Of a DNA stretch of 64,000 nucleotides, positions 1-64,000 are shown piece after piece. This DNA comes from Lachnospiraceae bacterium (lineage in GTDB: Bacteria > Bacillota > Clostridia > Lachnospirales > Lachnospiraceae). Location of the stretch: positions 13,988-77,987 of the forward strand of contig JAILQX010000017.1 in the NCBI GenBank assembly GCA_024698705.1, read 5' to 3'. The translations under genes were made by a program, and so were the position numbers. Within the stretch, counting starts at the first letter, position 1. Each line of letters starts with the position of its first letter. The notes under the pieces were generated by a model that saw nothing but the letters and a program-made list of their open reading frames with translations, had not been told where the DNA came from and did not search any database.

Positions 1-2001
1 GTCCGTCCCGGAATTTAAAAGTGCTTTTTCTATACTTTCTTTATCGGGTACCTTCGGATCCTCGGCATGAAAGTCCCAGAGTTCGCTCACATTCCCTATA
101 GCGATGTCAAAGCATCCCGATGTGGAATCGGCGTATTCCCTTCCAAGGCATATGACACTGTACATATCCTCGGAAATATCCGTCATATAGGCTCCGTCTT
201 CGTCCGTATTCAGGTTGCCCTGCCTGCTGTTTATCTTATATAACTCGCTTTCCGGATCGGTCCTTGAAAATATCCTCTCATACTCAGCGCATTTTTCGAG
301 TGCATCGTCCAATATGATACCGTTCGTGTCATCAAACACCCTAATATTTACATAAGTATCAAAATAAAACCCCGAGACGCTGTCCTTTTTTTCATCCGTT
401 TCAGCGTTTGTGTCACTCTTCATCTTTCTTGCGGCAAGATATTTGTAGAAGAACTTGTCCTCCGGCTCATAGGTGTAATAATTGTAGAGCATATCCTCCG
501 ACAGCTCGGCATCCCTGTTTGAGTAGAACTCAAGCGAACCGTAGACATCCTGAAGATGCGATTCTGTCTTGTAGACCTTTATATTGTCCTTTATCTCCAT
601 GAGCGGATACCACATGCCTATCACAAGTACCACAGCCGTTACCGTCGCCCTGACAACGAGCTTACGGTCGACATCTTCCGACTTCACCCGGCGATCGTAA
701 GTATTGAACAGCTCGATCACAAAGATCATTATCACAAACAATCCCGGGATCGACGTTCCCATTACCCAGTCATTGCACAGTCCCATACGGAATACGGGTA
801 TAACGGTAAGTACCGCAACTGTCGTGTAATATATGATGTCCTTCTTATGCTCCTTAAAAGTACAGATCGCATATATCCCGAACATCATAAAGTCAAATAT
901 AAATATGATCCACACTGTCCCAAGATCCATATCCTGCACATGAAACTTCATGTATCTCGGCTTCTCTACCTGCATATAGCCGAGGAAATACGTGATCAGT
1001 ACGGTTCCCAGAGTGGCCATCGTGCATATATTTGAAAGTGAAAATATCTTAAATAAGCTCTTTTTCTTATCTTCCGCCTTGATGAAACTCTGAACGGCAA
1101 CGGCTATACCGAGGCAAGCGAAGCATACGATCGAAAATGTACCGTACAGAAGTGCCGGTGCAAATAAAAGCACATAATGTTCGGTATGTTTTTTGTGCTC
1201 CATAAAGAGCATCACGATCAGCCAGATGACTATCACCTGTGGATACACCCAGCGTATCATGACGATATTACTTCGGTACTGAAGCATAAAATCTTCTACG
1301 AGGAGCCAGTGATGTGCCCCGAGTGAGAACATGTCGACCGAATAGAGGTCATTGCACACGAGCTGTGCAAGCGGCAACGCACCGCAGAATAACAGCATGA
1401 TGAACAGTGTCCTGAACTGTTTTTTTACATTATCGCTTTTTGTGATACGCACGAGATTCAGATAAACAAGATACAGCCCTGTAACGCCCCATACGGCCAT
1501 TACGGCGCTTGCGACCTTAAAGCCAATGTCTGTCTCCATCCCGCCGTTTCTTGCCATTACAAGACCGCGTACGGCTTTACCGATCAGTGCCGGAAGCATG
1601 TACTGCCCCAAATAATAGGTCAGCATGCTTTTTTCGTATCTCTCATAATATACGGGCCAGCTGCGGTTCACGAGATCACGCAGCACTGCATTATGTTTGT
1701 GCCAGTCTCCCGCCTGCTGGAATATACCTCCGAAACCTATGAGTATACAGATCACGATCAGGATAAGGGCGGAAAGCGCCATCATCCACGGACCGATCTT
1801 CACAGGCTCGGTGTTCTCAAGTTCGCCGGTATAATCCTCATACATTTTTTTCATGAAAAAAGCACAAAAAGATAACGTTATGATCCATACCGCTATCTTA
1901 GTGTGACCGATCATGAATATGCAGACCGGCAGATATATGTATATAAAGGTTATCAACAATAAAGCTTTGCTGTTGCTTTTCATTCCGCGACTCCAGCTCA
2001 T
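1..2001 (-). CDS. Polytopic membrane protein (GT-C-like, inferred) fused in frame to a C-terminal ApbE-family FAD:protein FMN transferase domain; runs off the window edge
   Basis: Absent from the ORF track because it has no stop in the window. I read the frame by hand from ATG 2001 (alternative ATG 1983) to base 1 and found no stop. The N-terminal ~530 aa have many hydrophobic segments (GGIFQQAGDWHKHNAVLRDL...MLTYYLGQY). The last ~125 aa read SGFYFDTYVNIRVF...YERIFSRTDPESELYKIN...STSGCFDIAIGNVSELWDF, typical of the ApbE N-terminus. Confidence 0.8.
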   Translation of the reverse strand, partial: MSWSRGMKSNSKALLLITFIYIYLPVCIFMIGHTKIAVWIITLSFCAFFMKKMYEDYTGELENTEPVKIGPWMMALSALILIVICILIGFGGIFQQAGDWHKHNAVLRDLVNRSWPVYYERYEKSMLTYYLGQYMLPALIGKAVRGLVMARNGGMETDIGFKVASAVMAVWGVTGLYLVYLNLVRITKSDNVKKQFRTLFIMLLFCGALPLAQLVCNDLYSVDMFSLGAHHWLLVEDFMLQYRSNIVMIRWVYPQVIVIWLIVMLFMEHKKHTEHYVLLFAPALLYGTFSIVCFACLGIAVAVQSFIKAEDKKKSLFKIFSLSNICTMATLGTVLITYFLGYMQVEKPRYMKFHVQDMDLGTVWIIFIFDFMMFGIYAICTFKEHKKDIIYYTTVAVLTVIPVFRMGLCNDWVMGTSIPGLFVIMIFVIELFNTYDRRVKSEDVDRKLVVRATVTAVVLVIGMWYPLMEIKDNIKVYKTESHLQDVYGSLEFYSNRDAELSEDMLYNYYTYEPEDKFFYKYLAARKMKSDTNAETDEKKDSVSGFYFDTYVNIRVFDDTNGIILDDALEKCAEYERIFSRTDPESELYKINSRQGNLNTDEDGAYMTDISEDMYSVICLGREYADSTSGCFDIAIGNVSELWDFHAEDPKVPDKESIEKALLNSGTD

Positions 2002-4146
2002 TCAGTCAATTTTTATGATCTCGATGATCTGACCGTTATCACCGACCGCCAGGAAAATGATCTCTCCCAGTGTTTCAAGCACACCGTTTTCGACCGTGCC
2101 GTACTTTTCGTATTCACGCGGTCCGATGTAAATATAGTCAACATTATATTTGTCAAGCAGTGACTTTGCCCTCATGCTGTCGGTCCCCGTATAAATATCC
2201 TTAATGTCACCCGCTCTGAGTTCGTAGAAATTATAGGAATTGTTCCACAGCCATTCGTGGGTCCTCCAGCCCATAACGGTCGGAAATCCCGTTAGCACCG
2301 ATACATAGCAGCTGTTAGAATAGCTGTCGCCGTCTGCCTGGAGAACAACGGGCTGCAATTCACCTGTATCCGCGACCTGATCTGTCAGTGAATCTATGGC
2401 ACCCATCTCCGTTTGGTTTTCAAGCCTTATGCTGTAGGCCGCATCCATGCTGAGATAGCCTTTATTGCCGCCGTCATTTAACCACATACGGGTCGCCATA
2501 AAGATATAACCGGACAGCATTGCGATACAGATCAGCAATCCTGTCGCAGTCCGCCGGTATTTTTTCCTGTAATACATCTCCTCCTCGGCCTTTGCCTGAG
2601 TGTGGAAAAAATTGACGATATAACCCGAGCAGAGGCCGAACATGATAAATGCTTCAAACGTAAGTTTGAACATCGTATTGGCCCTCGGGAATCCGTCTAT
2701 ATAGATATCCTTGACAAATATAAACTCCGGCATGAATATAAGCCCGGTCGCACACAGCAAGAGCAGCAGTACGTAAAGAGCTGACAGCGTCAGTTTCTTA
2801 AGTCTTATGATGAGTGCTGTGAACAATGCCGTCATAATAAGGTCAAAGCCCCAGAGAATCAGGAACTGATACCATCTCGTATGCGTATAAGCAATACCCA
2901 GTCCCTCGGTCATCGTCTTGAAGTTCAGTGAGAACGGCAGAGCGACCGCCAATGTGATTATCACGACAAACGCGCCTATTGCCGCAGTATTGCCTATGAT
3001 CTTCTTGCATCTGACAGGTTTCGTGTATCCGGCCGTGTTGTCCTTACCGAAATGTCTGATCAGTCCAAACAATATGATGCTGCCCGAAACCACGAAGTAG
3101 ATCATGAAATCCCAGCTGTTGGCCATAAAGCTTATGCCGATCAGAAAGCCCAGACACGCTATTTTAAGATCGAGCATGTTCTTCAGCCAGCTGTCACTCA
3201 AACTGTCGGAATCCTGCAGCCAGGCCCACAGAATGGCCAGGATGCATATGACTGCCATCATATTTACCACATGTGCATGAAGGTCACCTACTATGAACGA
3301 ATACGCCGGGAATTCATGGATCGTATGATCATTGGCGACTTCGGGAATGTAGCCTATGTATCTGGTCGAATTTGCAAACCAGTAGTTGGGCGCCGGACCT
3401 TCGAGCTGAAGCATTTCCCATACGGCGGGAACCAGATATTTAAAAACTATAAAATGAAAACTGCCCGCACACACGACTGCACATGAGGAAATGATACCTG
3501 CGATCCTGCTCTTTGAAATATTTCTTACAAGTGCAAAGATGCCGACAAGCGCAAAAGCCATCACGGCATAAAGTCCGAAGGTATAGGCATAACCCATGTC
3601 TATAAATGCCAGTTTACCGGCAAATGTAAATATATATTGGCCGAAATAATAATAATTGATGCTTTTCCCCGCGCACCAAATATCGGCAGCCGGCATATAT
3701 TCAGTCCTTGCGATGGACATCATAAATCCAAGATCCATGAAGCGTTCGGTACCGTAAGAAGGCACCCTGTACGCATAGATAATGCATACGAGCACAAAAA
3801 GGAAAGCAAATACAAGGCCTTCGATGAGCATATATCTGAAAGAAGCCCTGAGTTCCTCAAAAAACGAGTTGTCGCCTTTTTTATATTTCCAAAAAACATA
3901 TGAATAATTAAGAACGGTTATCAGAATGACGCAGAACCATGAAGTGCCCACTCCAAACTTCAGAATGTGGCAGGAAGAAAAAAACCACATCAGATATCCG
4001 GACAGATACAGACCGATGATCCCCGAAAATATAAATCCCCTGTTCTCAAACTTATGAAAAAGTTTGAAACAAAGCGGCAATACCGAAATGCCGAGGATCA
4101 GAAGTATGCATAAGAATTTGAATAATTGCAGAAGATCATTCCACAT
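2002..4146 (-). CDS. DUF2298 / YYY-domain membrane protein (predicted GT-C fold glycosyltransferase)
   Basis: 714 aa with many TM segments; motifs ERFMDLGF, INYYYFGQY, EFPAYSFIVGDLHAH, RANTMFK; soluble C-terminal domain. Confidence 0.8.
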   Translation of the reverse strand: MWNDLLQLFKFLCILLILGISVLPLCFKLFHKFENRGFIFSGIIGLYLSGYLMWFFSSCHILKFGVGTSWFCVILITVLNYSYVFWKYKKGDNSFFEELRASFRYMLIEGLVFAFLFVLVCIIYAYRVPSYGTERFMDLGFMMSIARTEYMPAADIWCAGKSINYYYFGQYIFTFAGKLAFIDMGYAYTFGLYAVMAFALVGIFALVRNISKSRIAGIISSCAVVCAGSFHFIVFKYLVPAVWEMLQLEGPAPNYWFANSTRYIGYIPEVANDHTIHEFPAYSFIVGDLHAHVVNMMAVICILAILWAWLQDSDSLSDSWLKNMLDLKIACLGFLIGISFMANSWDFMIYFVVSGSIILFGLIRHFGKDNTAGYTKPVRCKKIIGNTAAIGAFVVIITLAVALPFSLNFKTMTEGLGIAYTHTRWYQFLILWGFDLIMTALFTALIIRLKKLTLSALYVLLLLLCATGLIFMPEFIFVKDIYIDGFPRANTMFKLTFEAFIMFGLCSGYIVNFFHTQAKAEEEMYYRKKYRRTATGLLICIAMLSGYIFMATRMWLNDGGNKGYLSMDAAYSIRLENQTEMGAIDSLTDQVADTGELQPVVLQADGDSYSNSCYVSVLTGFPTVMGWRTHEWLWNNSYNFYELRAGDIKDIYTGTDSMRAKSLLDKYNVDYIYIGPREYEKYGTVENGVLETLGEIIFLAVGDNGQIIEIIKID

Positions 4147-4167
4147 TAAAAAACTCCCCTAAAGCAA

Positions 4168-4647
4168 TCAAAACAGCCCTACAAACCAGGCAACTATACC
4201 GGTACCGCATCCCATGATCACACCGGCGAGCACAACTCCCGCAAGTACGGCGATGACACTTTTCTTAAAGTCCATATCGAGTATGCTGGCAGCAAGTGTG
4301 CCTGTCCATGCTCCCGTACCCGGCAGCGGTATACCGACAAATAAAAACAGTGCGACATACAATCCGCGTCCTGCCTTGCTCTGCAGCTTTTCCCCGCCCT
4401 TTTCACCTTTTACCATACAAAAATCACAGAACCTGCTGAAAAGAGGTATGTTCTTCTTCTGTCCCCATGCAAGAACCTTTCTCGCAAACAGATAGATTAC
4501 GGGAACCGGAAGCATATTTCCGATTATACAGACTATATAAGCGTTTAGTACGGGTATCCCGGCCGTCAGAGCATAAGGTATTGCAACCCTGAGTTCAATG
4601 AGCGGAACCATGGATATCAAAAATGAAATAAGATATTTTTTAAACAT
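4168..4647 (-). CDS. Small multi-drug export family membrane protein (COG2426-like)
   Basis: SMVPLIELRVAIP and LFVGIPLPGTGAWTGTLAASIL motifs. Confidence 0.85.
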   Translation of the reverse strand: MFKKYLISFLISMVPLIELRVAIPYALTAGIPVLNAYIVCIIGNMLPVPVIYLFARKVLAWGQKKNIPLFSRFCDFCMVKGEKGGEKLQSKAGRGLYVALFLFVGIPLPGTGAWTGTLAASILDMDFKKSVIAVLAGVVLAGVIMGCGTGIVAWFVGLF

Positions 4648-4660
4648 ATATAAACCTTTA

Positions 4661-5119
4661 CTACAGAAATCTGACTATTATGACCGCTACTATTACACCG
4701 GTGAGTGCACCTATGAGAACCTGCAACGGTGTATGTCCGACAAGTTCCTTTAATCTTTCTTCCGGTGAGATATTCTTACCCATGTTCTGGAATATCTCGA
4801 TCATATCATTGAGGATCTTGCCCTGACGTCCTGTTTCCATACGCACATTCATGGCATCATACATGACTATGATCGCAAAGCAGAGCGCTATCGCAAATTC
4901 AATACTGCCTCCGCCGTATATCATGCCTGTTGCGGTCGCAAGGCCACATACCATGGATGAATGGCAGCTCGGCATACCTCCGGCACCGACAAAACGCTCT
5001 AGCTCAAATTTCTTGTTGATTATGGCATAAATAATGGTTTTGGCAACCTGTGCAACAGCCCATCCGCCGAGCCCTGCCAAAAAGGCCTTATTGGCAAACA
5101 GACTTCTCAAAAAATCCAT
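4661..5119 (-). CDS. Divergent PAP2 family protein (DUF212)
   Basis: GGMPSCHS, IVMYDAMNVR, LKELVGHTPLQV motifs. Confidence 0.85.
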   Translation of the reverse strand: MDFLRSLFANKAFLAGLGGWAVAQVAKTIIYAIINKKFELERFVGAGGMPSCHSSMVCGLATATGMIYGGGSIEFAIALCFAIIVMYDAMNVRMETGRQGKILNDMIEIFQNMGKNISPEERLKELVGHTPLQVLIGALTGVIVAVIIVRFL

Positions 5120-5171
5120 GAAAACTCCTTTTTGTTATTACAACATTCGTATTATATCATCACATGCCAAA

Positions 5172-5205
5172 TAATAAAAGACCCACTTCCGCGGGTCTTT
5201 TATTA
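5172..5205. terminator. Intrinsic terminator downstream of degV
   Basis: 13-bp inverted repeat TAATAAAAGACCC / GGGTCTTTTATTA with A/T tails. Confidence 0.75.
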
Positions 5206-5287
5206 CCGAAAATCTTTATATGTTTAAGTATAGTCGTATCGAACCGGCATTAAACTTCGATCTCGTAAGCGGGTACGACAGTTCAAT

Positions 5288-6169
5288 TTAACCTTCGATC
5301 TCATATCCGAGAACGAGTCCGCCTCTTTCGGCGTAGAAAGTACAGAGTCCTGTCGTTTCGGCAATGGTTATGTCGGCATTCGGAAACTCCTTTAAAATAA
5401 GGTTCTTTAAGTTTTCGGCATCCTCAACTGCAAGACAGTGATCTATGATGAACCTTCCGCCCTTGTATCCGGCTTCCTTCATGGCATCAACCAGAGTACG
5501 GAGTGTCTTGTCATCGCCCCTTACCTTATTCTTGGGCTGAAGTACACCTGTCTCCGAAAAATCCCCGACGATGTGAATCTTAAGTGTCTCTGCGATCTTG
5601 GCAACAGTTTTGTTTATACGTCCATTATTTGCAAGATTCTTAAGTGATTTTAAAGCAAATCCTATCTTTGTATTTCTGTGGCAATACTCATCCAGTTCCT
5701 TACAGAAGCTGTCAAACTCTTCGGCACTCTTGAAGTTCAAAGCTTCCGGATCCGCTTTTTCCTTATTTGCTATATATTCGATACAGAGTTTTTCAACCGG
5801 TCCTATGGCCGTTGTATCAAGTACATATACTCTTCTGCCTTCGTGTTCTTCCATATACTGCTCCGCAGCGACCCTGCAGGCATTGTAGGAACCCGATAAG
5901 ATGCTTGCGAGTGTGATACCTATGACATATTCGTGCTCACCGAAGCTTTCAAGCCATTCATCAATACCCGGGCAGGCCGAATGCGATGCAAGCTTTGTTC
6001 CTTCCAGATAGCTGACCATGTCATTGATATCAAGATCCGCATCATCAATGAACTCTTTCTCATCGGTACAGATCTTAAGAGGTACAACGCAGCCGTCCAG
6101 TTTAACTCCGTTAACCTCATCCAATCTTCTGTAGTTTGATGCAGAATCGATCGTAATGTGTAAATTCAT
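5288..6169 (-). CDS. DegV family fatty-acid-binding protein
   Basis: ITIDSAS start, SHSACP, LSGSYN, SLKNLANNGRI, GGLVLGY; 293 aa. Confidence 0.85.
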   Translation of the reverse strand: MNLHITIDSASNYRRLDEVNGVKLDGCVVPLKICTDEKEFIDDADLDINDMVSYLEGTKLASHSACPGIDEWLESFGEHEYVIGITLASILSGSYNACRVAAEQYMEEHEGRRVYVLDTTAIGPVEKLCIEYIANKEKADPEALNFKSAEEFDSFCKELDEYCHRNTKIGFALKSLKNLANNGRINKTVAKIAETLKIHIVGDFSETGVLQPKNKVRGDDKTLRTLVDAMKEAGYKGGRFIIDHCLAVEDAENLKNLILKEFPNADITIAETTGLCTFYAERGGLVLGYEIEG

Positions 6170-6326
6170 AGTATTTATCTCCCTATCATAAGTTTTTCAA
6201 AAACCGATGTCATATATATTTATATCAGTATTATAATGGCAAGTCAAGTATCTTACAATTTATAAAAAAAAATTAAGATAAAAATCGTATTTTGAGATAT
6301 AATATCATGTGTGAGGGGAATCAGCC

Positions 6327-6848
6327 ATGGATAAATTTGAAAATACAAGAGCGATCGATGATATCAAGAGATTTCATCTTCCCAAATACAACGAGATACC
6401 GGATGTCGGCCTTTTTCTTGAACAGACGACCAAATATGTAAGCGGCTATCTGGAAAACCTTGAAGGAATAACGATAACATCGTCCATGATAAGCAATTAT
6501 GTCAAGAAGAAGCTTATCGACAATCCTATCAAAAAGCAGTATTACCGCGATCAGATCGTCTACATCATATTTATCGCAATCGCAAAATCAGTGCTCTCTC
6601 TCGAAGAGATCGAGCACCTGATCAATGTACGCGGTAAACAATATGATTGTAAAGAGCTGTATGAATATTTCTGCAATGAATTCGAAAGCAATCTGTATTC
6701 GGTATTCGGGATCACACCCGAAGCCAAAGAAGAACCGTATCCCCAGAACGAGGACCGCTTTCTTCTTCACAATACAATCATAACAGCTTCACACAAGATA
6801 TATCTTGATAAGATATTTGCACTGAGGATCCACAATGAAAAAGAGTGA
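6327..6848 (+). CDS. DUF1836 family protein
   Basis: LPKYNEIPDVGLFLEQ, ITSSMISNYVKKKLI; divergent from degV; GAGGGG SD. Confidence 0.85.
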   Translation: MDKFENTRAIDDIKRFHLPKYNEIPDVGLFLEQTTKYVSGYLENLEGITITSSMISNYVKKKLIDNPIKKQYYRDQIVYIIFIAIAKSVLSLEEIEHLINVRGKQYDCKELYEYFCNEFESNLYSVFGITPEAKEEPYPQNEDRFLLHNTIITASHKIYLDKIFALRIHNEKE

Positions 6849-6870
6849 GCACCGATCACTCCGATAAATG

Positions 6871-6920
6871 CCTGTCGATCGGTCACTCATATCATTTCCT
6901 GTCGATTGGTCACTCATATC
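6871..6920. repeat. Two 23-bp direct repeats (27-bp period) overlapping the VanW-like gene stop codon
   Basis: CCTGTCGATCGGTCACTCATATC at 6871-6893 and CCTGTCGATTGGTCACTCATATC at 6898-6920. Confidence 0.9.
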
Positions 6921-7806
6921 TTGCTATCGATACGGTAAGCACTCCGTTATCTGCGGAAGCATATATAACGATCGGAAAATCAAAGGTATTGTCGAACTTA
7001 AGATCCAGAGAATTTCCCGCTATAGTGGCATCCATACCCGCCGGAATATATGTTACCGGCAATGAATGGGGATGACGCTCCGTAGCAGGCAGGCCTGCCG
7101 AAAGCATGGCCGCATATAATGTCGAAGAAACCTGACACACGCCACCGCCTATACCGCTGGCGTGTTGTTTATTTAGGAAAATAGGTGCGACCACATATCC
7201 GTTGGCCGAAGTCCTCGGAAGGATGGTCTGATTAAATGAAAAACTCTCTCCTCTTTTAACGACAACACCGTTGATACGAGAAGCTGCAACGCCCACATTT
7301 GTTGCTCTTGCAACCTTTGCATCATACTTTGTCGTATATGTTCCGATGATATTGCCCGCTTTGACTGTCACGGCTTTAGGCTGTGCAGTTGCGGTTTTTG
7401 CGTTATTTGTGCCTCTACCGTATACGGACTTGCGGTTCTCGTTGACGCCGAATACCGCATAATGAACATGGTATTCCGCCCAGTTATCACCGTAGGCCTG
7501 ATCCAGGTCTTCATTATTCTCTCTGTAAGCCTTGGCATTGAACGTGGCTGAAGCATTTCTGCCTTCCTTAACACCGTTATTGATGTAATGTGTAAGCAGG
7601 CTGTCATAATTGTTGCCATACGCCGCCACAACATCCGGGTAAGTTGCCGCATAATACTGCGCATCAAATGCCATGGCATATTTTGCCCTTGCACTTGTCT
7701 TCTTAGGTGCCGCCAGACTTTCGATCGCAAAGGTATTGCCGAGTACAAGAATACCCGTCAAAACCGCTGCCAGTCTGTACAACAGCTTTCTGATAGATCT
7801 TTTCAT
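6910..7806 (-). CDS. Secreted VanW-domain protein with two N-terminal FD-x-x-Y...HY...G..E.R repeats
   Basis: Signal peptide; VanW motifs FSFNQTI, GGGVCQVSSTLY, HPHSLPVTYIPAGMDATI. Confidence 0.85.
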   Translation of the reverse strand: MKRSIRKLLYRLAAVLTGILVLGNTFAIESLAAPKKTSARAKYAMAFDAQYYAATYPDVVAAYGNNYDSLLTHYINNGVKEGRNASATFNAKAYRENNEDLDQAYGDNWAEYHVHYAVFGVNENRKSVYGRGTNNAKTATAQPKAVTVKAGNIIGTYTTKYDAKVARATNVGVAASRINGVVVKRGESFSFNQTILPRTSANGYVVAPIFLNKQHASGIGGGVCQVSSTLYAAMLSAGLPATERHPHSLPVTYIPAGMDATIAGNSLDLKFDNTFDFPIVIYASADNGVLTVSIARYE

Positions 7807-7885
7807 AATATTGCCTCACTCATATATAAGAAGTTCCGGTACGATCATTTTGCGGTCTCCCGGATCAAATAACAGCTTTAACGGC

Positions 7886-8296
7886 TTAATTCCTGTAATC
7901 CTTGCCATGTTTGCCGTTCGGATTGACAAATATGGATTTGAGCACCAGCGCAAGTCCGCCGAACAGCATGATAAAGATCAGAAGCGTGGCAAATAAAGAT
8001 GTCGTATTCCAATAAAGTCTAAGATTCATGATCACATTTGCAATGATCAGAAGGATACTGAGCCCCGTACATATCTTTGATGTCATGTTATATCTGTAGA
8101 ACAGGAAAATGATACTTGCTATAAACGGCACAAAGATCAGTCCGTCCATTCGTCTTCCGAACATCGAAAACGCAAAGATACTGCTCGTCGTTACTTCCAC
8201 ATTCTGCATGAACAGATAACCGCCCACACACAGCATTACCAGCCCGACAAAAAACTGGATTATATCATTTTCACCTAAATTCTCGTTATTTCCCAT
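7886..8296 (-). CDS. Small 4-TM membrane protein, unknown function
   Basis: Four hydrophobic segments. Start set at ATG 8296 (GGAGGAGAGG SD) rather than the track's GTG 8341. Confidence 0.7.
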   Translation of the reverse strand: MGNNENLGENDIIQFFVGLVMLCVGGYLFMQNVEVTTSSIFAFSMFGRRMDGLIFVPFIASIIFLFYRYNMTSKICTGLSILLIIANVIMNLRLYWNTTSLFATLLIFIMLFGGLALVLKSIFVNPNGKHGKDYRN

Positions 8297-8337
8297 ATCC
8301 TCTCCTCCTTCTATCAAACCTGCAATACTAACCCGAT

Positions 8338-9882
8338 TCACCTTCCGGGCTTTCGCATGCCCTGCAATACAGCGAGCAGTACCTTGAACACATCCGTATT
8401 GTCCAGTACGACGATGGCAAGTTCCTTTCTTGCCCTGTTTAGCCCATGGAACAGGTTCCTTACCGGTGATTCATCACCCTCATACCTTGCACGCAGGCTT
8501 CCGTCACCGTCATAATAGAACATATCATCCATAAGCATAACCACTTTATCATATTCCTGACGGCTTGAAAAGTACACTTCCACGCTTCTCGGGGACGTTA
8601 TTCGGGTATAATCGTGCAAATAAACCTCGTTATTTCCGCAGCCGATATCATTTATCAGATCATCGTACACATAAGTGTAATCGTCAGCCATGTAAGAGTT
8701 GATGAGCTTGCGGGCTTCATCGGCATCATTTGCCCAAAGAAGTGACACTGAAGGATATTCCTTGCGATGGTTCATCCTCGTTCCCTGCATCACGCACTGG
8801 ATAAATGACGACAGCTCACTGTTGGTCCTTATCCTGTTGGTGAGCCTGTAATCGGCATAGCCTTCCAGGCCATCTATCCTCCCAACGATATCAGTTGAAA
8901 ATTCTTTCTTTGAGATCACTTTTTCGCTGTCATAACAAAAGATAACAGGCACTTTTAACCTGACAGCATTTGATACTATATGATCAAGCACGTTAACATC
9001 CATGCGGTGAGCCTCGTCGGCAAGTATCGCGGAATAATCATCCAATCCCGGCAGGAAAACACCGTTTTTGCCGTCATAAAAATCTATACGCTTCAGTCTG
9101 CTGTCCAGATGTTTAAGTTCATCGGAAAATGCTCCGCAATGAAATATACATACCTTCTGCTTCTCGGACAGTTTCATGGCTATATCGTACAAAAGCAGAG
9201 TCTTACCCGTTCCGGGAAGACCCGTAAAGCCCTGAAAACAACCGCCCTCAGCCTGTATCTTCTTGAGTATCCTGCGTTTAATGTCCTTCTGACCTGAAGT
9301 AAGAAAATATTCGTTCTGAAGAAATCTGTCCGGATCGTCCAGAGGTGATATGATGTATCTCTCCTCCTTGAAAAGCTCCTCTATGTTGTCCTCGTAGCAA
9401 TGCTTCTGCTTTGCGAGTTCGTTGCACAACTCTTCCCATCCGGCATTCACTATCCTGCCGCTGTTCGTCAGCCTTACAAGCCTGTCAACGGCACTTATGT
9501 AGGTATAAGACCTGATATTGATACCGAGAGTAGACAGATAATATCTGTTCTGCTCCAGTTGTTTCTGTATCTGTTCATCACTTACCGGCTTGCTCTTAAG
9601 CTCGATATTGATGACCGTATCCTCCGAAATACGAAGGAGATCGAACTCCTTTCCAAGTTTCGGGATCTGAAATGAATAATAGAACTTATAACCCGAAGCC
9701 TCCGGTAAAAAAGCCATAAGGTGCTCTACCAGCTGTTCAAGTCCTGTCATTTCCCAGCTTTTTACGGCGATATGACCTGCTCTTGAAGACATCTGGCGTT
9801 CCATCCTGCCAAGGACCGAATTAAGTTCGTCATTTGGCATGGATAATACACGTGTCAATGCATATATATTTACCGGTTTCAA
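8338..9882 (-). CDS. NERD/PD-(D/E)XK-like nuclease fused to a P-loop SF1 helicase-like domain (DUF2075-like)
   Basis: EFDLL...NIELKS nuclease-like motif; Walker A GLPGTGKT; Walker B LADEAH; C-terminal QEYDKV and LFHGLNRARKEL; TTG start. Confidence 0.7.
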   Translation of the reverse strand: MKPVNIYALTRVLSMPNDELNSVLGRMERQMSSRAGHIAVKSWEMTGLEQLVEHLMAFLPEASGYKFYYSFQIPKLGKEFDLLRISEDTVINIELKSKPVSDEQIQKQLEQNRYYLSTLGINIRSYTYISAVDRLVRLTNSGRIVNAGWEELCNELAKQKHCYEDNIEELFKEERYIISPLDDPDRFLQNEYFLTSGQKDIKRRILKKIQAEGGCFQGFTGLPGTGKTLLLYDIAMKLSEKQKVCIFHCGAFSDELKHLDSRLKRIDFYDGKNGVFLPGLDDYSAILADEAHRMDVNVLDHIVSNAVRLKVPVIFCYDSEKVISKKEFSTDIVGRIDGLEGYADYRLTNRIRTNSELSSFIQCVMQGTRMNHRKEYPSVSLLWANDADEARKLINSYMADDYTYVYDDLINDIGCGNNEVYLHDYTRITSPRSVEVYFSSRQEYDKVVMLMDDMFYYDGDGSLRARYEGDESPVRNLFHGLNRARKELAIVVLDNTDVFKVLLAVLQGMRKPGR

Positions 9883-9924
9883 TCTGAGTTTCCTTTCGTC
9901 TAAGTGCTACAGTACTTCATCAGA

Positions 9925-10002
9925 CTCTGCAACACCTCGGTTGCTTATCATTAGGCTCTACAGCACTTCGGTCGCTTATCATTAGGCTCTACAACACTTC
10001 AG
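9925..10002. repeat. 31-bp tandem repeat (2.5 copies) containing the last codons and stop of the DAHP synthase gene
   Basis: CTCTGCAACACCTCGGTTGCTTATCATTAGG / CTCTACAGCACTTCGGTCGCTTATCATTAGG / CTCTACAACACTTCAG. Confidence 0.9.
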
Positions 10003-11020
10003 CCATCTCATATATCATACGTTCTGTTTTTTCCCAGCCGATGCAGGGATCGGTTATAGACTTGCCGTAAACGGTTCCTCCGACTTCCTGTGCACCGTCT
10101 TCTATATAGCTCTCAACCATGAAGCCCTTGACGTGCTTTCCTATCGTTTCATTGTGTCTGCAGCTATGAAGCACTTCCTTGATTATCCTTGACTGCTCAA
10201 ATGGATTTTTGTTCGAGTTGGAGTGGTTTGTATCGACCACTATGGCCGGGTTGGCCAGTCCCTTATCCGCATACAGATCGCAGATATTTATCAGATCCTC
10301 ATAATGATAATTGGGGATGTTCTGACCATGTTTATTGGTATATCCTCTGAGGATAACATGCGCATACGGATTTCCGGGTGAATGAACCTGCCAGCCTCTG
10401 TAAATAAAAGTATGCTTGCTCTGTGCTGCAAGTAAAGAGTTCATCATGACCAGATTATCACCGCTTGTCGGATTCTTCATACCGACAGGTATTCCGACAC
10501 CGCTTGCCGTCAGTCTGTGCTGCTGGTTCTCAACGCTTCTTGCGCCTACGGCTACATATGCGAGCAGGTCATCAAGATACTTGTGATTCTCAGGATAAAG
10601 CATCTCATCGGCACATGCGAATCCTGTTTCATTTACCGCTCTCATGTGCAACTCTCTTGTGGCAATGATACCTTTGAACAGATCTGATTTCTGTGTTGGA
10701 TCGGGCTGATGCAGAAGTCCCTTATAACCCTTGCCCGTGGTCCTCGGTTTGTTGGTATATATCCTCGGCACGATAAGTATCTTATCCTTGACCTTATCCT
10801 GAACCGGAATGAGTCTCGATATATAATCCATGACACTGTCTTCCCTGTCAGCGGAACACGGTCCGATCACCAACAATTTCTTATCACTTCTTCCGTCAAG
10901 GATCTGCTTGATCTCACCGATCTTCCGCTCAACTATCTGAGTACTCTCCTGCGTAAGCGGATACATCTCCTTAACTTCCATAGGTATGGCAAGCTTTCTT
11001 TCAAATTCCATATCCATCAT
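9989..11020 (-). CDS. aroF: 3-deoxy-7-phosphoheptulonate (DAHP) synthase, class I
   Basis: VIGPCS, KPRTTGKGYKG, VGARSVENQQHR, GMKNPTSG, VDTNHSNS, SITDPCIGW. Confidence 0.93.
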   Translation of the reverse strand: MMDMEFERKLAIPMEVKEMYPLTQESTQIVERKIGEIKQILDGRSDKKLLVIGPCSADREDSVMDYISRLIPVQDKVKDKILIVPRIYTNKPRTTGKGYKGLLHQPDPTQKSDLFKGIIATRELHMRAVNETGFACADEMLYPENHKYLDDLLAYVAVGARSVENQQHRLTASGVGIPVGMKNPTSGDNLVMMNSLLAAQSKHTFIYRGWQVHSPGNPYAHVILRGYTNKHGQNIPNYHYEDLINICDLYADKGLANPAIVVDTNHSNSNKNPFEQSRIIKEVLHSCRHNETIGKHVKGFMVESYIEDGAQEVGGTVYGKSITDPCIGWEKTERMIYEMAEVL

Positions 11021-11130
11021 AATTCCAAATACTCCAATCTATTGATAAATATAATATGTCAGATAAAATCAATATGGATATTTTAATTAGTTTCCTGTCA
11101 AAATACAACAATTTTTTGCATGAGTCTAAA

Positions 11131-11241
11131 GAAGAATCTTCTGTGTGGTTTTCGGTGGATTCTTTTGTATGGTTTTCGGTGGATTCTTTTGTATGGTTTT
11201 CGGTGGATTTTTTTACATGGTTTGCATTGGAATCTTTTGCG
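11131..11241. repeat. 24-bp tandem repeat, 3 near-perfect copies plus degenerate flanking copies
   Basis: TGGTTTTCGGTGGATTCTTTTGTA at 11146 and 11170, a variant at 11194, degenerate copies at 11218 and about 11131. Confidence 0.92.
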
Positions 11242-11303
11242 TCGATTGGCAATAAAATAAGTTTTGAAAGCTCGCGACATATATTTCCAATAAATTAGCT
11301 ATT

Positions 11304-11780
11304 TTATCTGTTCTTTTTCCTCTAATCTACCGGTTTTCGAGGGCTAGGACAGATAATTCCTTCGGATTGGCTACTTTATCTGTTCTTTTTCCTCTAATCT
11401 ACCTGTTTTCGAGGGTTTGAACAGATAATTCCTTAGGATTGGCTGTTTTATCTGTTCTTTTTCCTCTAATCTACCGGTTTTCGAGGGCTGGGACAGATAA
11501 TTCCTTTGAATCGGCTGTTTTATCTGTCCGCTCACCCACAGGAAGCTTGATTCTCTTGGGTTTGAACAGATAATTCCTCCGAATCGGCTGTTTTATCTGT
11601 TCTTTTTCCTCTATTCTACCGGTTTTCGAAGGTTTGAACAGATAATTCCTCCGGATTGGCTGCTTTATCTGTTCTTTTTCCTCTAATCTACCTGTTTTCG
11701 AGGGCTGGGACAGATAATTCCTACGGATTGGCTGTTTTATCTGTCCGCTCACCCCCCTCTGATCTATCGGTTTCGAGGGC
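11304..11780. repeat. 72-bp-period tandem array of palindromic 39-nt elements (6 complete plus 1 half)
   Basis: TTATCTGT starts at 11304, 11376, 11448, 11520, 11593, 11665, 11737. Each later copy is preceded 29 nt earlier by G(G/A)ACAGATAA. Confidence 0.95.
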
Positions 11781-11791
11781 TGATTTATCGT

Positions 11792-14728
11792 CTACTGCAC
11801 ATTATATTTGCTGAGGATGCGGGCATCCGGCTGGTAGCTGCCGAGTTCCTCGGCTGCACGTTTTATGATCTCATCATAACTGAGTACAGGTGAAGAGAAC
11901 ATGGCGGACGTAGTGATAAATGTCAGCTTGTCTTCCTTCCTGTTGTAGCCCTTTACAAAATAGATCTCAGCGATCTCCTCCATGTCAGGATTGAGGAGCA
12001 GGCTCGTATTGGCTTTTATCAGATAGTTGCCGTTTGCAGGCATGCTGATGACATCCCAGATGCGGCCGTAATCTCCGTATGAAGTCTTGACAAGATCACA
12101 TGTACCGGCATCATAGATCTGCATTGTGTTCGAATTGTAGACTATGAACAGGTACTTACCGTCGCTCGAATACATGATACTGCTTACAACACCGTAATCA
12201 CCCATGATCTCCTTATAAGGCTTTGTATCACCTTTGTTATATATGTATATCTTCTTGGATTTTGAATCACAGACTGCCGCATGACTGCCGTCTGCCGAGC
12301 AGGCCACATCATCACTGATGAGCCTGAAACCGGTGATATCGATCTTGATACCGGCATCTTCACCGGTCCTTGTATTCTTAAATTCCACGTATTCATTGCC
12401 GTCATCAGTTGTAAAATATCCGAGATAATTGCCGTCTCCGTATACCTCGAGATCATACAGATAAATATCATCACCAAATTCTATAGTCTTACTGTGCTTC
12501 TTTTCCGCAATATCGTAATATTCCAGAGCTTCCCGTCCGAATAACACAAAACCGTCATCGCCGTCACCCACATAGTTGAAGCGATAGTTTGGCGTCTTAA
12601 ACTCGTCTATCAATGAGGCATCCAATGTATCATAAAGTGATACCGTGAATTCATCATCTCCCGTTTCGGTCAGGATGACTCCGTATTTCAGGTTGTCAGA
12701 TGTGTAATCATAGTTGGCAACATTGGCTGTAAATTCCACATTGGGGCTCTTCAGATATTCATACAACGTGACATAATTCCTGCCCTGAGTTGCAAGGAAA
12801 AGCTTTCCCTTAGCCATACAGCTGTCTTTGACCTTGCCGTTGATCTCATATTCATACAGCGAACTGTCAAGGACCAGTCCGTTTTCAAGGACATATCTGT
12901 TGATAGTACCGTCCTTCGTGATAAGGACTTCAAATTTACCGCCGCTGAGCGGGAATGAATCCACTACCGCCGAGCTCAGACCGCTGTTATAATAGACCGA
13001 TCCGTCATAAGGGCTCAGAGTAAAAGGTCCGTCTGAATCCCTCGCGTAGAGGAAATCCTCTTCTTCGCCTTCGTAATAACGCATGTCGTATAAGAATGAT
13101 GCGATCAGTTGATTATTTGTAAATGCTATCTTTCCCTCATCCATGTTTATTCCGATGATCACACACTGATACTCTATGTAATTGCCGGTCGAGGTCGCAC
13201 TTACATAAGCCATATTGTCATGCATGCACATGGTTGTATAATAATCGCCTTCCGGTCCGAGGTATACATTTTGGATCATGTCACCACTGTCGGTATCATA
13301 TACCACGAAATAATTCTTTTCATCTTCCATCAGACCAACACTTACAATGATACCGAACTTACTGCCGTCATCGGAAAATGATGCCGTTATCATATTGGCG
13401 TAATTTTCTTCCGCAAAGTCACCTTCCCACGAGATCATCGGCTTTGTGTATTCAGCCTTTGCCGTAGCCGTATCGATCAGTATGATGTCATCGTTTACAA
13501 CCATGCATTTCGAATGATCACTGTTAAAAAAGGCCTTACCGACATGATCGGAAATATATGTTTTATTTCCGGACGGTATGTCATATATGTATTCACCTTC
13601 TTCGTCGAAAGTTAAGATGGCATCATCATTGAGAAACTTGATGTAGTCCATGTTATTAAACAGATCACCGACACTGAGACCTGCGACTTCTTCTCCGCTC
13701 TCCACATCCCAGATGACCAGATTATAACTCTCATTGAGTGCCGCGATATGTACTCCCCCGGGTGATACGGTGATCCCGGTAACTCCCGAACCCGCATCAA
13801 AATTTGCCATGGGCATGTACAGATCACCTGACGAATAGCAGCCGAGTGCCTTGGTCATGGCCTTCTGTGCTTCTGCGGCGTAAGGTATGTTATCATTGGC
13901 CGGATCTTTGGGCATCGAGTAATAAAGAGCGTAGAGCGCTTCCATCCTTCGTCCCTCGCTCATGATCGTATCCGAAGCATCGGCCATGCTTATCTCGTAT
14001 TTTTTCAGTGATTCTTTGTATTGCTGCTCTATCTCACCGGCCTGACGGCTGATCTCAACGTTCTGTGCCGCTATTTCCTCAGACTGCTTTTTGATCTTGT
14101 GTGCAGTTATAGCACTGTATGTTCCGAATGCAAGTACAACAGCCATGACAGCCGAGCCTATGGCCAGTATCCTGTGCATCCTCTGTTCACGATGCCTCTG
14201 CTTGAGGTCGTCAAAATTAAGACCGAACATGGGGGCTAAAAGCCTGAGGCCCTCGTCTTTCATCCTCTTTTTGATCTCGTCCCGGTTTGCTCCCCTGAAA
14301 TCCGCTGCAAGCGGTTCACAGAGAATACCCTCCTCATCCTTTAAAAGCTCTTCGGGAAATGAATCGGCCGGCTCGCCTTCAGCCAGCACAACAAATACAT
14401 GCTCCCTGCCATGCATTTTCATGAAAGTCTCTATCTCCTTGCGGCACCACAGAGACTCCTTGAGCCTTGGCGTACAGATGACTATGAGATTACTTGAATT
14501 CTTCAGTGCCTCAGTGATCGGATCGCCGAGATTGGCTACAAGCGGCAGTTCCTCCTGATCCCTGAATACCCTGCTTATCTTTGCGGGCAGGTCGGGATGC
14601 GCCTTTCTGACAGAGCGCGGCAGTTTGAAACTCTCCAGATACTTATGAAGTGTCTTCGCAACAAACATATCCAGTTCGCAATGTCTGTAGCTTATAAATG
14701 CGTCATAATGTATGTTTTCCAGATTCAT
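11792..14728 (-). CDS. TIR-domain protein: N-terminal TIR, one TM helix, coiled coil, C-terminal WD40/beta-propeller
   Basis: YDAFISYRH, VFRDQEEL, SLWCRKEI (catalytic Glu position); TM RILAIGSAVMAVVLAFGTYSAI; propeller-like repeats such as ITVSPGGVHIAA...LVIWDV and IMYSSDGKYL...MQIYDA. Confidence 0.85.
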   Translation of the reverse strand: MNLENIHYDAFISYRHCELDMFVAKTLHKYLESFKLPRSVRKAHPDLPAKISRVFRDQEELPLVANLGDPITEALKNSSNLIVICTPRLKESLWCRKEIETFMKMHGREHVFVVLAEGEPADSFPEELLKDEEGILCEPLAADFRGANRDEIKKRMKDEGLRLLAPMFGLNFDDLKQRHREQRMHRILAIGSAVMAVVLAFGTYSAITAHKIKKQSEEIAAQNVEISRQAGEIEQQYKESLKKYEISMADASDTIMSEGRRMEALYALYYSMPKDPANDNIPYAAEAQKAMTKALGCYSSGDLYMPMANFDAGSGVTGITVSPGGVHIAALNESYNLVIWDVESGEEVAGLSVGDLFNNMDYIKFLNDDAILTFDEEGEYIYDIPSGNKTYISDHVGKAFFNSDHSKCMVVNDDIILIDTATAKAEYTKPMISWEGDFAEENYANMITASFSDDGSKFGIIVSVGLMEDEKNYFVVYDTDSGDMIQNVYLGPEGDYYTTMCMHDNMAYVSATSTGNYIEYQCVIIGINMDEGKIAFTNNQLIASFLYDMRYYEGEEEDFLYARDSDGPFTLSPYDGSVYYNSGLSSAVVDSFPLSGGKFEVLITKDGTINRYVLENGLVLDSSLYEYEINGKVKDSCMAKGKLFLATQGRNYVTLYEYLKSPNVEFTANVANYDYTSDNLKYGVILTETGDDEFTVSLYDTLDASLIDEFKTPNYRFNYVGDGDDGFVLFGREALEYYDIAEKKHSKTIEFGDDIYLYDLEVYGDGNYLGYFTTDDGNEYVEFKNTRTGEDAGIKIDITGFRLISDDVACSADGSHAAVCDSKSKKIYIYNKGDTKPYKEIMGDYGVVSSIMYSSDGKYLFIVYNSNTMQIYDAGTCDLVKTSYGDYGRIWDVISMPANGNYLIKANTSLLLNPDMEEIAEIYFVKGYNRKEDKLTFITTSAMFSSPVLSYDEIIKRAAEELGSYQPDARILSKYNVQ

Positions 14729-14739
14729 TTAGATCCCCC

Positions 14740-16245
14740 TTAAGCCTCTTCATACGTTTTAGCAAATATCTTTCCTTCGATTATGTATATATCATCATTG
14801 TCATCTATCCTGGCCGCCATATAATCATGTTGGCGACCCAGCATATAATTCTGGTTATCCCATGAAGTAAATACCTTTACGGTCTTATCCAGTTCTTTTG
14901 CAAGTATGTAGTTTGTCTGTGTCGAACGGCACGGTCTGATGTAATCCCTCAGTTCTTTCATCTCTCCGGTGATCCTGTTCCTGATCGTAGGTGTGTAGGA
15001 TACATCGCATTCGTACGGCTCATCCACTATCATGTATGTGCTGTCGAACTTTTCTTTTCTGATCGGATATACTTCTCCGACTATTCCGACCATTATGTAT
15101 GTGTTTTCATCTATAACGGTGTTGATATCGCCTTCCAATGTCCTTACCGTTATGAGTGTGTCCTTGGGCCAGAATTCCGAAGGATCCACCATACCGATGA
15201 TGATAGGCTTCTTTACGTATTTTTTGAATTCACTCGGATCGATCTTGTATCGTCCCGCATATATCACTTCACTGCTTGCGAAATACCTGTTCATCGCATT
15301 TCCTATATATGCATCGATATCGAGTTCCTTATAGACACTCTCCATCCTGTTTTTGGCGATAAATCCGCCTGCCTTGTCAATGTGACCGCCTCCGTTGCCT
15401 ATATCGGCCGTCAGGAATTCTATCAGCTCATCCGCGTGCACTTCCTTTACACAGCTTCTGACAGAGAATTTATAACCGCCCGATTCCTCGTTAAATACCA
15501 CGCATATGTCTATCACATCCACCTGAAGCAGGAAATCCGCAATAAGTCCGAGGATATTGGGATCGCAGGGCTGAGAATGGATGATCGCGTATCTTCTGTC
15601 GGGATTGTAGACATATCTGATCAGTGCCACTCCCGCTATTTCCAGTTCTCTTAAGGAAATATTGGAGTTGACGAGCAATGATATCACCGACTGGTCATAT
15701 GCAAGAGAATCCTGCATATCGCGATCCAGAGGGTGTTTCATTTCCGCAAAATTACTTGTATCCGTCATCAGCCCATAATACAGAGCCGTTGCCAGTTTTG
15801 AGTTCATATTGACATTAAAGCCCTCGTATCCGAGCAGCTGCCATACAAGTGTCGAGCAGCTTCCCAGTTCGGAACGTATCTCCGTCATGTCCATGGCCGC
15901 CAACGGTGAAGGTGATGACTGATGATGGTCGATTATTGCCAGGCTATCGTATTCAAAGGGGGTCACATTGCTTTCTCCCTCCTGGCAGTCCACGGTTATC
16001 AGGAGGCCGTCGATATGCATCCTCTTGTCATCTATATAAGTTACAGGTATGGAGAATTCTTTTAGCATCAGTTTAAGATTGGATTTCTGGATCTCATTTC
16101 TTCCGCCGTAGATTATCCTGACGTCCTTTCCCTGATCTCTGAAATACAGGTAAAGTCCGTATGCTGACGCCAATGCATCCGCATCCGGATTATCATGGCA
16201 CTGAAGTGTTATCTTGTCGTATTTTTTCAGATCTGAAAGTCTCAT
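14740..16245 (-). CDS. DHH/DHHA1 family phosphoesterase with a duplicated C-terminal accessory domain
   Basis: HDNPDADA, TVDCQ, IIDHH, GLMTDT, GGGHIDKAGG; the C-terminal ~160 aa contain two similar repeats. Confidence 0.88.
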   Translation of the reverse strand: MRLSDLKKYDKITLQCHDNPDADALASAYGLYLYFRDQGKDVRIIYGGRNEIQKSNLKLMLKEFSIPVTYIDDKRMHIDGLLITVDCQEGESNVTPFEYDSLAIIDHHQSSPSPLAAMDMTEIRSELGSCSTLVWQLLGYEGFNVNMNSKLATALYYGLMTDTSNFAEMKHPLDRDMQDSLAYDQSVISLLVNSNISLRELEIAGVALIRYVYNPDRRYAIIHSQPCDPNILGLIADFLLQVDVIDICVVFNEESGGYKFSVRSCVKEVHADELIEFLTADIGNGGGHIDKAGGFIAKNRMESVYKELDIDAYIGNAMNRYFASSEVIYAGRYKIDPSEFKKYVKKPIIIGMVDPSEFWPKDTLITVRTLEGDINTVIDENTYIMVGIVGEVYPIRKEKFDSTYMIVDEPYECDVSYTPTIRNRITGEMKELRDYIRPCRSTQTNYILAKELDKTVKVFTSWDNQNYMLGRQHDYMAARIDDNDDIYIIEGKIFAKTYEEA

Positions 16246-16357
16246 ATATTTCCCCCATCTTTAGAACATCGGCCGATTTTCGCATAATATTTTATTGTAT
16301 TATACTATAAAAACTCAGGTAATACATTATTTATGATCAAATCTTAAGAGTTAACGA

Positions 16358-16386
16358 TTGTATTGGACGGGGCAAAATAATATAAT
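16358..16386 (+). promoter_or_regulatory. Putative sigma-70 promoter for the aquaporin gene
   Basis: TTGTAT-17 bp-TATAAT. Confidence 0.5.
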
Positions 16387-16472
16387 AATAGATGTGGGTA
16401 TATTATTATCAGGTCAGTTCTCTGACCATGTATACTGCGCCGTATCGGCGTTTACAAAAGGAGGTAGAGTAA

Positions 16473-17156
16473 ATGAAAAAGTACATTGCTGAATTTATCG
16501 GCACATGTGTATTGGTTGTTATGGGTTGTGGTACGGCAATGCTGGTAGGCTGTGATGCCGCAAACGGAAGCGGCTATCTGCTGACTGCACTTGCATTTGG
16601 TCTGACCATCGTAGGTATGGCTTACTGTGTCGGCAATATTTCCGGCTGTCATATCAATCCCGCTGTTTCACTCGGTGTATTCATGAGCGGCGGTATGGAC
16701 GGCAAGGATTTCTGCTGTTACGTAGTATCGCAGATCCTCGGTGCCATCGCAGGCACGGGCATTCTCGCAGCCATATTTAATCTCGGTGCTGTTCCCGACA
16801 TGACAGGCGGCTACGGCTCCAACGGACTTGCCGGAGTAAGCGGAAGCGCTGTCGCAGGTCTTCTGGTTGAGATCGTTCTTACATTCATCTTCGTTATGAC
16901 CATTCTCGGCGTTACTTCAAAGAAAGCCGGCCATGGTTCTTTCGGAGGACTGATCATCGGTCTCACACTTACACTTGTACATATCCTCGGCATCGGCCTC
17001 ACAGGTACTAGCGTTAACCCCGCAAGAAGTATAGGTCCCGCTCTTTTCGCAGGCGGTGACGCACTTTCAAGCCTTTGGGTATTTATCGTAGGCCCTCTTG
17101 CAGGCGCAGCTATCGCAGCACTTGTCTACAAGGCACTCGAAGCAGAGAAGAAATGA
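16473..17156 (+). CDS. aqpZ: MIP family channel (aquaporin Z-like)
   Basis: Two NPA motifs (GCHINPAVS, TSVNPARS); AAAGGAGG SD. Confidence 0.9.
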   Translation: MKKYIAEFIGTCVLVVMGCGTAMLVGCDAANGSGYLLTALAFGLTIVGMAYCVGNISGCHINPAVSLGVFMSGGMDGKDFCCYVVSQILGAIAGTGILAAIFNLGAVPDMTGGYGSNGLAGVSGSAVAGLLVEIVLTFIFVMTILGVTSKKAGHGSFGGLIIGLTLTLVHILGIGLTGTSVNPARSIGPALFAGGDALSSLWVFIVGPLAGAAIAALVYKALEAEKK

Positions 17157-17204
17157 TCCGTTTGGTGTGATTTAACATCTGTTTATATACGTTTATAAAA
17201 ATCC

Positions 17205-17230
17205 AAAAGACCGCCTCCGGGCGGTCTTTT
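17205..17230. terminator. Bidirectional intrinsic terminator between convergent genes
   Basis: AAAAGACCGCC-TCCG-GGCGGTCTTTT. Confidence 0.85.
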
Positions 17231-17240
17231 AGTTTATCTT

Positions 17241-17906
17241 TCAAGCTTTGTTGTATTTATTCTTTCTGCGTCTGCGTCGCTTTTTATGTCCATGCTCTGT
17301 CCTATAAGCATTGATCTCATCAAATATGGTCGTATAATCCCTTTCAAATAATTCCTCGCTTACCTGTTTCCAAAGTATTTCCTCCGGAACACTGTCCAGA
17401 ATGTATCTTTGAACATATTGCTTGCTCTTTGCGGCATACATATACAGCCCGTTTATCTGCTGAATGTGTGCAAGTTCCGGTCTCCAGAGTATGGTGATCT
17501 TATTCTCCGATTTCAGTAGCGGGTTGATCTCCGGCTTTCTCAGGACATAAAAATCGATAGCATCACCCGGCTCGCTCCCGGTCTCCATAGCTTCGGCTAC
17601 TATGATGCCCCAGTATTCCGGTACATGCTCCTCGATGTGAGCAGCGTGACTTGAACCGACCACAACTATATTGCGATCGTAATACATATCATAATTTCTG
17701 ACCTGTCCTTCAAGTCTTGTGTAACTGTCGCGGTCACTCTTGATCTCTATACCGTACAATGCATCCTCGGTGACCATCACGATATCCGCTCTTGCCTTTC
17801 CTGTCCTTTTCTCATCAAGGATGCGGACCTTACCGTATTCATTTTCCAGAAAATCATACAGTGATTCTCTTATATCTTTATCCGAAGTTCTGTATACTTC
17901 TTTCAT
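17241..17906 (-). CDS. sce7726 family protein (PD-(D/E)XK-like fold)
   Basis: RADIV...YGIEIKSDRDSYTRL..QV..Y...YD...VV pattern. Confidence 0.75.
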   Translation of the reverse strand: MKEVYRTSDKDIRESLYDFLENEYGKVRILDEKRTGKARADIVMVTEDALYGIEIKSDRDSYTRLEGQVRNYDMYYDRNIVVVGSSHAAHIEEHVPEYWGIIVAEAMETGSEPGDAIDFYVLRKPEINPLLKSENKITILWRPELAHIQQINGLYMYAAKSKQYVQRYILDSVPEEILWKQVSEELFERDYTTIFDEINAYRTEHGHKKRRRRRKNKYNKA

Positions 17907-17989
17907 TTGGTGTAATCTTTTGCCTCATCAATAAATCTTCTGCGGCTCAATATAATATATCTCTCCGTTTCCAATGATATGATATATTT

Positions 17990-18796
17990 TCATACCATTC
18001 TCAGATCGCAAGTATCAAATACAGTCCCTGTACTTATGTATCCCAGTCTTTCACCCATTACGGCCTTCATGATATCATATTGCTCCTGCCCAGTACAATG
18101 TCCGGTCAGGTAATACGTATCATAACTCATCAATTCCTTCGCTGCTTCCTGTAATCTGAGTGTTCCTGCTTCATCGGGCTCTATACCCATAAAATGAAAC
18201 CCTCCGACAAGAATATCAGGTTTAAACCAGTTCTCGATGTTAAGTATGCCCTTATGCGAGCATCCGCTTATCAGGACTCTGCGATCCTCTTCGAGAAGCA
18301 GGTAATGTTCATGCTTAAAATCCTCCGGTCTCTTCACATTATCAGTCACCACCGAAAGTCCTGCCGGATCTATCGGGCACTTAAGTTCCCTGTCATTGCA
18401 ACTAAAAAGAGTGATGCCTTTGTCGATCTCAAATTCATCACCTGTGTATACTATCCTGTCGGAGTCTTTAAGACTGATGTCTACTCCGATATATTTGTCC
18501 TTTTTATTGAAATGCTCCTCGAAAGCCCTGACATTCATGTAGATCTTCGCCTTGTCATTTACCTCAAAGAATCTCACGAATCCATTGCCATGATCATAGT
18601 GTCCGTGCGACAGGACCGCTATATCCACCTCACTGAGATCGACACCAAGTTTCGCTGCGTTTTCGATGATCGCTCCCGACTGCCCCGCATCAAACAATAT
18701 CTTATGCCCTGCGGTCTCGATATACAGACTGAGTCCATGCTCACACACAAGCGACTCATCTGCAGTTGTATTTTCCATCAATGTTGTGATCTTCAT
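17990..18796 (-). CDS. MBL-fold metallo-hydrolase (COG1237-like)
   Basis: EHGLSLYIE, LFDAG, LSHGHYDH, SGCSHKG, GGFH, GHCTG. Confidence 0.9.
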   Translation of the reverse strand: MKITTLMENTTADESLVCEHGLSLYIETAGHKILFDAGQSGAIIENAAKLGVDLSEVDIAVLSHGHYDHGNGFVRFFEVNDKAKIYMNVRAFEEHFNKKDKYIGVDISLKDSDRIVYTGDEFEIDKGITLFSCNDRELKCPIDPAGLSVVTDNVKRPEDFKHEHYLLLEEDRRVLISGCSHKGILNIENWFKPDILVGGFHFMGIEPDEAGTLRLQEAAKELMSYDTYYLTGHCTGQEQYDIMKAVMGERLGYISTGTVFDTCDLRMV

Positions 18797-18874
18797 GATA
18801 TACTCCGTCTTTAAGTTTCATGATATGCTCCGTCCGGCAGCTTCAAGATATGCTCCGTCCGGCAGCTTCATGAT
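18791..18874. repeat. 25-bp tandem repeat (3.4 copies) spanning the VanZ stop and the MBL start
   Basis: CTTCATGATATACTCCGTCTTTAAG / TTTCATGATATGCTCCGTCCGGCAG / CTTCAAGATATGCTCCGTCCGGCAG / CTTCATGAT. Confidence 0.9.
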
Positions 18875-19410
18875 TTCGGTTCGTTTCTTTTGGATCCTAT
18901 GCAACGCGCCACGATCCATACTATTAACATCCCGATGGATCCACCCAATACGTTGCATATGATATCATCAACCTCGCTCTTTCCGAGTGCAAATACAAAC
19001 TGCGCCACCTCTATCAGAAGCGAGATCAACGCAGTGATGAGCAAAGTCTTCTTTACGGACTTACACGCCATGCCGATCAGGATCCCTGCCGGAACAAAGA
19101 AAATAATATTTTCTACGATCAAAGCTTTCTCATAATTCCAGTTCAGCAATATATGGAACGGCCTCAGCTCCAACTCTCGCCTAACACCGATATCGCGCAT
19201 AAAGATCGCCACATACAGCAAAAATGAAAAATACACCCCTGACAAGCCACCAAAGAGCGCCCGTGAAACGGCCGCTCCGACAGTAAATCCTTCGTTTTTT
19301 TCTTTATATATCAACACGGCCCCCGTGGCCGCAAAAGCACCTACGAACAGCACTAAAAACCATGAACCGTTCCAGTATGAACGCAGGTGATTCATTATCA
19401 TAGAAAACAC
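18868..19410 (-). CDS. VanZ family membrane protein
   Basis: ENIIFFVPAG, SLLIEVAQF, EVDDIICNVLGG. Confidence 0.88.
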   Translation of the reverse strand: MFSMIMNHLRSYWNGSWFLVLFVGAFAATGAVLIYKEKNEGFTVGAAVSRALFGGLSGVYFSFLLYVAIFMRDIGVRRELELRPFHILLNWNYEKALIVENIIFFVPAGILIGMACKSVKKTLLITALISLLIEVAQFVFALGKSEVDDIICNVLGGSIGMLIVWIVARCIGSKRNEPKS

Positions 19411-19441
19411 ACAAAATATCTCCGTTATTAGTATTCAAGCC

Positions 19442-19470
19442 ATTATATCAAGCCCGGTTCGGAATATCAA
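19442..19470 (-). promoter_or_regulatory. Sigma-70 promoter (extended -10) for vanZ-like/MBL genes
   Basis: Minus strand TTGATA-17 bp-TATAAT with TGn immediately before the -10. Confidence 0.7.
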
Positions 19471-19483
19471 GATTGTAAAGATC

Positions 19484-19563
19484 TTTACGCTGTACGTCAA
19501 CAGTACGAGTTATTACGCTGTTCTTGAACAGTACAGGGACTTTTCGCTATACATGAACAGACT
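19484..19563. repeat. Three degenerate 28-29-bp repeats, each with a CT(G/A)T-N6-ACAG dyad
   Basis: CTGTACGTCAACAG at 19490, CTGTTCTTGAACAG at 19518, CTATACATGAACAG at 19547. Confidence 0.65.
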
Positions 19564-20544
19564 CTAACTCTGCATAAGCATAGCCTTAAGTCTTTCGACC
19601 TCTTCGAGAAGATTCTTGTAGGATTCCTTAAGGCTGTTGTTATCTTCCTGCAGACTGTTGTAGGCTTCCTGCAATTCCATAATGGTATTGTCCTTCTCCT
19701 TCAACTCTATCCTCTGCTGTATTATCATCCTGCGATCATTCTTCGCAGGATAATCTTCTATAACTCTGCCACCCATGATATCACCTATCCCTTTCCTCAC
19801 ATTGCTCCATTTATCGGATATCCGGTCAATTACGATCGCGGTCATGTTTATGACCGAGCGTACTTCATTTGAATCGAGCAGGCCCTCCGTGTACGCCATT
19901 TCAAGCCGCCCATAGATGTCTTTAAAATATGCCTTCAGGCTTTCAAGTTTCTCCTCGTCTTCGTTGTATATCTTCAATTCCTTCTCAAATACAAATATAT
20001 GAAATGGTATCAGAAAATACAACCTTTTTTCAAATAATTCATCAATACTATACCCGTTTAAGCTCACTGTTCTCACAGGTATATGCATATCGCCGGCTTC
20101 ACTTCTTAAGTGAATGAACAGTTTCTCGGGATTATCCGTACCCCTTAGAAATATAACAGCCGTCTGAGGAAAATCAACATCTATGGTCTTCCTGTCATCA
20201 CTGAAAGTTATCGACTTTTCAGCCAGTTTGAAATCATACTCGTATATACGTATGAGTATGATCCCATCACCATAAGCCTTAGATTCAGACTCCACATGAT
20301 AAACATGCTTCCGCTTATCATCATCTTCTAAACTTATCACCGAATCCACAGCCCTTCGCCGTGTTTTCCGCGGCGTCTGATACATCAGTTCCTGCTGAAG
20401 CAGTTCATTTCCGGTATCACGTTTGTAATGTGTACCGAATACCTCATTGATCAGAGGGATGAGAAGCTGACTGCAGTCAGTTGCGAGGGTCTTATGCACA
20501 TCATCGTATGTAGGTACAGAACCCGCTTTTCTCTTGTTTGCCAT
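19564..20544 (-). CDS. Rpn / PD-(D/E)XK nuclease family 'transposase'-like protein with a coiled-coil tail
   Basis: YDDVHKTL, LIPLINEVFG, RAVDSVI, YHVESES, IRIYEYD, LYFLIPFHIF; start ATG 20544 with AAGGAGG SD. Confidence 0.75.
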   Translation of the reverse strand: MANKRKAGSVPTYDDVHKTLATDCSQLLIPLINEVFGTHYKRDTGNELLQQELMYQTPRKTRRRAVDSVISLEDDDKRKHVYHVESESKAYGDGIILIRIYEYDFKLAEKSITFSDDRKTIDVDFPQTAVIFLRGTDNPEKLFIHLRSEAGDMHIPVRTVSLNGYSIDELFEKRLYFLIPFHIFVFEKELKIYNEDEEKLESLKAYFKDIYGRLEMAYTEGLLDSNEVRSVINMTAIVIDRISDKWSNVRKGIGDIMGGRVIEDYPAKNDRRMIIQQRIELKEKDNTIMELQEAYNSLQEDNNSLKESYKNLLEEVERLKAMLMQS

Positions 20545-20927
20545 TAGCGCCTCCTTCACATTTGATAGCGCAGGAGACACATATATGATGCCCATAGGGT
20601 TGATTGAAGTACCGAGACAAAATTTATAAGAACGTACCAAACTTCATCCGGATGATCCAAACCGCCCCTGATACATGCTTAAACATAAGCTCCTGCTATT
20701 TGATTGAAAATAATATGAATAGCATGAGCTTTATGTGGATAAAGATTGGTATATCCAAGTCCAAAGATTGTGGTCGTTTAACCGATCATTCCGGTAAGAT
20801 AGCGGCCCGCGTGGACTCTCGGAGGAAGCGGTCCTCCTTATATACCTTCATGCTTAATCGAGCTTTGATGCCCTTGATCTGATTCTATCTTAACATCCAA
20901 AGATGCAATAAACAATAAAAATCTGCT

Positions 20928-21722
20928 TTATAGCTTAACCTTTTCCGCCGTCAAACGCCTCTTTTCAAGCGTTTTGTCAAATAACTCATCCGCGATACGC
21001 GGCAATTGTTCATAGATGACCTTCGTCCCTTCCTCCGTAATACCGTTTGGTGTAGCCACGCGTTTAACAACATCATCAAAGTTCATATCACGATCGAGCA
21101 TCAGCTCGCCGGTTGCCGTAAGGGTATGAAGGACCATTTGCGATATCTCAGCCTGCGATAATGAGGTATGCTTGCCGGCCGCTTCGCAGATCACATCAAA
21201 TACAGCCGCAATAAATCCCGGCATGCAACTGACCAGTTCGGAACCCATACCAAGCTCATTTTCAGGAAGTTCTATGACACGACCGATCGACTCCAGCAAT
21301 CCGCACAGGCGTCCTTTGTCATCTTCGGTAATTCCGCGTCCAAAGCTTACCAGCGTCTGCGAACGATCGATCTCGGCCGTCACACTTGGTATGACCTTCG
21401 CAAGTCCGGCGCATGTCAGCTTCTCAAGCTGTTCAAATGTCACGCTTCCGTTAAGAGACACTATTACCTTGTCTTCGCTGACACAGTCCGCAATATCGGT
21501 AAGCACCGTTCCGATATCCATGGGCCGCACACAGACAAATATAATGTCCGACTCTCCGGCAAGTTCAGCCGCACCGGTGCATATCTTATATCTGTCCGGT
21601 CTTACCGGTATCTTCGCCATAGTCCTGTTATAAACCAGGTAATCATTATCCGGCAACCCAACCGAAAATTTATCAAGCAGCATGCTTCCCATGCTGCCGT
21701 ATCCGATTATTCCAACATTCAT
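20928..21722 (-). CDS. proC: Pyrroline-5-carboxylate reductase family protein (ProC/ComER-like)
   Basis: Rossmann GIIGYGSMG, FVCVRP, SCMPGF, VATPNGITEEG. Confidence 0.75.
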   Translation of the reverse strand: MNVGIIGYGSMGSMLLDKFSVGLPDNDYLVYNRTMAKIPVRPDRYKICTGAAELAGESDIIFVCVRPMDIGTVLTDIADCVSEDKVIVSLNGSVTFEQLEKLTCAGLAKVIPSVTAEIDRSQTLVSFGRGITEDDKGRLCGLLESIGRVIELPENELGMGSELVSCMPGFIAAVFDVICEAAGKHTSLSQAEISQMVLHTLTATGELMLDRDMNFDDVVKRVATPNGITEEGTKVIYEQLPRIADELFDKTLEKRRLTAEKVKL

Positions 21723-21737
21723 ATTTCCGTCCTTTAT

Positions 21738-22208
21738 CTACGGTTCCCGCTCTGCATCGGTGTCAACAGCATTCTCGGTGTCTGCGGTGTTCTTATTTGA
21801 TGCGATCCTTTTATCAACAACTTTGAGGATGCATTTCCTGATCACGGTCAGAATAACGGTCACAAATGCAGCCATAAAAAAATACGGCAATATAAAAAAT
21901 GTCCCCATTCCTTCTGTCATGAACAACAGCAGTATAATGGCCAGATACAGCAGAAACGGTAAAAAATCATAAAAGAATCTGTAATTCCTTTTTTCTCTCT
22001 CATAATCCCCATACAAATAATAATGATCCTGCACAACGCACCCGATCACTGTCAGTAAAAGTGCAACCGCAAAACCGATCGCATTCGGCCATCTCAGAAT
22101 ATTAACAAGCAGCGTGAAATTGATATATCCGATCGCCATCCACCACAAAATATGAACGACGATAACTATGCCATTGTTTCTTTTGAAATAATCTAAGAAT
22201 CTGTCCAT
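21738..22208 (-). CDS. Hypothetical 4-TM membrane protein
   Basis: Four hydrophobic segments; GGAG SD; 15 bp upstream of the proC-like gene. Confidence 0.65.
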   Translation of the reverse strand: MDRFLDYFKRNNGIVIVVHILWWMAIGYINFTLLVNILRWPNAIGFAVALLLTVIGCVVQDHYYLYGDYEREKRNYRFFYDFLPFLLYLAIILLLFMTEGMGTFFILPYFFMAAFVTVILTVIRKCILKVVDKRIASNKNTADTENAVDTDAEREP

Positions 22209-22297
22209 TGATCTCCTGTTTGTCAGTCTGCTTTTTGTGGAATGTCAAATACTAATTTCTCTATCCACGCTCAAATAACAGAGATTAGTTATTTGTT

Positions 22298-23422
22298 TCA
22301 TACATAATCTTTTATAATATGTAATTCAATAAGCAAATCTTTAAGTTTTTGTTTTATGCATGCTATAGGAAGAGCAATAAAAACAGCTCTTTTAAAATTC
22401 CCATTTTTTTTCAAACTCTTCATAAACCTTCTCCTTCCAATATGCCTGTTGGATGGATGTTTCAGTTGATGATTCGCATCAACTGCTGCACTTAAATCAA
22501 CCTCTTCTAAATGCAATTCAGCTGTTTCAAGTAAGGCAATACCCTTCTCACTTTGACAAAGGATAAGTGAAACTCCCTTATCCATCTTATCCGACAGCTG
22601 TCCCCATGCATCTCCAAGTGTGATATCAGAGACGCGTTTGATAGACGCGTACCTACAAGAATAGCAATTCTCTGTATAATTAAGACTATTTAAAAAAGCC
22701 AAAAGATACGAATCCAAAACGCGATTAGGCTTAATACGACTTCCATTTATGCTTATTCCAAATCTGTTATTATTTCTGAAGTCTATTTGCGTGATAGTCT
22801 CCCATATAATTCCTTCATCTGAAATGTATTGTTTCAACAAACTTGGCGATGGGGTCCCATGGCAAATCAAATCCATGGTGTATAGTTCTTCATATTCCCT
22901 ATAAAGACTTATTACTCCAGCGACTTGACATGGAAGGCCAATAAAAAGGACTTTCTCACCTCTACTAAGAAGAGTTTTAATCTCTTCATAAATGTTTTGT
23001 GGATTACTTTTAACATATTTTGACCCAGCAAACTTGTTTATATCTTTTACATTATTAGTTGCCTTAAATATAAAATCTCCATCCTCAAATAAACAAGAAA
23101 CCACATATCCGCCTTTTTTTACGAAAGACATAATAATAGCTGAAGCCGCTCCTCCCGATGCTGAGTGTTGTCTGATTTCTTCCGGGGCCCACCCTTGTTT
23201 CCAAAAAATCGGCTCTCTCAACTCGCATAAAACTTCATTTGGACAAACCTTTTTACATGTATCGCAATCCACACACTTTTCCTTATCAATTATGGCATTA
23301 AGTGCTCCTATAGAATCTTCTATTCGTATAGCATTCTTGGGACATACGTTCTCACAAGCTCTACATCCAGTACACATATCAATATCACATACTGTACTCA
23401 TCTTTTCACTCTTTCTCATCAT
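22298..23422 (-). CDS. 4Fe-4S protein with FrhB-type (F420 hydrogenase beta subunit-like) domains, polysaccharide-locus type
   Basis: CTGCRACENVCP, CVDCDTCKKVCP, SASGGAAS, GSKYVKS, GLPCQV, DLICHGTPS, CYSCRY. Confidence 0.88.
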   Translation of the reverse strand: MMRKSEKMSTVCDIDMCTGCRACENVCPKNAIRIEDSIGALNAIIDKEKCVDCDTCKKVCPNEVLCELREPIFWKQGWAPEEIRQHSASGGAASAIIMSFVKKGGYVVSCLFEDGDFIFKATNNVKDINKFAGSKYVKSNPQNIYEEIKTLLSRGEKVLFIGLPCQVAGVISLYREYEELYTMDLICHGTPSPSLLKQYISDEGIIWETITQIDFRNNNRFGISINGSRIKPNRVLDSYLLAFLNSLNYTENCYSCRYASIKRVSDITLGDAWGQLSDKMDKGVSLILCQSEKGIALLETAELHLEEVDLSAAVDANHQLKHPSNRHIGRRRFMKSLKKNGNFKRAVFIALPIACIKQKLKDLLIELHIIKDYV

Positions 23423-24867
23423 CTGCGCAGACTCTTATGCCTATTTAAAACTATATGGGATACTCCCTTAACTAATTCACGAAATTCTTTTCCAAAAACA
23501 CATGGTATAACAATAACGCAAATTATCCTTATGATTTCATATGCTATGCCATTAAAAAATAACGACACTCCCGAAATAATCATTATAAAAAGACATGTAA
23601 AATATTTTAAATCTGATATTTTTATTCTAATATATTTTCGGGTATCAAAAAGGCGATAAATAAATACTCCAACATAACTTAACAACGTAGCAACTGCAGC
23701 TCCATTAACTTTCATCTTTGGTATTAGGATCAGATTCAACAATATATTTATCGTTGCCCCCAATGCTGCCGAAAACAAAAACCCCTTTCCATCTTTCTCA
23801 ACTACATATGGTGTTGCCAAAAAAGATCCTAGAGAAAGAAAAACAAACCCTATTACTAAATATGGTGTATATTTCCAAGACTCATAAAACTCTTTTCCCG
23901 TATACACCCGTAAAAAAGATTTAATAACAAGAAAAATGGATACTGCAACAAAAGAAGCGGTAGCGAACAGTCCTCTAAACACTTTATTACTATATGCTTC
24001 CTTATCGTCACTATCATTTTCTCGGATTGCCGAGTAAGACCATGCCTGGTTAAATATCTGTACTAAACCAGTTAATAGAGATGGGATTTTATATGAAACC
24101 GCATATACTCCATTTGCCGCTTCACTAACCAATGCTGTAACCATAATTCGATCCGATGAATTAGTAACCCACCACAGAAAAGTGTTGGGCGCTAAAACCA
24201 TTGCATATCGTATCATATTTTTCGTTAAAGCAACATCAATATGAAATGCCTTTAACTCTAAAATTACCTTTCCGGCAATACACGCATATATGGAAGTGAT
24301 TAAGTTTGCCAAAATATATGCTAGAAAATACCCTTTTATCCCTAACTTAAATGAAACCAGAAATAAAATATTGAATCCTGCTATTAATCCCGCATTAATG
24401 ATATTCCCTATAGAATACTTTAATAACTCTTCCTTTCCCCTTAAATAGCACAAGAATAATTGACTACTTGCTAACATAAATATACATGCACAAAGATAAA
24501 AAGAGTATTCAGAGATATACTGCGCCTGGTGAAGAAAAACAACCGGAAATACTACGTGAGTAATTGGTATTGCAAAAAGTGTGATAAGTAACGCTATTCC
24601 CCAAATACTTATTCCCGTACTTATAATCCCTGTCCTATCCGAATCTTTATCAAGTGGAAATCTCATCAATGATTCACCTATATTCAATATTACTAGAGGC
24701 GCCAGAACAGTACATATTGTAAAAAGTAAATCTATAATTCCATATTCTTCTGTAGTTAAAACATTCGTATATAATGGCACTAGAAAAAAAGCTATTATTT
24801 TCGTACCCAAGCTACCAATTGCGAAAATAAAGGTATTCTTAGCAAGATATCCCCTGCGTCCCATCAA
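23419..24867 (-). CDS. wzx: Wzx flippase
   Basis: About 12-14 TM; LAKNTFIFAIGS...LVPLYTNVL, SDRIMV...GVYAVSYK. Confidence 0.88.
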   Translation of the reverse strand: MMGRRGYLAKNTFIFAIGSLGTKIIAFFLVPLYTNVLTTEEYGIIDLLFTICTVLAPLVILNIGESLMRFPLDKDSDRTGIISTGISIWGIALLITLFAIPITHVVFPVVFLHQAQYISEYSFYLCACIFMLASSQLFLCYLRGKEELLKYSIGNIINAGLIAGFNILFLVSFKLGIKGYFLAYILANLITSIYACIAGKVILELKAFHIDVALTKNMIRYAMVLAPNTFLWWVTNSSDRIMVTALVSEAANGVYAVSYKIPSLLTGLVQIFNQAWSYSAIRENDSDDKEAYSNKVFRGLFATASFVAVSIFLVIKSFLRVYTGKEFYESWKYTPYLVIGFVFLSLGSFLATPYVVEKDGKGFLFSAALGATINILLNLILIPKMKVNGAAVATLLSYVGVFIYRLFDTRKYIRIKISDLKYFTCLFIMIISGVSLFFNGIAYEIIRIICVIVIPCVFGKEFRELVKGVSHIVLNRHKSLRR

Positions 24868-24868
24868 T

Positions 24869-25834
24869 TCATCTCCAACTTCTGTTTCTTACTGCAATAG
24901 AAATGTATGTATCAATTAAACACATTCTCAATGCTTTACCCACTCTAGTACGATGTCCAACCAGTTGCCATAATAATCTGTACATTTCTCTTAACTCATT
25001 GGTCATCAGTTTTTTGTTTTCTTTATCTGGCAATTGATTCATTGCGCGAATCAAACGATGTCTTACTATTAATTCGAAATACTCGCAGGCATAAACCAAA
25101 TTATCCGGAGCATTATTATTTACAAAAAATTTTTTTAATCCTCTAGCAACATCTATTCCTGACCATTGCCCTGGAAAAAAAGCTCTTTTACTCTGAGATA
25201 ATGGATTTTGCACCCAATGATATAATGGCGTATCATCAAAATATAGTTTTCTCACCTTATACATCAATCTAATCATCATTGAATAGTCTTCATATTGACT
25301 ACCCACTGGGAAAACAACATCCTCTATTACTGATCGACTTATCAGCTTGTTCCACACCGCCCCAGAAGCAGTTTTGTTTTGAAAAAGAATATTATATATA
25401 AAAACTTCCGACTCATATATACCCGAATGCATTTCAACAAATCTATTCTCCTCGCTTCCGTCTATATAAGTCATATAATTAGCGCAACAAGACAGAAGTA
25501 CATCATTATCGATAGCATTCTTTAAGAGTCTCTCATACATTGTAGGTTCTATATAATCGTCATCATCTACAAATCCTATATAATCCCCTGTGGAGATTTC
25601 TATGCCAAAATTTCTCGCTTCAGCCTGTCCCCCGTTTGCCTTGTGTAACACTACTATCCGTTTATCCTCTTGTTTTAATTCGTCACAAATATGAGGAGAT
25701 TCATCTGGGCTTCCATCATCAACAAGTATTATTTCAAGGTTTTCATACGTTTGTTTCATAATCGACTGAACACACTTACGTAACGTTTTTTCACCTCGAA
25801 ATACGGGAACTATCACGCTAATTTTACATTTCAT
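24869..25834 (-). CDS. GT2 glycosyltransferase
   Basis: ISVIVPVF, LVDDGS, ARNFG, FVDDDD. Confidence 0.9.
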   Translation of the reverse strand: MKCKISVIVPVFRGEKTLRKCVQSIMKQTYENLEIILVDDGSPDESPHICDELKQEDKRIVVLHKANGGQAEARNFGIEISTGDYIGFVDDDDYIEPTMYERLLKNAIDNDVLLSCCANYMTYIDGSEENRFVEMHSGIYESEVFIYNILFQNKTASGAVWNKLISRSVIEDVVFPVGSQYEDYSMMIRLMYKVRKLYFDDTPLYHWVQNPLSQSKRAFFPGQWSGIDVARGLKKFFVNNNAPDNLVYACEYFELIVRHRLIRAMNQLPDKENKKLMTNELREMYRLLWQLVGHRTRVGKALRMCLIDTYISIAVRNRSWR

Positions 25835-25880
25835 TTAAAAACCGCCTAAACAATCTAATAATCTAATAAAGCAGGAAACA

Positions 25881-27011
25881 TCAGTCAATCAAAATCTTCT
25901 TCATTATCGAAAAGGATTTTTCTCGCTCAGATAACAATACTTGTTCAACTTTATCAAAACCTATCTTCCTATCACATAAGTCATATTCATCAAATGACAA
26001 GAGAATTCTATCTTCTGTACCCGTCATCATTAAAATGCTTTCTATTCTAGTGGCATATTTCTTCGGTTTAACCACAATAAACGGCACTTTAAAGTTTAAA
26101 GAAAATGCAGTCATATGAAAGGAATCCGTTATTATACAGGTGGCATCTGAAATCAAACGAAGAAATGTTTCTATTGTAACATTATTCAAGCATCTTCCTA
26201 TTTTTTTTCGATCCCCTCTTCGCATACCAATACGTATTATTTGCCAGCCTTTTAGTATCGCTAATTCTTTAGTATACTTTTCAAATAATGGATTATCATT
26301 AAGCTGGTATACTAGAAGATATTTGCCCTTAATGGTTTGCTTCTCTGCAGCAAGAGTTCTCCATTCAACGTCAGTTAACATTAATGTTGGATCCAAAACC
26401 TGATGGGATTTGATTCCAATAGAATCCAACAACTCCTTCGCAGAGTTTTCTCGAACCGTTATTCCGGAATATTTACACAACATTTTCTGAAACAAAGAAA
26501 TTTCTTTTGTGTCAAGGTGCTCCTTTCCAATGCTTGAAGAATAAGATATTCTTTTTGATTCTTCTGGCAAGAAATCAAGAAAGAAAACTCTGTCCACTCC
26601 TCCGTTCCAATCACTATTCCATATTTGATCACTTCCCGAAATATACACATCTGCCACAGGATAGTTTGATAAAAGTTCCTCGAATGAATAATATCTGGCC
26701 TGAGTCAGATTCACATTATGCGTAATGAACTCCCAAAAGATGTTTTTTTTATCTACAAACATCACCCTAATAAACCATTTAGAAAATGATCCTATTGGAT
26801 TGCGATCATCATTTATCAACTTGATTCTTGAAGTAATTCTATTCCTTCTTAAAATTAGTTTCGCAATTGCATCTGATGTGTTGCTCTCTCTCCAATAATC
26901 AATGAATTCAACATCATATCCAAGTTTATTAAGTACTTTCATAGTTGCATATGTCTGTAACACCGACCCATAGTTTCTAACTGTATGTAAAGTAATCACA
27001 TCCGCTTTCAC
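25881..27011 (-). CDS. Polysaccharide pyruvyl transferase family protein
   Basis: NYGSVLQTYA, SGSDQIWN, SYSSSIG, VRE, DPT, TDSFH; GTG start. Confidence 0.9.
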   Translation of the reverse strand: MKADVITLHTVRNYGSVLQTYATMKVLNKLGYDVEFIDYWRESNTSDAIAKLILRRNRITSRIKLINDDRNPIGSFSKWFIRVMFVDKKNIFWEFITHNVNLTQARYYSFEELLSNYPVADVYISGSDQIWNSDWNGGVDRVFFLDFLPEESKRISYSSSIGKEHLDTKEISLFQKMLCKYSGITVRENSAKELLDSIGIKSHQVLDPTLMLTDVEWRTLAAEKQTIKGKYLLVYQLNDNPLFEKYTKELAILKGWQIIRIGMRRGDRKKIGRCLNNVTIETFLRLISDATCIITDSFHMTAFSLNFKVPFIVVKPKKYATRIESILMMTGTEDRILLSFDEYDLCDRKIGFDKVEQVLLSEREKSFSIMKKILID

Positions 27012-27144
27012 AATTTAATCTCCATATCATTCATCCTATATTATTTACCAATTGAATCGGCGGCAGCGTAAAGCCGCATAGAAACTTGACATTTTTATAC
27101 TGTTAAAAAAACATAGGGTATAATTTTAGGAATTATATTCATGG

Positions 27145-27993
27145 TCAGTCTCCCAAAGTATACTTTTTAAAACCATCTATCTTCCCTTTTAACGAATATA
27201 ATGAACGCTTATACTTCTTATTACCGATACTGTACAATAATATTCCGCCCATACTTTTTATGAGCGATTTTATATATAACCAGCCCCACAGGATCTTTCT
27301 GTTTTTTAAATAATATTTTTTATATAATGCCCCAAATCCAACACTGTAATTATATGTACGAGTATAATCAATTATATCTGTGTTACTTTTATGATAAACA
27401 ATTAACGCAGGATTATATATAACTCTCTTTTTTTCTATAAGTGTTTTAATTACTATATCAGTTTCTTCCCCCGCTCCATATTGGGCTCCAATACCAAAAT
27501 CCATATCAAATCCATCAGATAATATACTTTTGTGTATTATCATTGCCGCACTCATACAATAATCAAATATTGAATTCCATTTGATATTGATCGTGTTTGC
27601 CTCTATCATGTGCGGAAGCAGATACTCTCCTGTTATCGGATCTTTTATTCTTCCCGCAAGTATTCCAACGTCGTTTGTATTTTCAATTGTTTCATTAGCT
27701 TCTTTTAAGTAGTTATGATCATAAACTGCATCATCATCAATCAGAGCAATAAAATCACCTTCGCAAAATTGTAATCCAAGATTTCTGGATCTTGATAACC
27801 CTTTTTCTGATACATGATAATATTTTATACATTCACTATTCTGATAATCATAATTGATATTATCACTCTGATCTATAATTACTATTTCATATTTATCATA
27901 TGACTGCTCAAGTAAAGAATTAACACATCTTCTCAACAATTCCTCGCGATTCAAAGTACATAATAAAAATGAAAATTTTATATTTCTACCCAT
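27145..27993 (-). CDS. GT2 glycosyltransferase
   Basis: LLCTLNR, IIDQS, GLSRSRNLG, LIDDDA, GAGEETD. Confidence 0.88.
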   Translation of the reverse strand: MGRNIKFSFLLCTLNREELLRRCVNSLLEQSYDKYEIVIIDQSDNINYDYQNSECIKYYHVSEKGLSRSRNLGLQFCEGDFIALIDDDAVYDHNYLKEANETIENTNDVGILAGRIKDPITGEYLLPHMIEANTINIKWNSIFDYCMSAAMIIHKSILSDGFDMDFGIGAQYGAGEETDIVIKTLIEKKRVIYNPALIVYHKSNTDIIDYTRTYNYSVGFGALYKKYYLKNRKILWGWLYIKSLIKSMGGILLYSIGNKKYKRSLYSLKGKIDGFKKYTLGD

Positions 27994-28005
27994 ATGTCAC
28001 CCAAT

Positions 28006-29094
28006 TTATTTCCAAAATGGTATATACGGAATATATGCCTGCATGTTTTTGAAATATGGTATCATAAGCACTCCGCATATCATAACCTTTAATATCTTAC
28101 CGTTGGCAGATCCGTTTTTACTCTGTCTAATAAAGAATTCCGGCAGATATAATATTGCTACCTGTGAAAAATAAAGGGATAATCTTGCCGGATAATTCAT
28201 ATTTCGTAAAACAAATGCTGTAACGATATAAACACATATTATCGCTATTTTTTGATATGCATCTTTTTTCCCTTTATCATCAATATATGATTTGTTTTTT
28301 TCCAAATATATGCAATCAAATACTATTATTAAGATCAAAAGCAATGCCATATAAAAGCTATATGTTTTTCCATCATTCTTGGTTAGATTATCCACTCTGA
28401 GATAGCCAACATACGCCGGGAAAAATCTGATAAATAATAATGTAATTGATTTATAAGCGCCCTCTATCAAAGCAATAATGACAGAAAAAATAATCGTTTT
28501 TTTTAAATCCGGTTTGATCAGCATAACAATATAAAATAAAATGGCAACGATCGAAATCTGATGAACCCCTACGGCAATTAAGAAAAATACTATACTGGTC
28601 TTTATTCTTTGACTTTTTAGCATACTATATGCCACCAAAACGATAGCCATAGCCACACACTGTCTTGTGGCATTAAATGCAAAAAGGTATAATCCCAGAG
28701 TAATATATATATACCACGACGTTTTTATATCTGTTGACTCCTTATAGATCACATATCCATAACAAGTCACAATAATAATGGCATTAAGTATGATTATTGC
28801 CTGAGCTTGCGGAAAGAAAAAGAATAACGCTTTACTATAAATGGCATAAATAGGGGCTTGTTTAAGGAACATTTCAAACCCGGCACGTGAATTAACATAT
28901 AATCTCATTATACCCAAAGTATCCGTACCGACGCTTTTCCCTCTGAATCCCATTAGTATTCCTAATGCAACAGACGCAAGTATAACTTCTATTTTTCGTA
29001 TTTTTAAAATATTGTTTGTTCTGTTTTTTAATAAATAATCAATTAAACCAGTTGTAGATAAAACAATTACTACAAGGCCTATATATATACCCAT
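28006..29094 (-). CDS. wzy: Wzy polymerase, EpsG family
   Basis: About 10 TM; GFRGKSVGTDT, FNATRQCVA, VHQIS, RLSLYF. Confidence 0.8.
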   Translation of the reverse strand: MGIYIGLVVIVLSTTGLIDYLLKNRTNNILKIRKIEVILASVALGILMGFRGKSVGTDTLGIMRLYVNSRAGFEMFLKQAPIYAIYSKALFFFFPQAQAIIILNAIIIVTCYGYVIYKESTDIKTSWYIYITLGLYLFAFNATRQCVAMAIVLVAYSMLKSQRIKTSIVFFLIAVGVHQISIVAILFYIVMLIKPDLKKTIIFSVIIALIEGAYKSITLLFIRFFPAYVGYLRVDNLTKNDGKTYSFYMALLLILIIVFDCIYLEKNKSYIDDKGKKDAYQKIAIICVYIVTAFVLRNMNYPARLSLYFSQVAILYLPEFFIRQSKNGSANGKILKVMICGVLMIPYFKNMQAYIPYIPFWK

Positions 29095-29101
29095 AACAAA
29101 T

Positions 29102-30148
29102 TCATCCTATCAATAACCGATATAATCTGTTTGCTGATTCTTTCCAACTATATTTTTCTAACAGTTTACTGCTATCTATGGTCTGTTCTGTTATTTCAGA
29201 AAATGACTTTACAGATGATGGATCGATATACAAAGCAAATCCGTCATATATTTCACGCAAACACGGTATATCCGATATGATTATTTCTTTTGCACCTGAT
29301 GCAACAGCTTCCAGCGGCGGAATACCAAATCCTTCGTAAAATGTTGGAAAAAGAAAGGCCTCACAATATTTCATGAGTGCCTTCGCTTCTTCATCTGACA
29401 CATATCCAAGATATTTCAAATTGGTTAATTGTGAATAATCTTTGGATATGACATCAGCGATTTTTCCTCCACCCGCAATAACAAATGTTTTTTTCGGGTT
29501 GTTTTTTGCAGCCTCAACGATCCATTTAAAGTTTTTATTTGGTGCTAATGTTGCCATAGCAAAATAATAGTTATATTTTTCTAACGAATATCTATGGATT
29601 ACGTTTTCATCTTCAACTATGTTTTCAATATGTTGCCATGCGTTATATATGACATGTATCCTGGATTCATTTACATTATAGTGTTTTAAGATTTCAGATT
29701 TTGAAAATTCGGATACTGTGATTATCTGCATATCTGAATTTACGATCAACCTATACATGTATTTACGATACATTACCGTCAAAAAACCTTTTAAACTGGT
29801 ATTAAAAAGTTGAGGATTGACCTTTAAACCGATATCATGCAAGGCAACATACCCTTTTTTATAAAAAACAGGGATCGTATTCTCAAAGAATATTCCTTTA
29901 GTCCTGTTCTTTTTCAGATACCTCATCAGGTCGATCTGTTCCCAGATCCTTTGTGAGTGATTTCCATATTTGATTATTTTAATATTATTTAACTTAAAAT
30001 CTCCTTTATACCATTCAGGAAGCAACAATTCGATAGTTGTGTTGTCATCTATGAGCTTATCCAATTCTTTAGTTATCTCAATTGCATATCTTTGAATGCC
30101 TGTGATACGTTTGGTTAAAAAGATACCGTCAATAACATAATCAGCCAT
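29102..30148 (-). CDS. GT4 glycosyltransferase
   Basis: ITGIQRYA, TVSEFSK, PNKN, FPTFYEGFGIPPLEA. Confidence 0.9.
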   Translation of the reverse strand: MADYVIDGIFLTKRITGIQRYAIEITKELDKLIDDNTTIELLLPEWYKGDFKLNNIKIIKYGNHSQRIWEQIDLMRYLKKNRTKGIFFENTIPVFYKKGYVALHDIGLKVNPQLFNTSLKGFLTVMYRKYMYRLIVNSDMQIITVSEFSKSEILKHYNVNESRIHVIYNAWQHIENIVEDENVIHRYSLEKYNYYFAMATLAPNKNFKWIVEAAKNNPKKTFVIAGGGKIADVISKDYSQLTNLKYLGYVSDEEAKALMKYCEAFLFPTFYEGFGIPPLEAVASGAKEIIISDIPCLREIYDGFALYIDPSSVKSFSEITEQTIDSSKLLEKYSWKESANRLYRLLIG

Positions 30149-30155
30149 ATGCGCC

Positions 30156-31304
30156 TCATTTCATCTCGTTATTTATAAATCTTCTGAAATTATCATAGAA
30201 ATATTTAGACAGGAATTCCTTTTCCACACGTTCTTTTGCCGCTTTACCATATTTATCACGCAGTTCTTTGTCTTCACCTAATTTGATAATCGCATCAGCA
30301 TATGCTTTGACATCTTTATTGGGAACTTCGATTCCTGTTACATTGTTGATATTGACATAGTTAACACCACTGCCTTCTATCGTATATGTAACAGCAGGTT
30401 TCTCATAATACATACCTTCTGCCAAAGCTATACCGAACGCCTCATTTTTTGTTATAGATGAGAAACAAAAGATATCACAGGCATTTAAATATGCTTTTAA
30501 TGCTTTTCCGTCGATCTCACCCAACAAAACAACATTGGTTAAGCCTTCTGATAATCTTTTGATTGCTGCTGTTGACTCATCTTCTCTGCCAATGAGATAT
30601 AAAACATATTTATCCGGCAGTAATCCCATTGATTGTACCAGATACTCAAACCCTTTATACGGGACCTGTCTTCCAACACCAACACATATGATCTTATCTT
30701 TATTTTTCTCACGTATTTTGTTGGATTCTATGCGGGTGTCCTCGTCAATTACAAGTTTATCTTCTTCAATGCAATTCGGTATTACAACACATTTTTCTTT
30801 ATACTGGGAAAGATAATAACTGTCAGTTATATAGTTAGGACTGGTTGCTACGATTTTCGTCGCTTTATCCAATAGTCTGACTGTCAGTTTTCTGAATATC
30901 TTCTCGCCTATCTTTTGCTTAACTATGTCAGAATGCCAGTAAACTATCAGCTTGGATGAACTGCTTAAATGCTTTAATGTGTAATATTCTGTAAATGGAT
31001 TGGGGAGATGTAAGATGATAATGTCAGGTTTGAAATCTTTTATCAATTTCTTTATGTTTTTTGCCATTGAAATAGAAAGTGGCTGAGAAAACAGTTTTAG
31101 TTTTGTACCGCATCGTGTTATTTCAACCCCTTCAACATTATCTACGCTGTCTTCTTTTCCACGTGTAAAACATACTATCTTTTCTTCATATTGATCCGAT
31201 ATTGCATTTGAAATCGCTTGAGCTATTTTTTCAATACCGCCCAACTCAGGATAGTAATAATTTACTATCTGCAATACTCTCTTTTTAGTACTATGATCAT
31301 CCAT
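30156..31304 (-). CDS. GT4 glycosyltransferase
   Basis: GGIE, HLPNP, WHSDIV, VGRQVPYKG, NEAFGIALAEGM. Confidence 0.9.
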   Translation of the reverse strand: MDDHSTKKRVLQIVNYYYPELGGIEKIAQAISNAISDQYEEKIVCFTRGKEDSVDNVEGVEITRCGTKLKLFSQPLSISMAKNIKKLIKDFKPDIIILHLPNPFTEYYTLKHLSSSSKLIVYWHSDIVKQKIGEKIFRKLTVRLLDKATKIVATSPNYITDSYYLSQYKEKCVVIPNCIEEDKLVIDEDTRIESNKIREKNKDKIICVGVGRQVPYKGFEYLVQSMGLLPDKYVLYLIGREDESTAAIKRLSEGLTNVVLLGEIDGKALKAYLNACDIFCFSSITKNEAFGIALAEGMYYEKPAVTYTIEGSGVNYVNINNVTGIEVPNKDVKAYADAIIKLGEDKELRDKYGKAAKERVEKEFLSKYFYDNFRRFINNEMK

Positions 31305-31316
31305 AGTAGTTCCCTT

Positions 31317-32660
31317 TCAAGCCGTAGTTTTTCCCTCATCAACCCCTTCGGTGCTTTCCTTCATAAACAGAATCTTTACTGTTGCAAAACATATCCTCAG
31401 ATCCTCGATAATACTTGGATGTCCTATATATATCAGGTCCATAAGAAGTTTATCATATGGGGTTGTATTGTATTTTCCATATACCTGGGCATAACCTGTG
31501 AGACCTGCCTTGGCTTGTAATCTGAGTTTAAATTCCGGTATTTCCTTTTCGTATTGAGCAGCTATTTCCGGACGCTCCGGTCTGGGGCCTACTATGCTCA
31601 TATCGCCTTTAATGATATTGAATACCTGAGGTAACTCATCGAAACGGATCGCTCTGATCACTTTTCCGACCTTTGTGATTCGGTCATCCTTATCACCCGT
31701 CGATAATCTGGCAACGCCGTCTTTCTCCGCATCAACACGCATGCTTCTGAACTTGAGTATATAGAATTCCTTACCGTCCTTTGTAAGTCTCTTTTGCTTA
31801 TATAGCACGGGTCCGCCATCCGTTTTAACGGCAATGGCTGTAATTAGCATGAATGGTGATAAGATTATCAAAAATATCAGACTGCAGACTATATCGAAAA
31901 CTCTTTTGAACAGAACATATTCAGGATTGGGTCTGTATCTTCTTACCTGCATGAGTGGCAGGTGGAACATATGAAGTGTTCTGGCACTGCCCATCATCAC
32001 ATCTCCAACCTTGGGCAGGATCATAGTTTCCACGTTGTTCTCTATGCATGCTTTCAGAATTGTATTTCTGTCGTGACTGCTTATACCAACGATAAATACA
32101 GTTTCATACTCTTTGACCAGTTTAGGATCGGCAAGAACTTCATCTACATGAAGTTTCGCAGCTATGTTGTATTTCTTATCCATTCCATAGCTTCCGACCA
32201 GACCTGCAAAATTTTCACGCCTGTTATATATTACTGCGGATTTACGAGGTTTATGTGCTTTAAAATACCAGATATGGACAAGAGAAGACCACGCTATACT
32301 CAGGCCCACCTGTATTATAAGGCATGAGATCATAGGCCATACATTAGGCAGATACAATGATAACAGCCATATGACCATGAACATGATCGAATCACTTATA
32401 AAGAGCGCCAGAAACTGGCTGTATATCATTTCCGATATCTGGCTTGTTGAAATGATAAAGCCGTCATATGCTCTGCAAAGGATGATATACAGTATTGCAA
32501 ACATACCTATTACCACAAGGTCACCCTTAAGATAATAATGCACCTTGGCATGTACCGAATAATGCACATACCATACCAGTGCGAAGCTTGCTGCCATCAG
32601 AGCCGCATTCAGTATTTTCAACAGTCTGACCGCCAGATCGTGTCTCAGATTGCTATTCAC
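31317..32660 (-). CDS. Priming polyprenyl-phosphate hexose-1-phosphate transferase (WcaJ/CpsE-like)
   Basis: KRVFDI, KFRSM, DELPQ, MSIVGPRPE, GLTGYAQV. Confidence 0.92.
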   Translation of the reverse strand: MNSNLRHDLAVRLLKILNAALMAASFALVWYVHYSVHAKVHYYLKGDLVVIGMFAILYIILCRAYDGFIISTSQISEMIYSQFLALFISDSIMFMVIWLLSLYLPNVWPMISCLIIQVGLSIAWSSLVHIWYFKAHKPRKSAVIYNRRENFAGLVGSYGMDKKYNIAAKLHVDEVLADPKLVKEYETVFIVGISSHDRNTILKACIENNVETMILPKVGDVMMGSARTLHMFHLPLMQVRRYRPNPEYVLFKRVFDIVCSLIFLIILSPFMLITAIAVKTDGGPVLYKQKRLTKDGKEFYILKFRSMRVDAEKDGVARLSTGDKDDRITKVGKVIRAIRFDELPQVFNIIKGDMSIVGPRPERPEIAAQYEKEIPEFKLRLQAKAGLTGYAQVYGKYNTTPYDKLLMDLIYIGHPSIIEDLRICFATVKILFMKESTEGVDEGKTTA

Positions 32661-32673
32661 TCTTTACGCCCTC

Positions 32674-34692
32674 TCATCCCTTTTTGATTGCCTTTACGAG
32701 TATCCTCATATCTCTTGCAAGGCTGTATCTTTGAACATATATCATGTCATATTTGAGCATATCTTCATTGTTGGTGTATTTGCCGCCATACGCCTGGGCA
32801 TATCCGGTTATTCCGGGTTTTGTTCTCAGACGATACTTGTAATTACTGTCTTCGGCGAGAAGTCTGTCAGTCTTCTCTTTGGTATATGCCATCGGTCCGA
32901 CTATCGACATCCTGCCCCTGAACACTGCCATGAGTTTCTCTGTCGTCCCGGCCTCTTCCTTATATGCAAATCTCCTCATGCGGAACTCTTTGCCGTATCT
33001 GCCGGTATATGTATCGCTCTTCCATACCTGTCCGCAAATGATCTTGGCTTTAATCGACTTGATGATGATCGATGGTATCAGGATGATCAATGCCAATGTT
33101 GAGAAGCACTGATCAAGTGCTCTCTTAACCATTCTGTTTTCCCATGTGATACCATACTCCTTAAGTTCTATGATCGGAGCTTCTATCAGTTCCATGATAC
33201 CTGCGCAGTTTATCAGCAGGTCAGACAGTTGCGGTACCATATATACTCTTACAAAATGGCTGTAGCAGAATTCAAGTATGTCGTTACGCAGTTCGGTATC
33301 CATCTCTCCGAGGATCACTGCGCCGTACCAGTACAGGCATTCGTGCTTGATCTCATCAAGTTTCATGTCGGTATCGATAACCTTCACTATACGGTATCTG
33401 TCCTGACGCATATTGAATGCATCAATGGTCGAAGTTAAGTTCTTATTACTTTGAACAACAAGTATCTCTTTGGGCGGAAATACCCTGCTGTAGATCCAGT
33501 CACTTATTATCGTCCATATGATCGTAAGTACAAGCTGCATTCCCAGCAGTTTTAGCATGGGTATAACAGGTATCAGCCAGTTCCTTATAAGTGACAATTG
33601 GAAATATGTTATGACATCAGTGATCAATATCGCTGACAGTTGGGCCGCTATGATACTTCCCGGTCTCTGATATCCGGTCTTCATGCCATCGCCTGTTTTC
33701 GATATGAAAAGCAATATCATAAAGTATATGGCGAGTATCAGCAAATGTCCTCTGAAATACAGTTTCAGACCACCGCCGAACAGATAACCTTCCTGACTCA
33801 CTCTGACCTTGGCCAGATAGGGATAAAGTTCCTTGAACCATGCATAGGCATACAGTCCCGTCTGCCCGACTATCCCGACTATGGAAAGCTGTACGGCTGT
33901 AAATCGCTTGAGGGCCTCAAGATATCTCCATATAACGTCCGAAAGCACTCTTCTGACCGTCGCTCTGAAAGCCCACATACACAGGCAGAACACAGCTGTT
34001 GGCAGGCTCAGATGTTCTACGTTTCTGTAGAGGTTCCATATACGCTTTACAGCTGTACCTTTATTTGATGACAATGATTCTCCGGGTCTTCTGTAAATCG
34101 CCAGAGCCTCATCCAGTCCGTATGCATTTATCCCGCTTTTGAGTATCTTCCACCATGTCGCAGAATCTTCACTGCCGACATCAGGCATCTCAAGAAGACT
34201 TTTATCTACTATCTGCGTATCTATAAGAACCGTTGATGTGAAGATAACGGTTCTTGAAAGTGCTTTTCTGTAGGCAAGAGATTTGGGAACATGAACAACC
34301 TTGCCAAGCGGATTGCCTTCCTCATCACCGTAGTGATACGAGGTAAATACAAATCCCGCTCCCGTCTTGTCCATATACTGAAGTTCTTTAAGCAGTTTAT
34401 CCGGATACCACAGATCATCCGCATCAAGGAATGCCACATATCTGCCCTTTGATGCTTCCACACCGGTATTACGTGCCTTTGCGGCTCCTTCGTTCCGCTC
34501 CTTGCAGATCAATATGATCCTCTTGTCATTGGTTTTTTTCTGAAGAGCTTTGATCTTTTCGACACTGTCATCGGAAGATCTGTCGTCAACAAGTATGAGT
34601 TCCCAATCCTCATATGTCTGGGTCCTCACACTCTCTATGGTCTTCTCTATGTACTTGCCGGCATTGTATACCGGAACTACGATACTTACCAT
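32674..34692 (-). CDS. TuaG-like GT2 fused to a degenerate priming-transferase-like module
   Basis: N-terminus VSIVVPVYN, LVDDRS, FLDADD, EDSATW; C-terminus KRALDQ, MSIVGPMAY, PGITGYAQ, but no DELPQ. Confidence 0.8.
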   Translation of the reverse strand: MVSIVVPVYNAGKYIEKTIESVRTQTYEDWELILVDDRSSDDSVEKIKALQKKTNDKRIILICKERNEGAAKARNTGVEASKGRYVAFLDADDLWYPDKLLKELQYMDKTGAGFVFTSYHYGDEEGNPLGKVVHVPKSLAYRKALSRTVIFTSTVLIDTQIVDKSLLEMPDVGSEDSATWWKILKSGINAYGLDEALAIYRRPGESLSSNKGTAVKRIWNLYRNVEHLSLPTAVFCLCMWAFRATVRRVLSDVIWRYLEALKRFTAVQLSIVGIVGQTGLYAYAWFKELYPYLAKVRVSQEGYLFGGGLKLYFRGHLLILAIYFMILLFISKTGDGMKTGYQRPGSIIAAQLSAILITDVITYFQLSLIRNWLIPVIPMLKLLGMQLVLTIIWTIISDWIYSRVFPPKEILVVQSNKNLTSTIDAFNMRQDRYRIVKVIDTDMKLDEIKHECLYWYGAVILGEMDTELRNDILEFCYSHFVRVYMVPQLSDLLINCAGIMELIEAPIIELKEYGITWENRMVKRALDQCFSTLALIILIPSIIIKSIKAKIICGQVWKSDTYTGRYGKEFRMRRFAYKEEAGTTEKLMAVFRGRMSIVGPMAYTKEKTDRLLAEDSNYKYRLRTKPGITGYAQAYGGKYTNNEDMLKYDMIYVQRYSLARDMRILVKAIKKG

Positions 34693-34712
34693 ACTCTTCC
34701 CCGCCTTACAGG

Positions 34713-35879
34713 CTAATCGTTCAATCCTACTTCCTTGTAGAACACATCTATTATCAGATCGTACAACGCCTCTTCATCCACGTAGTACTCTTCAAATTCT
34801 TCTCCCATAACGGTCTCACCTTTTATCATATGAAAACCGTCTGTTTCAAATGTATATCCCGTGACCTCCGGCGCCAGATATGCAACCTCATCAAATGTCA
34901 CATCCGTTGTCATATACGGCATTAACTGATTGTATAGCTCACTGACAACTCCTATGTCATCTTTTGCCGCCGCTTTTGCCTGACTGACAAAATTTGTCAG
35001 ATATTGCTTCTGTCTTGCAAGTCTGACGTCTGCAGAACCAAACTCGCCGGTGTCTCTGTCACGTACGTACATTGCAGCATCATTTCCCATCAAATGTACC
35101 GCTTCGCCCTGCGATATTATCTTTCTGTCCTTTTCATCATATACATCCGACAATGCTTCGACATTTACTCCGCCCACGGTATCATTGATGATCGGTATCG
35201 CTTTCATGTTAATGGCGGCGTAGCCGTGTATCGGTATGTTGTAGAGGAGTTTTCTGACCGCATCGACCTGGTATTCGCAGGATTTTTCCACGCCGTTGCC
35301 GAAGCCGTGCTGTACGGCTATCTGGGCCTTGACCGTGTCGACGTAGTCGCCGTTTTCATTGTATATATCTATATCGGTCATGGTGTTTCTGTTGATGCCG
35401 ACTATATTGATCTCTCTGTTGTACTGATCGAGAACAAGGAGGAAAAGCGCATCTGCCTGGCCGCCGTTTGTTCCTTCAGCCACTTCCTTTACCTTGCCGC
35501 TCTTGTCTATGCCCATGAAGAGAAATGTGATCAGGTCATCGTTATACTCATATATCTTTCCGTTATATTTGACCCAGCCTTCCTTCCACTCCTGCTTCTC
35601 CTCGGGGGGCGCTTCGATGGTTTCCGGTGTCTGTAGCACCGGTACGGCCGCCTGAGCCTGCTTTTCAAGGTTAACCTTGCCGACAGCCCTTATCACCGTC
35701 CATGAGGCCACCATGGCAAATATGACACCGAAAACAGAGAACAGAATATTTCTTGCTATCTTTCTCTTCCGTTCTCTCGATGCTCTGGCCAATGCTACCG
35801 GATCCAGCATGGTCTGCTTTTCATGTTCAATTTGCCGGAAATTTCGTCTGTTACCAAACATTGTCAGATCATTCCTCAA
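34713..35879 (-). CDS. LCP (LytR-CpsA-Psr) family glycopolymer ligase
   Basis: TM anchor; FLFMGID, QADALFL, INRNTMTDI, YVRDR, RLARQKQY. Confidence 0.88.
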   Translation of the reverse strand: MRNDLTMFGNRRNFRQIEHEKQTMLDPVALARASRERKRKIARNILFSVFGVIFAMVASWTVIRAVGKVNLEKQAQAAVPVLQTPETIEAPPEEKQEWKEGWVKYNGKIYEYNDDLITFLFMGIDKSGKVKEVAEGTNGGQADALFLLVLDQYNREINIVGINRNTMTDIDIYNENGDYVDTVKAQIAVQHGFGNGVEKSCEYQVDAVRKLLYNIPIHGYAAINMKAIPIINDTVGGVNVEALSDVYDEKDRKIISQGEAVHLMGNDAAMYVRDRDTGEFGSADVRLARQKQYLTNFVSQAKAAAKDDIGVVSELYNQLMPYMTTDVTFDEVAYLAPEVTGYTFETDGFHMIKGETVMGEEFEEYYVDEEALYDLIIDVFYKEVGLND

Positions 35880-36696
35880 TAACCCTGTCTATGATGCCGG
35901 CGGGATCCTCGATGAGGGTTCCGTATACTACCAGTTGTCTGTCCGAATCCGGATCATCTATGGTGAGCGTCACCATAAAATTATACTCACTCAACTGTTC
36001 CCATCCGTTTCGTATCTGTTTCCCTACTATCTTGCTCTCATATACATCTTCCATAAACTGTCTGCAGCCCGATGCATATGTAAAATCATAGGTTCTTATC
36101 AGACTGGTGTTGTCTCGTTCCATGCATCCCCATATCTCATAGGTGAGCACGTCACCGTCTATATAAATGTAGAATGTTTCATTTTCATCAAAAAAATCCG
36201 GATTTTCGAAGTTTACCAGTTCCCTGAAGAGTCCCTTTTCTCCGCCATTGCCGTGTATGACCGTGTTGAAATCGCACATGTTGGTCATATTGGCCATCTC
36301 TATATACAATGCACCGCTTTCGTCCGCTTCCTTCTTTGAATTGTGTGTCATATAGAAGTCATCCGCAATCGCACTCTGAAGGATCGGGCAATCTATATCG
36401 GTACCGGGTACCGTAAGCCATCCGAATATCTCTTCATTTTCGGCCGCAAGTGCCGGAATATCTATATTTCTCGATTTGATCGCATCGGGATCCGAAGTAC
36501 TCGTAACTGTGACCGCGTTGTCTTCTCCGTTGCTTTCGGAAGGATCTCCACCGTTTTCGTTTACTGCAACATTCTCATCGGTCTCAGCCGTTATATCTTC
36601 CTGCGTTTCCGCACCTTTGCCGCATCCCACACCGGATACAGCCAGCAAAAGAGCTGCCGCACATATGGAAATATTTCTCATATACCGGCTAGTCAT
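35869..36696 (-). CDS. Class B sortase-like lipoprotein, catalytic His/Cys apparently absent
   Basis: Lipobox-like SGVGC; FGWLTVPGTDIDCPILQ...FYMTHN...SGALYIE is typical of SrtB; start ATG 36696 overlaps the end of cpsD. Confidence 0.75.
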   Translation of the reverse strand: MTSRYMRNISICAAALLLAVSGVGCGKGAETQEDITAETDENVAVNENGGDPSESNGEDNAVTVTSTSDPDAIKSRNIDIPALAAENEEIFGWLTVPGTDIDCPILQSAIADDFYMTHNSKKEADESGALYIEMANMTNMCDFNTVIHGNGGEKGLFRELVNFENPDFFDENETFYIYIDGDVLTYEIWGCMERDNTSLIRTYDFTYASGCRQFMEDVYESKIVGKQIRNGWEQLSEYNFMVTLTIDDPDSDRQLVVYGTLIEDPAGIIDRVIEE

Positions 36697-37552
36697 CGTT
36701 TCCGCCCTCATTCTTTGAAGGGATCGAGTCCAGTGTATCCAGATCAAATTCAAAATCGTCATCCAGTATCATGCGGGATGTTGTATCTTTCACAACGCCT
36801 CTGAGAGCATCCTCCTCACTTATAAGGTAATTCGGATTCATGCTTCCGTCCTCGCCGTATTTGCCATAATATTTGCCATAATACTTGCCATAATACTTGC
36901 CGTAATTGCCGTACAGGCTCTTGGCAGACATATCGACCTTGTTGAGAACAACGCCCAGTATCCTGCAGTCCGCTTTATCAAGCTGCGCTTTTACGGATTG
37001 TGCGAATCTGTAACTTATGGCGTTGGATTCTATGACCACAACAACACCGTCGCATCTGTGTCCGACGACCGCAGCATCTATGACAGATCCTAGGGGAGGT
37101 GTGTCTATGATGATATAGTCAAATGTTCCTCTGAATTTAGCCAGAAGATCCCTAAATTCTTCGCCGCCGAGAAGCTCCGAAGGGTTCGGAGGGACCGGTC
37201 CGGAAAATACCATGAACAGGTTTGTCACATTGGTAGAATAGACTACGTCCACTGCGGGTGCTTTGCCTATCAGAGCGTGTGTGAGACCTTTTCTTACCCC
37301 ACCGGTCTTATATCTTCCGACAAGGACAGACTTTCTTAAGTCTGCATCGAGCAGAAGCGTCTTATTGCCCGCTTTTGCAAATGCTTTCGCCATCTCCATT
37401 GCCGTGCTTGATTTTCCCTCGTTGGGGGTGCACGAAGTAACAGCGATGGTCTTTACTTCACCGCCGCAGAATTCGACATTGCTTCTAAGAGACTTGAATG
37501 CCTCATTTACTCTGTAATCTTCTTCCTGAAATGTAAGATTTATCTTCTGCAT
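36689..37552 (-). CDS. cpsD: BY-kinase CpsD/CapB
   Basis: EAFKSLRSN, PNEGKS, LLDADLR, IIIDTPP; tyrosine cluster YGNYGKYYGKYYGKYYGKYG. Confidence 0.92.
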   Translation of the reverse strand: MQKINLTFQEEDYRVNEAFKSLRSNVEFCGGEVKTIAVTSCTPNEGKSSTAMEMAKAFAKAGNKTLLLDADLRKSVLVGRYKTGGVRKGLTHALIGKAPAVDVVYSTNVTNLFMVFSGPVPPNPSELLGGEEFRDLLAKFRGTFDYIIIDTPPLGSVIDAAVVGHRCDGVVVVIESNAISYRFAQSVKAQLDKADCRILGVVLNKVDMSAKSLYGNYGKYYGKYYGKYYGKYGEDGSMNPNYLISEEDALRGVVKDTTSRMILDDDFEFDLDTLDSIPSKNEGGNDD

Positions 37553-37554
37553 CT

Positions 37555-38292
37555 TTATCTTCTCTTTTTCTTCTTCCTGTTATCTTCCGTTTCGATGATC
37601 GGAATGATGCCCAGTGTTGACAATCCGAGGAATCTCTCCACATCTTCGCTTGTCTTGATGGTGTCATCCATCAGGTATCCTATAAGTATGATCGCGCACA
37701 TCAGTATACCTCCGAGTGCTCCTCCCACCACTATCCACTTGGTATAACTGGGGGATGATTTCTCTGTGGGCATATTGGCACTTTCAACTATATTGACCGC
37801 ATCGATATCCATAACGTTGCTGATATGCTGTGATGCGCTTTCTCTCAATGCATTGGCCATGTTCATGGCTACCACCGGATCGTGATCCGAAACGGTGATC
37901 GCAAGTATTCGTGTGTCCGAAGGTGAAGATACGCTTATCTTTTTCTTCATCTGGGCATATTCAAGATCGAGTCCCATTTTCTGGATGACTTCTTCCACAA
38001 CGTACCTCGAATTGATCAGTTCCGAATAGTCCTTGGTCAGCTGCGTTCCGAGCTGCACATCCGAATATGTGACCGTCTGGCTGTCGCTCTTGTTTAGTAT
38101 GTAGATCTTGGTCGTGGATTCGTAGGTCGGCTTTATCACAAAAAAACTGATAGCAAACCCCGCGATAGCCGTTGTCAGTGCCACCAGCAGGATCAGCCAC
38201 CATCTGCCGATCAGTATGGAGAAGACCTCAAGAAGGTCTATCTCGATCATATCATTTGTCTTATTATTGTTATTATTGTCCATCTTCCCCAA
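37555..38292 (-). CDS. cpsC: CpsC/YveK polysaccharide co-polymerase
   Basis: IEIDLLEVF, PTYESTTKIY, 2 TM segments, DDTIKTSEDVERFLGLSTLGIIP. Confidence 0.9.
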   Translation of the reverse strand: MGKMDNNNNNKTNDMIEIDLLEVFSILIGRWWLILLVALTTAIAGFAISFFVIKPTYESTTKIYILNKSDSQTVTYSDVQLGTQLTKDYSELINSRYVVEEVIQKMGLDLEYAQMKKKISVSSPSDTRILAITVSDHDPVVAMNMANALRESASQHISNVMDIDAVNIVESANMPTEKSSPSYTKWIVVGGALGGILMCAIILIGYLMDDTIKTSEDVERFLGLSTLGIIPIIETEDNRKKKKRR

Positions 38293-38337
38293 CCATTAAT
38301 GTTGTTCTTTATATTTCGTGCCGTGATCATATCCGGC

Positions 38338-39063
38338 TCAGATATATTCGTCGTTTATTATATGCATCGGATTTGTCTCAAATATCGTTGTTACAAAATC
38401 CTCTCCGTATTTCTTGGCCAGATACCTGATGCATTTATCCATCCGCATGGTCCTTTTGGTATCTTCATGTGCGTCGCTTGCCACAAATGACACAACGCCT
38501 TCCTTAAGAAGCTTTCTGGCGTCCGACTTGACCTTCCATCCGAAGTTTCCCATTATCGAGCCTGAATTGACCTGAAGGTAACATCCTTTGTCAGTCAGGT
38601 CATATACTCGCTCCACATCCTTCATAACATTGACATATCTCTCCACATGAGCGATTATCGGGCGGTAACCTCTCGCAAGCATATCATCTGCGCCCCGCTT
38701 TATATAATCCCAGTCGTCCATGGGGTTGTATTCCAGCAGAACATAATGCGAACCCGCCATTGTCGCCGCTTTTCCGTTCTCAAGTCTCTCTCCGACATCC
38801 ATACGGTAATATATCTCATTGCCGTGATAAAGGTTGATACCGATACCTTCCTGCACACACGCTTTTTTCAGCATATTCATGAGTTCAAGCATCTCTGATC
38901 TGTAGACATTGCGACGGTTCGGCTTATTGTGCGGTGTAAGTATGACATCCGTCGTACCGCTCTCTTCGGCCTGCTTTAACATTCTCAGGCTCATATCGAT
39001 ATTCTTCGAGCCGTCATCCACTCCCCACAATATGTGGTTATGTATGTCAAATATTCTTCCCAT
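38338..39063 (-). CDS. cpsB: CpsB/CapC PHP-family tyrosine phosphatase
   Basis: DIHNHILWGVDDGS, TPH, GNE, IAHVERY, ASDAH. Confidence 0.92.
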   Translation of the reverse strand: MGRIFDIHNHILWGVDDGSKNIDMSLRMLKQAEESGTTDVILTPHNKPNRRNVYRSEMLELMNMLKKACVQEGIGINLYHGNEIYYRMDVGERLENGKAATMAGSHYVLLEYNPMDDWDYIKRGADDMLARGYRPIIAHVERYVNVMKDVERVYDLTDKGCYLQVNSGSIMGNFGWKVKSDARKLLKEGVVSFVASDAHEDTKRTMRMDKCIRYLAKKYGEDFVTTIFETNPMHIINDEYI

Positions 39064-39264
39064 ATATAGTATCTACTTTCAAATTTTAAACATTTCACGG
39101 TCCTGCGTCAACCGTATATGGGCAAATATCCCAAAAACAGCCCTGCAAAAACAAGGTTCTGCAGAGCTGCATCAATTACACTTCACGAAAGAAATCCACA
39201 AAGTGGACGTGACACACAAGCTTGCTTGTGTGTTTTATCATGCATGATAAAAATTTTTGTATAT

Positions 39265-39828
39265 TTATACTTCTACAAAAAGAAGTTTCTCTGCGTTCTT
39301 CGTAAGAGTAACAACCACGTGATCTTTTCTGACCTCGTTTACGACAACCTTTGTCCAAACGCCGTTATTAAGCTGGTAAGCTTCTATCTTCTTACCGGAC
39401 TGCATACCGCTTACCCAGAAATTGATCTTTGCCGTATTAAAGTTAAAGCCCTTAAGACCAAAGAAAGAAACGATCTTTCCTTTTGCCTTCTTGGCCTGAT
39501 CCTTTGCAGCATCTGTATCTGCTTTGTTGGGTTTGATCAGAGTAACTGTATAATTTGAAGGTGCACCGTTTATCTCTACATGGCCTCCCTGACCGGTTAC
39601 CATGAGTGCCTCACCTTCAAGACCCGGTACGCTTGTTATGACATTGTTACGGTATTCCGGAACTGTCATATTAAGTTCAGCTGCTGAGCCGGCGTAAATC
39701 GAAGTTGCATCATTCGTCTGTGTTGTCGCAACTACAGCAGATGCTGACGGTGAATTGGCTGCTACTGCAGATATAGCCATTCCGAATGTCATGACGCCAA
39801 CCATAAGCAATGCTACTAATTTTTTCAT
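39265..39828 (-). CDS. Hypothetical secreted protein
   Basis: Signal peptide MKKLVALLMVGVMTFGMAISAVAA; GAGGAGG upstream. Confidence 0.7.
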   Translation of the reverse strand: MKKLVALLMVGVMTFGMAISAVAANSPSASAVVATTQTNDATSIYAGSAAELNMTVPEYRNNVITSVPGLEGEALMVTGQGGHVEINGAPSNYTVTLIKPNKADTDAAKDQAKKAKGKIVSFFGLKGFNFNTAKINFWVSGMQSGKKIEAYQLNNGVWTKVVVNEVRKDHVVVTLTKNAEKLLFVEV

Positions 39829-39922
39829 CGAGTCAAACTTCCTCCTCTCATAATCGTTGAAGTGTAATGTATGTATCACGTGCAATGCACATCATACCAT
39901 ATGTTCTTCAGGAAATATTCCC

Positions 39923-40309
39923 TTACTCTTTTCCCTTCCCGTCAGTTTCCACGGCTTCGGGGATCTCTTTTTTTTCTTCTTTAAATTCGGCCTTAAATAC
40001 CCTTGATGCCTTTGACACATTGCCACTGTAATCGCATACAGCATAGTATACGACCGCGCTGTTGTCGTCTCTGTTCTCAAGGATTTTCTCCACAACAACC
40101 CTGTCAGTTATGTCACCGTCAACGTTGTCCTGCGCACTTACTCCTTCGAGCAAAATATCATTGCCGATATCTGCAGTATAAACAGCTGTATTCTCGGTAA
40201 AACTGATCTTCGGCCTCTGTCCGTCTTTGTTGATATAAAAGAATGCACATATGCCAAGCATCGCGATGTCTATCACTATTAATAATATAACTGTAACCTT
40301 GCTGTTCAT
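39923..40309 (-). CDS. Membrane-anchored protein with a bacterial Ig-like domain
   Basis: N-terminal TM; PKISF...GVSAQDNVDGDIT...YAVCDYSGN. Confidence 0.7.
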   Translation of the reverse strand: MNSKVTVILLIVIDIAMLGICAFFYINKDGQRPKISFTENTAVYTADIGNDILLEGVSAQDNVDGDITDRVVVEKILENRDDNSAVVYYAVCDYSGNVSKASRVFKAEFKEEKKEIPEAVETDGKGKE

Positions 40310-40380
40310 GCCTGACTCGCATACCTTTCCTACTGTAAACTACATTTTACTATCAACACGGAATTATGTCAACTTTTTAT

Positions 40381-41394
40381 TTAAACAGTGTCCTGTTTGT
40401 CCAAATGATCATACGGAAATATCGTCTTGATCGTGCCGTCAGCATTGTACTCGAGCTCGGTATACTTTACATTTCTTCTGTGATTTATGCCATTGCTGAG
40501 CTCACAGTCATGGTAGAAAAGATACCATTTGCCATGATATTCGATGATGGAATGATGCGTTGTCCAGCCAAGGACCGGCTCCATGATCCTTCCGCGGTAT
40601 GTAAACGGTCCCATCGGATCCGTTCCGGTTGCGTATACGAGATAATGTGTTGTTCCGGTCGAATAAGACAGATAATAAAGCCCGTTGTATTTATGTACCC
40701 AGGGACCTTCAAAATATCTCCTGTCTTCATCTCCGGCTTTGAGTGGTTCACCGTTCTCATCGAGGATCTGAACCATCTTCGGAGTTTCTTTAAAAGATTT
40801 CATGTCATCGGCAAGTTCTGCCGCAAACGGACCGAGTGCCGCCTCATCTCCCTGCGGTCCGTCAGCTCCGGGTATCATATCAGGATCGCCCATTACGAAC
40901 TCACCTGTCTGCCATTTCTCAAGCTGGCCTCCCCAAAGGCCGCCGTTGTACATATAATACCTTCCGTTATCGTCCTCAAATACAGCAGGATCGATACTCA
41001 TGCTGTCTTTTATGTAATCGGGTTCAGCCTTGAACGGTCCGACAGGACTGTCACTTACGGCAACTCCGACTCTGAATATGCCTTCTTTGTCCCTTGCCGG
41101 AAAATAAAGATAATATTTACCATCCTTGCGTGCCACATCGGGTGCCCACATCTGCTTGCTGACCCACGGAACATCCTTCATATGAAGTGCTTCGCCGTTG
41201 TCAACGCAATCTGCCTCAAGGTTGTCCATAGACAGAATATGATAGTCTTCCATCTGATATTCGCCGCCGTCATCGTCGTCTTCGCCCCCATGTGCGATAT
41301 CATGTGACGGATATACGTATATCTTGTCGTCAAATACGTGCGCAGACGGATCTGCAGTAAAAATGTGTCTTACAAGTGGTTCTCTTTGTTTCAT
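40381..41394 (-). CDS. GH43 beta-xylosidase/arabinofuranosidase, cytoplasmic
   Basis: ADPSAHVF, WAPD, SIDPAVF, FEGPW; no signal peptide. Confidence 0.92.
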   Translation of the reverse strand: MKQREPLVRHIFTADPSAHVFDDKIYVYPSHDIAHGGEDDDDGGEYQMEDYHILSMDNLEADCVDNGEALHMKDVPWVSKQMWAPDVARKDGKYYLYFPARDKEGIFRVGVAVSDSPVGPFKAEPDYIKDSMSIDPAVFEDDNGRYYMYNGGLWGGQLEKWQTGEFVMGDPDMIPGADGPQGDEAALGPFAAELADDMKSFKETPKMVQILDENGEPLKAGDEDRRYFEGPWVHKYNGLYYLSYSTGTTHYLVYATGTDPMGPFTYRGRIMEPVLGWTTHHSIIEYHGKWYLFYHDCELSNGINHRRNVKYTELEYNADGTIKTIFPYDHLDKQDTV

Positions 41395-41447
41395 GTCATC
41401 TCCTTATTGATAAATATATTCCCCCGGCTTTTACGCCATCCCAAGGT

Positions 41448-42932
41448 CTATTTTGTATACTCCTGCAGTTTGCTGATATTGTCTATGATACCCTGCATGA
41501 GAGTTGAAAAACTGTTGACCAGTTTAACATTTCTTTCCGTTGTGCTGTAAGCTTCCTGTGCACTTGCACTGATCTCTTCGCTTGTTGCGGACAATGTGGA
41601 TACATTGTCAACGATCGTATTGTTTGCTTCGAGCAATTTCTTCATCACACTGTCAACATCACGTACATGTCCGGTAAGTTCATTGACTTTGTTGCTGATG
41701 ATCTCAAACTTTGCACTCGCTTCCTGTGCTGCCTGATTTTCCTTATTGGAATTATCAACCGTTACGGAAACCTTATCCGTCATAAGCTGAGCATTGTCAG
41801 CAAGTTCATCGATGAGTACGGTGATATGCTCCGTCTCTTCCTTTGTCTGTTCAGCGAGCTTTCTGATCTCTTCAGCAACTACCGCAAAGCCTCTGCCTGC
41901 CTCTCCGGCTCTTGCAGCCTCTATGCTGGCATTGAGCGCGAGCAGGTTGGTCTGTGTCGAAATACCGAGAATGATGCTTGTGATGACACGCATCTCATTG
42001 GACTTATCAAGCAGGTGATTTGCCGCCTCTTCCATGGCATTTGTATTGTTGATCGTATGATTTACCTGCTCAAACAGGCTCTTCATGATGTCGCTGCCGG
42101 TATCGAGCGCTTCTTTTGCATCTTCAGTGATATCAAGGATCGCCGAAGTCTTCTCCTGAGTCTGATCCATGATCTCCTGGATCTCCTTGGTCTGCTCGGT
42201 CTGATTTACAAATGCTTCCGCACTGCTGTTGACACCGACACTGATGTTGTTCATCGACTCACTTACGAGTTCTGTTATTTCCGAAATATCCTTAAGGTTT
42301 TCAGAAAGCCCCGCGGTACTCTCTTCAACCGATCTGACAACTTCTATTATCTGTCTTGTAACCGTTTCATTGTGATCAGATGCTGAAGTAACCTCTGAGA
42401 GTGATTCATCAAAGAACCTCTTAACGAGTTTTAAACCTTTAAGTGCGACAATCGATACAATGACTGTTATGATAGCCTCGATCATGACCTCCTCAAGCTT
42501 ATCGGTAACGACCTCGGCACGTGTCATCGTGAGTACTATCCTTATGATGTTGGTGATGATATAAGCGATACATCCCAGATTTACCAGCCACTCATCCATT
42601 GCAAATATCGCAAGGAAAAGATAAGGTATCATATAAGGGAACATTGTACCGCTTGCTCCGAGTATCATCATAAGAAAATAAACCAGCGCAAATGCAAGAA
42701 CTACGTATCTGGTAAATATGATCTCACTCTTATACCTCGCAAACATGATAAATGTGCCTATAAGTGCGATAAGACATACAACAGACGGTATAACGCACAT
42801 TGCAACAGTAATATTTGCATCTTCGTCCACAGCTGTTATCTGGCTCATTACCCCCATGATCGCAAAAAATGAAACGATCACATGTACCAATAAAATCAAC
42901 CTGTTTGTTCTAAACAAATGCTTTTCTCTCAT
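41448..42932 (-). CDS. Methyl-accepting chemotaxis protein with a multi-TM N-terminal sensor
   Basis: [39 protein letters not shown]. Confidence 0.95.
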
Positions 42933-43108
42933 TGTTTCTTCTCCTCTGTAATAATGGTTTTTTTATCAATACATTCCCCCATGTAGTAAAGAAAATTATA
43001 CCACAAATTTAGTGGTTTTGACTATATTTTTCTGAAAATTTGCCCCAAAATCCGTTTATTTGTTCAAACGCAAAAGAAAAGAGTCCCGAGCCCCGGTTCC
43101 AAGGTCTT

Positions 43109-43158
43109 TTCCGCATCAAAAAAGGACATCCTTTCGGATGTCCTTTTTTGATGCGGAA
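43109..43158. terminator. Long hairpin / intrinsic terminator after tRNA-Leu(AAG)
   Basis: Perfect 23-bp arms around TTTC, including A6/T6 tracts. Confidence 0.85.
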
Positions 43159-43235
43159 GATGGGACTTGAACCCACACGACGTAGCCGCCACAAGATCCT
43201 TAGTCTTGCCTGTCTGCCAATTCCAGCACTTCCGC
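43152..43235 (-). tRNA. tRNA-Leu (anticodon AAG)
   Basis: GCGGAAG/CTTCCGC acceptor stem with A73; anticodon arm CAAGA-CTAAGGA-TCTTG; long variable arm; GGGTTCAAGTCCC T-arm; CCA not encoded. Confidence 0.95.
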
Positions 43236-43266
43236 TTACCGCAATCATTTCGTGACCGCAAAAGAT

Positions 43267-43295
43267 ATATTATCACGCAAAAACTCTTTCGTCAA
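43267..43295 (-). promoter_or_regulatory. Sigma-70 promoter of tRNA-Leu(AAG)
   Basis: Minus strand TTGACG-17 bp-TAATAT. Confidence 0.65.
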
Positions 43296-43336
43296 CAACA
43301 AATTACAGAATTTCTCCGGCTGTGTTATTATTAGCC

Positions 43337-43365
43337 TTGACAGTGACAGTAAAACACTATAAAAT
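43337..43365 (+). promoter_or_regulatory. Sigma-70 promoter of tRNA-Leu(CAG)
   Basis: TTGACA-17 bp-TAAAAT. Confidence 0.8.
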
Positions 43366-43377
43366 AACAAAGTGCTT

Positions 43378-43461
43378 GCAGAAATGGCGGAATTGGCAGA
43401 CGCGCACGGTTCAGGTCCGTGTGGTAGCAATACCATGAGGGTTCAAGTCCCTTTTTCTGCA
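43378..43461 (+). tRNA. tRNA-Leu (anticodon CAG)
   Basis: GCAGAAA/TTTCTGC acceptor stem with A73; CACGG-TTCAGGT-CCGTG; long variable arm; GAGGGTTCAAGTCCCTT. Confidence 0.95.
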
Positions 43462-43475
43462 TTGTATCTAAATTC

Positions 43476-43510
43476 AAAACCTCGGGATTTGTTACATCCC
43501 GAGGTTTTTT
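43476..43510. terminator. Bidirectional terminator between tRNA-Leu(CAG) and the convergent capA-like gene
   Basis: AAAACCTCGGGAT...ATCCCGAGGTTTTT. Confidence 0.85.
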
Positions 43511-43532
43511 ATTATCAACTTCGACCGCGTTT

Positions 43533-45026
43533 CTATTCTTTTATATGTACCGCAACATCCCCCTCTTCAATGTGCATAACGATCTTTGTAAGATTCTCAT
43601 CGCATATTTCTGTGGTTCCGTCTTTATGTTTCACTATGTTAAAGCAGGCCAGGCCGCCCGTACGACACTCCTCTTCTTTCTGTCCCGAAACGAAATTTCC
43701 CAATGAGTAATAAACCAGTGTTTTGTGTCCGCTGTCCGTCACTATAGTCTCGAAAGGTTCGAGAACATGCGGATGGGAACCTATTATCACATCTGCACCG
43801 TTTTGGGCCATAAGGTACGCCAGACGCTTCTGTTCCTCATTCGGTTCCGTATTGTATTCATCCCCCCAATGAGCCATGACCAATACAACATCGGCACGCG
43901 CCCTTGCATACTTAAGCTGATCCGTAAGCCGTTCTTCATCGGTGAATTTCCATACCGCATTAGGATTATCCGCAGGCTCGGGCATTCCGTTTGTACCGTA
44001 GGTATAAGCAAGACATGCGATCCTTACTCCGCGGCATTCCAAAAATCCTATCCCTTCGTAAATATCATCTGTTTTAGAAGCCCCAACGATGATCCGGCCA
44101 CTTACGGCTGTTTCACTCTCCGTTTCGTCAAATGCCTTCTCATACGCATCTATGGTCGAACATAATCCTGTCTCACCTTTGTCCAACATATGATTGTTGG
44201 CCAGTCCGATAACATCGAAACCTGTGTCGACAATCGCGTCTGCTATACCCGCAGGTAATGCAAACCTAGGATGATCACCGACTTCAGACCTGTCATAGAC
44301 AAGTACCGTCTCCTGATTGACAAGTGCCAGATCAGCAGCTTCTATAAAGGGTTTTACGGGTTCATACAGGTCGTCAAATCCGTCTATGTGATCCAGCAGA
44401 TAGGGGTGCACCAGATTATCTCCTGCACAGACAACTCTGACCGAAGTTTCTTTCGGATTGCCCGCCAGACGCAACCCAAAGTTTTCCCACATCCAGATGG
44501 TATGTCTTTCATCATCAGATGCTCCCTCGATCGGCACATAATCGATCATTACCTTATCATCACCGTATCCGGCCATGGATTCAACTCTGTTATTCAATGC
44601 GGATGACATCCACAGGGCTCTTATCTTTTCTTCTTCTTTTTCATCCCACCTGTATATGAACACATGCTGCTCAAGCCTTATATCATTGTGACTTACCCAT
44701 CTGGGATGAACCTTACCGTAACTTCCGTGCTTCCATACCAGCAGGACCAATTCATCGGTCCCGTCCCGGTCCACATCTCTTACGAGCATATCCTGTACAA
44801 ACCAGTCATCCTCCGTCTTCCACAAGAGATTATGGTTCCGGTCGGACAGTCTCATTTCCCTGTTCCGCAATGTTACATAGCCGCCTTCAAATGCGGTTTC
44901 ATATTCGTTCCATATTACATTGCGGGGCAGAAATGCACCCTTCCACCACAATGCAAATATGGCAGTGATGATGATCACTGCCACTATTACAAAATATATG
45001 AAGCTGTGCTTTCTGACTTTCAGCAT
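43533..45026 (-). CDS. CapA/PGA_cap family metallophosphoesterase with an N-terminal TM and a VCBS-like segment
   Basis: CAGDNL, NQET, LANNHMLD, HWGDEY, IIGSHPHV, YYSLGNF. Confidence 0.88.
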   Translation of the reverse strand: MLKVRKHSFIYFVIVAVIIITAIFALWWKGAFLPRNVIWNEYETAFEGGYVTLRNREMRLSDRNHNLLWKTEDDWFVQDMLVRDVDRDGTDELVLLVWKHGSYGKVHPRWVSHNDIRLEQHVFIYRWDEKEEEKIRALWMSSALNNRVESMAGYGDDKVMIDYVPIEGASDDERHTIWMWENFGLRLAGNPKETSVRVVCAGDNLVHPYLLDHIDGFDDLYEPVKPFIEAADLALVNQETVLVYDRSEVGDHPRFALPAGIADAIVDTGFDVIGLANNHMLDKGETGLCSTIDAYEKAFDETESETAVSGRIIVGASKTDDIYEGIGFLECRGVRIACLAYTYGTNGMPEPADNPNAVWKFTDEERLTDQLKYARARADVVLVMAHWGDEYNTEPNEEQKRLAYLMAQNGADVIIGSHPHVLEPFETIVTDSGHKTLVYYSLGNFVSGQKEEECRTGGLACFNIVKHKDGTTEICDENLTKIVMHIEEGDVAVHIKE

Positions 45027-45038
45027 TATTTTGTATCC

Positions 45039-47306
45039 CTAATCGTGATATCTGGTGAAACTGTCTGTCCACTCAGGCTGTCTTATACTTTTATCCGGTA
45101 TGTCATATTCCATATTGTCGTTAAGTTCCATTCCGAGCTTGCGTTTCCATTGTGAATCGGTCATTCTCTCGCTTATCGGAACTTCAAACTGATAATAACT
45201 GTATACTGCGCCTTTTCCGAGGTGCAGTTCTCCGTCTATCGGAAATACGACGTACACCACATTGATACGTCCGATTGCTTCTTCAAGTACGGCACCGTTC
45301 GGATCCGTTGCCACATCCGCTACCAGTGCGGCGGGAAAATTGCTGCTTTCAGCATAGTTGCTGTCTTCAAGAGCGGATTTGTCTATCGTCATCTCCCAGA
45401 AATGTTCAAGGTTTCCTCCCATGCATCTGATCAGTTCGTAATCGTCGTCCGTCAATGCTTCATTTGTAAGTTCCTTGATCGCTATATCCTTAAGGTCATC
45501 CGAAAGCGAGCTCAGTTCGGCGAGTGCTTTTCTGTCCTGATCGGACAGGATACCGAACTTATCGAGTCCCGCACTCGTATCTGCCGTCAGTTTGGCAAGT
45601 CTTGCAAAGAGTTCCGGTTCAGGTTCCACATAACCCCTGTCATCGATCTCTTCTTCCCAACCGCCGCCCATTTCAGCCATGAACTGCTTTGAATACAGGA
45701 TCGAATCGTGTTTGAGTTCGGTCCAGCTTCCGAGGAATGTCACAAGATCTTTCTTTGTCCACTCATCATTTGTCATGAACGAAGGATAACCGTTCCCCTT
45801 CGGAACAAGCAGCGGATTTAACGTGTTGAGCCAACCGCCGTAAAGGCTCGCTGACCACAATGTATCAGGAGCATTTGCTATGCTGTCCCTGAGCATATCC
45901 ATATTTTTGCTGTAGTTCTCATACTCTGCGTTGCCGTTTTCTTCAAGGATACCGAGCGCCATATCCGAGCCCATTGCAGCCGGAACATCGAGTGCATCGG
46001 GAAGCATCCTCTTATTGCCTTGGGGGTTTGTCATAACCTTGCTGTAGCACAGTTGTGTAAATATCGCCGCATCAAGTGTAAAGCGCTGTCCCATGAACCT
46101 GTAGCCCTTGGCCATTTCCGTCTTGTCGGTCTCACCTTCATCATCCGCAAATACCATCGAATTGATCTTTGGCGGTTCCATCTCGGCAGTCAGTTTTTTG
46201 TATGTTTTATAGCCTTCCTTATCATCTATGATATCAGCGATATCGGCACCCGTGCCAAATGACTGCTCTATCACCGGCATGTATTCATAATATCCCGAAT
46301 CGTCGCTTGCTCCAGCAAAGAACGCGGTAACGCTGTATATCCTATCCCATGAAGCAAGTGCATCTTCATCCATGCACAGGTTCATGAGCAGAGCCGCCTT
46401 GTTAAGCTTCTCCTCTTTCTGTGTAAAATTACACCTGCCGAACCACATCATGGCTTTAAAATATCCCTGCAGCTGCGGTGTGCTCTCATAATAGCCCCTG
46501 ACAACATACTGAGAATAATCTTCATCGACATTGAAAATATCATTATGTCTGATCGCATCGGCCGCCTCTATTTTGTGCAGTTCGTCTTCAACATGATCGG
46601 CATAATCCGGAACATCGATATCATTTCCCATCAGCTTTGCTCCGACAGCAAAGAACTCCACATTTACTTTTGCGGCATCTTCCCAGTCGGTGCCTTTGCA
46701 TTCATCATACATGGCGACTGCTTTGTCAAACATATGCTCAGATAACTTCTTCAGATCGTCCGATAAGAAGTTGATCTCGGTATTCTTCTGAAGCGTCGAA
46801 TAATAAAGATGATAAGTATGCATCATCGAATCCGTTGTTACGAAATTCGGTGTCATATCATAACGGTTATCTTCATAGATATCGAAAAACTCATCGCCCC
46901 AGCCTTCGACAACAACAAAACAATTGTCGGCGATCGCCTGCTTCATATCATCCTGCAAATAGAACCGGCCCAGATTCGTCACATTGGACAGATCGGGCTC
47001 AACGCTGTAGGCTTCGACCGAAGGTGTGTATGACGGATCTGCCCCTTTGAAATCGACTGTCATCAGTTTTCTCTCGTACTCACCGTAATCCCGGTTTTTT
47101 ACGATTTTTATATCGTCCTTATCCTCTTTGTCGTCCTTATTATCTTTGTCCTTTTTCTTTTTGTCGGTTTTCTCCGGCTCTTCCTCAGCCACGGTGACAT
47201 CCTTATTCTGACTTCTCAGGTACAGCAAACCACCGCCGCACACAAGTACAAATGCAAGTACTCCGATAAGTATTCCAAGAACTATCTTTCCTTTTTTACT
47301 CTTCAT
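45039..47306 (-). CDS. DUF3160 domain membrane-anchored protein
   Basis: PNFVTTDSMMHTYHLYY, EDYSQYVVRGYY, YFKAMMW, GSWTELKHDSILYSKQ, GYVEP, LVADVATD; start ATG 47306. Confidence 0.85.
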   Translation of the reverse strand: MKSKKGKIVLGILIGVLAFVLVCGGGLLYLRSQNKDVTVAEEEPEKTDKKKKDKDNKDDKEDKDDIKIVKNRDYGEYERKLMTVDFKGADPSYTPSVEAYSVEPDLSNVTNLGRFYLQDDMKQAIADNCFVVVEGWGDEFFDIYEDNRYDMTPNFVTTDSMMHTYHLYYSTLQKNTEINFLSDDLKKLSEHMFDKAVAMYDECKGTDWEDAAKVNVEFFAVGAKLMGNDIDVPDYADHVEDELHKIEAADAIRHNDIFNVDEDYSQYVVRGYYESTPQLQGYFKAMMWFGRCNFTQKEEKLNKAALLMNLCMDEDALASWDRIYSVTAFFAGASDDSGYYEYMPVIEQSFGTGADIADIIDDKEGYKTYKKLTAEMEPPKINSMVFADDEGETDKTEMAKGYRFMGQRFTLDAAIFTQLCYSKVMTNPQGNKRMLPDALDVPAAMGSDMALGILEENGNAEYENYSKNMDMLRDSIANAPDTLWSASLYGGWLNTLNPLLVPKGNGYPSFMTNDEWTKKDLVTFLGSWTELKHDSILYSKQFMAEMGGGWEEEIDDRGYVEPEPELFARLAKLTADTSAGLDKFGILSDQDRKALAELSSLSDDLKDIAIKELTNEALTDDDYELIRCMGGNLEHFWEMTIDKSALEDSNYAESSNFPAALVADVATDPNGAVLEEAIGRINVVYVVFPIDGELHLGKGAVYSYYQFEVPISERMTDSQWKRKLGMELNDNMEYDIPDKSIRQPEWTDSFTRYHD

Positions 47307-47352
47307 AATACTTTCCTGACCCGAAAGGAACTTATGCGACAAACGCGGGGTA

Positions 47353-48783
47353 TCAGCCGTATAACAGCTCCTTAAGGGCTCCCTCCTCAGTTGTTTTATT
47401 AACAACCTCTGCGCCCCGCTTACCAAATATCATATCACATTCACTGCCCTTTTTGTAGGGAGACCACACCGGCATGGGGGTTCCGTCGGCGTCATTGCCG
47501 TTGGGATCACCGGTCTTCACGAAATTGCTCCAGTAATTACACATCTGTCTTGCCAGATCGTAATGTCTTCCGACAAACGGTCTCCAGCATTTGGCCAATG
47601 TTTCAAAGAAAAACCACAGTTCAACCGAATGAAAGGTTCCCGGATCGTCCCAGCCGGGAATGTCCGCATCAAATCTGTAATAATATAAAGGCAGATCGAT
47701 ACCGTTGTTTTTCCTGTCAACTGCCATCTTTTTGATAGCCCATTCAAGCGGGCTCAGATCTCCGTACTTATCAGATGTCTCAAAGAATCTGAATTCATCG
47801 GTCGTATTGCCGGCCATGATGGGAACGTTGTTGCATTTGCCTGCAACGATGGCATCATAAGGATCGCCAAAGCAGAACCTGTCATCCTTGACCGTCATAA
47901 ATCTCTTTATCATACCTGCGGGACTAAAATCATTGCCGCAATATTCGGCATATTTGTCCCTTATGTACATCGCATCGAGTTCTCTTGCTTCCTCAAGTGT
48001 ACTTACACCAAGGATTTTAAAGAACTCCTCACCTTTCCCTGCAGCTTCCTCAAGTGTATCGGGATGCCCCAGCGGAGATATTCCGTTTATGAATCTGATT
48101 ATACCGCTCTGTACGATCGCTTTTGAAAACAGCCCCTTATTGCCCGCATAGGCTATCTGCGACAGCACGCTTCCGCCTCCAGCAGACTGTCCGGCGATCG
48201 TCACATTTGACGGATCGCCGCCAAATGCCGCTATGTTACGTGATACCCATTGAAGGCCGTACTGCTGGTCCAGATTACCGAAATTCGCCGGGAAGTCAGG
48301 CTGTTCCTGTATGATCTGCGGATGAGTCATGAAGCCCATTGCCGCAACCCTGTAATTGACGGAAACCACTACGATGCCTCTTCTTGCGACACGTTCGCCG
48401 TCAAATTCCATTTCCGAAGGGTAGCCCCACTGAAGTGCTCCTCCGAAGAACCATACGACTACAGGAAGCTTCTCATCTGCTTTCTTTGCCGGTGTCCACA
48501 CATTTAAGTACAGGCAGTCCTCACTCATTTCTATGTCCGGATCTACATGCCATTCACGACAGTAAATATCCGTACCCAGTCCCGGTGTATCCTGTACCGA
48601 TATAGGTGCGAACCTGTAGCATTCCCTGACACCTTCCCATTTTGATGCGGGCTGCGGTGCTCTCCATCTGTTCTTTCCGACAGGCGGTGCCGCAAACGGG
48701 ATCCCCTTAAACGCCGTGATCCTCGGATCTGCCGCCTCTATGCCTTTTACTGTCCCGTACTCTGTTTCAACTACCCTTAACAT
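47353..48783 (-). CDS. Type-B carboxylesterase (pNB esterase-like)
   Basis: FKGIPFAAPPVG, SEDCLYLNVW, GQSAGG nucleophile elbow, FHSVE. Confidence 0.93.
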   Translation of the reverse strand: MLRVVETEYGTVKGIEAADPRITAFKGIPFAAPPVGKNRWRAPQPASKWEGVRECYRFAPISVQDTPGLGTDIYCREWHVDPDIEMSEDCLYLNVWTPAKKADEKLPVVVWFFGGALQWGYPSEMEFDGERVARRGIVVVSVNYRVAAMGFMTHPQIIQEQPDFPANFGNLDQQYGLQWVSRNIAAFGGDPSNVTIAGQSAGGGSVLSQIAYAGNKGLFSKAIVQSGIIRFINGISPLGHPDTLEEAAGKGEEFFKILGVSTLEEARELDAMYIRDKYAEYCGNDFSPAGMIKRFMTVKDDRFCFGDPYDAIVAGKCNNVPIMAGNTTDEFRFFETSDKYGDLSPLEWAIKKMAVDRKNNGIDLPLYYYRFDADIPGWDDPGTFHSVELWFFFETLAKCWRPFVGRHYDLARQMCNYWSNFVKTGDPNGNDADGTPMPVWSPYKKGSECDMIFGKRGAEVVNKTTEEGALKELLYG

Positions 48784-48837
48784 TTTGTATTTTCGACGAT
48801 CGGCGGTCCGGCTGCCGAAAGTCTACTCTCCTTTCTC

Positions 48838-50235
48838 TTATATGAATTCAATTGAACCGAGGCTGGCGTTGCCTCCGCCCACATATGTTACATATATGTC
48901 ATGAACCCCGTCCGCAAGATCCACGTCGGTCTCATATCTTTCCCAGACATTGGCATTGGGTATGTTGCAGACCTTTCCTATGACCTTTCCGTCGAGTCCG
49001 TCTCTTATCTCAATGTCCCCACCCATATAGCCTCTGACTTTTACAGCCATTTTCCTGACACCCTTGCAGTCGAATGACTTGAAGCCGGCAGTCGTACCAT
49101 CAGTCATATTGGTGATATAACCGGGATTCTCGTCGCCGTCTCTTCCTTCCTGAACTATCCTCGGCTGCTTCTCGCCTACATAAAGCTCGGGCTCCTTATT
49201 GAACAGATTACATGCGATGTATGCGGGATATTCTCCCTTTCCGATGAGCGGTCCGCCGTTTAAACCGCAGGATGTCATCATAACCTGTGCTATGTCACCG
49301 TTTTCGTCGAAATGTATCTTTTCGGCGCAGCCCTGTCTGCTGTACCAGGTTCCGTTGGTCTGCCTGTGATAGAAAATATACCAGTCATCATCTATCTGAA
49401 CTATGCTTCCGTGGTTATTACCGCCGTAAGCCATGATGCGGTCCTTATCCTTGTAGCTGTCTATGCCCACATCGGTATTGCTGACGATGACTCCGCCGTA
49501 TTCAAAGCGGCCGTCGGGGCTTTGACTCTTGGCATAGCACAATTCATGCATCCACGTTGATGAATAGATCAGATAATACCAGTCGCCTCTCTTCCTGATG
49601 GAAGGCGCTTCAAAAAACGTATGTCCTTCAAAACCCGTTCCGTCCCCGTATTCACAGCCCGGTGCGACTATCTCGGGGGCTTTTATTACAGTGAGCATAT
49701 CCTTATCGAGAACGGTATGCTGCGCTCCCGTCCTGCTCTTGTCACCGCGTCCGCAGAAACCGGTGTAGAGATGAGTTATATTTCCCTCGGTTATGACTCC
49801 GGGATCGAATTGTGGCTCATCGCCTTCCTTATCACCGAGTTTTGTTCCGTCTTCGTAATGTACATATCCGTAAAATTCATATTTGCCCGCAGGAGTATCG
49901 CAAACCGCAACGGATACTACGGAAACATGGTCAAGTACGTAGTACAGATAGTATCTTCCGTCGGGTCCGACAGTCACATCGGGCGCATACAAACACATCT
50001 TCGCATCACGGTTCAGAGGATCGTCAGTCTTTCTGTATATCACTCCCTCGTATCTCCAGTTGCCCGGATCATCTACGGGAGCCGAATAGCATACATAATC
50101 GCCCGGACAGAACACAAAGCCGTTATAGTGGTCATGCGATCCGTACACATACACTCTGCCGTTAAATACATAAGGTTCTCCGTCGGGAACATATTCCCAT
50201 GATGGTAAATACGGATTAAATGCCTGTTTTTTCAT
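48838..50235 (-). CDS. GH43 glycosidase with a C-terminal CBM6-like module
   Basis: PDGEPYVF, YAPDV, FDPGV, FFEAPS, GNNHGS; start ATG 50235. Confidence 0.9.
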   Translation of the reverse strand: MKKQAFNPYLPSWEYVPDGEPYVFNGRVYVYGSHDHYNGFVFCPGDYVCYSAPVDDPGNWRYEGVIYRKTDDPLNRDAKMCLYAPDVTVGPDGRYYLYYVLDHVSVVSVAVCDTPAGKYEFYGYVHYEDGTKLGDKEGDEPQFDPGVITEGNITHLYTGFCGRGDKSRTGAQHTVLDKDMLTVIKAPEIVAPGCEYGDGTGFEGHTFFEAPSIRKRGDWYYLIYSSTWMHELCYAKSQSPDGRFEYGGVIVSNTDVGIDSYKDKDRIMAYGGNNHGSIVQIDDDWYIFYHRQTNGTWYSRQGCAEKIHFDENGDIAQVMMTSCGLNGGPLIGKGEYPAYIACNLFNKEPELYVGEKQPRIVQEGRDGDENPGYITNMTDGTTAGFKSFDCKGVRKMAVKVRGYMGGDIEIRDGLDGKVIGKVCNIPNANVWERYETDVDLADGVHDIYVTYVGGGNASLGSIEFI

Positions 50236-50357
50236 AAATAATTTGCCTTTCTTTGCGATCTTCCCCTCTTGGTAAAACATTTTACCAAATTCAAAGAAAA
50301 AATATAACCCTTTTGCATAAAATACAAAAGGGTTAGTGGAATTTTTACAAATCTTTT

Positions 50358-51335
50358 TTATTTTTTCAGGCAATATATCCCCCAGTTTTTATTGGCGTTT
50401 CCGGCAAACCAGTAAAAGCCGTCATCGGAATCATCCGTACTGTGATCGTTGTCATCACCTTTTTTCCAATAGGGCTTCTTTCCTGTGGTGCTGACCTTAT
50501 TTTCAACACAAACCACAAAGTCGCCTTCTCTGGCCTTTGCATACCAGTCGTAGGTCCTTCCCGTGTTATCTATAGTCATGATATATACTTCGCCGTCATA
50601 ATAGCCGTTCTTGAAATTTCCGAGTACATTGACTATGCATGTCTCGCCCTTCACCTTTTCAACGTTGTAGGTGTAATGCTCCTGACCCTCGCCGTTTGGC
50701 AGATCGTTCTTGAACTGACCGTTGTACTGATGCTCAAGCACGCCTTCGTAGGTTCCTTCCACGCCCTCTTTGTCAGGGTATATCCTCAGCCAGTAACCGG
50801 TTCCTTCACGTATCCCGTTCTTCCAGTCTCCGAAATAATACGTGTCGTCGGCATATATGGCAAGTCCCCTGCCTTCGGGTTTATTATCACTGTTAACGGC
50901 ACCGTAATAATAATACTCATCCGTTCCCCTGAGTTCCCTTGAGATGTTCCTTACCCTTTCAAGCCTGATCAGATCAAATACGGCATCAAGTTTGTATTCA
51001 TCCCAGTATCCGTAAAGCTCGGCCATCTGACTGTCATCGTTTCTGACTGCCTTTAGTATCTTCTTCTCATAATGTTCTTCGTAGGTATAGCCCGATTCCA
51101 CTCCGGTCACAATCTGGGCATCCACGGGCTCGCTCTGTGCATCTGCGGGCTTCGCCTCTTTTGAAACGGCGGTCTCGGTCTCCTGTGTTTCCTTAAGTTC
51201 CACCTTCTCAACACTGTCAACGACCTTTATACGCTGATCATGCTTGCCGTCCGTCAGCAGCACTATCGCTACTATCGCTAGGATTATGATGATCGCCACA
51301 CCGCCTATGGCTATTTTTTTGTCATAATTGTTCAT
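50358..51335 (-). CDS. Membrane-anchored MORN-repeat-like protein
   Basis: N-terminal TM; YFGDWKNGIREGTG, YNGQFKNDLPNGEG, GNFKNGYYDG. Confidence 0.75.
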   Translation of the reverse strand: MNNYDKKIAIGGVAIIIILAIVAIVLLTDGKHDQRIKVVDSVEKVELKETQETETAVSKEAKPADAQSEPVDAQIVTGVESGYTYEEHYEKKILKAVRNDDSQMAELYGYWDEYKLDAVFDLIRLERVRNISRELRGTDEYYYYGAVNSDNKPEGRGLAIYADDTYYFGDWKNGIREGTGYWLRIYPDKEGVEGTYEGVLEHQYNGQFKNDLPNGEGQEHYTYNVEKVKGETCIVNVLGNFKNGYYDGEVYIMTIDNTGRTYDWYAKAREGDFVVCVENKVSTTGKKPYWKKGDDNDHSTDDSDDGFYWFAGNANKNWGIYCLKK

Positions 51336-51438
51336 GGATATAACCTCTGTCGTTTTACCTTATCTGATATGTTACATTCTAATTCTCATACTTGTAAATA
51401 TTCTGTAGAATAAATTAAGAAATTATTAAAACTTCTCC

Positions 51439-51467
51439 TTGACATTCATTTGTAAATCTAATATCAT
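51439..51467 (+). promoter_or_regulatory. Sigma-70 promoter of tRNA-Pro
   Basis: TTGACA-17 bp-TATCAT. Confidence 0.75.
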
Positions 51468-51482
51468 AGTTGACGGACGTTT

Positions 51483-51555
51483 CGGGATGTGGCTCAGGTG
51501 GTAGAGCGCCTCGTTAGGGACGAGGAGGTCGCAAGTTCAAGTCTTGTCATTCCGA
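51483..51555 (+). tRNA. tRNA-Pro (anticodon AGG)
   Basis: CGGGATG/CATTCCG acceptor stem with C1-G72 and A73 (Pro identity); GCTC/GAGC D-stem; CCTCG-TTAGGGA-CGAGG; GCAAGTTCAAGTCTTGT T-arm. Confidence 0.93.
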
Positions 51556-51564
51556 TGGATAAAG

Positions 51565-51595
51565 AAAGCCGATGACTCAGGTCATCGGCTTTTTT
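51565..51595. terminator. Bidirectional terminator after tRNA-Pro
   Basis: AAAGCCGATGAC-TCAG-GTCATCGGCTTTTT. Confidence 0.88.
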
Positions 51596-51603
51596 GTGTA
51601 TTT

Positions 51604-52527
51604 TTATTCCCAAAGCTTCACGGGATATTCTCCCTTACTTTTAAGATCCTTTATGGCTGCGCTCACAAGAGGCTTGTCTTCCTTGTAGGTAACTCCGTGC
51701 CATACATCCGGTGTGGGCAGCATCTTTGCCGTAGCCTTACCTTCATGAAGAAGTTCGTCCACAACGAAAGGAAGGAAAAATTCTCCCTTGAGCGGATTAT
51801 CCGCAAGCTTCTCATCCAAAAATACCTTGAAACGATTCTCCAGTTCGTCCAGTATCGAATGTGTGAACCCCCACATGTTCATGGATACGTAGCTGTCCTT
51901 CGGCAATCTCACCCATGTCTTACCGTCGTTCTCCGTATATTCCGCATCCTCCCCATGCTTTTCTATACGTGTACGCTCGTGTATGGTTTCCAGATAGCTG
52001 TTTTCATCGATCACACATACGCCTCTCGACACATAACCGTTCTCAGTAAGCGTATTGTGAAGTTCATATCCAACAAATGCATATCTGTACTTATCGTCAT
52101 CCTTTGCAGTCTTGAGATATTCCGCTATCTTTTCAAAACCGCCTCTTCCGTAGAAATCATCGGCATTGATAACTGCAAAATTGCCTTCTATCGCATTCTT
52201 TGCACAAAGTACGGCATGTCCCGTTCCGAAAGGTTTTTCCCTTCCTTCGGGAACGCTGTATCCTTCAGGCAGCTTATCCAGCTCCTGAAATACATATTCA
52301 ACATCGACATATCGTGCTATCTTGTCGCCTATGGCCTCTTTGAATTCCTTCTCTATGGCATGCTTAATGATAAATACAATCTTGCCGAAGCCTGCCTTTA
52401 CGGCATCGAATATACTGAAATCAATTATGATGTCGCCTTCTTCGTCAATCTTGTCTATCTGTTTGAGGCCTCCGTATCTTGAGCCCATTCCGGCTGCCAT
52501 GATAACAAGTGTCGGTTTTGGATCCAT
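51604..52527 (-). CDS. Sugar-phosphate nucleotidyltransferase family protein
   Basis: LVIMAAGMGSRYGGLKQ, GTGHAVL, VINADDFYG, VSMNMWG. Confidence 0.88.
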   Translation of the reverse strand: MDPKPTLVIMAAGMGSRYGGLKQIDKIDEEGDIIIDFSIFDAVKAGFGKIVFIIKHAIEKEFKEAIGDKIARYVDVEYVFQELDKLPEGYSVPEGREKPFGTGHAVLCAKNAIEGNFAVINADDFYGRGGFEKIAEYLKTAKDDDKYRYAFVGYELHNTLTENGYVSRGVCVIDENSYLETIHERTRIEKHGEDAEYTENDGKTWVRLPKDSYVSMNMWGFTHSILDELENRFKVFLDEKLADNPLKGEFFLPFVVDELLHEGKATAKMLPTPDVWHGVTYKEDKPLVSAAIKDLKSKGEYPVKLWE

Positions 52528-52531
52528 GGTA

Positions 52532-54313
52532 TCATATTCCTTTCATCGCAGTGAGTATCTCCTGCGTTATATTGTCCACAATACAGAAATATACACCATG
52601 TTCCTCATTCTTTTCAAGCAGTCTTGCCTTTACGTGTATCCAGAAAGTTCCGAGCGGACAGCTGATCCTGTATATCTCCTGTCCTATCGAATGATAATCC
52701 TTGAGAGAATCAAGCGATGCCATTACTCTTTCCTTGTCACGCTCCATGAAGAAATCCGTAATGTTGCACCTTAGGTTGTACATGCGTTCTCTCGTGGTAC
52801 CGAATACCTCATAGAAGCTGTCGGAAGCAAGTATGATCTCCAATTCCTCGCCTTCGCCCCTGTCACACAGAAGATAACAGTCATGCATCTCAAGGACGGC
52901 CTCGCAGTCCGAGATCACATATTCCCACCATTTGTCAGGATCTAAAACTTCCTCGTCAAAAGGTTTTGAAACAACGGGTTCTATATTGTGTTCACGATCT
53001 TTTATATATTGGATGAACTGTTTTGCGGGCATGGGCTTGGCAAAGTAGAAGCCCTGTACCATGGTGCATCCCAGGTTCTTTAAGTGTGAGACCTGTTCGG
53101 GTGTCTCTACGCCTTCAACTATGGCCGGTATTCCGAGCCATTTTGCCATATGTATGACAGCCGCAAGTATACGGTTGCTCTTTCTTTCATCATTGGATTT
53201 GTCAAGGAAGCGCAGGTCGATCTTAAGACCGTCGATCGGTACATCCTTTAACATGTTGAGTGACGAATAACCGCTTCCGAAATCGTCCATGTCAACCTCA
53301 AGTCCGTGTTGATGGAACTCTTCCATAACACTTAGCATAAGCTGCTCACTCTCGGAATATGCGCTCTCGGTAAACTCAAGTTTTAACAGATTCGGAGCTA
53401 TCGCATATTTTTTGACCAGTCCCATGAGTATATTTACAAGATCCGGATTATACAGATCTACCCTGGATACATTGACACTTATCGGCGGTACATTAACGCC
53501 GACCGACTGGGCAGAACTGATAAATTTGCACGTCTCCTCCCACACATAATAATCCAGTTTCATGATAAAACCGTTTTCCTCAAATATGTGTATGAAATCC
53601 GAGGGAGTATAATTGTCGGGGCTGTTCCATCTTACCAGTGCTTCAGCTCCTATCAGTTTCTCACCGTCAAGGTTGTGCTTTGGCTGGAAATAAACCTCGA
53701 ATTCACCGTTCATAAGAGCGGCATTCATCTTTGAGGTGATCTCAACTTCCTTAACAGCCTTGTCGTGCATCTTCTTGTCAAATATACCGACGTGGTTCAC
53801 GTAATTGCCCTTAACGGACTTTAAGGCAAGGTTGGCACGCTCACACATGCTGGAAATGCTGAGATCCCTGTTCGTAACGATATAGACACCAAAAGAGATC
53901 AGCAATTCAAAATTCAGATTGCTGGAAAACTCGGTGGCTCTTTTTTCGATCGCGGAAATGTAAGAATTGAGATTCTGTTTCGAATAAGGACATAAGAACA
54001 CGAAAAGATCTGCGTGAACCCTTGCATATATGGAATACTCGACTTCCTCAAGCACCATATTGAGCGTCTCGGCCATGTACTTCAACAGCCTGTCGCCTTC
54101 TCCCAGACCATAGATATCATTGATCATGGTCAGTCTGTTTACATCAAGCTCTACAACGGAAAAATCTATCTCAGGGTGAGCCATGATCATGGCATCGGCC
54201 TCAGACATGAAATATTCCTTTGTGTATACCTGTGTCATTGCGTCGTATTTTTTTGCGTCAAATCTAGCATTATTCACAACGGCACCCCCATAAGTAATAT
54301 ATTCCCCGAGCAA
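52532..54313 (-). CDS. GGDEF(degenerate)-EAL-PAS protein, probable c-di-GMP phosphodiesterase
   Basis: RVHADLF at the GGDEF site; AEALVRW, DDFGSGYSSL, EGVET intact. Start uncertain (TTG 54313 or GTG 54277). Confidence 0.85.
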   Translation of the reverse strand: MLGEYITYGGAVVNNARFDAKKYDAMTQVYTKEYFMSEADAMIMAHPEIDFSVVELDVNRLTMINDIYGLGEGDRLLKYMAETLNMVLEEVEYSIYARVHADLFVFLCPYSKQNLNSYISAIEKRATEFSSNLNFELLISFGVYIVTNRDLSISSMCERANLALKSVKGNYVNHVGIFDKKMHDKAVKEVEITSKMNAALMNGEFEVYFQPKHNLDGEKLIGAEALVRWNSPDNYTPSDFIHIFEENGFIMKLDYYVWEETCKFISSAQSVGVNVPPISVNVSRVDLYNPDLVNILMGLVKKYAIAPNLLKLEFTESAYSESEQLMLSVMEEFHQHGLEVDMDDFGSGYSSLNMLKDVPIDGLKIDLRFLDKSNDERKSNRILAAVIHMAKWLGIPAIVEGVETPEQVSHLKNLGCTMVQGFYFAKPMPAKQFIQYIKDREHNIEPVVSKPFDEEVLDPDKWWEYVISDCEAVLEMHDCYLLCDRGEGEELEIILASDSFYEVFGTTRERMYNLRCNITDFFMERDKERVMASLDSLKDYHSIGQEIYRISCPLGTFWIHVKARLLEKNEEHGVYFCIVDNITQEILTAMKGI

Positions 54314-54454
54314 ATGTGCTCAGACACTATAATAACATTTTTGAATATTATATTCAAGTAAACTTAAGGCAAAAATGAAAAAAATCCATCGATTTTTTGT
54401 AAATTGTCGCACAATAAACCGATGGATCTTTGATTTGTATTAAATTTTATTCAA

Positions 54455-55633
54455 CTAATGATGGAAAAGTCTCACTCCATTGCACACCATGGCCATTCCG
54501 TACTTGTCGGCACACTCTATAACCAGGTCATCCCTTACGGATCCGCCGGGCTGAACAATATATTTTACACCGCTCTTTCTTGCTCTTTCGATATTGTCCG
54601 CAAACGGGAAGAATGCGTCCGAACCAAGTGATGCTCCGTCCATTTTGGCAAGCCATGCCTTCTTCTCCTCAGCAGTAAATACCTCAGGCTTTACCTTGAA
54701 TACCTTCTGCCATGCTCCTTCGGCAAGGACATCCATATATTCGTCGCCGATGTAATTGTCTATCGCATTGTCCCTGTTGGCTCTACCGAGGTCGTCCACA
54801 AACTGCAGGTCAAGTACTTTGGGGCACTGTCTGAGCAGCCAGTTATCGGCCTTCTGTCCCGCAAGTCTTGTACAATGTACTCTTGACTGCTGTCCTGCTC
54901 CGATACCGATTGCCTGTCCGTCCTTTACATAGCATACCGAATTTGACTGTGTATACTTGAGAGTGATGAGCGCAATCTTGAGGTCGATGCGGGCACTTTC
55001 GGGTATATCCCTATTCTTTGTTACAACGTTTGCAAGAAGGGAATCGTCGATCTTTATCTCATTTCTTCCCTGTTCAAATGTGATGCCGAATACATCCTTA
55101 TGCTCTATGGGTTCAGGCTTGTAATCCTTATCTATCTTTATGACGTTATAATTGCCCTTTTTCTTTGCCTTGAGGATCTCAAGTGCTTCGGGCTCGTAGC
55201 CGGGAGCTATAACACCGTCACTGACTTCTCTCTTGATGATATTGGCTGTAGATACGTCACATATGTCGCTGAGTGCTATGAAATCACCGAAACTGCTCAT
55301 GCGGTCCGCACCTCTTGCTCTTGCATATGCGCATGCGAGCGGGCTCAGTTCTCCGAGATCGTCAACCCAATAGATCTTTGCGAGCACATCATTGAGCGGA
55401 AGTCCCACTGCTGCTCCCGCAGGTGAAACATGCTTGAAACTTGTTGCTGCCGGAAGCCCTGTGGCTTCCTTAAGTTCCTTTACAAGCTGCCAGCCGTTAA
55501 AGGCATCCAGAAAATTGATATAGCCCGGACGACCGTTCAAAACCTCGATGGGAAGATCGCTTCCGTTATTTGTAAATATCTTTGCCGGCTTCTGATTCGG
55601 ATTGCAGCCGTATTTTAATTCAAATTCTTTCAT
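54455..55633 (-). CDS. purH: AICAR formyltransferase, short form lacking the N-terminal IMP-cyclohydrolase domain
   Basis: LKYGCNPNQ, GYINFLDA, SFKHVSPAGAA, KYTQSNSV, GAGQQSR, SDAFFPF, VRLFHH. Confidence 0.9.
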   Translation of the reverse strand: MKEFELKYGCNPNQKPAKIFTNNGSDLPIEVLNGRPGYINFLDAFNGWQLVKELKEATGLPAATSFKHVSPAGAAVGLPLNDVLAKIYWVDDLGELSPLACAYARARGADRMSSFGDFIALSDICDVSTANIIKREVSDGVIAPGYEPEALEILKAKKKGNYNVIKIDKDYKPEPIEHKDVFGITFEQGRNEIKIDDSLLANVVTKNRDIPESARIDLKIALITLKYTQSNSVCYVKDGQAIGIGAGQQSRVHCTRLAGQKADNWLLRQCPKVLDLQFVDDLGRANRDNAIDNYIGDEYMDVLAEGAWQKVFKVKPEVFTAEEKKAWLAKMDGASLGSDAFFPFADNIERARKSGVKYIVQPGGSVRDDLVIECADKYGMAMVCNGVRLFHH

Positions 55634-55669
55634 GACTTTTCCTTTCAAATAAAATGCCGATAAGAACGA

Positions 55670-56383
55670 TCAGCTGTTCTTATTGATTATGCGTGAGGTG
55701 AACTCTCCTGTCTCGATATCGATGAATCTCGTGAAAAGAGAGACCTTGTTGTCCTCGTTGAGGTTCTTCCAGATCATATCCGTGAATTCATCTATATTGC
55801 CTTCGATCTTAACCCACTTGGGTTCGCCCTCAAAGCTCGGGAGCGGGTTACCGTCTCCCATGTATGTATGTATGAAATGTCCCTCTCCGGCAACGGGGTT
55901 CGTATATGCAAACGTATATCTGTTGCACGCATCCGGATTACCGTTGTTGCTCTTTAATATACTCATCGCATAGTTATAGGTTCCGTTCTCAACATGCATG
56001 ATGCCTGAGATCCTGGGTGTGTAATTCGGTCCGTCGGGCTCGAATTCCCTGGTCCTCAAAGACTGCTCAAACGTAAGCTGCTTATCCATTCCTTCGTAAA
56101 TGGTATCGGTCTGGTCGCCGTTTGTAACGATCGTCTTGTTGCCGAGTACCCTTACCGGTGCATAGATGATAAGTGAAGGATCGCTCAGTTTACTCGGGTC
56201 ATATGCCTGTGTCCTGATGCCCTTTCCGTCAACAACAAATACCCGGTTTCTGCTGTTTACGCTTCTTCCCATGATGAAATATGCCGTTACCGCATATTTG
56301 CCGTCTGCCGTTCTGCCTATCACTATTCCTCTTCCGGGATATGAATTGGCAGACAATTCCGTTGCAAGATTCATAAATTCCAT
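55670..56383 (-). CDS. Stand-alone IMP cyclohydrolase (PurO-like)
   Basis: YPGRGIV, AYFIMGRSVNSRNR, SLIIYAP, IVTNGDQTD, FEPDGPNYTPRISG. Confidence 0.85.
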   Translation of the reverse strand: MEFMNLATELSANSYPGRGIVIGRTADGKYAVTAYFIMGRSVNSRNRVFVVDGKGIRTQAYDPSKLSDPSLIIYAPVRVLGNKTIVTNGDQTDTIYEGMDKQLTFEQSLRTREFEPDGPNYTPRISGIMHVENGTYNYAMSILKSNNGNPDACNRYTFAYTNPVAGEGHFIHTYMGDGNPLPSFEGEPKWVKIEGNIDEFTDMIWKNLNEDNKVSLFTRFIDIETGEFTSRIINKNS

Positions 56384-56428
56384 TCTTATATCTCCTTTAT
56401 ATGATTTACATAACTAATAAATGAAGAT

Positions 56429-57430
56429 CTATCTCCTTTTATTTGCGAGATATTCCCTTATCTTTCTGACACTTGTCAGATGCATTTCCATGGGTCCGGC
56501 GGTGACAAATACGGTATCTATGCCCCGGCTCTCCGCGTGATCGCAGATCGACTTAAGGTCTGTCTCCACATAACGGTATTCTCCCATGTACTTGAATCTT
56601 TCGGTGTAAAGAATATAGCAGGCCTTGCCCTGGTTGATGAATATCTCATCGTTATCCTGAAGTGTAAATATCTGTATCTTGTCAAGCCTGTCTATGATCA
56701 CCTGCTCAAGTATACCATAAAGACTTTCAAAAAACTTATAGTCATTATCCTTTTTTTCTTTTAATGCGATCCCCTCATATCTCCTCTTGAGCAGCTCTGA
56801 GAAAAATATGAGCTCGTTCATCGGCAGATCCTTGATCGCGTCCACGTATTCGTGGGCATTGCCGGCATGCTCAAACGGTATATGGCCAATCTCCTTCTTT
56901 CTCTCATCGGTGATCCTGAAGGGATTTGTAAACCCGAGTATGGGCATCGGATTGAACCTTAACGGCGCCTTTGCACTCTTATCCTTCGTCATGGTATCAA
57001 CTTCGCTCTTGTTGAGCATGATCTGGATACTTGCATTTTTATCATATCCCAGAACATCCTGCATCCATGAAACCTTAGCGCCGAGGCATTTGCTCTCGTG
57101 TCCCGGGTTTATATCAACAAGTTCTATACCTAAGTGAAGAGCTATATTAAGTACCATTTCCAGACCCAGGGCCGGTTTTTCATTGTCTATGAGCCCCAAC
57201 GGATATATGCCGTCAAGCACCTCATAACCCTGTTCATCGATATAGTTCATGGCGTATTCGGGATCGGTGAACATCATTATGATCCTGCCTTCCGAAGTCG
57301 TTCCAACGTAAGGGAAACTGTAGCCCATCATCATCTCGGCGTTGACCGTGGAAAGAAGGATGTAAAGCTTCCCCGATGTATATTCCTTAAGTGCCTTTAC
57401 GGCTCCTTCTTCGTTCATATTTTCCTGCAT
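56429..57430 (-). CDS. Hypothetical protein (SseB-like N-terminus possible)
   Basis: 333-aa ORF in operon context; GGGAGAG SD before ATG 57430; no firm family motif. Confidence 0.65.
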   Translation of the reverse strand: MQENMNEEGAVKALKEYTSGKLYILLSTVNAEMMMGYSFPYVGTTSEGRIIMMFTDPEYAMNYIDEQGYEVLDGIYPLGLIDNEKPALGLEMVLNIALHLGIELVDINPGHESKCLGAKVSWMQDVLGYDKNASIQIMLNKSEVDTMTKDKSAKAPLRFNPMPILGFTNPFRITDERKKEIGHIPFEHAGNAHEYVDAIKDLPMNELIFFSELLKRRYEGIALKEKKDNDYKFFESLYGILEQVIIDRLDKIQIFTLQDNDEIFINQGKACYILYTERFKYMGEYRYVETDLKSICDHAESRGIDTVFVTAGPMEMHLTSVRKIREYLANKRR

Positions 57431-57455
57431 AAGATCTCTCCCTTGTATTATTAAA

Positions 57456-60077
57456 TCACTGCACAAAGCCTTCTTCGTTCAGGCGCCTGCGTTCCCTGTT
57501 CATCTCTTCGTAGAGTTCCATGGCCGGCATTCGTCTTGCGCCCTCACCGAAAATAATGACCTGCTCAAGTCCGTCACTCGTAGCAACTATTATATCATGT
57601 TTCTTTGCTAATTTATGCACTGTTTTTTCAATATACTGATCCGCTGTTTCGGCTTCCTTCGTATATACCACGTATATGTTGTCCTCATGCTTCACGCTCC
57701 CGGGATTTCCCTTCACCTTATAAGCATCAAACACAAGGATCAGCGTGCATCCGACACTGCCCTGATAATTGCTGCATTCCCTTATGAGAACCTCTCTTGC
57801 CCCGTCAAGATTGTCCGCGGCTATCTCCTTAAGATGGGGCCATGCAAATATTATATTGTAGCCGTCAACCAGCAGATATTTGTCCTTTGCCTCCACAGGC
57901 TTGTATACATAGGGCTTCTGCGCTTTATCACCTGTAGCAGGCTTTTTGTTCCCGTAGCCTATATATCTGTATGGCGTGAGTTCTTCTTTGCTTTTATGAT
58001 AGGTGTTCATGTAGATATTTTCTATCTCTTCCATGGAAATATCACGCGAACCGCTCGCTGTCCGTGCTTCTTTTGCCATACGTACGGGATCAAAGCCGCT
58101 GTCCTTCTGTCCGTCCTTGGCACTGTCGTTTTTCAACACGTCCCGCAGCTTATCGTCAACGTTGACGTGCGCCATCTCTTCCACCTCATACCACGGAACT
58201 ATGATCCCTGCTCCGTGCGAACAAAATACGGAAGATGACGGGTTTTCAGCATCCGCATCCGGGTCATAGCCTCTCTCATCTATCACTTCTTCGGCGTCAT
58301 GACACGGCACATAACCGTTTATCTCATAATTGAAGTTTCCGCGTCCCTTTGTATAATTATTGACCTCCCTGCCGTATTCCCTCATGGTCTTCAAGGGTGC
58401 AACACCGCTTATGGTACATAGATCACCTTCTGTCAAGGGTGTACCGCTCGTCCCCTTAAGACGGCTTATATCACTTATGGCACGGCCTGTCTCAGCGATC
58501 GGAACTGTAAGAGTAAATGCGATCTGCGGCTCCAGCAGTATGCTTTCCGCCTGCATCAGTCCCTGTCTTATCGCCCTGTATGTAGCCTGTCTGAAATCAC
58601 CGCCTTCCGTATGCTTGGTGTGAGCCCTGCCGCCTATAACGGTTATCTTCATATCGGTCAGTGCCGAACCGGTCAGTACTCCCTTATGCACCTTTTCCGT
58701 GATGTGCGTCATGATCAGTCTCTGCCAGTTAAGTGCCAGATCGTCTACAGAAACAAATGAAGCAACGCTTATCCCGCTTCCGGCCTCACCGGGCTCCATC
58801 AGAAGATGAACCTCCGCATAATGTCTGAGTGGTTCAAAATGACCTGTTGCATGTACCGGAGCGCCTATGGTCTCCTTATATACGATACGCCCCTTTCCGC
58901 ATCCTATCTCGGCGTCGAAACGGTCCTTATAAAGTCTCTGTATGATCTCAAGCTGTACATCTCCCATGATCTGTACGCTTATCTCACCGCTTTCTTCATC
59001 CTTCTCGATATTGAGCTCGGGGATCTCCGAAGCCAGCGTGAGCATATTGCGGTAACATATCGTATTGTCGGTTCCCTGAGGAGGTATGATCGCATATCTC
59101 ATGACGGGAAGCATGATCGGTGCATATTCACCGTTTTCAGCTCCCAATGTATCTCCCGCCCCGATCTTATCTATGCCTGTAAGTGCACATATTGTACCGG
59201 CATCCGCCGCCTGCAGGTTTTCGTATTCGTGACCGTTGTATCGTCTTATCTCATTTACCTTATATTCCCCGTATGCGGTCTGTACGGTATCTCTGACCTT
59301 CAGCTCTCCGCCGGTGATCTTAACATGCGTAAGCCTGTTGCCCTTACCATCATTGCCGATCTTATATACCCTTGCACCGAATTCTTTTGAATAGTTTCTC
59401 TTCGGTCTGTATTTCGTACATACTTCCAGCAATCTGTCTACGCCTTCGTTCTTAAGCGCGCTTCCGAACACAAGCGGTATGATCTTTCCGACGGCTACCG
59501 CTTTTCTTATGCTCTCATCGCTCACTGTTTCTCCCGAAATGAACTCATCCATGATCTCATCGTCGAGATAGGCCATATATTCCATATCTTCTTCGTCAAA
59601 CGCGTCATCGTGAAAGTCCATTATACCCTCGGACAGCTTTGAAGTGAGCATAGCAATAAGGGCGTCTTTATCGGCGCCCTCAAGATCCATCTTATTGACA
59701 AATATAACGGTTGGGATCCCATACCTTCCCAGAAGCTTAAAAAGTGTGCGTGTATGGGTAAGACGGTCATTTCTGCTTATAACCAGTATCGCAAGGTCCA
59801 TGACCTGAAATGTTCTCTCTGTTTCTGCCGAGAAATCAACATGTCCCGGTGTATCCAGTAAAGTTATGTTAACCTCATTGTATCTGACAACTGCCTGCTT
59901 TGCAAATACGGTGATGCCACGTTCCCGCTCAATGGCGTGATCGTCGAGCATACTGTCACCATGATCCACCCTGCCCTGCTTTCTTAAAACTCCGCATGTG
60001 TAAAGCATTGCTTCGGCGAGTGTTGTTTTTCCCGAATCGACGTGGGCCACAATCCCAACGACCAGATCATTGTCCAT
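57456..60077 (-). CDS. EF-G/TetM-like translational GTPase fused to a C-terminal NYN (YacP/Rae1-like) nuclease domain
   Basis: AHVDSGKTT, ERERGIT, DTPGHVDF, NKMD; C-terminal LLVDGYNII, LVFDAYKV, ETADQYIEK, VATSD. Confidence 0.88.
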   Translation of the reverse strand: MDNDLVVGIVAHVDSGKTTLAEAMLYTCGVLRKQGRVDHGDSMLDDHAIERERGITVFAKQAVVRYNEVNITLLDTPGHVDFSAETERTFQVMDLAILVISRNDRLTHTRTLFKLLGRYGIPTVIFVNKMDLEGADKDALIAMLTSKLSEGIMDFHDDAFDEEDMEYMAYLDDEIMDEFISGETVSDESIRKAVAVGKIIPLVFGSALKNEGVDRLLEVCTKYRPKRNYSKEFGARVYKIGNDGKGNRLTHVKITGGELKVRDTVQTAYGEYKVNEIRRYNGHEYENLQAADAGTICALTGIDKIGAGDTLGAENGEYAPIMLPVMRYAIIPPQGTDNTICYRNMLTLASEIPELNIEKDEESGEISVQIMGDVQLEIIQRLYKDRFDAEIGCGKGRIVYKETIGAPVHATGHFEPLRHYAEVHLLMEPGEAGSGISVASFVSVDDLALNWQRLIMTHITEKVHKGVLTGSALTDMKITVIGGRAHTKHTEGGDFRQATYRAIRQGLMQAESILLEPQIAFTLTVPIAETGRAISDISRLKGTSGTPLTEGDLCTISGVAPLKTMREYGREVNNYTKGRGNFNYEINGYVPCHDAEEVIDERGYDPDADAENPSSSVFCSHGAGIIVPWYEVEEMAHVNVDDKLRDVLKNDSAKDGQKDSGFDPVRMAKEARTASGSRDISMEEIENIYMNTYHKSKEELTPYRYIGYGNKKPATGDKAQKPYVYKPVEAKDKYLLVDGYNIIFAWPHLKEIAADNLDGAREVLIRECSNYQGSVGCTLILVFDAYKVKGNPGSVKHEDNIYVVYTKEAETADQYIEKTVHKLAKKHDIIVATSDGLEQVIIFGEGARRMPAMELYEEMNRERRRLNEEGFVQ

Positions 60078-60078
60078 G

Positions 60079-61428
60079 TTATATCCCCAGCAGCTGTGTA
60101 GCGATACCAAAGTAGATCAGAAGCGAGATCGCATCCACGATAGTCGTGATAAACGGCGATGCCATTACCGCAGGGTCAAAGCCAAGCTTCTTGGCAAACA
60201 TCGGCAATGTACAGCCGACGATCTTGGCTATGATGACCACGCATATCAATGTAAAGCATACAACAAGTGCCACGCTTATGCCCACCTTATCGAAGAGCAG
60301 AAGTTTGGCAAAATTACATATCGCAAGGGTGACTCCGCAAAGCGCGGCAACCCTGATCTCCTTGAATATGACCTTGAACATGTCCCCGAATTCTATCTCA
60401 TCCAGTGAAAGTCCACGGATGATCGTGACCGAAGCCTGTCCTCCGGCATTACCGCCTGTATCCATGAGCATGGGTATGAACATCGTAAGTGCGACATATA
60501 TGCTCAGAGCATTTTCAAATGAAGCGATGATTCGCCCCGTAAATGTAGCCGATATCATCAACAGCATCAGCCAGGGTATCCTCTTCTTGTATGTTTCCCA
60601 TATACCGGTACGCATGTAGGATTTGTCCGTAGGCACGATAGCTGCCATCTTTTCGATATCTTCCGTTGCCTCTTTTTCCATGATGTCGACTACATCATCG
60701 ACGGTGATGATACCGACGAGTCTGGATTCATTATCCACAACCGGCATGGCCGTAAAGTCGTATTTCTGGAAGGTTCTCGCAACCTCTTCCTGGTCCATCA
60801 GGGTGTTGATCGAAATAACATTTTCATGCATGATGTCACCGATCAGTTCATCCGGATCCCTGAGCAAAAGGTAACGCAAAGCAACCGTGCCGACCAGTTT
60901 TCTTCTGCTGTCAAGCACGTAACATATATTGATGGTCTCGCTGTCGAGTCCAACCTTTCTTATTCGGTTAATAGCCTGTTCAACCGTGAGATTCTCTTTG
61001 AGATCGACGTACTCCACCGTCATGATGGAACCCGCACTGTCCTCCGGATATCTTAAAAGGTGATTGATATCCCTTCTTGTCTCGGGACTTGCGAGTGTGA
61101 GCAGTCTCTTTACAACATTGGCCGGCATCTCTTCCAAAAGGTCCGTAGCATCATCGGCCATCAGGTTATCGATGATGCCCGCAGCATCCTTATCTGACAA
61201 TGATGTGATGATGAACTGCTGATCGTCCGTATTAAGATATGAAAATACGTCAGCCGCCATATCCTTGGGCAATATTCTGAACAGCTTTACCTGCTGAGCC
61301 TCATCAAGATCCTCAAACAGAGTAGCTATATCAGCCTCATTCATGTCCGAAAGCATCTGGCGAAGTGTTGTGTACTGCTTATTGTCTAAAAGATCGCGTA
61401 CGTGAGTAAGTTCAATGATTTCTTCCAT
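60079..61428 (-). CDS. mgtE: Magnesium transporter MgtE
   Basis: N domain, CBS pair (AGSIMT, GIITVDD), DTGGNAGGQ, DPAVMASPFITT; start ATG 61428 with GGGAGA SD. Confidence 0.95.
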   Translation of the reverse strand: MEEIIELTHVRDLLDNKQYTTLRQMLSDMNEADIATLFEDLDEAQQVKLFRILPKDMAADVFSYLNTDDQQFIITSLSDKDAAGIIDNLMADDATDLLEEMPANVVKRLLTLASPETRRDINHLLRYPEDSAGSIMTVEYVDLKENLTVEQAINRIRKVGLDSETINICYVLDSRRKLVGTVALRYLLLRDPDELIGDIMHENVISINTLMDQEEVARTFQKYDFTAMPVVDNESRLVGIITVDDVVDIMEKEATEDIEKMAAIVPTDKSYMRTGIWETYKKRIPWLMLLMISATFTGRIIASFENALSIYVALTMFIPMLMDTGGNAGGQASVTIIRGLSLDEIEFGDMFKVIFKEIRVAALCGVTLAICNFAKLLLFDKVGISVALVVCFTLICVVIIAKIVGCTLPMFAKKLGFDPAVMASPFITTIVDAISLLIYFGIATQLLGI

Positions 61429-61577
61429 AGCAATTCTCCCAAATATGTGATTTTCATGCAACTTCGCCCGGGTATCGAGGAATCAGTACTGTTTTTACTA
61501 CTCTTCATGAAAACCACCACCTTTCTTAATTGCCATGAGACAAACAGATTTGCCGGATACAGACTTCCGACTTTCTA

Positions 61578-61606
61578 ATAATACTTTTTTAGGGTTTTAT
61601 TGTCAA
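61578..61606 (-). promoter_or_regulatory. Sigma-70 promoter of the mgtE operon
   Basis: Minus strand TTGACA-17 bp-TATTAT, giving a leader of about 140 nt. Confidence 0.75.
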
Positions 61607-61733
61607 TAAAATAGAATCATAAGATGAATTATTTCTTAATAAAATCTGAAGTACCTTTATCTTCTTATATTTATTTGTTATAATAGGATTTTGTAAAAAA
61701 TGCGGACGTGTTCCGCCCAAAAAGAGGAAGTAT

Positions 61734-64000
61734 ATGAACTATTCAAAACATGGTGTGGCACAGAAAAGAAAAGAAGTCAATTCGTTAGGTATCAAATGTG
61801 CGAAAAAACTTAATTTCTATCTTCTTGCCGTTATAATAATGGCCTTCATCGCGATCTCCGTCATTGGTATCTGCGGTGGGCTGGGTGTATTCAAAGGAAT
61901 CATAGATACCTCACCCGATATTACCAATATAGATGTTTCGCCCACGGGCTTCTCAACATTTATATACGACTCCGAAGGCAATCAGACAGCCAAGCTGGTC
62001 GCGACGGATTCAAACCGTATCCCCGTGACCATGGATCAGATACCCGATAACCTCGCACATGCATTTGTTGCGATCGAGGACGAACGTTTCTACTCTCATA
62101 ACGGTATCGATATAAAAGGTATCCTCCGTGCCATAGTTGAGGGCGTAAAGAACAAATTCAAGGGAATGCAGGGTGCTTCGACCATAACTCAGCAGTTGCT
62201 CAAAAACAACGTATTCAAGGACTGGACCGAAGAAGACAGTATGGCAGACAGGATCACACGTAAGATCCAGGAACAGTACCTTGCCATCCAGCTTGAAAAG
62301 GTCATGGACAAGGACAAGATCCTTGAAAATTACATGAATACGATCAACCTCGGTCAGAATACCCTCGGTGTCCAGGCTGCTTCGCTCAGATATTTTGACA
62401 AAAATGTATATGAGCTGACTCTTTCCGAGTGTGCCGTTATCGCAGCAATCACTCAGAACCCCAGCAGGCTCAATCCTATTTCCCATCCCGAAAAAAATAA
62501 GGAACGTAGGGATAAGGTACTTCGTAACATGAAGGAACAGGGCTATATCACAGAGGCCGAATACAATGCAGCCATTGCAGATGATGTATATTCACGTATT
62601 CAGCTTCACAACAGTTCGGTCGAAGATATAACGGTCAATTCGTATTTTGATGATGCCGTTACCGAAGCCGTATACAACGATCTGCTCGCCGCAGGTTATG
62701 ATGAACAGAAGGCTTATACTCTTCTGTATACCGGCGGTCTTGCGATATATTCGACACAGGATCCGAGGATCCAGAAGATCTGTGACGATGTATACAATAA
62801 CGAGGAAAACTATCCGGAAAATACCTACTGGTATCTCCGCTATGCCCTAACTATAGAACATTCCGACGGCGAAAAAGAAAACTTTTCATCGGAAATGTTC
62901 AAGGCATATTTTAAGGAATCCAATGCAAGGTTCAATATGCTCTTCAGTTCTCAGGAAGCCGCAAATGAAGCCATAGAGCAATACAAGACATATGTCATGG
63001 GTTCGGGTGATGAAGTAGTCGCAGAGACCATTTCCCTTACCCCCCAGCCACAGATCTCGCTCACAGTTGCCGAACAGTCAACCGGCAAGGTTGTAGCGAT
63101 GGTCGGAGGCCGCGGTGAAAAGACCGCATCAAGAACCTTTAACAGAGCGACAACGATGACCCGTCAGCCGGGTTCAACCTTTAAGGTCGTATCTACATAT
63201 GCACCCGCGCTCGACAGCGCAGGACTTACACTTGCCACGGTCCAGAATGATGCACCGTTCAATTATGCCAACGGAACACCTGTATCCAACTGGTACGGCG
63301 AAGAATACCGCGGTATCAATTCTCTTCGTACAGGTATCAAGGACAGTATGAACATAGTTACCGTCAAGACCCTCACGCAGATCGGTCCGCAGACAGGTTT
63401 CGATTATCTTCTGGATTTCGGCTTTACAACTCTCGAGACCGGACGTGAGATAAACGGCAAGATATATTCCGATATACAGCAGTCTCTCGCTCTCGGCGGT
63501 ATCACCAAAGGTGTTACAAACCTTGAGCTGAATGCGGCATATGCATGTATTGCCAACGGCGGTACTTATGTAAAACCAAAACTGTATACAAAGGTTGTCG
63601 ATCACGATGGCAATGTCATCCTCGATAACACCGTACCTCAGACCCATCAGGTACTTAAGCAGACAACCGCATGGCTTCTTACATCAGCCATGATGGATGT
63701 TGTAAATGCCGGTACAGGTACCAAGTGCCGTATCCCCGGTATGACGGTAGCCGGTAAGACCGGTACCACTTCGGATTACAATGATGTATGGTTCTCAGGC
63801 TATACACCTTACTATACCGCAACAACATGGACAGGCTATGACAATAACGCCAAGCTGACATCAAACGCGGAACATGATCTCTCCAAGACCATGTGGCAGA
63901 AGGTCATGAGTCAGATCCATGAAGGTATGGAAGACCGACCGTTTACAACTCCACCGGGCATAGTGACCTGTACCGTATGCTCACAAAGCGGTCTTCTTCC
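61734..64000 (+). CDS. Class A penicillin-binding protein (PBP1A family), runs off the window edge
   Basis: Not in the ORF track (no stop in window). ATG 61734 with AGAGGA SD; transglycosylase EDERFYSHNG, GASTITQQL, YMNTINLG; transpeptidase RQPGSTFK, SMN, GKTGTT. Confidence 0.93.
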   Translation, partial: MNYSKHGVAQKRKEVNSLGIKCAKKLNFYLLAVIIMAFIAISVIGICGGLGVFKGIIDTSPDITNIDVSPTGFSTFIYDSEGNQTAKLVATDSNRIPVTMDQIPDNLAHAFVAIEDERFYSHNGIDIKGILRAIVEGVKNKFKGMQGASTITQQLLKNNVFKDWTEEDSMADRITRKIQEQYLAIQLEKVMDKDKILENYMNTINLGQNTLGVQAASLRYFDKNVYELTLSECAVIAAITQNPSRLNPISHPEKNKERRDKVLRNMKEQGYITEAEYNAAIADDVYSRIQLHNSSVEDITVNSYFDDAVTEAVYNDLLAAGYDEQKAYTLLYTGGLAIYSTQDPRIQKICDDVYNNEENYPENTYWYLRYALTIEHSDGEKENFSSEMFKAYFKESNARFNMLFSSQEAANEAIEQYKTYVMGSGDEVVAETISLTPQPQISLTVAEQSTGKVVAMVGGRGEKTASRTFNRATTMTRQPGSTFKVVSTYAPALDSAGLTLATVQNDAPFNYANGTPVSNWYGEEYRGINSLRTGIKDSMNIVTVKTLTQIGPQTGFDYLLDFGFTTLETGREINGKIYSDIQQSLALGGITKGVTNLELNAAYACIANGGTYVKPKLYTKVVDHDGNVILDNTVPQTHQVLKQTTAWLLTSAMMDVVNAGTGTKCRIPGMTVAGKTGTTSDYNDVWFSGYTPYYTATTWTGYDNNAKLTSNAEHDLSKTMWQKVMSQIHEGMEDRPFTTPPGIVTCTVCSQSGLL

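Follow-up and report, generated by a model that had tools for sequence, protein, structure and literature searches.

The analysed window comprises 64,000 nt of contig JAILQX010000017.1 from a Lachnospiraceae bacterium (GCA_024698705.1) and is metagenome-derived. At its left end, a minus-strand open reading frame extends from ATG 2001 to base 1 over 667 codons without a stop. An earlier sequence-only reading had described this frame as continuously open, and the peptide strings cited there were recovered in it. The full-length protein has 841 aa, as determined from a database copy (P0001) found in the homologue search, and joins a polytopic membrane domain, termed X in the following, to an ApbE domain. 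The features at the locus are as follows:

1..375, minus strand: ApbE (FAD:protein FMN transferase), N-terminal 125 residues (aa 537–661 of 841), assigned by PF02424; the remainder lies past the left edge of the window
376..423, minus strand: hydrophilic 16-aa linker MKSDTNAETDEKKDSV (aa 521–536), delimited by junction comparison with split relatives
424..1983, minus strand: membrane domain X (aa 1–520) with 13 predicted transmembrane helices, predicted N-in/C-out; described from the AF2 model, weak fold matches, invariant columns and a positive-inside count
1984..2001, minus strand: six codons in the same frame (MSWSRG), after the stop of the upstream gene and before the probable start, holding the GGAG at 1994–1991
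2002..4146, minus strand: DUF2298 / chlor_Arch_YYY polytopic membrane protein of 714 aa, assigned by PF10060 (E 3.8e-85), TIGR03662 (E 3e-130) and synteny
4168..4647, minus strand: small membrane protein Sm_multidrug_ex (PF06695), assigned by Pfam and synteny, part of the conserved upstream block
4661..5119, minus strand: DUF212 / divergent PAP2 membrane phosphatase-like protein, assigned by Pfam and synteny, part of the conserved upstream block

The start codon of the X-ApbE gene is probably ATG 1983 rather than ATG 2001, where it had originally been placed. ATG 2001 follows immediately on the upstream TGA and lacks a Shine-Dalgarno sequence, whereas a GGAG motif is located seven nt 5′ of ATG 1983. 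The N-termini of all homologues agree with ATG 1983 (MK(S/T)NSK), and P0001 begins at MKSNSK.

In the translation from ATG 2001, PF02424 was matched at residues 547–663, covering profile positions 1 to 105 of 266, and this copy, cut by the window end, scored 69.5 bits (cut-off 25.6 bits). P0001 carries a precomputed PF02424 annotation, and the NCBIfam ApbE equivalog was found in the full-length protein with an E-value of 3.5e-36, a match too weak to reach the equivalog cut-off. The closest known protein to the ApbE domain is FmnB of L. monocytogenes (phmmer versus 7esa, E 4e-49). Residues 537–841 of P0001 span the FmnB chain residues 27–316; the domain is thus complete and its truncation is due to the window alone. 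The AF2 model reached a pLDDT of 94.7. In the Foldseek search with this domain, ranks 1 to 39 were all ApbE, Ftp or FmnB with target TM-scores of 0.77–0.86, including 7esb (FmnB; E 4e-21, target TM-score 0.86, 33% identity).

As the reference triad of ApbE we take Ser-His-Asp (S241/H257/D285 in V. cholerae and S257/H273/D301 in FmnB), together with Arg262 of FmnB. The catalytic His and Asp, on which the question of an intact enzyme had been made to depend, are present: S756, R761, H772 and D800 align gaplessly to S257, R262, H273 and D301 of FmnB. S756, R761 and D800 are invariant in 12 of 12 fused proteins. H772 was found in 11 of 12, with a gap at this position in the partial 774-aa protein P0006.

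ApbE catalyses the Mg2+-dependent transfer of FMN from FAD onto the Thr or Ser of the motif D-x-x-[ST]-G-A-[ST]. To our knowledge, no other enzyme attaches FMN covalently to redox proteins outside the cytosol, among them Rnf, Nqr and the proteins of extracellular electron transfer. In a scan of the 64-kb window, this motif was detected in none of the ORFs of at least 80 aa. A lipoprotein signal peptide with a lipobox is typical, though not universal, for ApbE. Here, both a hydrophobic segment and a lipobox are absent between the last helix of X and SGFYFDTY, and aa 470–537 contain neither a hydrophobic stretch nor a Cys, in agreement with the sequence-only reading of this junction. In unfused relatives, the place of the linker is taken by the stop codon of X and, for ApbE, by the signal peptide with its lipobox Cys. 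Residues 525–529 of the linker have a pLDDT below 50 in the AF2 model.

The linker contains an A7 run (386–392). Such a homopolymer, the metagenomic origin of the sequence and a premature stop in the ApbE part of a related MAG contig would be compatible with an indel error at the A7 run, with contigs wrongly joined in assembly or with a pseudogene into which two separate genes decayed recently. However, three Logan contigs, each from an independent gut-metagenome run (X1, 1–642; X2, 310–1919; X3, 1–706), span the region 376–423 and are identical there, with zero substitutions or indels including the A7 run. Furthermore, a remnant of the signal peptide could not be found at the junction in any frame, the catalytic residues and the overall identity are retained, and 12 diverged clusters share the architecture yet differ in their linkers. 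An artefact is therefore extremely improbable and largely refuted, and the junction can be regarded as genuine. A "joint" 252→371 was also considered as a deletion; this was rejected, as the second contig matches just 21–23 nt on each side, and it was read as a related strain.

An in-frame ATG (423–421, Met521) is located precisely at the boundary between X and the linker, from which ApbE might be made separately as a signal-less cytoplasmic protein. Cytoplasmic ApbEs exist (PMC12052999), as in Klebsiella pneumoniae, where a second ApbE modifies a fumarate reductase of the cytoplasm. For the present protein this is very improbable. The sequence AGAAAG abuts ATG 423 directly, leaving no usable Shine-Dalgarno sequence, the Met is missing at this position in the other fused orthologues, and the nearest ApbE relatives are lipoproteins.

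The fused architecture was identified in 12 clusters (90% identity) of 774 to 871 aa, which are 45–54% identical, and the same fused frame was found in nine loci, some of which are the same or overlapping contigs. MAGs with fused genes include GCA_016290615.1 and GCA_016295205.1. The occurrence of the fusion in related genomes, proposed earlier as a check, was thereby confirmed. At 50% identity, only one representative was found among 1.84 billion proteins, and the X-ApbE fusion occurs in a few rumen and gut Lachnospiraceae. Compared pairwise, the fused proteins share on average 52% identity in ApbE and 54% in X. The fusion is real and under selection.

In split relatives (P0017/L005, P0011/L086, P0014/L089 and L012), X and apbE are separate genes that overlap by 32 to 35 nt; Lacrimispora saccharolytica is an example of a relative with split genes. 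The ApbE proteins of these loci have N-termini with signal peptide and lipobox (...VIFTGC, ...VFMTGC, ...FCVAC and ...LGMSGC). In all fused linkers, the tail of X (...KI[DE]) is followed by a segment of 10–16 aa at the place where the tether after the Cys is found. The earlier alternative between a clean domain fusion and the loss of a stop codon is thus a false choice, since a deletion of the stop codon and the signal peptide in such an overlapping pair of X and lipoprotein apbE would give the fusion. The ancestor probably had the co-directional overlapping arrangement of X followed by lipoprotein apbE that persists in the closest relatives. A single deletion of 3n+1 nt (approximately 55 nt), beginning with the stop of X and ending with the codon for the lipobox Cys, would set the mature ApbE in frame after the outward-facing tail of X. 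In bootstrapped NJ trees, split lineages separate the fused clades: clade A groups with the split proteins P0016-21 (99%) and P0009/10 group with the split P0014 (100%), while the backbone support is 44–54% at some nodes. Together with linker sequences that vary from clade to clade, this suggests that the fusion arose at least three times.

For X, no Pfam or NCBIfam family was matched, and no Pfam family was found for nine remote relatives from Chloroflexota, Planctomycetota, Yersinia rohdei and Elusimicrobia. Searching PDB sequences with the X family profile gave nothing at E-values up to 10. The AF2 model of X alone has a pLDDT of 96.4 and a pTM of 0.95 and shows 13 helices. In the X family, the residues D93, K96, N98, D103, Y123, Y124, N404, D405, N501, Y502 and Y505 are invariant and lie on the predicted outer face; in the predicted topology, D93, K96, N98, D103, N404, D405, N501 and Y502 are on loops assigned to the outside. 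A hand-made positive-inside count over 104 homologues resulted in 0.22 K+R per residue for the short inner loops, compared to 0.10 for the outer loops. Based on the model, this count and the ancestral lipoprotein state of ApbE, X is predicted to have its N-terminus inside and its C-terminus outside. An ancestral lipoprotein would be extracytoplasmic, and with the C-terminus of X predicted outside, ApbE would stay outside the membrane.

The sequence-only reading had compared the membrane part to GT-C-type transferases, and this is still the best available reading. In Foldseek searches with X, probabilities above 0.9 were obtained for GT-C enzymes alone, namely ALG12 (9s6t), PglB (5ogl and 6gxc) and AftA (8if8), whereas ArnT reached 0.54 and transporters stayed below 0.3. 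These GT-C matches are weak (probabilities 0.94–1.0, E 3e-3 to 4e-2, TM-scores 0.35–0.41), and no sequence-profile membership of X in any GT-C family was detected. X has features of the GT-C type, as it is polytopic, has 13 predicted helices (GT-C range 8–13) and carries invariant residues on predicted outer loops. We infer that X is a GT-C-like enzyme with its own function, which is partnered by DUF2298 and a GT2. It is unlikely that X instead belongs to some other class of envelope membrane proteins, for example the transporters, the flippases or the polymerases and ligases of the Wzy/O-antigen type, although it might still anchor ApbE in that case. The lack of a sequence-level tie to GT-C families and the low TM-scores are in favor of this, as is the position of the long conserved outer loop, which comes after TM3 in X and after TM1 in classical GT-C enzymes. 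On the other hand, the transporters remain well below the GT-C folds in the structure search, invariant acidic and polar residues gather on the outer face, and the conserved pairing is with a GT2 similar to synthases of polyprenyl-phosphate sugars.

Among the neighbours of X, DUF2298 is conserved most widely and is adjacent in most loci; here, the stop codon of its gene abuts the reading frame of X. X was considered as a paralogue of DUF2298 and this was rejected, as hhalign gave probabilities of 0.9–4%, relaxed settings included, and just a short YYxGQY segment aligns. For DUF2298 itself, the PDB sequences gave only chance matches and a full-text literature search two incidental mentions. Among the more distant X loci, 28 have a GT2 of approximately 250 aa, one of them a weak match with 28% identity. 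It abuts X in most of these loci and is located at 1.5–4.5 kb in about seven. At one locus (L027), X, GT2 and DUF2298 overlap like an operon. The best NCBIfam matches of the GT2 were ArnC, PgfS, PpgS, AglJ and a dolichyl-phosphate hexose transferase, none of which reached the curated cut-off. In the lineage of the window, no GT2 is adjacent to X, and the nearest GT2-type gene is located at 32698–34692. The neighbours of the Yersinia rohdei X relative (GGDEF, YfiR and a P-type ATPase) were uninformative.

In the split relatives and in one fused locus (L008), genes for NusG_II and PF07456 proteins come after apbE. PF07456 is EetB, the ECF-S subunit of an FAD exporter, and its colocalization with apbE extends to 2,169 genomes (PMC9973259). 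The ApbE beside X therefore belongs to an apbE/NusG_II/eetB flavin-trafficking block. As a neighbour of X, ApbE is confined to one Lachnospiraceae sub-lineage. In 12 loci of X relatives with 39–45% identity, apbE is convergent and on the strand opposite to X, and for X genes with less than 38% identity no apbE was found within 10 kb, yet GT2 and/or DUF2298 are kept.

We consider it likely, with a probability of roughly 70%, that the 841-aa protein is a fusion born by deletion in which X replaces the lipid as the outer-face anchor of a complete ApbE. ApbE would then stay on the outer face of the membrane, held by X rather than by a lipid, and would most likely flavinylate extracytosolic FMN-binding proteins, as usual. 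FAD could be supplied by export through an EetB-type ECF system, as encoded beside apbE in relatives. X itself may act with DUF2298 and a GT2 of the polyprenyl-phosphate type on a cell-envelope glycan or protein. Since ApbE belongs to a flavin block and X has other partners, the fusion would reflect co-expression and a compatible topology and not necessarily a shared chemistry.

Two interpretations had been offered at the outset, namely a coupling of glycosylation and flavinylation of surface proteins or a membrane domain that simply anchors ApbE. The second is better supported, as apbE is not a constant neighbour of X; for the first, no support was obtained, given the opposite-strand apbE in the next relatives and its absence from distant X loci. 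A functional coupling would mean that X and ApbE share a pathway or complex, for instance by docking near a substrate or the FAD exporter or through a common surface target, and the fusion would be a Rosetta-stone signal. The overlap in the split relatives, which points to translational coupling, is consistent with this, as is a locus (L086) with an ECF ATPase and T-component, DUF212-SmMDR-DUF2298-X and apbE/NusG_II/eetB in that order on one strand. The fusion seemingly arose several times and was then retained, with both halves equally conserved, and such recurrence along with translational coupling could signal a true physical or functional partnership that anchoring alone understates. However, besides the strand and neighbourhood data, the fused architecture is limited to the single 50%-identity representative, the flavinylation motif is absent from both X and the DUF2298 protein, and the full-length protein has a pTM of 0.73, against 0.95 when X is modelled alone, which indicates no confident fixed docking of the domains in the model. 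Functional coupling is thus unlikely. A more specific version is quite doubtful, in which X is a membrane platform of the extracytosolic flavinylation machinery holding ApbE near EetB or a glycosylated envelope substrate, covalently where the genes are fused and as a partner protein where they are split, with X/DUF2298/GT2 and flavinylation acting on the same surface molecule. If it were true, such a complex would have left its trace in the genomes as fusions that arose repeatedly and independently.

An anchor exchange implies no new mechanism, and the biology of ApbE itself would be unchanged. It would represent an alternative membrane anchoring of ApbE that appears to have evolved repeatedly via one small deletion. 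ApbE surveys may have a blind spot for such proteins, since a fused ApbE does not have the features they rely on, and pipelines would discard it or class it as cytosolic. In addition, the fusion would mark the topology of the X family, with the C-terminus pointing outward. The X/GT2/DUF2298 module is widespread in Clostridia and looks like a lipid-linked-sugar glycosylation system that has no literature.

A description of this architecture was not found in the flavinylation literature searched, as the sequence-only reading had supposed. Pairs of a GT-C enzyme and a polyprenyl-phosphate GT2 include ArnC/ArnT, GtrB/GtrC, CsbB/YfhO and PgfS/PgfM1/PgfM2 of Streptococcus. X is similar to these in its predicted 13 helices, the PglB-like N-in/C-out topology and the long outer loop with its invariant acidic residues, and its distant relatives likewise have a small GT2 and a second large polytopic protein (DUF2298) alongside. 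It differs in the absence of a profile match, the TM-scores of 0.35–0.41 and the conserved loop after TM3. DUF2298 resembles X as a large polytopic protein, is syntenic with it across many Clostridia and has the motif YYYFGQY...GK, compared to TYYLGQY...GK in X. The profile-profile comparison was not significant (hhalign <4%), so that homology of the two is unproven.

The ApbE domain is similar to FmnB and other lipoprotein ApbE/Ftp proteins in its fold, the Ser-His-Asp triad, the FmnB-type Arg and its presumed extracytoplasmic site, and it shares with FmnB an eetB-type FAD-export gene nearby, which is present here in the closest relatives. Lipoprotein ApbE/Ftp proteins use an N-terminal lipid, whereas here ApbE is the C-terminal domain of a 13-helix protein without signal peptide or lipobox. 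An ApbE fusion named in a 2025 JBC review is the trypanosomatid fumarate reductase, which has an N-terminal ApbE domain (PMC12052999). In both cases ApbE is a single domain of a larger polypeptide. In trypanosomatids, the fusion partner is the soluble enzyme that ApbE itself modifies, and the protein resides within a compartment, whereas the partner described here is a polytopic membrane protein and has no flavinylation motif, and ApbE is predicted to lie beyond the cell membrane, on its outer side.

The minus strand of the window from 2001 to 1 was translated without a stop over 667 codons, as the sequence-only reading had stated. Pfam placed PF02424 (ApbE) on residues 547–663 of this translation and found no match in residues 1–530. 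Since the match covers profile positions 1–105 of 266, the truncation of ApbE is due solely to the window edge. The window's own product was recovered by the homologue search as P0001, a database protein of 841 aa. It begins at the second Met, ATG 1983 (MKSNSK...), which has a GGAG 7 nt upstream and is where all relatives have their N-termini. The start assumed earlier, ATG 2001, is in the open frame as well; it lies directly against the TGA of the preceding gene and lacks a Shine-Dalgarno sequence. P0001 is composed of:

aa 1–520 (window 424..1983, minus strand), the membrane domain X
aa 521–536, the linker MKSDTNAETDEKKDSV
aa 537–841, the ApbE domain

Between DUF212 and VanW, a DegV gene (minus strand) and a DUF1836 gene (plus strand) are inserted at window 5288–6848; in the relatives L001, L003 and L005, DUF212 and VanW have at most a small zinc-finger gene between them.

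The window sequence was present in Logan contigs of four gut-metagenome runs. In three of these independent runs, one contig spans the junction (376–423) with zero differences (contigs X1 1–642, X2 310–1919 and X3 1–706). X and ApbE were found together in 12 protein clusters of 774–871 aa, 45–54% identical to the query, and in one frame at nine fetched loci, some of which are the same or overlapping contigs. An assembly artefact at the junction is effectively excluded. A joint from 252 to 371 stems from a second contig, which matches only 21–23 nt per side and was read as a related strain, not as a deletion. The architecture is narrowly distributed: among 1.84 billion 50%-identity representatives, only the homologue P0002 spans both halves, and the remaining matches are X-only (~500 aa) or ApbE-only (~330 aa).

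The fused gene of MAG RUG13505 (L069 6–1401) shares the junction of L001. About 85 codons into its ApbE part there is a stop, after which the reading continues in a different frame; the copy is either decaying or carries a frameshift error. Another fused-gene MAG carries an HTH_3 and Fic/RhuM gene pair downstream of alaS (L003 15421–16546), which is not in L001.

The full-length AF2 model has a mean pLDDT of 94.7, with disorder confined to residues 525–529. Foldseek ranks 1–39 are without exception ApbE, Ftp or FmnB structures, headed by L. monocytogenes FmnB (7esb; E 4e-21, target TM-score 0.86, 33% identity). The ApbE domain of P0001 is complete, its phmmer match to FmnB (E 4e-49) spanning chain residues 27–316. 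The conserved catalytic centre consists of Asp301-Ser257-His273 plus Arg262 in FmnB and D285/S241/H257 in V. cholerae (2025 ApbE review, PMC12052999). Counting positions along the ungapped alignment, the FmnB residues correspond to D800, S756, H772 and R761 of P0001. S756, R761 and D800 are invariant in 12 of 12 fused homologues and H772 is present in 11, with a gap in the partial 774-aa P0006. Among the fused proteins, the ApbE halves share 52% and the X halves 54% mean pairwise identity, so the two halves are similarly constrained.

In the closest unfused relatives the gene order is conserved, all on one strand, namely DUF212, Sm_multidrug_ex, DUF2298, X, apbE, a NusG_II-domain gene and a PF07456 (eetB) gene, followed in several loci by alaS. 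These split loci comprise P0017 (Lachnospiraceae UBA1712; L005-7, L013), P0011 (L086), P0014 (L089) and L012. X and apbE overlap by 32–35 nt, and the ApbE N-termini are textbook lipoprotein signals (a slash follows the Cys):

...LIISSVFICMSLVIFTGC / GKSAARATVSGLYFDT
...IMLIIMASVFMTGC / TLSAGNGEDEPQSSINGIYFDT
...LFCMILCMLFCVAC / SSPEETKANISVSGIYFDT
...ILGIILGMSGC / SRVS...

Every fused protein retains the natural X tail (...FY.Y....KI[DE]), followed by 10–16 hydrophilic residues and [SN]G.[YF]FDT. In L086, the X stop codon, the Cys codon and everything between them take up 55 nt (3n+1), exactly the shift from the X frame to the apbE frame, so a single small deletion would turn a split pair into the fusion, with stop, signal peptide and lipidated Cys lost together. 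The earlier opposition of a clean domain fusion to stop-codon loss between two genes thus does not hold, given the overlap and a deletion that would remove both stop and signal. Two genes in relatives of a unique fusion had been named as counter-evidence; the closest unfused relatives do have two genes, but the fusion occurs in 12 clusters. The DUF212-to-eetB row of L086 is immediately preceded, on the same strand, by genes for energising components of an ECF transporter (193–2759), one a fused double ABC ATPase and the other CbiQ/EcfT.

In a neighbour-joining tree of the X domain (500 bootstraps), the 12 fused proteins fall in a 20-leaf clade with 8 unfused ones interleaved. Fused P0007/8/12/13 group with split P0016-21 (99%), fused P0009/10 with split P0014 (100%), P0001 with P0003 (79%), and P0002 with P0004-6 and P0015 (100%); some backbone nodes of this NJ tree have 44–54% support. 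It is implausible that a signal peptide was re-created after a fusion, so the economical reading would be that fusion took place independently at least three times, and the linkers, which differ between the fused clades, agree with this. The X-only P0015 (L090 276–1844) nests inside a fused clade and keeps part of the fused linker (...KIGDGEP vs ...KIGDSKPGK...). Its next genes are unrelated (DUF6472, tRNA methyltransferase), with no apbE downstream, and it looks like a truncated derivative that lost its ApbE domain secondarily.

The X-only model (pLDDT 96.4, pTM 0.95) has 13 long helices. With its helix boundaries applied to 104 homologues, K+R in short loops amounted to 15.4/69.5 residues on the assigned cytoplasmic side vs 5.0/49.5 outside, which fits an N-in, C-out topology. 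Invariant residues are found on the predicted outer side in the long loop after TM3 (D93, K96, N98, D103), the loop before TM12 (N404, D405) and the C-tail (N501, Y502, Y505). This predicted topology, together with the descent of the ApbE half from a lipoprotein, would place fused ApbE outside the membrane.

The apbE adjoining X is accompanied by the NusG_II and PF07456 genes. PF07456 corresponds to EetB, which binds the substrate in an ECF-type FAD exporter that FmnB flavinylation requires; 2,169 genomes have it colocalized with apbE, and 572 genomes of Clostridia with Rnf (PMC9973259). X-adjacent ApbE thus belongs to a flavin-trafficking block. A real physical partnership of X and ApbE would explain the repeated fusion and translational coupling, but is the less likely reading, as in 39–45%-identity relatives apbE lies beside X on the opposite strand (L014, L015, L017, L019-L026, L066) and still more distant ones lack apbE but keep GT2 and DUF2298. 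The same distribution gives no support to the suggested coupling of glycosylation and flavinylation. The D-x-x-[ST]-G-A-[ST] motif was found neither in X nor in any ORF of the 64-kb window. Taken together, these observations favour an anchor swap enabled by adjacency, overlap and compatible topology, in line with the earlier alternative that the membrane domain simply anchors ApbE.

In L017, L019, L020, L022, L025 and L026, where apbE is convergent with X, the minus-strand apbE is immediately preceded on its own strand by about 45 codons that resemble the last third of NusG_II (query aa 82–127). They could be a small NusG_II-like gene or an ApbE N-terminal extension.

The ApbE forms in the review are lipoprotein, cytosolic and fumarate-reductase-fused only (PMC12052999). 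In term searches, neither the large flavinylation survey nor the 2024 follow-up was found to mention fusions. The survey picks extracytosolic systems by signal peptide or lipidation site, so the fused form would be missed.

Elsewhere in the window, a 978-aa ORF (11792–14728, minus strand) begins with a TIR domain (TIR_2, ThsB_TIR) and has WD40/beta-propeller repeats at its C-terminus, making it a candidate for anti-phage defence; a DHH/DHHA1 phosphoesterase gene (14740–16245) lies beside it.

X, remote relatives included, belongs to no Pfam or NCBIfam family, and its family profile had no match among PDB sequences. Foldseek returned weak matches only, and those with a probability above 0.9 are all GT-C glycosyltransferases: ALG12 9s6t (E 3e-3, TM-scores 0.38/0.41), PglB 5ogl and 6gxc, and AftA 8if8. 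ArnT 5f15 reached 0.54 and transporters stayed below 0.3. The proposed GT-C resemblance is the most plausible reading of these weak fold matches, outside any Pfam or NCBIfam family.

Gene context is more telling. A GT2 of ~250 aa occurs in 28 more distant X loci (one a weak match, 28% identity), including an Elusimicrobia MAG; it abuts X in most and is 1.5–4.5 kb distant in about seven. X, GT2 and DUF2298 overlap in one operon in L027 (2280–7397), GT2 follows X in L042 (10001–14458), and the two are also paired in L038 (5205–13820). In NCBIfam this GT2 stays below cut-off throughout, and its best matches are the polyprenyl-phosphate sugar synthases ArnC, PgfS, PpgS, AglJ and a dolichyl-phosphate hexose transferase. 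DUF2298 (chlor_Arch_YYY), on which there is essentially no literature, adjoins X in most loci. It shares with X a local invariant motif, YYxGQY...GK, and the chlor_Arch_YYY family takes its name from the YYY part; hhalign profile comparison found no significant overall homology. In the window, X (424–1983) has E.SMLTYYLGQY..P.L.GK and DUF2298 (2002–4146, minus strand) GE.INYYYFGQY......K.

About 30 kb from the fused gene, window 32698–34692 (minus strand) encodes a homologue of the 696-aa GT2 plus Bac_transf protein of L001 (47% identity, tblastn), with weaker GT2-like matches at 31371–32534 and 25481–25825 (minus strand), which suggests a polysaccharide-synthesis cluster at 25481–34692.

X most likely serves an envelope glycosylation module as its GT-C-like transferase. 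The X/GT2 module of distant Clostridia and one Elusimicrobia MAG, often joined by DUF2298 and sometimes forming an operon of three overlapping genes, appears uncharacterised so far. Parallels for a GT2 with a GT-C-like X are ArnC/ArnT, GtrB/GtrC, CsbB/YfhO and PgfS/PgfM, and the X/GT2 module would be similar to these systems.

What the first reader, a model, noticed from the sequence alone, without database searches (positions are those of the whole stretch)
11304..11780. CRISPR-sized array of hairpins with compensatory base changes directly downstream of the TIR gene
Seen: period 72-73 bp. Each 39-nt element is G(G/A)ACAGATAA-19 nt-TTATCTGT(C/T)C, separated by 33-34-nt linkers. The variable stem position co-varies: GGAC pairs with GTCC in elements 3 and 6, GAAC with GTTC in elements 2, 4 and 5, and element 1 has a G-U. 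So 5 of 6 stems are perfect, whereas pairing across the linkers is perfect in only 2 of 6. Linkers are of two kinds (TTTTTCCTCTAATCTACC... and GCTCACCC...), giving a higher-order repeat of about 217 bp. The array begins about 10 bp after the TIR gene stop, so it is probably co-transcribed. Inference: a structured RNA or ssDNA array (REP/BIME-like, processing sites, or protein-binding decoys) under selection for pairing. Caveat: block duplication means the covarying copies are not independent.
Basis: partly seen in the sequence, partly recalled or inferred. Interest (0 to 1): 0.7.

Follow-up and report, generated by a model that had tools for sequence, protein, structure and literature searches.

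The report
Strain-variable palindromic tandem repeat, not CRISPR
A 72-base unit carrying a 39-base hairpin is repeated about seven times in the gap after a TIR immune-type gene of a ruminant-gut bacterium. It is a real, non-coding repeat whose copy number differs between strains, most like the small palindromic repeats (REP/BIME, BOX) known in other bacteria, and it is neither a CRISPR array nor a conserved partner of the TIR gene.

Summary
The array is real. Six full 72/73-nt units plus one degenerate and one truncated unit fill window 11275-11791, from the base after the TIR gene's stop codon towards the DAHP-synthase gene. Each unit has a 39-nt palindrome (10-bp stem, 19-nt conserved loop) and a 33-34-nt linker.

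The claimed compensatory change is a single pair (positions 2-38). Its two double-changed copies are block duplicates, and 103 of 500 shuffles reach the same score. Pairing across the linker fits equally well (96.4% of cells paired in both).

The array is not tied to the TIR gene. Six homologous DHH + TIR-propeller loci have short downstream gaps and no repeat.

It is not CRISPR. Five of seven linkers are the same sequence, all linkers share a motif, the 64-kb window has no cas gene, and Rfam gives no match. It is not coding (no protein match in 5.8 billion).

The unit count at this locus differs between strains (about 1.5 units in one metagenome). The same hairpin occurs singly, doubly and triply with other linkers in other contigs of ruminant-gut metagenomes.

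Best reading: a low-copy, lineage-specific REP/BOX-like palindromic element amplified into a minisatellite. If transcribed, it would act as a stack of 3' hairpins. No RNA data exist, so function is inferred.

The parts
11275..11791 (.). Whole tandem array: truncated unit next to the TIR stop codon, six full 72/73-nt units, and one degenerate unit at the DAHP-synthase side
   Evidence: TRF period 72 and 217; direct-repeat family D1 with spacing 72,72,72,73,72,72; unit table
11747..11791 (.). Terminal linker (GCTCACCCCCCTCTGATCTATCGGTTTCGAGGG) plus a truncated hairpin start. On the minus strand this reads ACGATAAATCAGCC and begins at the base after the TAG stop of the TIR gene.
   Evidence: Read. 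This stretch is retained in the strain with the collapsed array.
11708..11746 (.). Hairpin U6 (GGAC...GTCC)
   Evidence: Exact pattern match; RNA fold -13.7 (+) / -13.3 (-) kcal/mol
11636..11674 (.). Hairpin U5 (GAAC...GTTC)
11564..11602 (.). Hairpin U4 (GAAC...GTTC). This is the most complete palindrome: 19-nt arms, 79% complementary.
   Evidence: (inverted repeat I2)
11530..11563 (.). The one 34-nt B-type internal linker (GCTCACCCACAGGAAGCTTGATTCTCTTGGGTTT). It carries the CTTGATTCTC motif shared with linkers at other loci, and it causes the 73-nt period.
11491..11529 (.). Hairpin U3 (GGAC...GTCC), the block-duplicate counterpart of U6
11419..11457 (.). Hairpin U2 (GAAC...GTTC)
11347..11385 (.). 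Hairpin U1 (GGAC...GTTC). Pair 2-38 is G-T on the plus strand and A-C on the minus strand.
11275..11313 (.). Degenerate last unit U0. Only the 3' arm TTATCTGTTC is intact.
   Evidence: Pattern match with 3 mismatches
11137..11239 (.). Neighbouring 24-nt x 4.3 tandem repeat in the same intergenic gap. It shares GGTTTTCG with the A-type linkers and has one unit fewer in two other metagenome strains.
   Evidence: 24-nt deletion at 11146 in X5 and X8
11042..11069 (+). Best promoter-like site of the gap (TTGATA-16-TAAAAT, 10/12), pointing into the repeats on the strand opposite to the genes. Consensus match only.
   Evidence: 3 sites found against 2.6 expected in shuffles

Best explanation
The array is a lineage-specific, non-coding minisatellite. 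Its core is a 39-nt imperfect palindrome that belongs to a small dispersed repeat family of related ruminant-gut Lachnospiraceae-like bacteria. This makes it a REP/BIME- or BOX-like small interspersed repeat.

Shown:
- At this locus one [linker + palindrome] unit has been amplified by tandem duplication to about seven copies, including a recent 217-bp three-unit block duplication.
- The unit number and order differ between strains.
- The array has no specific relation to the TIR gene.

Inferred:
- Amplification arose by slipped-strand mispairing or unequal recombination.
- If the DHH-TIR transcript runs into the array, it ends in a stack of six or seven stable stem-loops. As proposed for REP elements, these would slow 3'-to-5' exonucleases and impede read-through into the DAHP-synthase gene downstream.
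For: 1. Copy number varies at this locus.
- In metagenome X5 one 739-nt contig joins 11383 directly to 11753. It skips 369 nt and leaves about 1.5 units. No contig covers 11412-11615 in that run.
- In X6, X7 and X13 the B-type linker directly follows a different hairpin, so the unit order differs.
- The adjacent 24-nt repeat also varies by one unit.

2. The element is dispersed.
- Sample X1 holds this locus without differences. In X1, and in X2 and X4, the hairpin also sits once inside 3.1-kb, 4.8-kb and 1.1-kb contigs, with 255 nt or more of unrelated sequence on both sides.
- It occurs twice in a 1143-nt contig of X2 and three times in a 257-nt contig of X5.
- In each case the 33-35-nt linkers are different.

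3. It is not linked to the gene. Six DHH + TIR-propeller homologue loci lack it.

4. It is non-coding.
- Every frame is broken by stops or by the 73-nt unit.
- A six-frame translated query found no protein at E <= 10 among 5.8 billion.

5. No curated RNA family matches at E <= 1, including the CRISPR direct-repeat families that Rfam curates. ARAGORN finds no tRNA in it.

6. This stretch of genome is prone to tandem duplication at gene boundaries.
- A 31-nt x 2.7 repeat duplicates the end and stop codon of the DAHP-synthase gene.
- A 25-nt x 3.4 repeat duplicates the start of the MBL-fold gene.

7. The hairpins are stable on either strand, -7.8 to -14.5 kcal/mol. The position, downstream of a coding region between genes transcribed in the same direction, is the typical REP position (PMC3733652).

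8. Tandem internal modules whose number varies between strains are the hallmark of pneumococcal BOX elements (PMC3049150).
Against: - There is only one locus in this 64-kb window.
- A scan of 185,579 GTDB species genomes found no array, only 21 single matches in unrelated taxa, a number I estimated beforehand to be about chance level; the three inspected were isolated single sites.
- Scans of JGI metagenomes and IMG/VR found nothing.
- The family is therefore rare and low-copy, unlike classical REPs. The copy number in the source genome is unknown.
- It is not shown that the other copies lie in the same genome.
- There is no GTAG or CGTC tag next to the stem and no RAYT or other transposase in the window.
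- All units point the same way, unlike BIMEs.
- The hairpin, including its 19-nt loop, is far better conserved between loci than the linkers. That hints at a sequence-specific constraint (a protein or RNA partner) that a neutral minisatellite would not need.
- No transcript data exist, so the 3'-end stabiliser or terminator role is inference only.
- On the gene's strand the hairpins have no U-tract, and the terminator scan finds none.
Confidence: 0.55

Rival explanations
1. A DNA-level protein-binding array. Each unit offers the inverted half-sites ACAGATAA / TTATCTGT and a conserved loop sequence. A sequence-specific DNA-binding protein (a regulator, nucleoid protein or recombinase) encoded elsewhere would bind them, and the array would act as an operator cluster or sink between the TIR operon and the DAHP-synthase gene.
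For: - The hairpin and its loop sequence are conserved between loci (85-100% identity) while the linkers diverge.
- A further CAGATAAAAT half-site lies at 11060-11069, next to the DAHP-synthase start (inverted repeat I5).
- A positionally fixed linker motif CTTGnTTyTC has T in 100%, 93% and 87% of 15 linkers at -15, -14 and -12 from the hairpin.
Against: - No candidate binding protein is identified.
- The half-sites are 29 bp apart centre to centre, which is unusual for a dimeric helix-turn-helix protein.
- A strain with about 1.5 units exists, so the multi-copy form is dispensable.
Confidence: 0.15
2. A structured RNA array that belongs functionally to the DHH-TIR module. It would be co-transcribed after the TIR stop codon and cut into ~72-nt units that regulate or antagonise the TIR effector, in the manner of type III antitoxin repeats or of decoys.
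For: - The array starts at the base after the stop codon.
- The whole region folds far better than shuffles, z = -6.4 (+) and -8.2 (-).
- The locus lies among defence genes: AbiO/Nhi at 8338-9882 and an sce7726-family gene at 17241-17906.
Against: - It is absent from six homologous DHH + TIR loci.
- It is collapsed to about 1.5 units in another strain that keeps the gene's 3' end.
- The hairpin is found at other loci.
- G-U pairs in the loop stem and in U1 favour the plus strand, which is antisense to the TIR gene.
- There is no ToxN/AbiQ-type nuclease nearby.
- There is no significant covariation.
Confidence: 0.1
3. A plus-strand small-RNA or promoter array. The linker motif TTGATT lies 16-17 nt upstream of GATAAT in the hairpin's 5' arm, so each unit could be a sigma-70 promoter. 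In the A-type units the hairpin followed by TTCTTTTTCC could be a terminator. Together these would give short transcripts antisense to the gene direction.
For: - The spacing of 16-17 nt is kept in 12 of 15 independent linkers.
- The scan calls TTGATT-16-GATAAT at 11547-11574 and a 10/12 promoter at 11042-11069 on the plus strand.
- G-U pairs favour the plus strand.
Against: - The best-conserved motif positions are the TT and T (-15, -14, -12), not the TTG that defines a -35 element.
- The A-type units that make up this array have CCGGTT or CCTGTT there.
- The number of promoter-like sites equals the shuffle expectation, and no terminator is called.
- The T-run is absent from linkers at other loci.
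Confidence: 0.07
4. A decayed coding repeat, or a read-through extension of the TIR protein. The frame after the TAG stop stays open for about 93 codons and encodes 24-residue repeats (EQIKQPIRRNYLFKPSKTGRLEEK).
For: The open frame is in phase with the TIR gene, and 72 is divisible by 3.
Against: - One or two of the six frames of a 72-nt unit are expected to be open by chance.
- The 73-nt unit shifts the frame, and the last units carry stops.
- No protein in 5.8 billion matches any frame.
- The TIR homologues end without such a tail.
Confidence: 0.03
5. An orphan CRISPR array with 39-nt repeats and 33-34-nt spacers.
For: - Repeat and spacer lengths are in the CRISPR range.
- The unit at the far end is degenerate.
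- Other contigs show the same repeat with different linkers.
Against: - Five of seven linkers in the window are the same sequence.
- All 15 linkers collected share a motif at a fixed position, so they are homologous to each other and not acquired spacers.
- The repeats themselves differ at 8 of 39 positions.
- No cas gene is found among the window's ORFs that were scanned (47 of 54).
- No Rfam match, which would include the CRISPR direct-repeat families.
Confidence: 0.02

Closest known systems
REP / BIME elements (repetitive extragenic palindromes; bacterial interspersed mosaic elements) of Proteobacteria
   Same: - It is a 20-40-nt imperfect palindrome in extragenic DNA.
- It lies downstream of a coding region between genes of the same direction.
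- It occurs singly and in clusters with recurring linker motifs.
- Its hairpins are stable.
- REPs have been hypothesised to stabilise mRNA and to help termination (PMC3733652).
   Different: - There is no GTAG or CGTC tag next to the stem.
- No RAYT transposase is seen.
- The copy number is low, with one locus in 64 kb.
- All units are in direct orientation, whereas successive palindromic units alternate in BIMEs (from my own knowledge of BIMEs).
- The host is a Firmicute-type gut bacterium.
BOX elements of Streptococcus pneumoniae (boxA-boxB(n)-boxC)
   Same: - Both are small interspersed repeats of a Gram-positive host.
- Both have an internal module in a tandem array whose number varies between strains.
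- Both are predicted to form stem-loops if transcribed.
- The proposed causes of length change are the same: slipped-strand mispairing and unequal crossover (PMC3049150).
   Different: - There is no sequence relationship.
- No distinct terminal modules (boxA/boxC) or terminal inverted repeats were identified.
- The unit is 72 nt, against about 45 nt for boxB (my own knowledge).
- The family is far less abundant.
Type III toxin-antitoxin RNA antitoxins (ToxI, CptI, TenpI)
   Same: Both are tandem direct repeats of a structured, non-coding unit in a defence-gene neighbourhood.
   Different: - Known antitoxin repeats are 34-45 nt and lie upstream of a ToxN/AbiQ-family endoribonuclease gene on the same strand, separated by a terminator (my own knowledge; Fineran 2009, Blower 2012).
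- Here the gene after the array is a DAHP synthase, and no such nuclease is present.
CRISPR arrays
   Same: The repeat (39 nt) and interval (33-34 nt) lengths match, the repeat is palindromic, and the terminal repeat is degenerate.
   Different: - The intervals are copies of one another and share a motif.
- The repeats are not identical.
- There are no cas genes and no match to the curated CRISPR repeat families.

Membership tests
CRISPR array | Near-identical direct repeats of 23-55 nt at a regular interval | tested here: met
   Six 39-nt repeats with 93% mean column identity, at a period of 72/73 nt
CRISPR array | Spacers unique and unrelated to each other | tested here: not met
   Five of seven linkers are the same A-type sequence. 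All 15 linkers from this and other loci share CTTGnTTyTC at a fixed distance from the hairpin.
CRISPR array | cas genes nearby, or a repeat belonging to a known CRISPR repeat family | tested here: not met
   No Cas family at a significant score among the 47 of 54 window ORFs that were scanned. The only mention is a far sub-threshold Cas14/MBL hit, 20 bits against a cut-off of 800. No Rfam match at E <= 1.
REP / BIME | Imperfect palindrome of 20-40 nt in extragenic DNA, typically downstream of a gene | tested here: met
   39-nt element with a 10-bp stem (19-nt arms, 79% complementary in U4), directly after the TIR gene's stop codon
REP / BIME | Many dispersed copies in the genome | tested here: inconclusive
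   - Other copies with other flanks exist in the same samples.
- None lies elsewhere in the 64-kb window.
- No array was found in 185,579 GTDB species genomes.
- The source genome itself is not available.
REP / BIME | Unpaired GTAG or CGTC tag at one end of the palindrome (PMC3733652) | tested here: not met
   The stems start G(G/A)ACAG and are preceded by CTAG, TTTG or CTGG. On the minus strand, GTAG occurs only 19 nt away, inside the A-type linkers.
REP / BIME | An associated RAYT (IS200/IS605-like tyrosine transposase) | not testable with these tools
   None in the window. The rest of the genome could not be read.
REP / BIME | BIME: successive palindromic units in alternating orientation | tested here: not met
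   All units have the same loop orientation.
BOX-type modular repeat | Internal module in tandem, with its number varying between strains | tested here: met
   About 7 units here and about 1.5 in X5; the order differs in X6, X7 and X13.
BOX-type modular repeat | Distinct terminal modules (boxA/boxC) with terminal inverted repeats, and homology to BOX | tested here: not met
   The array ends are a truncated unit and a degenerate unit. No separate end modules were recognised. There is no sequence similarity to anything in the phage or plasmid collections or in Rfam.
Type III toxin-antitoxin (RNA antitoxin repeats) | Repeats directly upstream of a ToxN/CptN/TenpN (AbiQ-like) endoribonuclease gene on the same strand | tested here: not met
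   On the minus strand the next gene is a DAHP synthase (PF00793, E 3e-43; NCBIfam aroFGH). On the plus strand the array runs into the 3' end of the TIR gene.
Intrinsic (Rho-independent) terminator | G+C-rich stem, short loop, then a U-tract on the transcribed strand | tested here: not met
   The terminator scan finds 0 sites. The loop is 19 nt. A T-run follows only the A-type units and only on the plus strand, opposite to the genes.
Integron attC site | R''/R' core sites (RYYYAAC ... GTTRRRY) flanking an imperfect palindrome at the 3' end of a cassette | tested here: not met
   The stem ends read AAAGAAC and GTTCAAA (minus strand) or GTTTGAA (plus strand). Neither fits the consensus (read). 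No integrase is present in the window.

The most novel reading that the evidence does not exclude
The 72-nt unit (a conserved 39-nt hairpin plus a semi-variable linker) is a new family of array-forming structured RNA in ruminant-gut Lachnospiraceae. It would be transcribed and cut into unit-length RNAs by a dedicated protein that recognises the conserved loop, and it would work with neighbouring defence genes (for instance as a regulator or decoy for the DHH-TIR module). That would make it a CRISPR-like or type-III-antitoxin-like array without known partners.
Probability: 0.07. Interest if true: 0.75.

Novelty: new member of a known kind. Interest (0 to 1): 0.27.

Why it matters
If the best reading holds, the finding is mainly a caution and a small addition.
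- It shows that a CRISPR-sized, hairpin-rich array next to an immune-type gene can be an ordinary palindromic minisatellite.
- It adds an undescribed REP/BOX-like repeat family from ruminant-gut Firmicutes, where such elements are poorly catalogued.
- Its strain-to-strain length variation would make it a usable typing marker, and a cause of assembly breaks, for this lineage.

It would matter more only if the conserved hairpin and loop turn out to be recognised by a specific protein or processed as RNA. That cannot be excluded without a complete genome and transcript data.

The conserved DHH + TIR-propeller gene pair beside it has no match in the defence-system library and is probably the more interesting object.

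Tried and rejected
1. Coding repeat. All six frames were read. A 662-aa concatenate of the four mostly open frames was searched against 5.8 billion proteins with no hit at E <= 10. Rejected.

2. Second hairpin in the linker.
- By eye, many linkers looked palindromic about their centre (CCTC/GAGG, CCCA/TGGG, CCCG/CGGG, CGGAAA/TTTCCG and others).
- Against shuffles, the best stem averages 4.2 pairs against 3.4, and the MFE z-score is about -0.55 on either strand. Only one related pair of linkers is individually significant.
- Variants of one linker family break the stem without compensation (CGGG to CGAG).
- Not supported.

3. Loop-linker pseudoknot (GATT/AATC, GAAT/ATTC, GAATC/GATTC). The apparent matched changes need different registers, so this was rejected as a look-elsewhere effect (own reading).

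4. Promoter in every unit. The spacing is conserved, but the conserved bases are not the -35 TTG, and the promoter count is at shuffle level.

5. Homologues of the array.
- A GTDB genome scan with stem-N19-stem gave only single matches in unrelated taxa. Two Lachnospiraceae matches (L010, L014) are solitary intergenic hairpins that look like terminators, and the Clostridia match (L001) is an isolated single site.
- The JGI metagenome scan gave one chance match inside a gene.
- IMG/VR, the plasmid collection and the phage collection gave nothing.

6. Rfam at E <= 1 around the locus and at gathering score for the whole window gave nothing relevant. ARAGORN found no tRNA-like unit.

7. RNA evidence. 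Three searches for RNA runs returned none, or only a run of unknown type that behaves like DNA.

8. attC, type III antitoxin and intrinsic terminator: see the membership tests.

Full report
WHAT IS THERE

The gap between the stop codon of a 978-aa gene (11792-14728, minus strand) and the start of a DAHP-synthase gene (9989-11020, minus strand) is about 770 bp, and almost all of it is repeats. The 978-aa protein has a TIR_2 domain at residues 44-121 and beta-propeller/WD40 matches at 736-912.

Tandem Repeats Finder reports three arrays:
- a 72-nt period (6.2 copies, 11294-11744);
- a 217-nt higher-order period over the same stretch (1.9 copies, 91% matches);
- a separate 24-nt x 4.3 repeat at 11137-11239.

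The pattern GRACAGATAA-N19-TTATCTGTYC matches exactly six times (11347, 11419, 11491, 11564, 11636, 11708). It matches once with three mismatches (11275). It matches nowhere else in the 64 kb, and none is expected by chance. A blastn-short search with the units found no diverged copy elsewhere in the window.

Read on the gene's strand, the array is laid out as follows:
- The base after the TAG stop starts a truncated unit (ACGATAAATCAGCC fused to a linker).
- Six full units follow.
- The last unit is degenerate.
- Linkers are 33 nt (A type, five copies differing by single bases) or 34 nt (one B-type internal linker, plus a related terminal one).

IS THE PAIRING UNDER SELECTION?

- On an alignment of the six hairpins, 9 of 14 tested pairs never vary and only pair 2-38 changes on both sides.
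- The two G-C copies (U3 and U6) occupy the same position of the 217-bp block duplicate, so they count as one event.
- 103 of 500 column shuffles reach the observed covariation score.
- The alternative pairing, in which the 3' arm of one unit pairs with the 5' arm of the next and encloses the linker, gives the same 96.4% paired cells once G-U is allowed.
- In a two-copy contig from another sample, position 38 of one hairpin is compensated across the linker and not within the hairpin.
- Both strands of the region fold far better than shuffles, z = -6.4 and -8.2. That follows from the inverted repeats and does not indicate a strand.
- The only strand hint is that G-U pairs in U1 and in the small apical stem (CCGG/TTGG) would be A-C mismatches on the gene's strand.

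IS IT A PARTNER OF THE TIR GENE?

The TIR-propeller protein has more than 2,000 relatives. I fetched six homologous loci at 32-48% identity.
- All six keep a ~500-aa DHH-DHHA1 gene directly upstream, so DHH + TIR-propeller is a conserved two-gene module.
- Each has only 2-200 bp downstream, followed by a different gene: rpsT, rpmE, a HAD hydrolase, an unknown gene, a convergent methyltransferase, or metG.
- TRF and a relaxed hairpin search find no such array in any of them.

The array is therefore not part of the module.

IS IT CRISPR, A CODING REPEAT, OR A KNOWN RNA?

- Five of seven linkers are the same sequence, and the repeats differ at 8 of 39 columns.
- None of the 47 (of 54) window ORFs that were scanned is a Cas protein or a transposase. 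The window is ordinary chromosome, with a polysaccharide cluster, GH43 genes, purine genes and MgtE, plus a few defence genes (AbiO/Nhi, sce7726 family).
- Rfam gives nothing at E <= 1. ARAGORN finds no tRNA-like unit.
- Two frames are mostly open, one of them in phase with the TIR stop codon. That is the chance expectation for a 72-nt unit. The 73-nt unit shifts the frame, and a six-frame query found no protein at E <= 10 in 5.8 billion sequences.

WHERE ELSE DOES IT OCCUR?

Collection scans found nothing relevant.
- The GTDB species genomes gave 21 single matches in unrelated taxa, a number I estimated beforehand to be about chance level. Two Lachnospiraceae matches are solitary intergenic hairpins that look like terminators.
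- The JGI metagenome scan gave one match, inside a gene.
- IMG/VR, plasmids and phages gave none.

The Logan index places the locus in gut, bovine-gut and sheep-gut metagenomes. Laying their contigs on the locus gave the decisive facts.
1. The copy number varies.
- In X5 a single contig runs from the DAHP-synthase start through the degenerate unit and one hairpin straight into the terminal linker and the TIR gene end. It skips 369 nt.
- That run has no contig for the missing units.
- It also lacks one 24-nt unit, as does X8.
- Other runs show the B-type linker after a different hairpin.
2. The hairpin exists at other places.
- X1 holds this locus without differences. X1, X2 and X4 also hold a 3.1-, 4.8- or 1.1-kb contig with one hairpin and 255 nt or more of unrelated sequence on both sides.
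- X2 holds a 1143-nt contig with two hairpins.
- X5 holds a 257-nt contig with three hairpins.
- All have different 33-35-nt linkers.
3. The linkers are related to each other. Fifteen linkers, anchored on the hairpin, share CTTGnTTyTC at a fixed distance, with T in 100%, 93% and 87% of linkers at -15, -14 and -12. They are diverged copies of one sequence, not acquired spacers.

LEADS THAT DID NOT HOLD

- A second, covarying hairpin in the linker looked attractive by eye but is barely better than shuffles. It is broken without compensation in variants of one linker family.
- The linker motif sits 16-17 nt upstream of GATAAT in the hairpin arm, which is a promoter-like geometry. However, the conserved bases are not the -35 TTG, the A-type units of this array have CCGGTT there, and the promoter scan is at shuffle level.
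- An apparent loop-linker complementarity needs different registers in different units.

INTERPRETATION

The best-supported reading is a low-copy, lineage-specific palindromic interspersed repeat that has been amplified locally into a minisatellite. The neighbourhood supports this, because tandem duplications sit at other gene boundaries too:
- a 31-nt x 2.7 repeat copying the last codons and stop of the DAHP-synthase gene;
- a 25-nt x 3.4 repeat copying the start of the MBL-fold gene;
- the 24-nt repeat beside the array.

In kind it resembles two known classes:
- REP/BIME elements, which are 20-40-nt palindromes downstream of coding regions, hypothesised to stabilise mRNA and aid termination (PMC3733652);
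- pneumococcal BOX elements, which have a tandem internal module that varies between strains through slipped-strand mispairing or unequal crossover and are predicted to form stem-loops in RNA (PMC3049150).

It is not a member of either class. It has no GTAG or CGTC tag, no RAYT in view, direct rather than alternating orientation, no boxA/boxC ends and no sequence similarity.

A role as a stack of 3' stem-loops that protects the DHH-TIR transcript and hinders read-through into the DAHP-synthase gene is inferred by analogy only. No RNA run could be found.

One feature remains unexplained. The hairpin with its loop is much better conserved between loci than the linkers. This leaves room for a sequence-specific partner, either a DNA-binding protein or an RNA-processing protein. 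That is why the rival readings keep some weight.

VERDICT

- The covariation claim is not above chance.
- The link to the TIR gene is not supported.
- The CRISPR likeness is superficial.
- It is an undescribed but ordinary kind of element, of modest interest.

Noticed in passing
window 11792-16245 (minus); loci L023, L024, L025, L027-L030: A DHH-DHHA1 gene (~500 aa) followed directly by a TIR + beta-propeller gene (~980 aa) is a conserved two-gene module. The same order is found in the window and in six homologous loci, with a different downstream neighbour each time. Neither protein matches any PADLOC defence model. It is a candidate uncharacterised defence or signalling pair.
   Followed up: partly
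window 11137-11239: A 24-nt x 4.3 tandem repeat (TCTTTTGTATGGTTTTCGGTGGAT) lies upstream of the DAHP-synthase gene. It shares GGTTTTCG with the A-type linkers of the array and has one unit fewer in metagenome strains X5 and X8.
   Followed up: partly
window 9917-10000: A 31-nt x 2.7 tandem repeat duplicates the last codons and the stop codon of the DAHP-synthase gene into the gap before the AbiO-like gene.
   Followed up: partly
window 18791-18874: A 25-nt x 3.4 tandem repeat duplicates the start (ATGAAGCTGCCGGACGGAGCATATC) of the MBL-fold gene at 17990-18796, giving several in-phase ATG candidates.
   Followed up: no
window 8338-9882 (minus) and 7886-8341 (minus): A 514-aa protein matches the AbiO/Nhi defence models over its full length (E about 5e-122). 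It overlaps by 4 nt a 151-aa ORF that has no family match. A housekeeping-type DAHP synthase (aroFGH) sits between this gene and the DHH-TIR module.
   Followed up: no
window 17241-17906 (minus) and 17990-18796 (minus): An sce7726-family protein (NCBIfam E 1e-42; PADLOC 'cll' E 8e-17) lies next to a metallo-beta-lactamase-fold protein. This may be another small defence-type pair.
   Followed up: no
window 43152-43235 (minus), 43377-43462 (plus), 51482-51556 (plus): ARAGORN calls tRNA-Leu(AAG) and tRNA-Pro(AGG), whose anticodons begin with A. To my knowledge that is unusual for bacterial tRNAs other than Arg. The two tRNA-Leu genes are divergent and 140 nt apart.
   Followed up: no
window 57456-60110 (minus): An 884-aa ORF combines EF-G-like GTPase domains (residues 17-605) with a C-terminal YacP/Rae1-type NYN nuclease domain (746-879). 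It is either an unusual fusion or two genes merged by my ORF call.
   Followed up: no
window 22000-32000: A low-GC block (32-35% against about 44-46% elsewhere) holds a polysaccharide biosynthesis cluster (flippase, glycosyltransferases, pyruvyl transferase, EpsG). It is probably horizontally exchanged.
   Followed up: no
window 11471-11794 (minus): The reading frame of the TIR gene stays open for about 93 codons beyond its TAG stop, through three repeat units (EQIKQPIRRNYLFKPSKTGRLEEK). No protein homologue exists, so this is judged to be chance.
   Followed up: yes
L010 3961-3999; L014 3958-3996: Two unrelated Lachnospiraceae genomes (Acetatifactor muris and a Faecalicatena species) have solitary hairpins with the same 10-nt stem GGACAGATAA/TTATCTGTCC but unrelated loops. 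Both are intergenic, downstream of coding sequence, and look like terminators. This may be coincidence or a shared stem preference.
   Followed up: partly

Follow-up and report, generated by a model that had tools for sequence, protein, structure and literature searches.

A DHH phosphoesterase gene and a gene for a TIR-bearing transmembrane (TM) receptor form a real and old pair, one whose adjacency is kept much more often than chance would allow and despite rearrangement. The pair was analysed in a 64,000-nt window of the gut-dwelling Lachnospiraceae bacterium GCA_024698705.1 (contig JAILQX010000017.1, positions 13,988-77,987 of the forward strand), and no description of it was found in the literature searched. 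Our tentatively preferred reading is that the two proteins might constitute a transmembrane writer/eraser nucleotide-signalling module. The two genes had been initially annotated as lying 11 bp apart behind an intergenic region of their own, and the open reading frames and the 227-bp upstream region agree with this (Table 1). The upstream region is common, divergently, to the pair and an aquaporin-like gene (at 16473). Purine-rich ribosome binding sites (RBS) precede both ATG codons, with GGGGGA ahead of the DHH start at 16245 and AAGGGGGA of the TIR gene spanning the DHH stop codon. Judged from sequence, the genes are probably co-transcribed, and a scan found no terminator-like site between them. 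A TATAAT stands at 16304-16299 (-) in the upstream region; promoter-like sites were not commoner than chance in the promoter scan (17 sites versus 14.2 expected in shuffled sequence).

Table 1. Positions of the gene pair and its parts within the window.
Feature	Position	Strand	Basis
TIR-TM-stalk-tandem-propeller gene, 978 aa	11792..14728	-	ORF list, Pfam, AF2 model
Tandem beta-propellers (residues ~299-947) and two C-terminal helices, predicted extracellular	11795..13834	-	AF2, Foldseek
Helical stalk with coiled-coil-like heptads, and a small helical region that is conserved (residues 209-298), predicted extracellular	13835..14104	-	AF2
Single TM helix, residues 186-208	14105..14173	-	Hydropathy and positive-inside analysis, 46 homologs
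TIR domain and conserved juxtamembrane segment, residues 1-185, predicted cytoplasmic	14174..14728	-	TIR_2, invariant columns, 50-65% identity across loci
11-bp spacer between DHH and TIR genes	14729..14739	-	Sequence; carries TIR-gene RBS
DHH-DHHA1-PGDYG-like phosphoesterase gene, 501 aa	14740..16245	-	ORF list, Pfam, AF2 model
All-beta C-terminal domain, residues 324-501, divergent PGDYG-like (PF14083)	14743..15276	-	AF2 secondary structure, hhalign
DHHA1 domain, residues 226-308, GGGH motif	15322..15570	-	Pfam PF02272 and conserved residues
DHH domain, residues 11-158, motifs I-IV intact	15772..16215	-	Pfam PF01368 and invariant residues
227-bp intergenic region upstream of the DHH-TIR pair	16246..16472	-	Sequence

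Co-occurrence of the two genes, proposed as a check by the initial annotation, extends well beyond this genome. Among 77 informative species-level loci in a DHH-anchored scan of GTDB, an intact TIR-TM gene adjoins the DHH gene or lies close to it in 48 (42 with the TIR gene adjacent and downstream, three in the reverse order and three with inserted genes between), and three more carry TIR remnants. Of the 56 pairs with both flanks visible, 28 have stayed together although neither ancestral flank is left. Co-directional, reversed, convergent (Eubacterium sp. and Clostridiales) and divergent (one pair, L156) arrangements occur. The genes were also fused once, in a natural protein of TIR, DHH and C-terminal domain with 14 member sequences and a degenerate GGGH motif. 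A distant DHH branch (38% identity) adjoins another kind of TIR-TM receptor, whose ectodomain has PPC-like repeats and no propeller. A TIR-anchored metagenome scan found a linked DHH gene in 28 of 69 loci. The TIR gene has been repeatedly lost or pseudogenised while the DHH gene was retained. In about a third of DHH loci no TIR gene lies nearby, and glnS then directly follows the DHH gene. The DHH protein must therefore either serve a function independent of TIR or act with TIR paralogs encoded elsewhere.

The DHH gene, which is lineage-wide, resides in a conserved housekeeping synteny block of guaB, GGDEF-EAL, purO-like, purH, DHH, glnS and DUF2225. Both the DHH protein and the TIR module retain ~60% identity across the family, tracking GlnRS, and the two correlate with each other (Spearman 0.70). 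The ectodomain diverges far more, with a median pairwise identity of 18% versus 61% for the TIR module. Neither protein was matched by PADLOC at E<=0.01, and no homologs of either were found in 2.9 million viral contigs. Given divergence that tracks GlnRS and the lack of PADLOC and viral-contig matches, the pair looks like a vertically inherited signalling module of Lachnospiraceae and related Clostridia rather than a mobile defence island. A hairpin array that the initial annotation had considered as a third component is to be set aside, since it is a strain-variable repeat that differs in copy number between strains, and none of the 165 related loci has it.

The 501-aa partner carries DHH (PF01368, E 2.5e-16) and DHHA1 (PF02272, E 4.5e-8) domains, and its motifs are complete as first annotated. 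Scored on 18 and 41 homologs, the motif residues are invariant or at least 90% conserved. D21, D23, D86, D106, H107, H108 and D162 are invariant in the alignment of 41 sequences. In the GGGH motif (G285 to H288), G286, G287 and H288 are invariant, and G285 is invariant in one alignment (A1) and conserved in at least 90% in the other (A2). The AF2 model (pLDDT 89.5) has its best Foldseek matches in TmPDE, the GdpP catalytic domain, NrnA/Pde2, DhhP and Rv2837c (E about 1e-17), and the modelled fold matches phosphodiesterases of pApA, c-di-AMP and nanoRNA. The protein shares its DHH/DHHA1 fold and catalytic motifs with NrnA/Pde2, TmPDE TM1595, DhhP, Rv2837c/CnpB and the GdpP catalytic domain, but it is only 17-22% identical to the stand-alone DHH-DHHA1 phosphodiesterases and GdpP and has an additional PGDYG-like beta domain of 178 aa. 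The initial annotation had recognised that the protein might prove to be the ordinary housekeeping NrnA/Pde2 ortholog. This was rejected, as the protein scores 23.2 bits with NCBIfam NF053633 against an equivalog cutoff of 350, and the conserved C-terminal domain and length of 501 aa depart from the two-domain layout of about 310-340 aa. RecJ, in which DHH and DHHA1 are linked via a long helix and joined by an OB fold, was rejected as well (TIGR00644, 17.9 versus 396.9 bits; RecJ structures placed under the NrnA-type matches in Foldseek). Whereas GdpP has TM, PAS and degenerate GGDEF domains at its N-terminus, the DHH domain here begins at residue 11 and none of these are present.

The C-terminal beta domain is specific to this DHH family and is divergent but PGDYG-like; no papers on PGDYG domains were found in the literature searched. 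Comparison with PGDYG domains in hhalign gave a probability of 93.7% (E 1.9e-7). The domain carries an insertion, and Pfam PF14083 does not match the window protein and reaches one homolog only under the cutoff (E 0.016). Some members of the DHH family bear an additional canonical PGDYG domain. Matches to the C-terminal domain were restricted to 347 clusters among 1.84 billion representatives; GGDEF, class III cyclase and TIR domains are among its fusion partners. The C-terminal domain recurs next to DHH-like modules that are catalytically dead and are joined to GGDEF and class III cyclases, which implies, at the level of domain architecture, a putative role in nucleotide-related ligand binding or regulation.

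The 978-aa receptor is matched by TIR_2 (PF13676, E 8e-8, 33.2 bits versus a cutoff of 28), marginally by ThsB_TIR (21.8 versus 21.2 bits) and by WD40-type propeller models. In its AF2 model (pLDDT 87.3), the N-terminal domain alternates between beta and alpha elements. The first 185 residues include W94-C95-x-x-E98 and the segments EPLAADFRG and FDDLKQRHREQ. The Glu of the WC..E motif, noticed from the start, proved invariant in 46 of 46 homologs, with W94 and C95 invariant or nearly so. The catalytic Glu of NAD+-processing TIR domains stands at the start of helix alphaC, and E98 aligns with that of plant TIR NADases ("SSWCLDE" motif). A Glu at this position is necessary but not sufficient for TIR NADase activity. 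The initial annotation also took a basic stretch and a single TM helix as signs of a cytoplasmic TIR domain, and the family bears this out. A single TM segment is present in 42 of 46 members, and K and R average 5.9 on the N-terminal flank versus 1.9 on the C-terminal flank (46 homologs), which supports a predicted type-II single-pass receptor with the TIR domain in the cytoplasm. AF2 helices span residues 172-257 (continuous and containing the TM segment), 261-271 and 285-295. An I/Q periodicity in the stalk and a GRR..A.YA / PY.A.AEYAL motif are conserved among homologs. The ectodomain was first described as a propeller of roughly 700 aa. The propeller nature stands, with best Foldseek matches in tandem WD40 proteins (e.g., Utp21, PWP2, EML-like and Apaf-1), but the model divides it into a helical stalk and about 650 aa of tandem propellers.

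Several known systems share elements with the pair. As in Thoeris (ThsB and ThsA), a TIR domain with a Glu at the catalytic position is encoded next to a nucleotide-handling partner, and the logic of TIR oligomerisation producing an NAD+-derived signal is plausibly common to both and to other TIR signalling. Unlike in Thoeris, which is found on mobile islands, the TIR domain here belongs to an integral membrane receptor whose ectodomain is large, its partner is a DHH protein rather than SLOG, Macro or SIR2, and the module is vertical and in housekeeping synteny. Thoeris was rejected for want of a PADLOC ThsB match and of a ThsA-type gene (SLOG/Macro with SIR2 or TM) in the neighbourhood. CBASS and Pycsar were rejected likewise, with no PADLOC match for the pair and no CD-NTase or cyclase gene in the neighbourhood. 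Animal Toll-like and IL-1 receptors likewise span the membrane once, with a sensor built of repeats outside and a TIR domain in the cytoplasm, and they too combine a fast-evolving ectodomain with a conserved TIR. However, the TIR domain here is N-terminal, the orientation is reversed (type II) and the sensor is a beta-propeller instead of LRR or Ig repeats. The resemblance is an analogy only, and the architecture shows no sign of common descent. Periplasmic tandem beta-propellers in Bacteroides hybrid two-component sensors (e.g., BT4663) provide a precedent for glycan sensing in gut bacteria. Compared by architecture alone, these similarly link an extracytoplasmic tandem propeller, by way of a TM helix, with a signalling domain in the cytoplasm, but their output is a histidine kinase/response regulator and not a TIR domain.

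What follows is inferred, like co-transcription: that the receptor senses a ligand, that its TIR domain has NADase activity, which product this yields and that the DHH protein acts on that product. The fast-evolving tandem propeller on its helical stalk would bind an external cue, possibly a glycan, an envelope component or a phage. The signal would run along the continuous stalk/TM helix and alter the packing of the cytoplasmic TIR domains, which once assembled may cleave NAD+ into an ADP-ribose-derived nucleotide. The DHHA1 and PGDYG-like domains of the DHH protein might then recognise this nucleotide, and hydrolysis by the intact DHH centre would determine how strong the signal is and how long it lasts. 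Several observations speak against such a writer/eraser module, including the third of DHH loci without a TIR gene, the TIR pseudogenes, the 41 of 69 TIR loci with no DHH gene nearby and the degenerate GGGH motif of the fusion protein. The enzymes known to be structurally close to the DHH domain act on 3'-5' phosphodiesters (pApA, pAp, c-di-AMP) and, to our knowledge, do not cut pyrophosphate or ribose-ribose linkages of the ADPR type.

The DHH protein might instead be the reader and effector of the TIR-made signal, which would bind the PGDYG-like/DHHA1 module and switch on hydrolysis of c-di-AMP, pApA, pAp or short RNA, resetting physiology. We regard this as unlikely, and nothing in the data at hand separates it from an eraser. 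Attachment of the C-terminal domain, along with dead DHH-like modules, to the output enzymes GGDEF and class III cyclase is what a sensor module typically shows, the phosphodiesterases nearest in fold act on c-di-AMP, pApA and nanoRNA, and retention of the DHH gene without an adjacent TIR gene would fit a housekeeping substrate of its own. However, a single pocket would need to serve both regulation and catalysis in active members. Catalysis by the TIR domain could be dispensed with altogether if a non-enzymatic TIR domain, serving like that of animal TLRs as a platform for protein interaction, and the highly conserved juxtamembrane motif recruited or released the DHH protein at the membrane under control of the ectodomain. 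The conservation of EPLAAD.RG and DDLKQRH at the level of the TIR core suggests a docking surface, and the fusion protein shows that the cell tolerates, or benefits from, having TIR and DHH close together. An alignment to a TLR revealed a WCxYE-type motif there too, and we know of no NADase activity in TLR TIR domains with this motif. Such a scaffold is nevertheless quite improbable to us, as catalysis is the simplest explanation for an invariant Glu and most bacterial TIR domains tested to date are NAD+-processing enzymes.

The two genes could also lack any functional link, with the DHH protein being a lineage-specific housekeeping nucleotidase or nanoRNase beside which a TIR gene was inserted by chance in an ancestor. 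The conserved purine/GlnRS block and the breadth of the DHH family (at least 548 species matches) would suit this explanation. So would the absence or decay of the TIR gene in about 38% of DHH loci with all DHH catalytic residues kept and the many TIR paralogs unlinked to DHH. However, pairing independent of the flanks, four orientations, a fusion and a second, non-orthologous receptor type with a different ectodomain make an inherited accidental adjacency inadequate, and we give it a very low probability. Abortive infection akin to Thoeris would have the propeller sense phage at the surface, the TIR domain deplete NAD+ or make a death signal, and the DHH protein act as safety valve or effector nuclease. 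TIR domains are a hallmark of Thoeris and related defence, and the low identity of the ectodomain is as an arms race predicts. The window also holds an Nhi/AbiO-like gene at a distance of two genes, with a gene of the sce7726 family nearby. The defence framing is nonetheless weak. The PADLOC and viral-contig searches, vertical inheritance tracking GlnRS and usual neighbours that are housekeeping rather than defence genes all stand against it, and the conservation of the TIR module is unlike that of patchy mobile defence genes, leaving abortive infection highly unlikely.

A broader, and to us doubtful, picture is that of a prokaryotic counterpart to Toll-like signalling in Lachnospiraceae and gut Clostridia related to them. 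Transmembrane receptors with hypervariable sensors outside the cell, either tandem propellers or PPC-like repeats, would turn an external cue into a TIR-made nucleotide messenger inside. Dedicated DHH-DHHA1-PGDYG phosphoesterases, and PGDYG-linked GGDEF or cyclase proteins elsewhere among bacterial lineages, would erase or read it. If true, this would represent a new second-messenger pathway of core gut commensals, devoted to physiology or to surveillance at the surface and not to abortive infection in its classical form.

The gene pair formed by a DHH-family phosphoesterase and a membrane-spanning TIR protein is genuine and widespread. In the window, both minus-strand ORFs were found exactly where the initial annotation had placed them, separated by an 11-bp gap and each with a purine-rich ribosome-binding site before its start codon. 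The 227-bp intergenic region 5' of the pair is divergently shared with an aquaporin-like gene. A promoter and terminator scan of the locus gave results no better than shuffled sequence, so neither element is claimed, and Rfam returned zero matches at E<=1 across positions 10900-16600. A search for RNA-seq runs bearing on co-transcription of the two genes retrieved none.

Positions of the gene pair, of the modelled parts of the TIR protein and of related architectures
Feature	Position or identifier	Strand	Basis
DHH gene	14740..16245	-	ORF, 501 aa
TIR gene	11792..14728	-	ORF, 978 aa
TIR domain	residues ~1-170		model
Continuous helix with the sole hydrophobic segment (186-208), extending into the predicted extracellular stalk	residues 172-257		model
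Small helical region, ~650 residues of beta-strands, then two C-terminal helices	after the stalk helix		model
C-domain plus dead DHH/DHHA1-like segment fused to GGDEF or class III cyclase	proteins P0264, P0328, P0357, P0367, P0384		
PPC-repeat TIR-TM receptor (Stomatobaculum; in Mogibacterium the repeat part only)	L167:4348-5982 and L168:4282-4980		

In the DHH protein, Pfam recognizes DHH and DHHA1 domains, and the complete motif set claimed from the initial reading is indeed present, with all four DHH motifs (D21/D23, D86, D106-H107-H108, D162) and the DHHA1 GGGH motif (residues 285-288) intact. Alignments of 18 and 41 homologs show little or no variation at these residues. The AlphaFold model has a mean pLDDT of 89.5. 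Over the first ~320 residues, its best superpositions are with stand-alone DHH/DHHA1 phosphodiesterases cleaving pApA, nanoRNA, pAp or c-di-AMP. With the whole model as Foldseek query, the top structural matches were TmPDE TM1595, the GdpP catalytic domain, NrnA/Pde2, DhhP and Rv2837c. In fold and motifs, the protein is similar to NrnA, Pde2, TmPDE and the GdpP catalytic core. The protein nevertheless departs from the two-domain architecture of NrnA and scores 23 bits against the NCBIfam NrnA equivalog cutoff of 350; the concern that it might be the ordinary NrnA/Pde2 ortholog was therefore dismissed.

The departure lies in an additional all-beta domain at residues 324-501, here called the C-domain. 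A PDB sequence search with this domain retrieved only noise and no relative. Profile-profile comparison with PGDYG (PF14083) gave a probability of 93.7% and an E-value of 1.9e-7, in agreement with a weak direct Pfam PGDYG match in one DHH homolog. On these profile matches, the C-domain is probably a divergent member of the PGDYG-like domains. When 1.84 billion representative proteins were searched exhaustively, the C-domain turned up in only 347 clusters, nearly all of the same ~500-aa architecture. The exceptions include fusions to GGDEF with a catalytically dead DHH-like module, class III nucleotide cyclases (adenylate/guanylate) with a dead DHHA1-like segment, versions carrying an additional canonical PGDYG domain, and a single TIR_2, DHH and C-domain fusion. 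The fusions to GGDEF, cyclases and TIR_2 indicate that the C-domain accompanies enzymes making or breaking nucleotide messengers. Together with a dead DHH/DHHA1-like segment, it could represent a novel sensor module of cyclic-nucleotide enzymes.

The TIR protein combines a TIR_2 domain, above the Pfam gathering score, with WD40-type propeller matches. Its AlphaFold model (pLDDT 87.3) gave a Foldseek match list dominated by propellers, and the beta region matched tandem WD40 propellers such as Utp21, PWP2, EML-like proteins and Apaf-1. These tandem matches indicate that the ectodomain holds two propellers rather than one. The propeller nature proposed in the initial annotation is hence retained, while its single ~700-aa propeller gives way to a stalk followed by tandem propellers. 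A single TM segment is found in 42 of 46 homologs, with lysine and arginine averaging 5.9 on the N-terminal flank against 1.9 on the C-terminal flank across the 46, and the protein has no signal peptide. The charge bias and the missing signal peptide predict a cytoplasmic TIR domain and extracellular propellers, in line with the topology first suggested. W94, C95 and E98 hardly vary, if at all, among homologs, and E98, the glutamate of the WC..E motif already recognized in the initial annotation, aligns with the catalytic glutamate of plant TIR NADases. Two juxtamembrane motifs, EPLAAD.RG and DDLKQRH, are conserved as strongly as the TIR core.

Conservation of the pairing was assessed from both partners. 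A DHH-anchored scan of one genome per GTDB species yielded at least 548 matches, almost all in Lachnospiraceae, of which the best 80 were kept, with 77 informative loci. Among these 77 loci from the best 80 matches, the TIR-TM-propeller gene lies directly 3' of DHH in 42, with gaps of 5-210 bp, and the adjacency noted initially is conserved. The order is reversed in three loci, the genes are split by a LytTR two-component pair or glycosyl-transferase-type genes in three, decayed TIR fragments remain in three, and 26 have no TIR beside DHH. The intervening LytTR response regulator comes with a small GHKL-type kinase (L067:8542-10189, also L075 and L087), and the insert at L005 comprises an epimerase, a GT2, a BlaI-like regulator and an ORF of no known kind. 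A TIR-anchored scan of metagenome contigs gave 69 loci with enough upstream sequence. DHH is immediately upstream in 21 of these, close by in a downstream, divergent or spaced position in 7, and lacking in 41. The unlinked TIR genes fall into clades of their own and look like paralogous subfamilies; a search for an alternative conserved partner beside them found none. At one such orphan gene, in Lachnospiraceae bacterium G41 (L001:9108-14812), the opposite strand carries four tandem paralogs of ~410 aa each, without Pfam match, followed by a NUDIX hydrolase. The same paralog array occurs in L084.

The two genes might be accidental neighbors without any functional link. DHH usually resides in a housekeeping block (a DUF gene, guaB, an Fe-hydrogenase-like GGDEF/EAL protein, a purO-like gene, purH, DHH, TIR when present, glnS and DUF2225), and such a stable context could suggest an accidental adjacency. 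The pairing is, however, kept through rearrangement. Among the 56 adjacent pairs whose two flanks can be seen, the ancestral neighbors are missing from both sides in 28, and the flanks on either side are unique in 18. In Eubacterium sp. and Clostridiales, DHH branches of 44-50% identity are adjoined convergently by a TIR-propeller gene. A different TIR-TM receptor precedes the 38%-identical DHH of Stomatobaculum, with a TIR of another subtype and an ectodomain of two ~100-aa PPC-like repeats; in Mogibacterium, only the PPC-like repeat part was called as an ORF upstream of DHH. The TIR and DHH fusion, with 14 member sequences, belongs to this distant PPC-repeat DHH branch. Given five gene arrangements, two ectodomain types and one fusion, chance or plain ancestry is a much less likely explanation than a functional partnership, which we consider probably real.

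How the partners work together is a more tentative matter. Anatomy, motifs and genomic linkage are what the analysis shows. Reasoning from established bacterial and plant TIRs and from DHH/DHHA1 enzymes, we infer the following enzymology. An extracellular cue would act upon the tandem propellers, and the stalk/TM helix would pass on a changed oligomeric state. Cytoplasmic TIR domains would then assemble and turn NAD+ into an ADPR-derived nucleotide, which the DHH-DHHA1-PGDYG protein would recognize and hydrolyze, creating a writer/eraser pair. As specified, this mechanism is the best-supported reading, with the balance still tilting slightly against it. Its main weakness is the persistence of DHH without an adjacent TIR, which implies either an independent function or service to unlinked TIR paralogs. 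DHH might instead be a signal-activated effector on c-di-AMP, pApA or nanoRNA, or the TIR domain might be a non-catalytic scaffold docking DHH at the membrane. A Thoeris-like abortive-infection role is not supported. In working logic, the module comes closest to TIR-based nucleotide signalling such as Thoeris, but with neither a ThsA-type partner nor a match in PADLOC the pair does not qualify as Thoeris.

Median pairwise identity over 66 linked pairs is 59% for DHH, 61% for the TIR module (residues 1-185) and 18% for the ectodomain. Distances of DHH and TIR module correlate (Spearman 0.70), and both correlate with the neighboring GlnRS (0.72 for DHH, 0.65 for the TIR module). Neither family is present in 2.9 million viral contigs, and PADLOC recognized neither protein, leading us to reject the pair as a catalogued defence system. 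Combined with the vertical signature and the housekeeping neighbors, these results do not support a defence interpretation. TIR-less loci are scattered over the DHH tree and TIR pseudogenes occur, indicating that TIR was lost repeatedly while DHH was kept with all catalytic residues. Directly after DHH, the TIR gene is frameshifted at the WCR motif with its propeller gone (L014:8457-9646), is reduced to a 130-aa remnant (L016:8526-8918) or is broken into two ORFs (L081:8526-10907). These loci are snapshots of TIR loss beside an intact DHH. Such a pattern is the mark of a module inherited vertically throughout the lineage, whose receptor is dispensable, and not of a mobile defence cassette.

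The wider neighborhood in the window has features of its own. Past the aquaporin-like gene, at a distance of two genes upstream from the pair, is an sce7726-family gene (17241-17906, minus strand; NCBIfam E 1e-42; PADLOC model 'cll' E 8e-17). An Nhi/AbiO-like defence protein of 514 aa, which contains an SLFN-type helicase domain (8338-9882, minus strand; PADLOC E ~5e-122), is followed with a 4-bp overlap by a 151-aa multi-pass membrane ORF (7886-8341, minus strand), and the two may be a defence unit. The Nhi/AbiO-like and sce7726-family neighbors occur near the pair in this window and are not its general context. A low-GC block at ~22300-34700 on the minus strand (32-37% versus about 45%) is an exopolysaccharide/capsule cluster with a Wzx-type flippase, EpsG polymerase, GT2 and GT4 transferases, pyruvyl transferase, Bac_transf priming enzymes and an FrhB-like protein, and was probably acquired horizontally.

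The hairpin array 3' of the TIR gene had been raised as a possible third component, a role we reject. In the array (11294-11754), a 72-bp unit containing a palindrome with a 10-bp stem is repeated in tandem ~6 times. Compared with shuffled sequence, the array folds much better (z = -7.9). It adjoins a 24-bp repeat in four tandem copies (11137-11239), and the array region is also the 5' leader of a DAHP synthase gene. The motif is absent in all 165 related loci, and in the closest relative rpsT follows 117 bp after the TIR gene. Copy number is strain-variable: in related strain X6, the array is shorter by 369 bp and the adjoining 24-bp repeat by one unit. The ~35-bp palindrome alone recurs within unrelated sequence in short contigs of the same metagenomes, which suggests a dispersed REP-like element.

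No description of the pair, the receptor architecture or the PGDYG domain was found in the literature searched, including a TIR survey (PMC7075850), and the gene pair is apparently undescribed. The layout of the receptor is analogous to that of animal TLRs, with the orientation reversed and a propeller in place of LRRs. Bacteroides hybrid two-component systems use tandem-propeller sensors, and the ectodomain logic may be alike. To our knowledge, bacterial TIR signalling is known almost solely from cytoplasmic, mobile anti-phage systems. Here, in contrast, the TIR domain sits behind a TM helix, with a large, fast-evolving and predicted extracellular sensor and a genetic tie to a distinctive DHH phosphoesterase. 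Should the link be merely syntenic, the analysis would still provide useful annotation of two large uncharacterized families. If the TIR domain makes a messenger, the module would count as the first example of outside-in TIR signalling to be described in bacteria. The uncharacterized PGDYG domain would gain a function, and a new class of nucleotide-turnover enzymes would be identified. The evolutionary question of bacterial parallels to receptor-type TIR signalling as in TLRs would likewise become testable, in a module passed on vertically throughout a family dominant among the commensals of gut and rumen.
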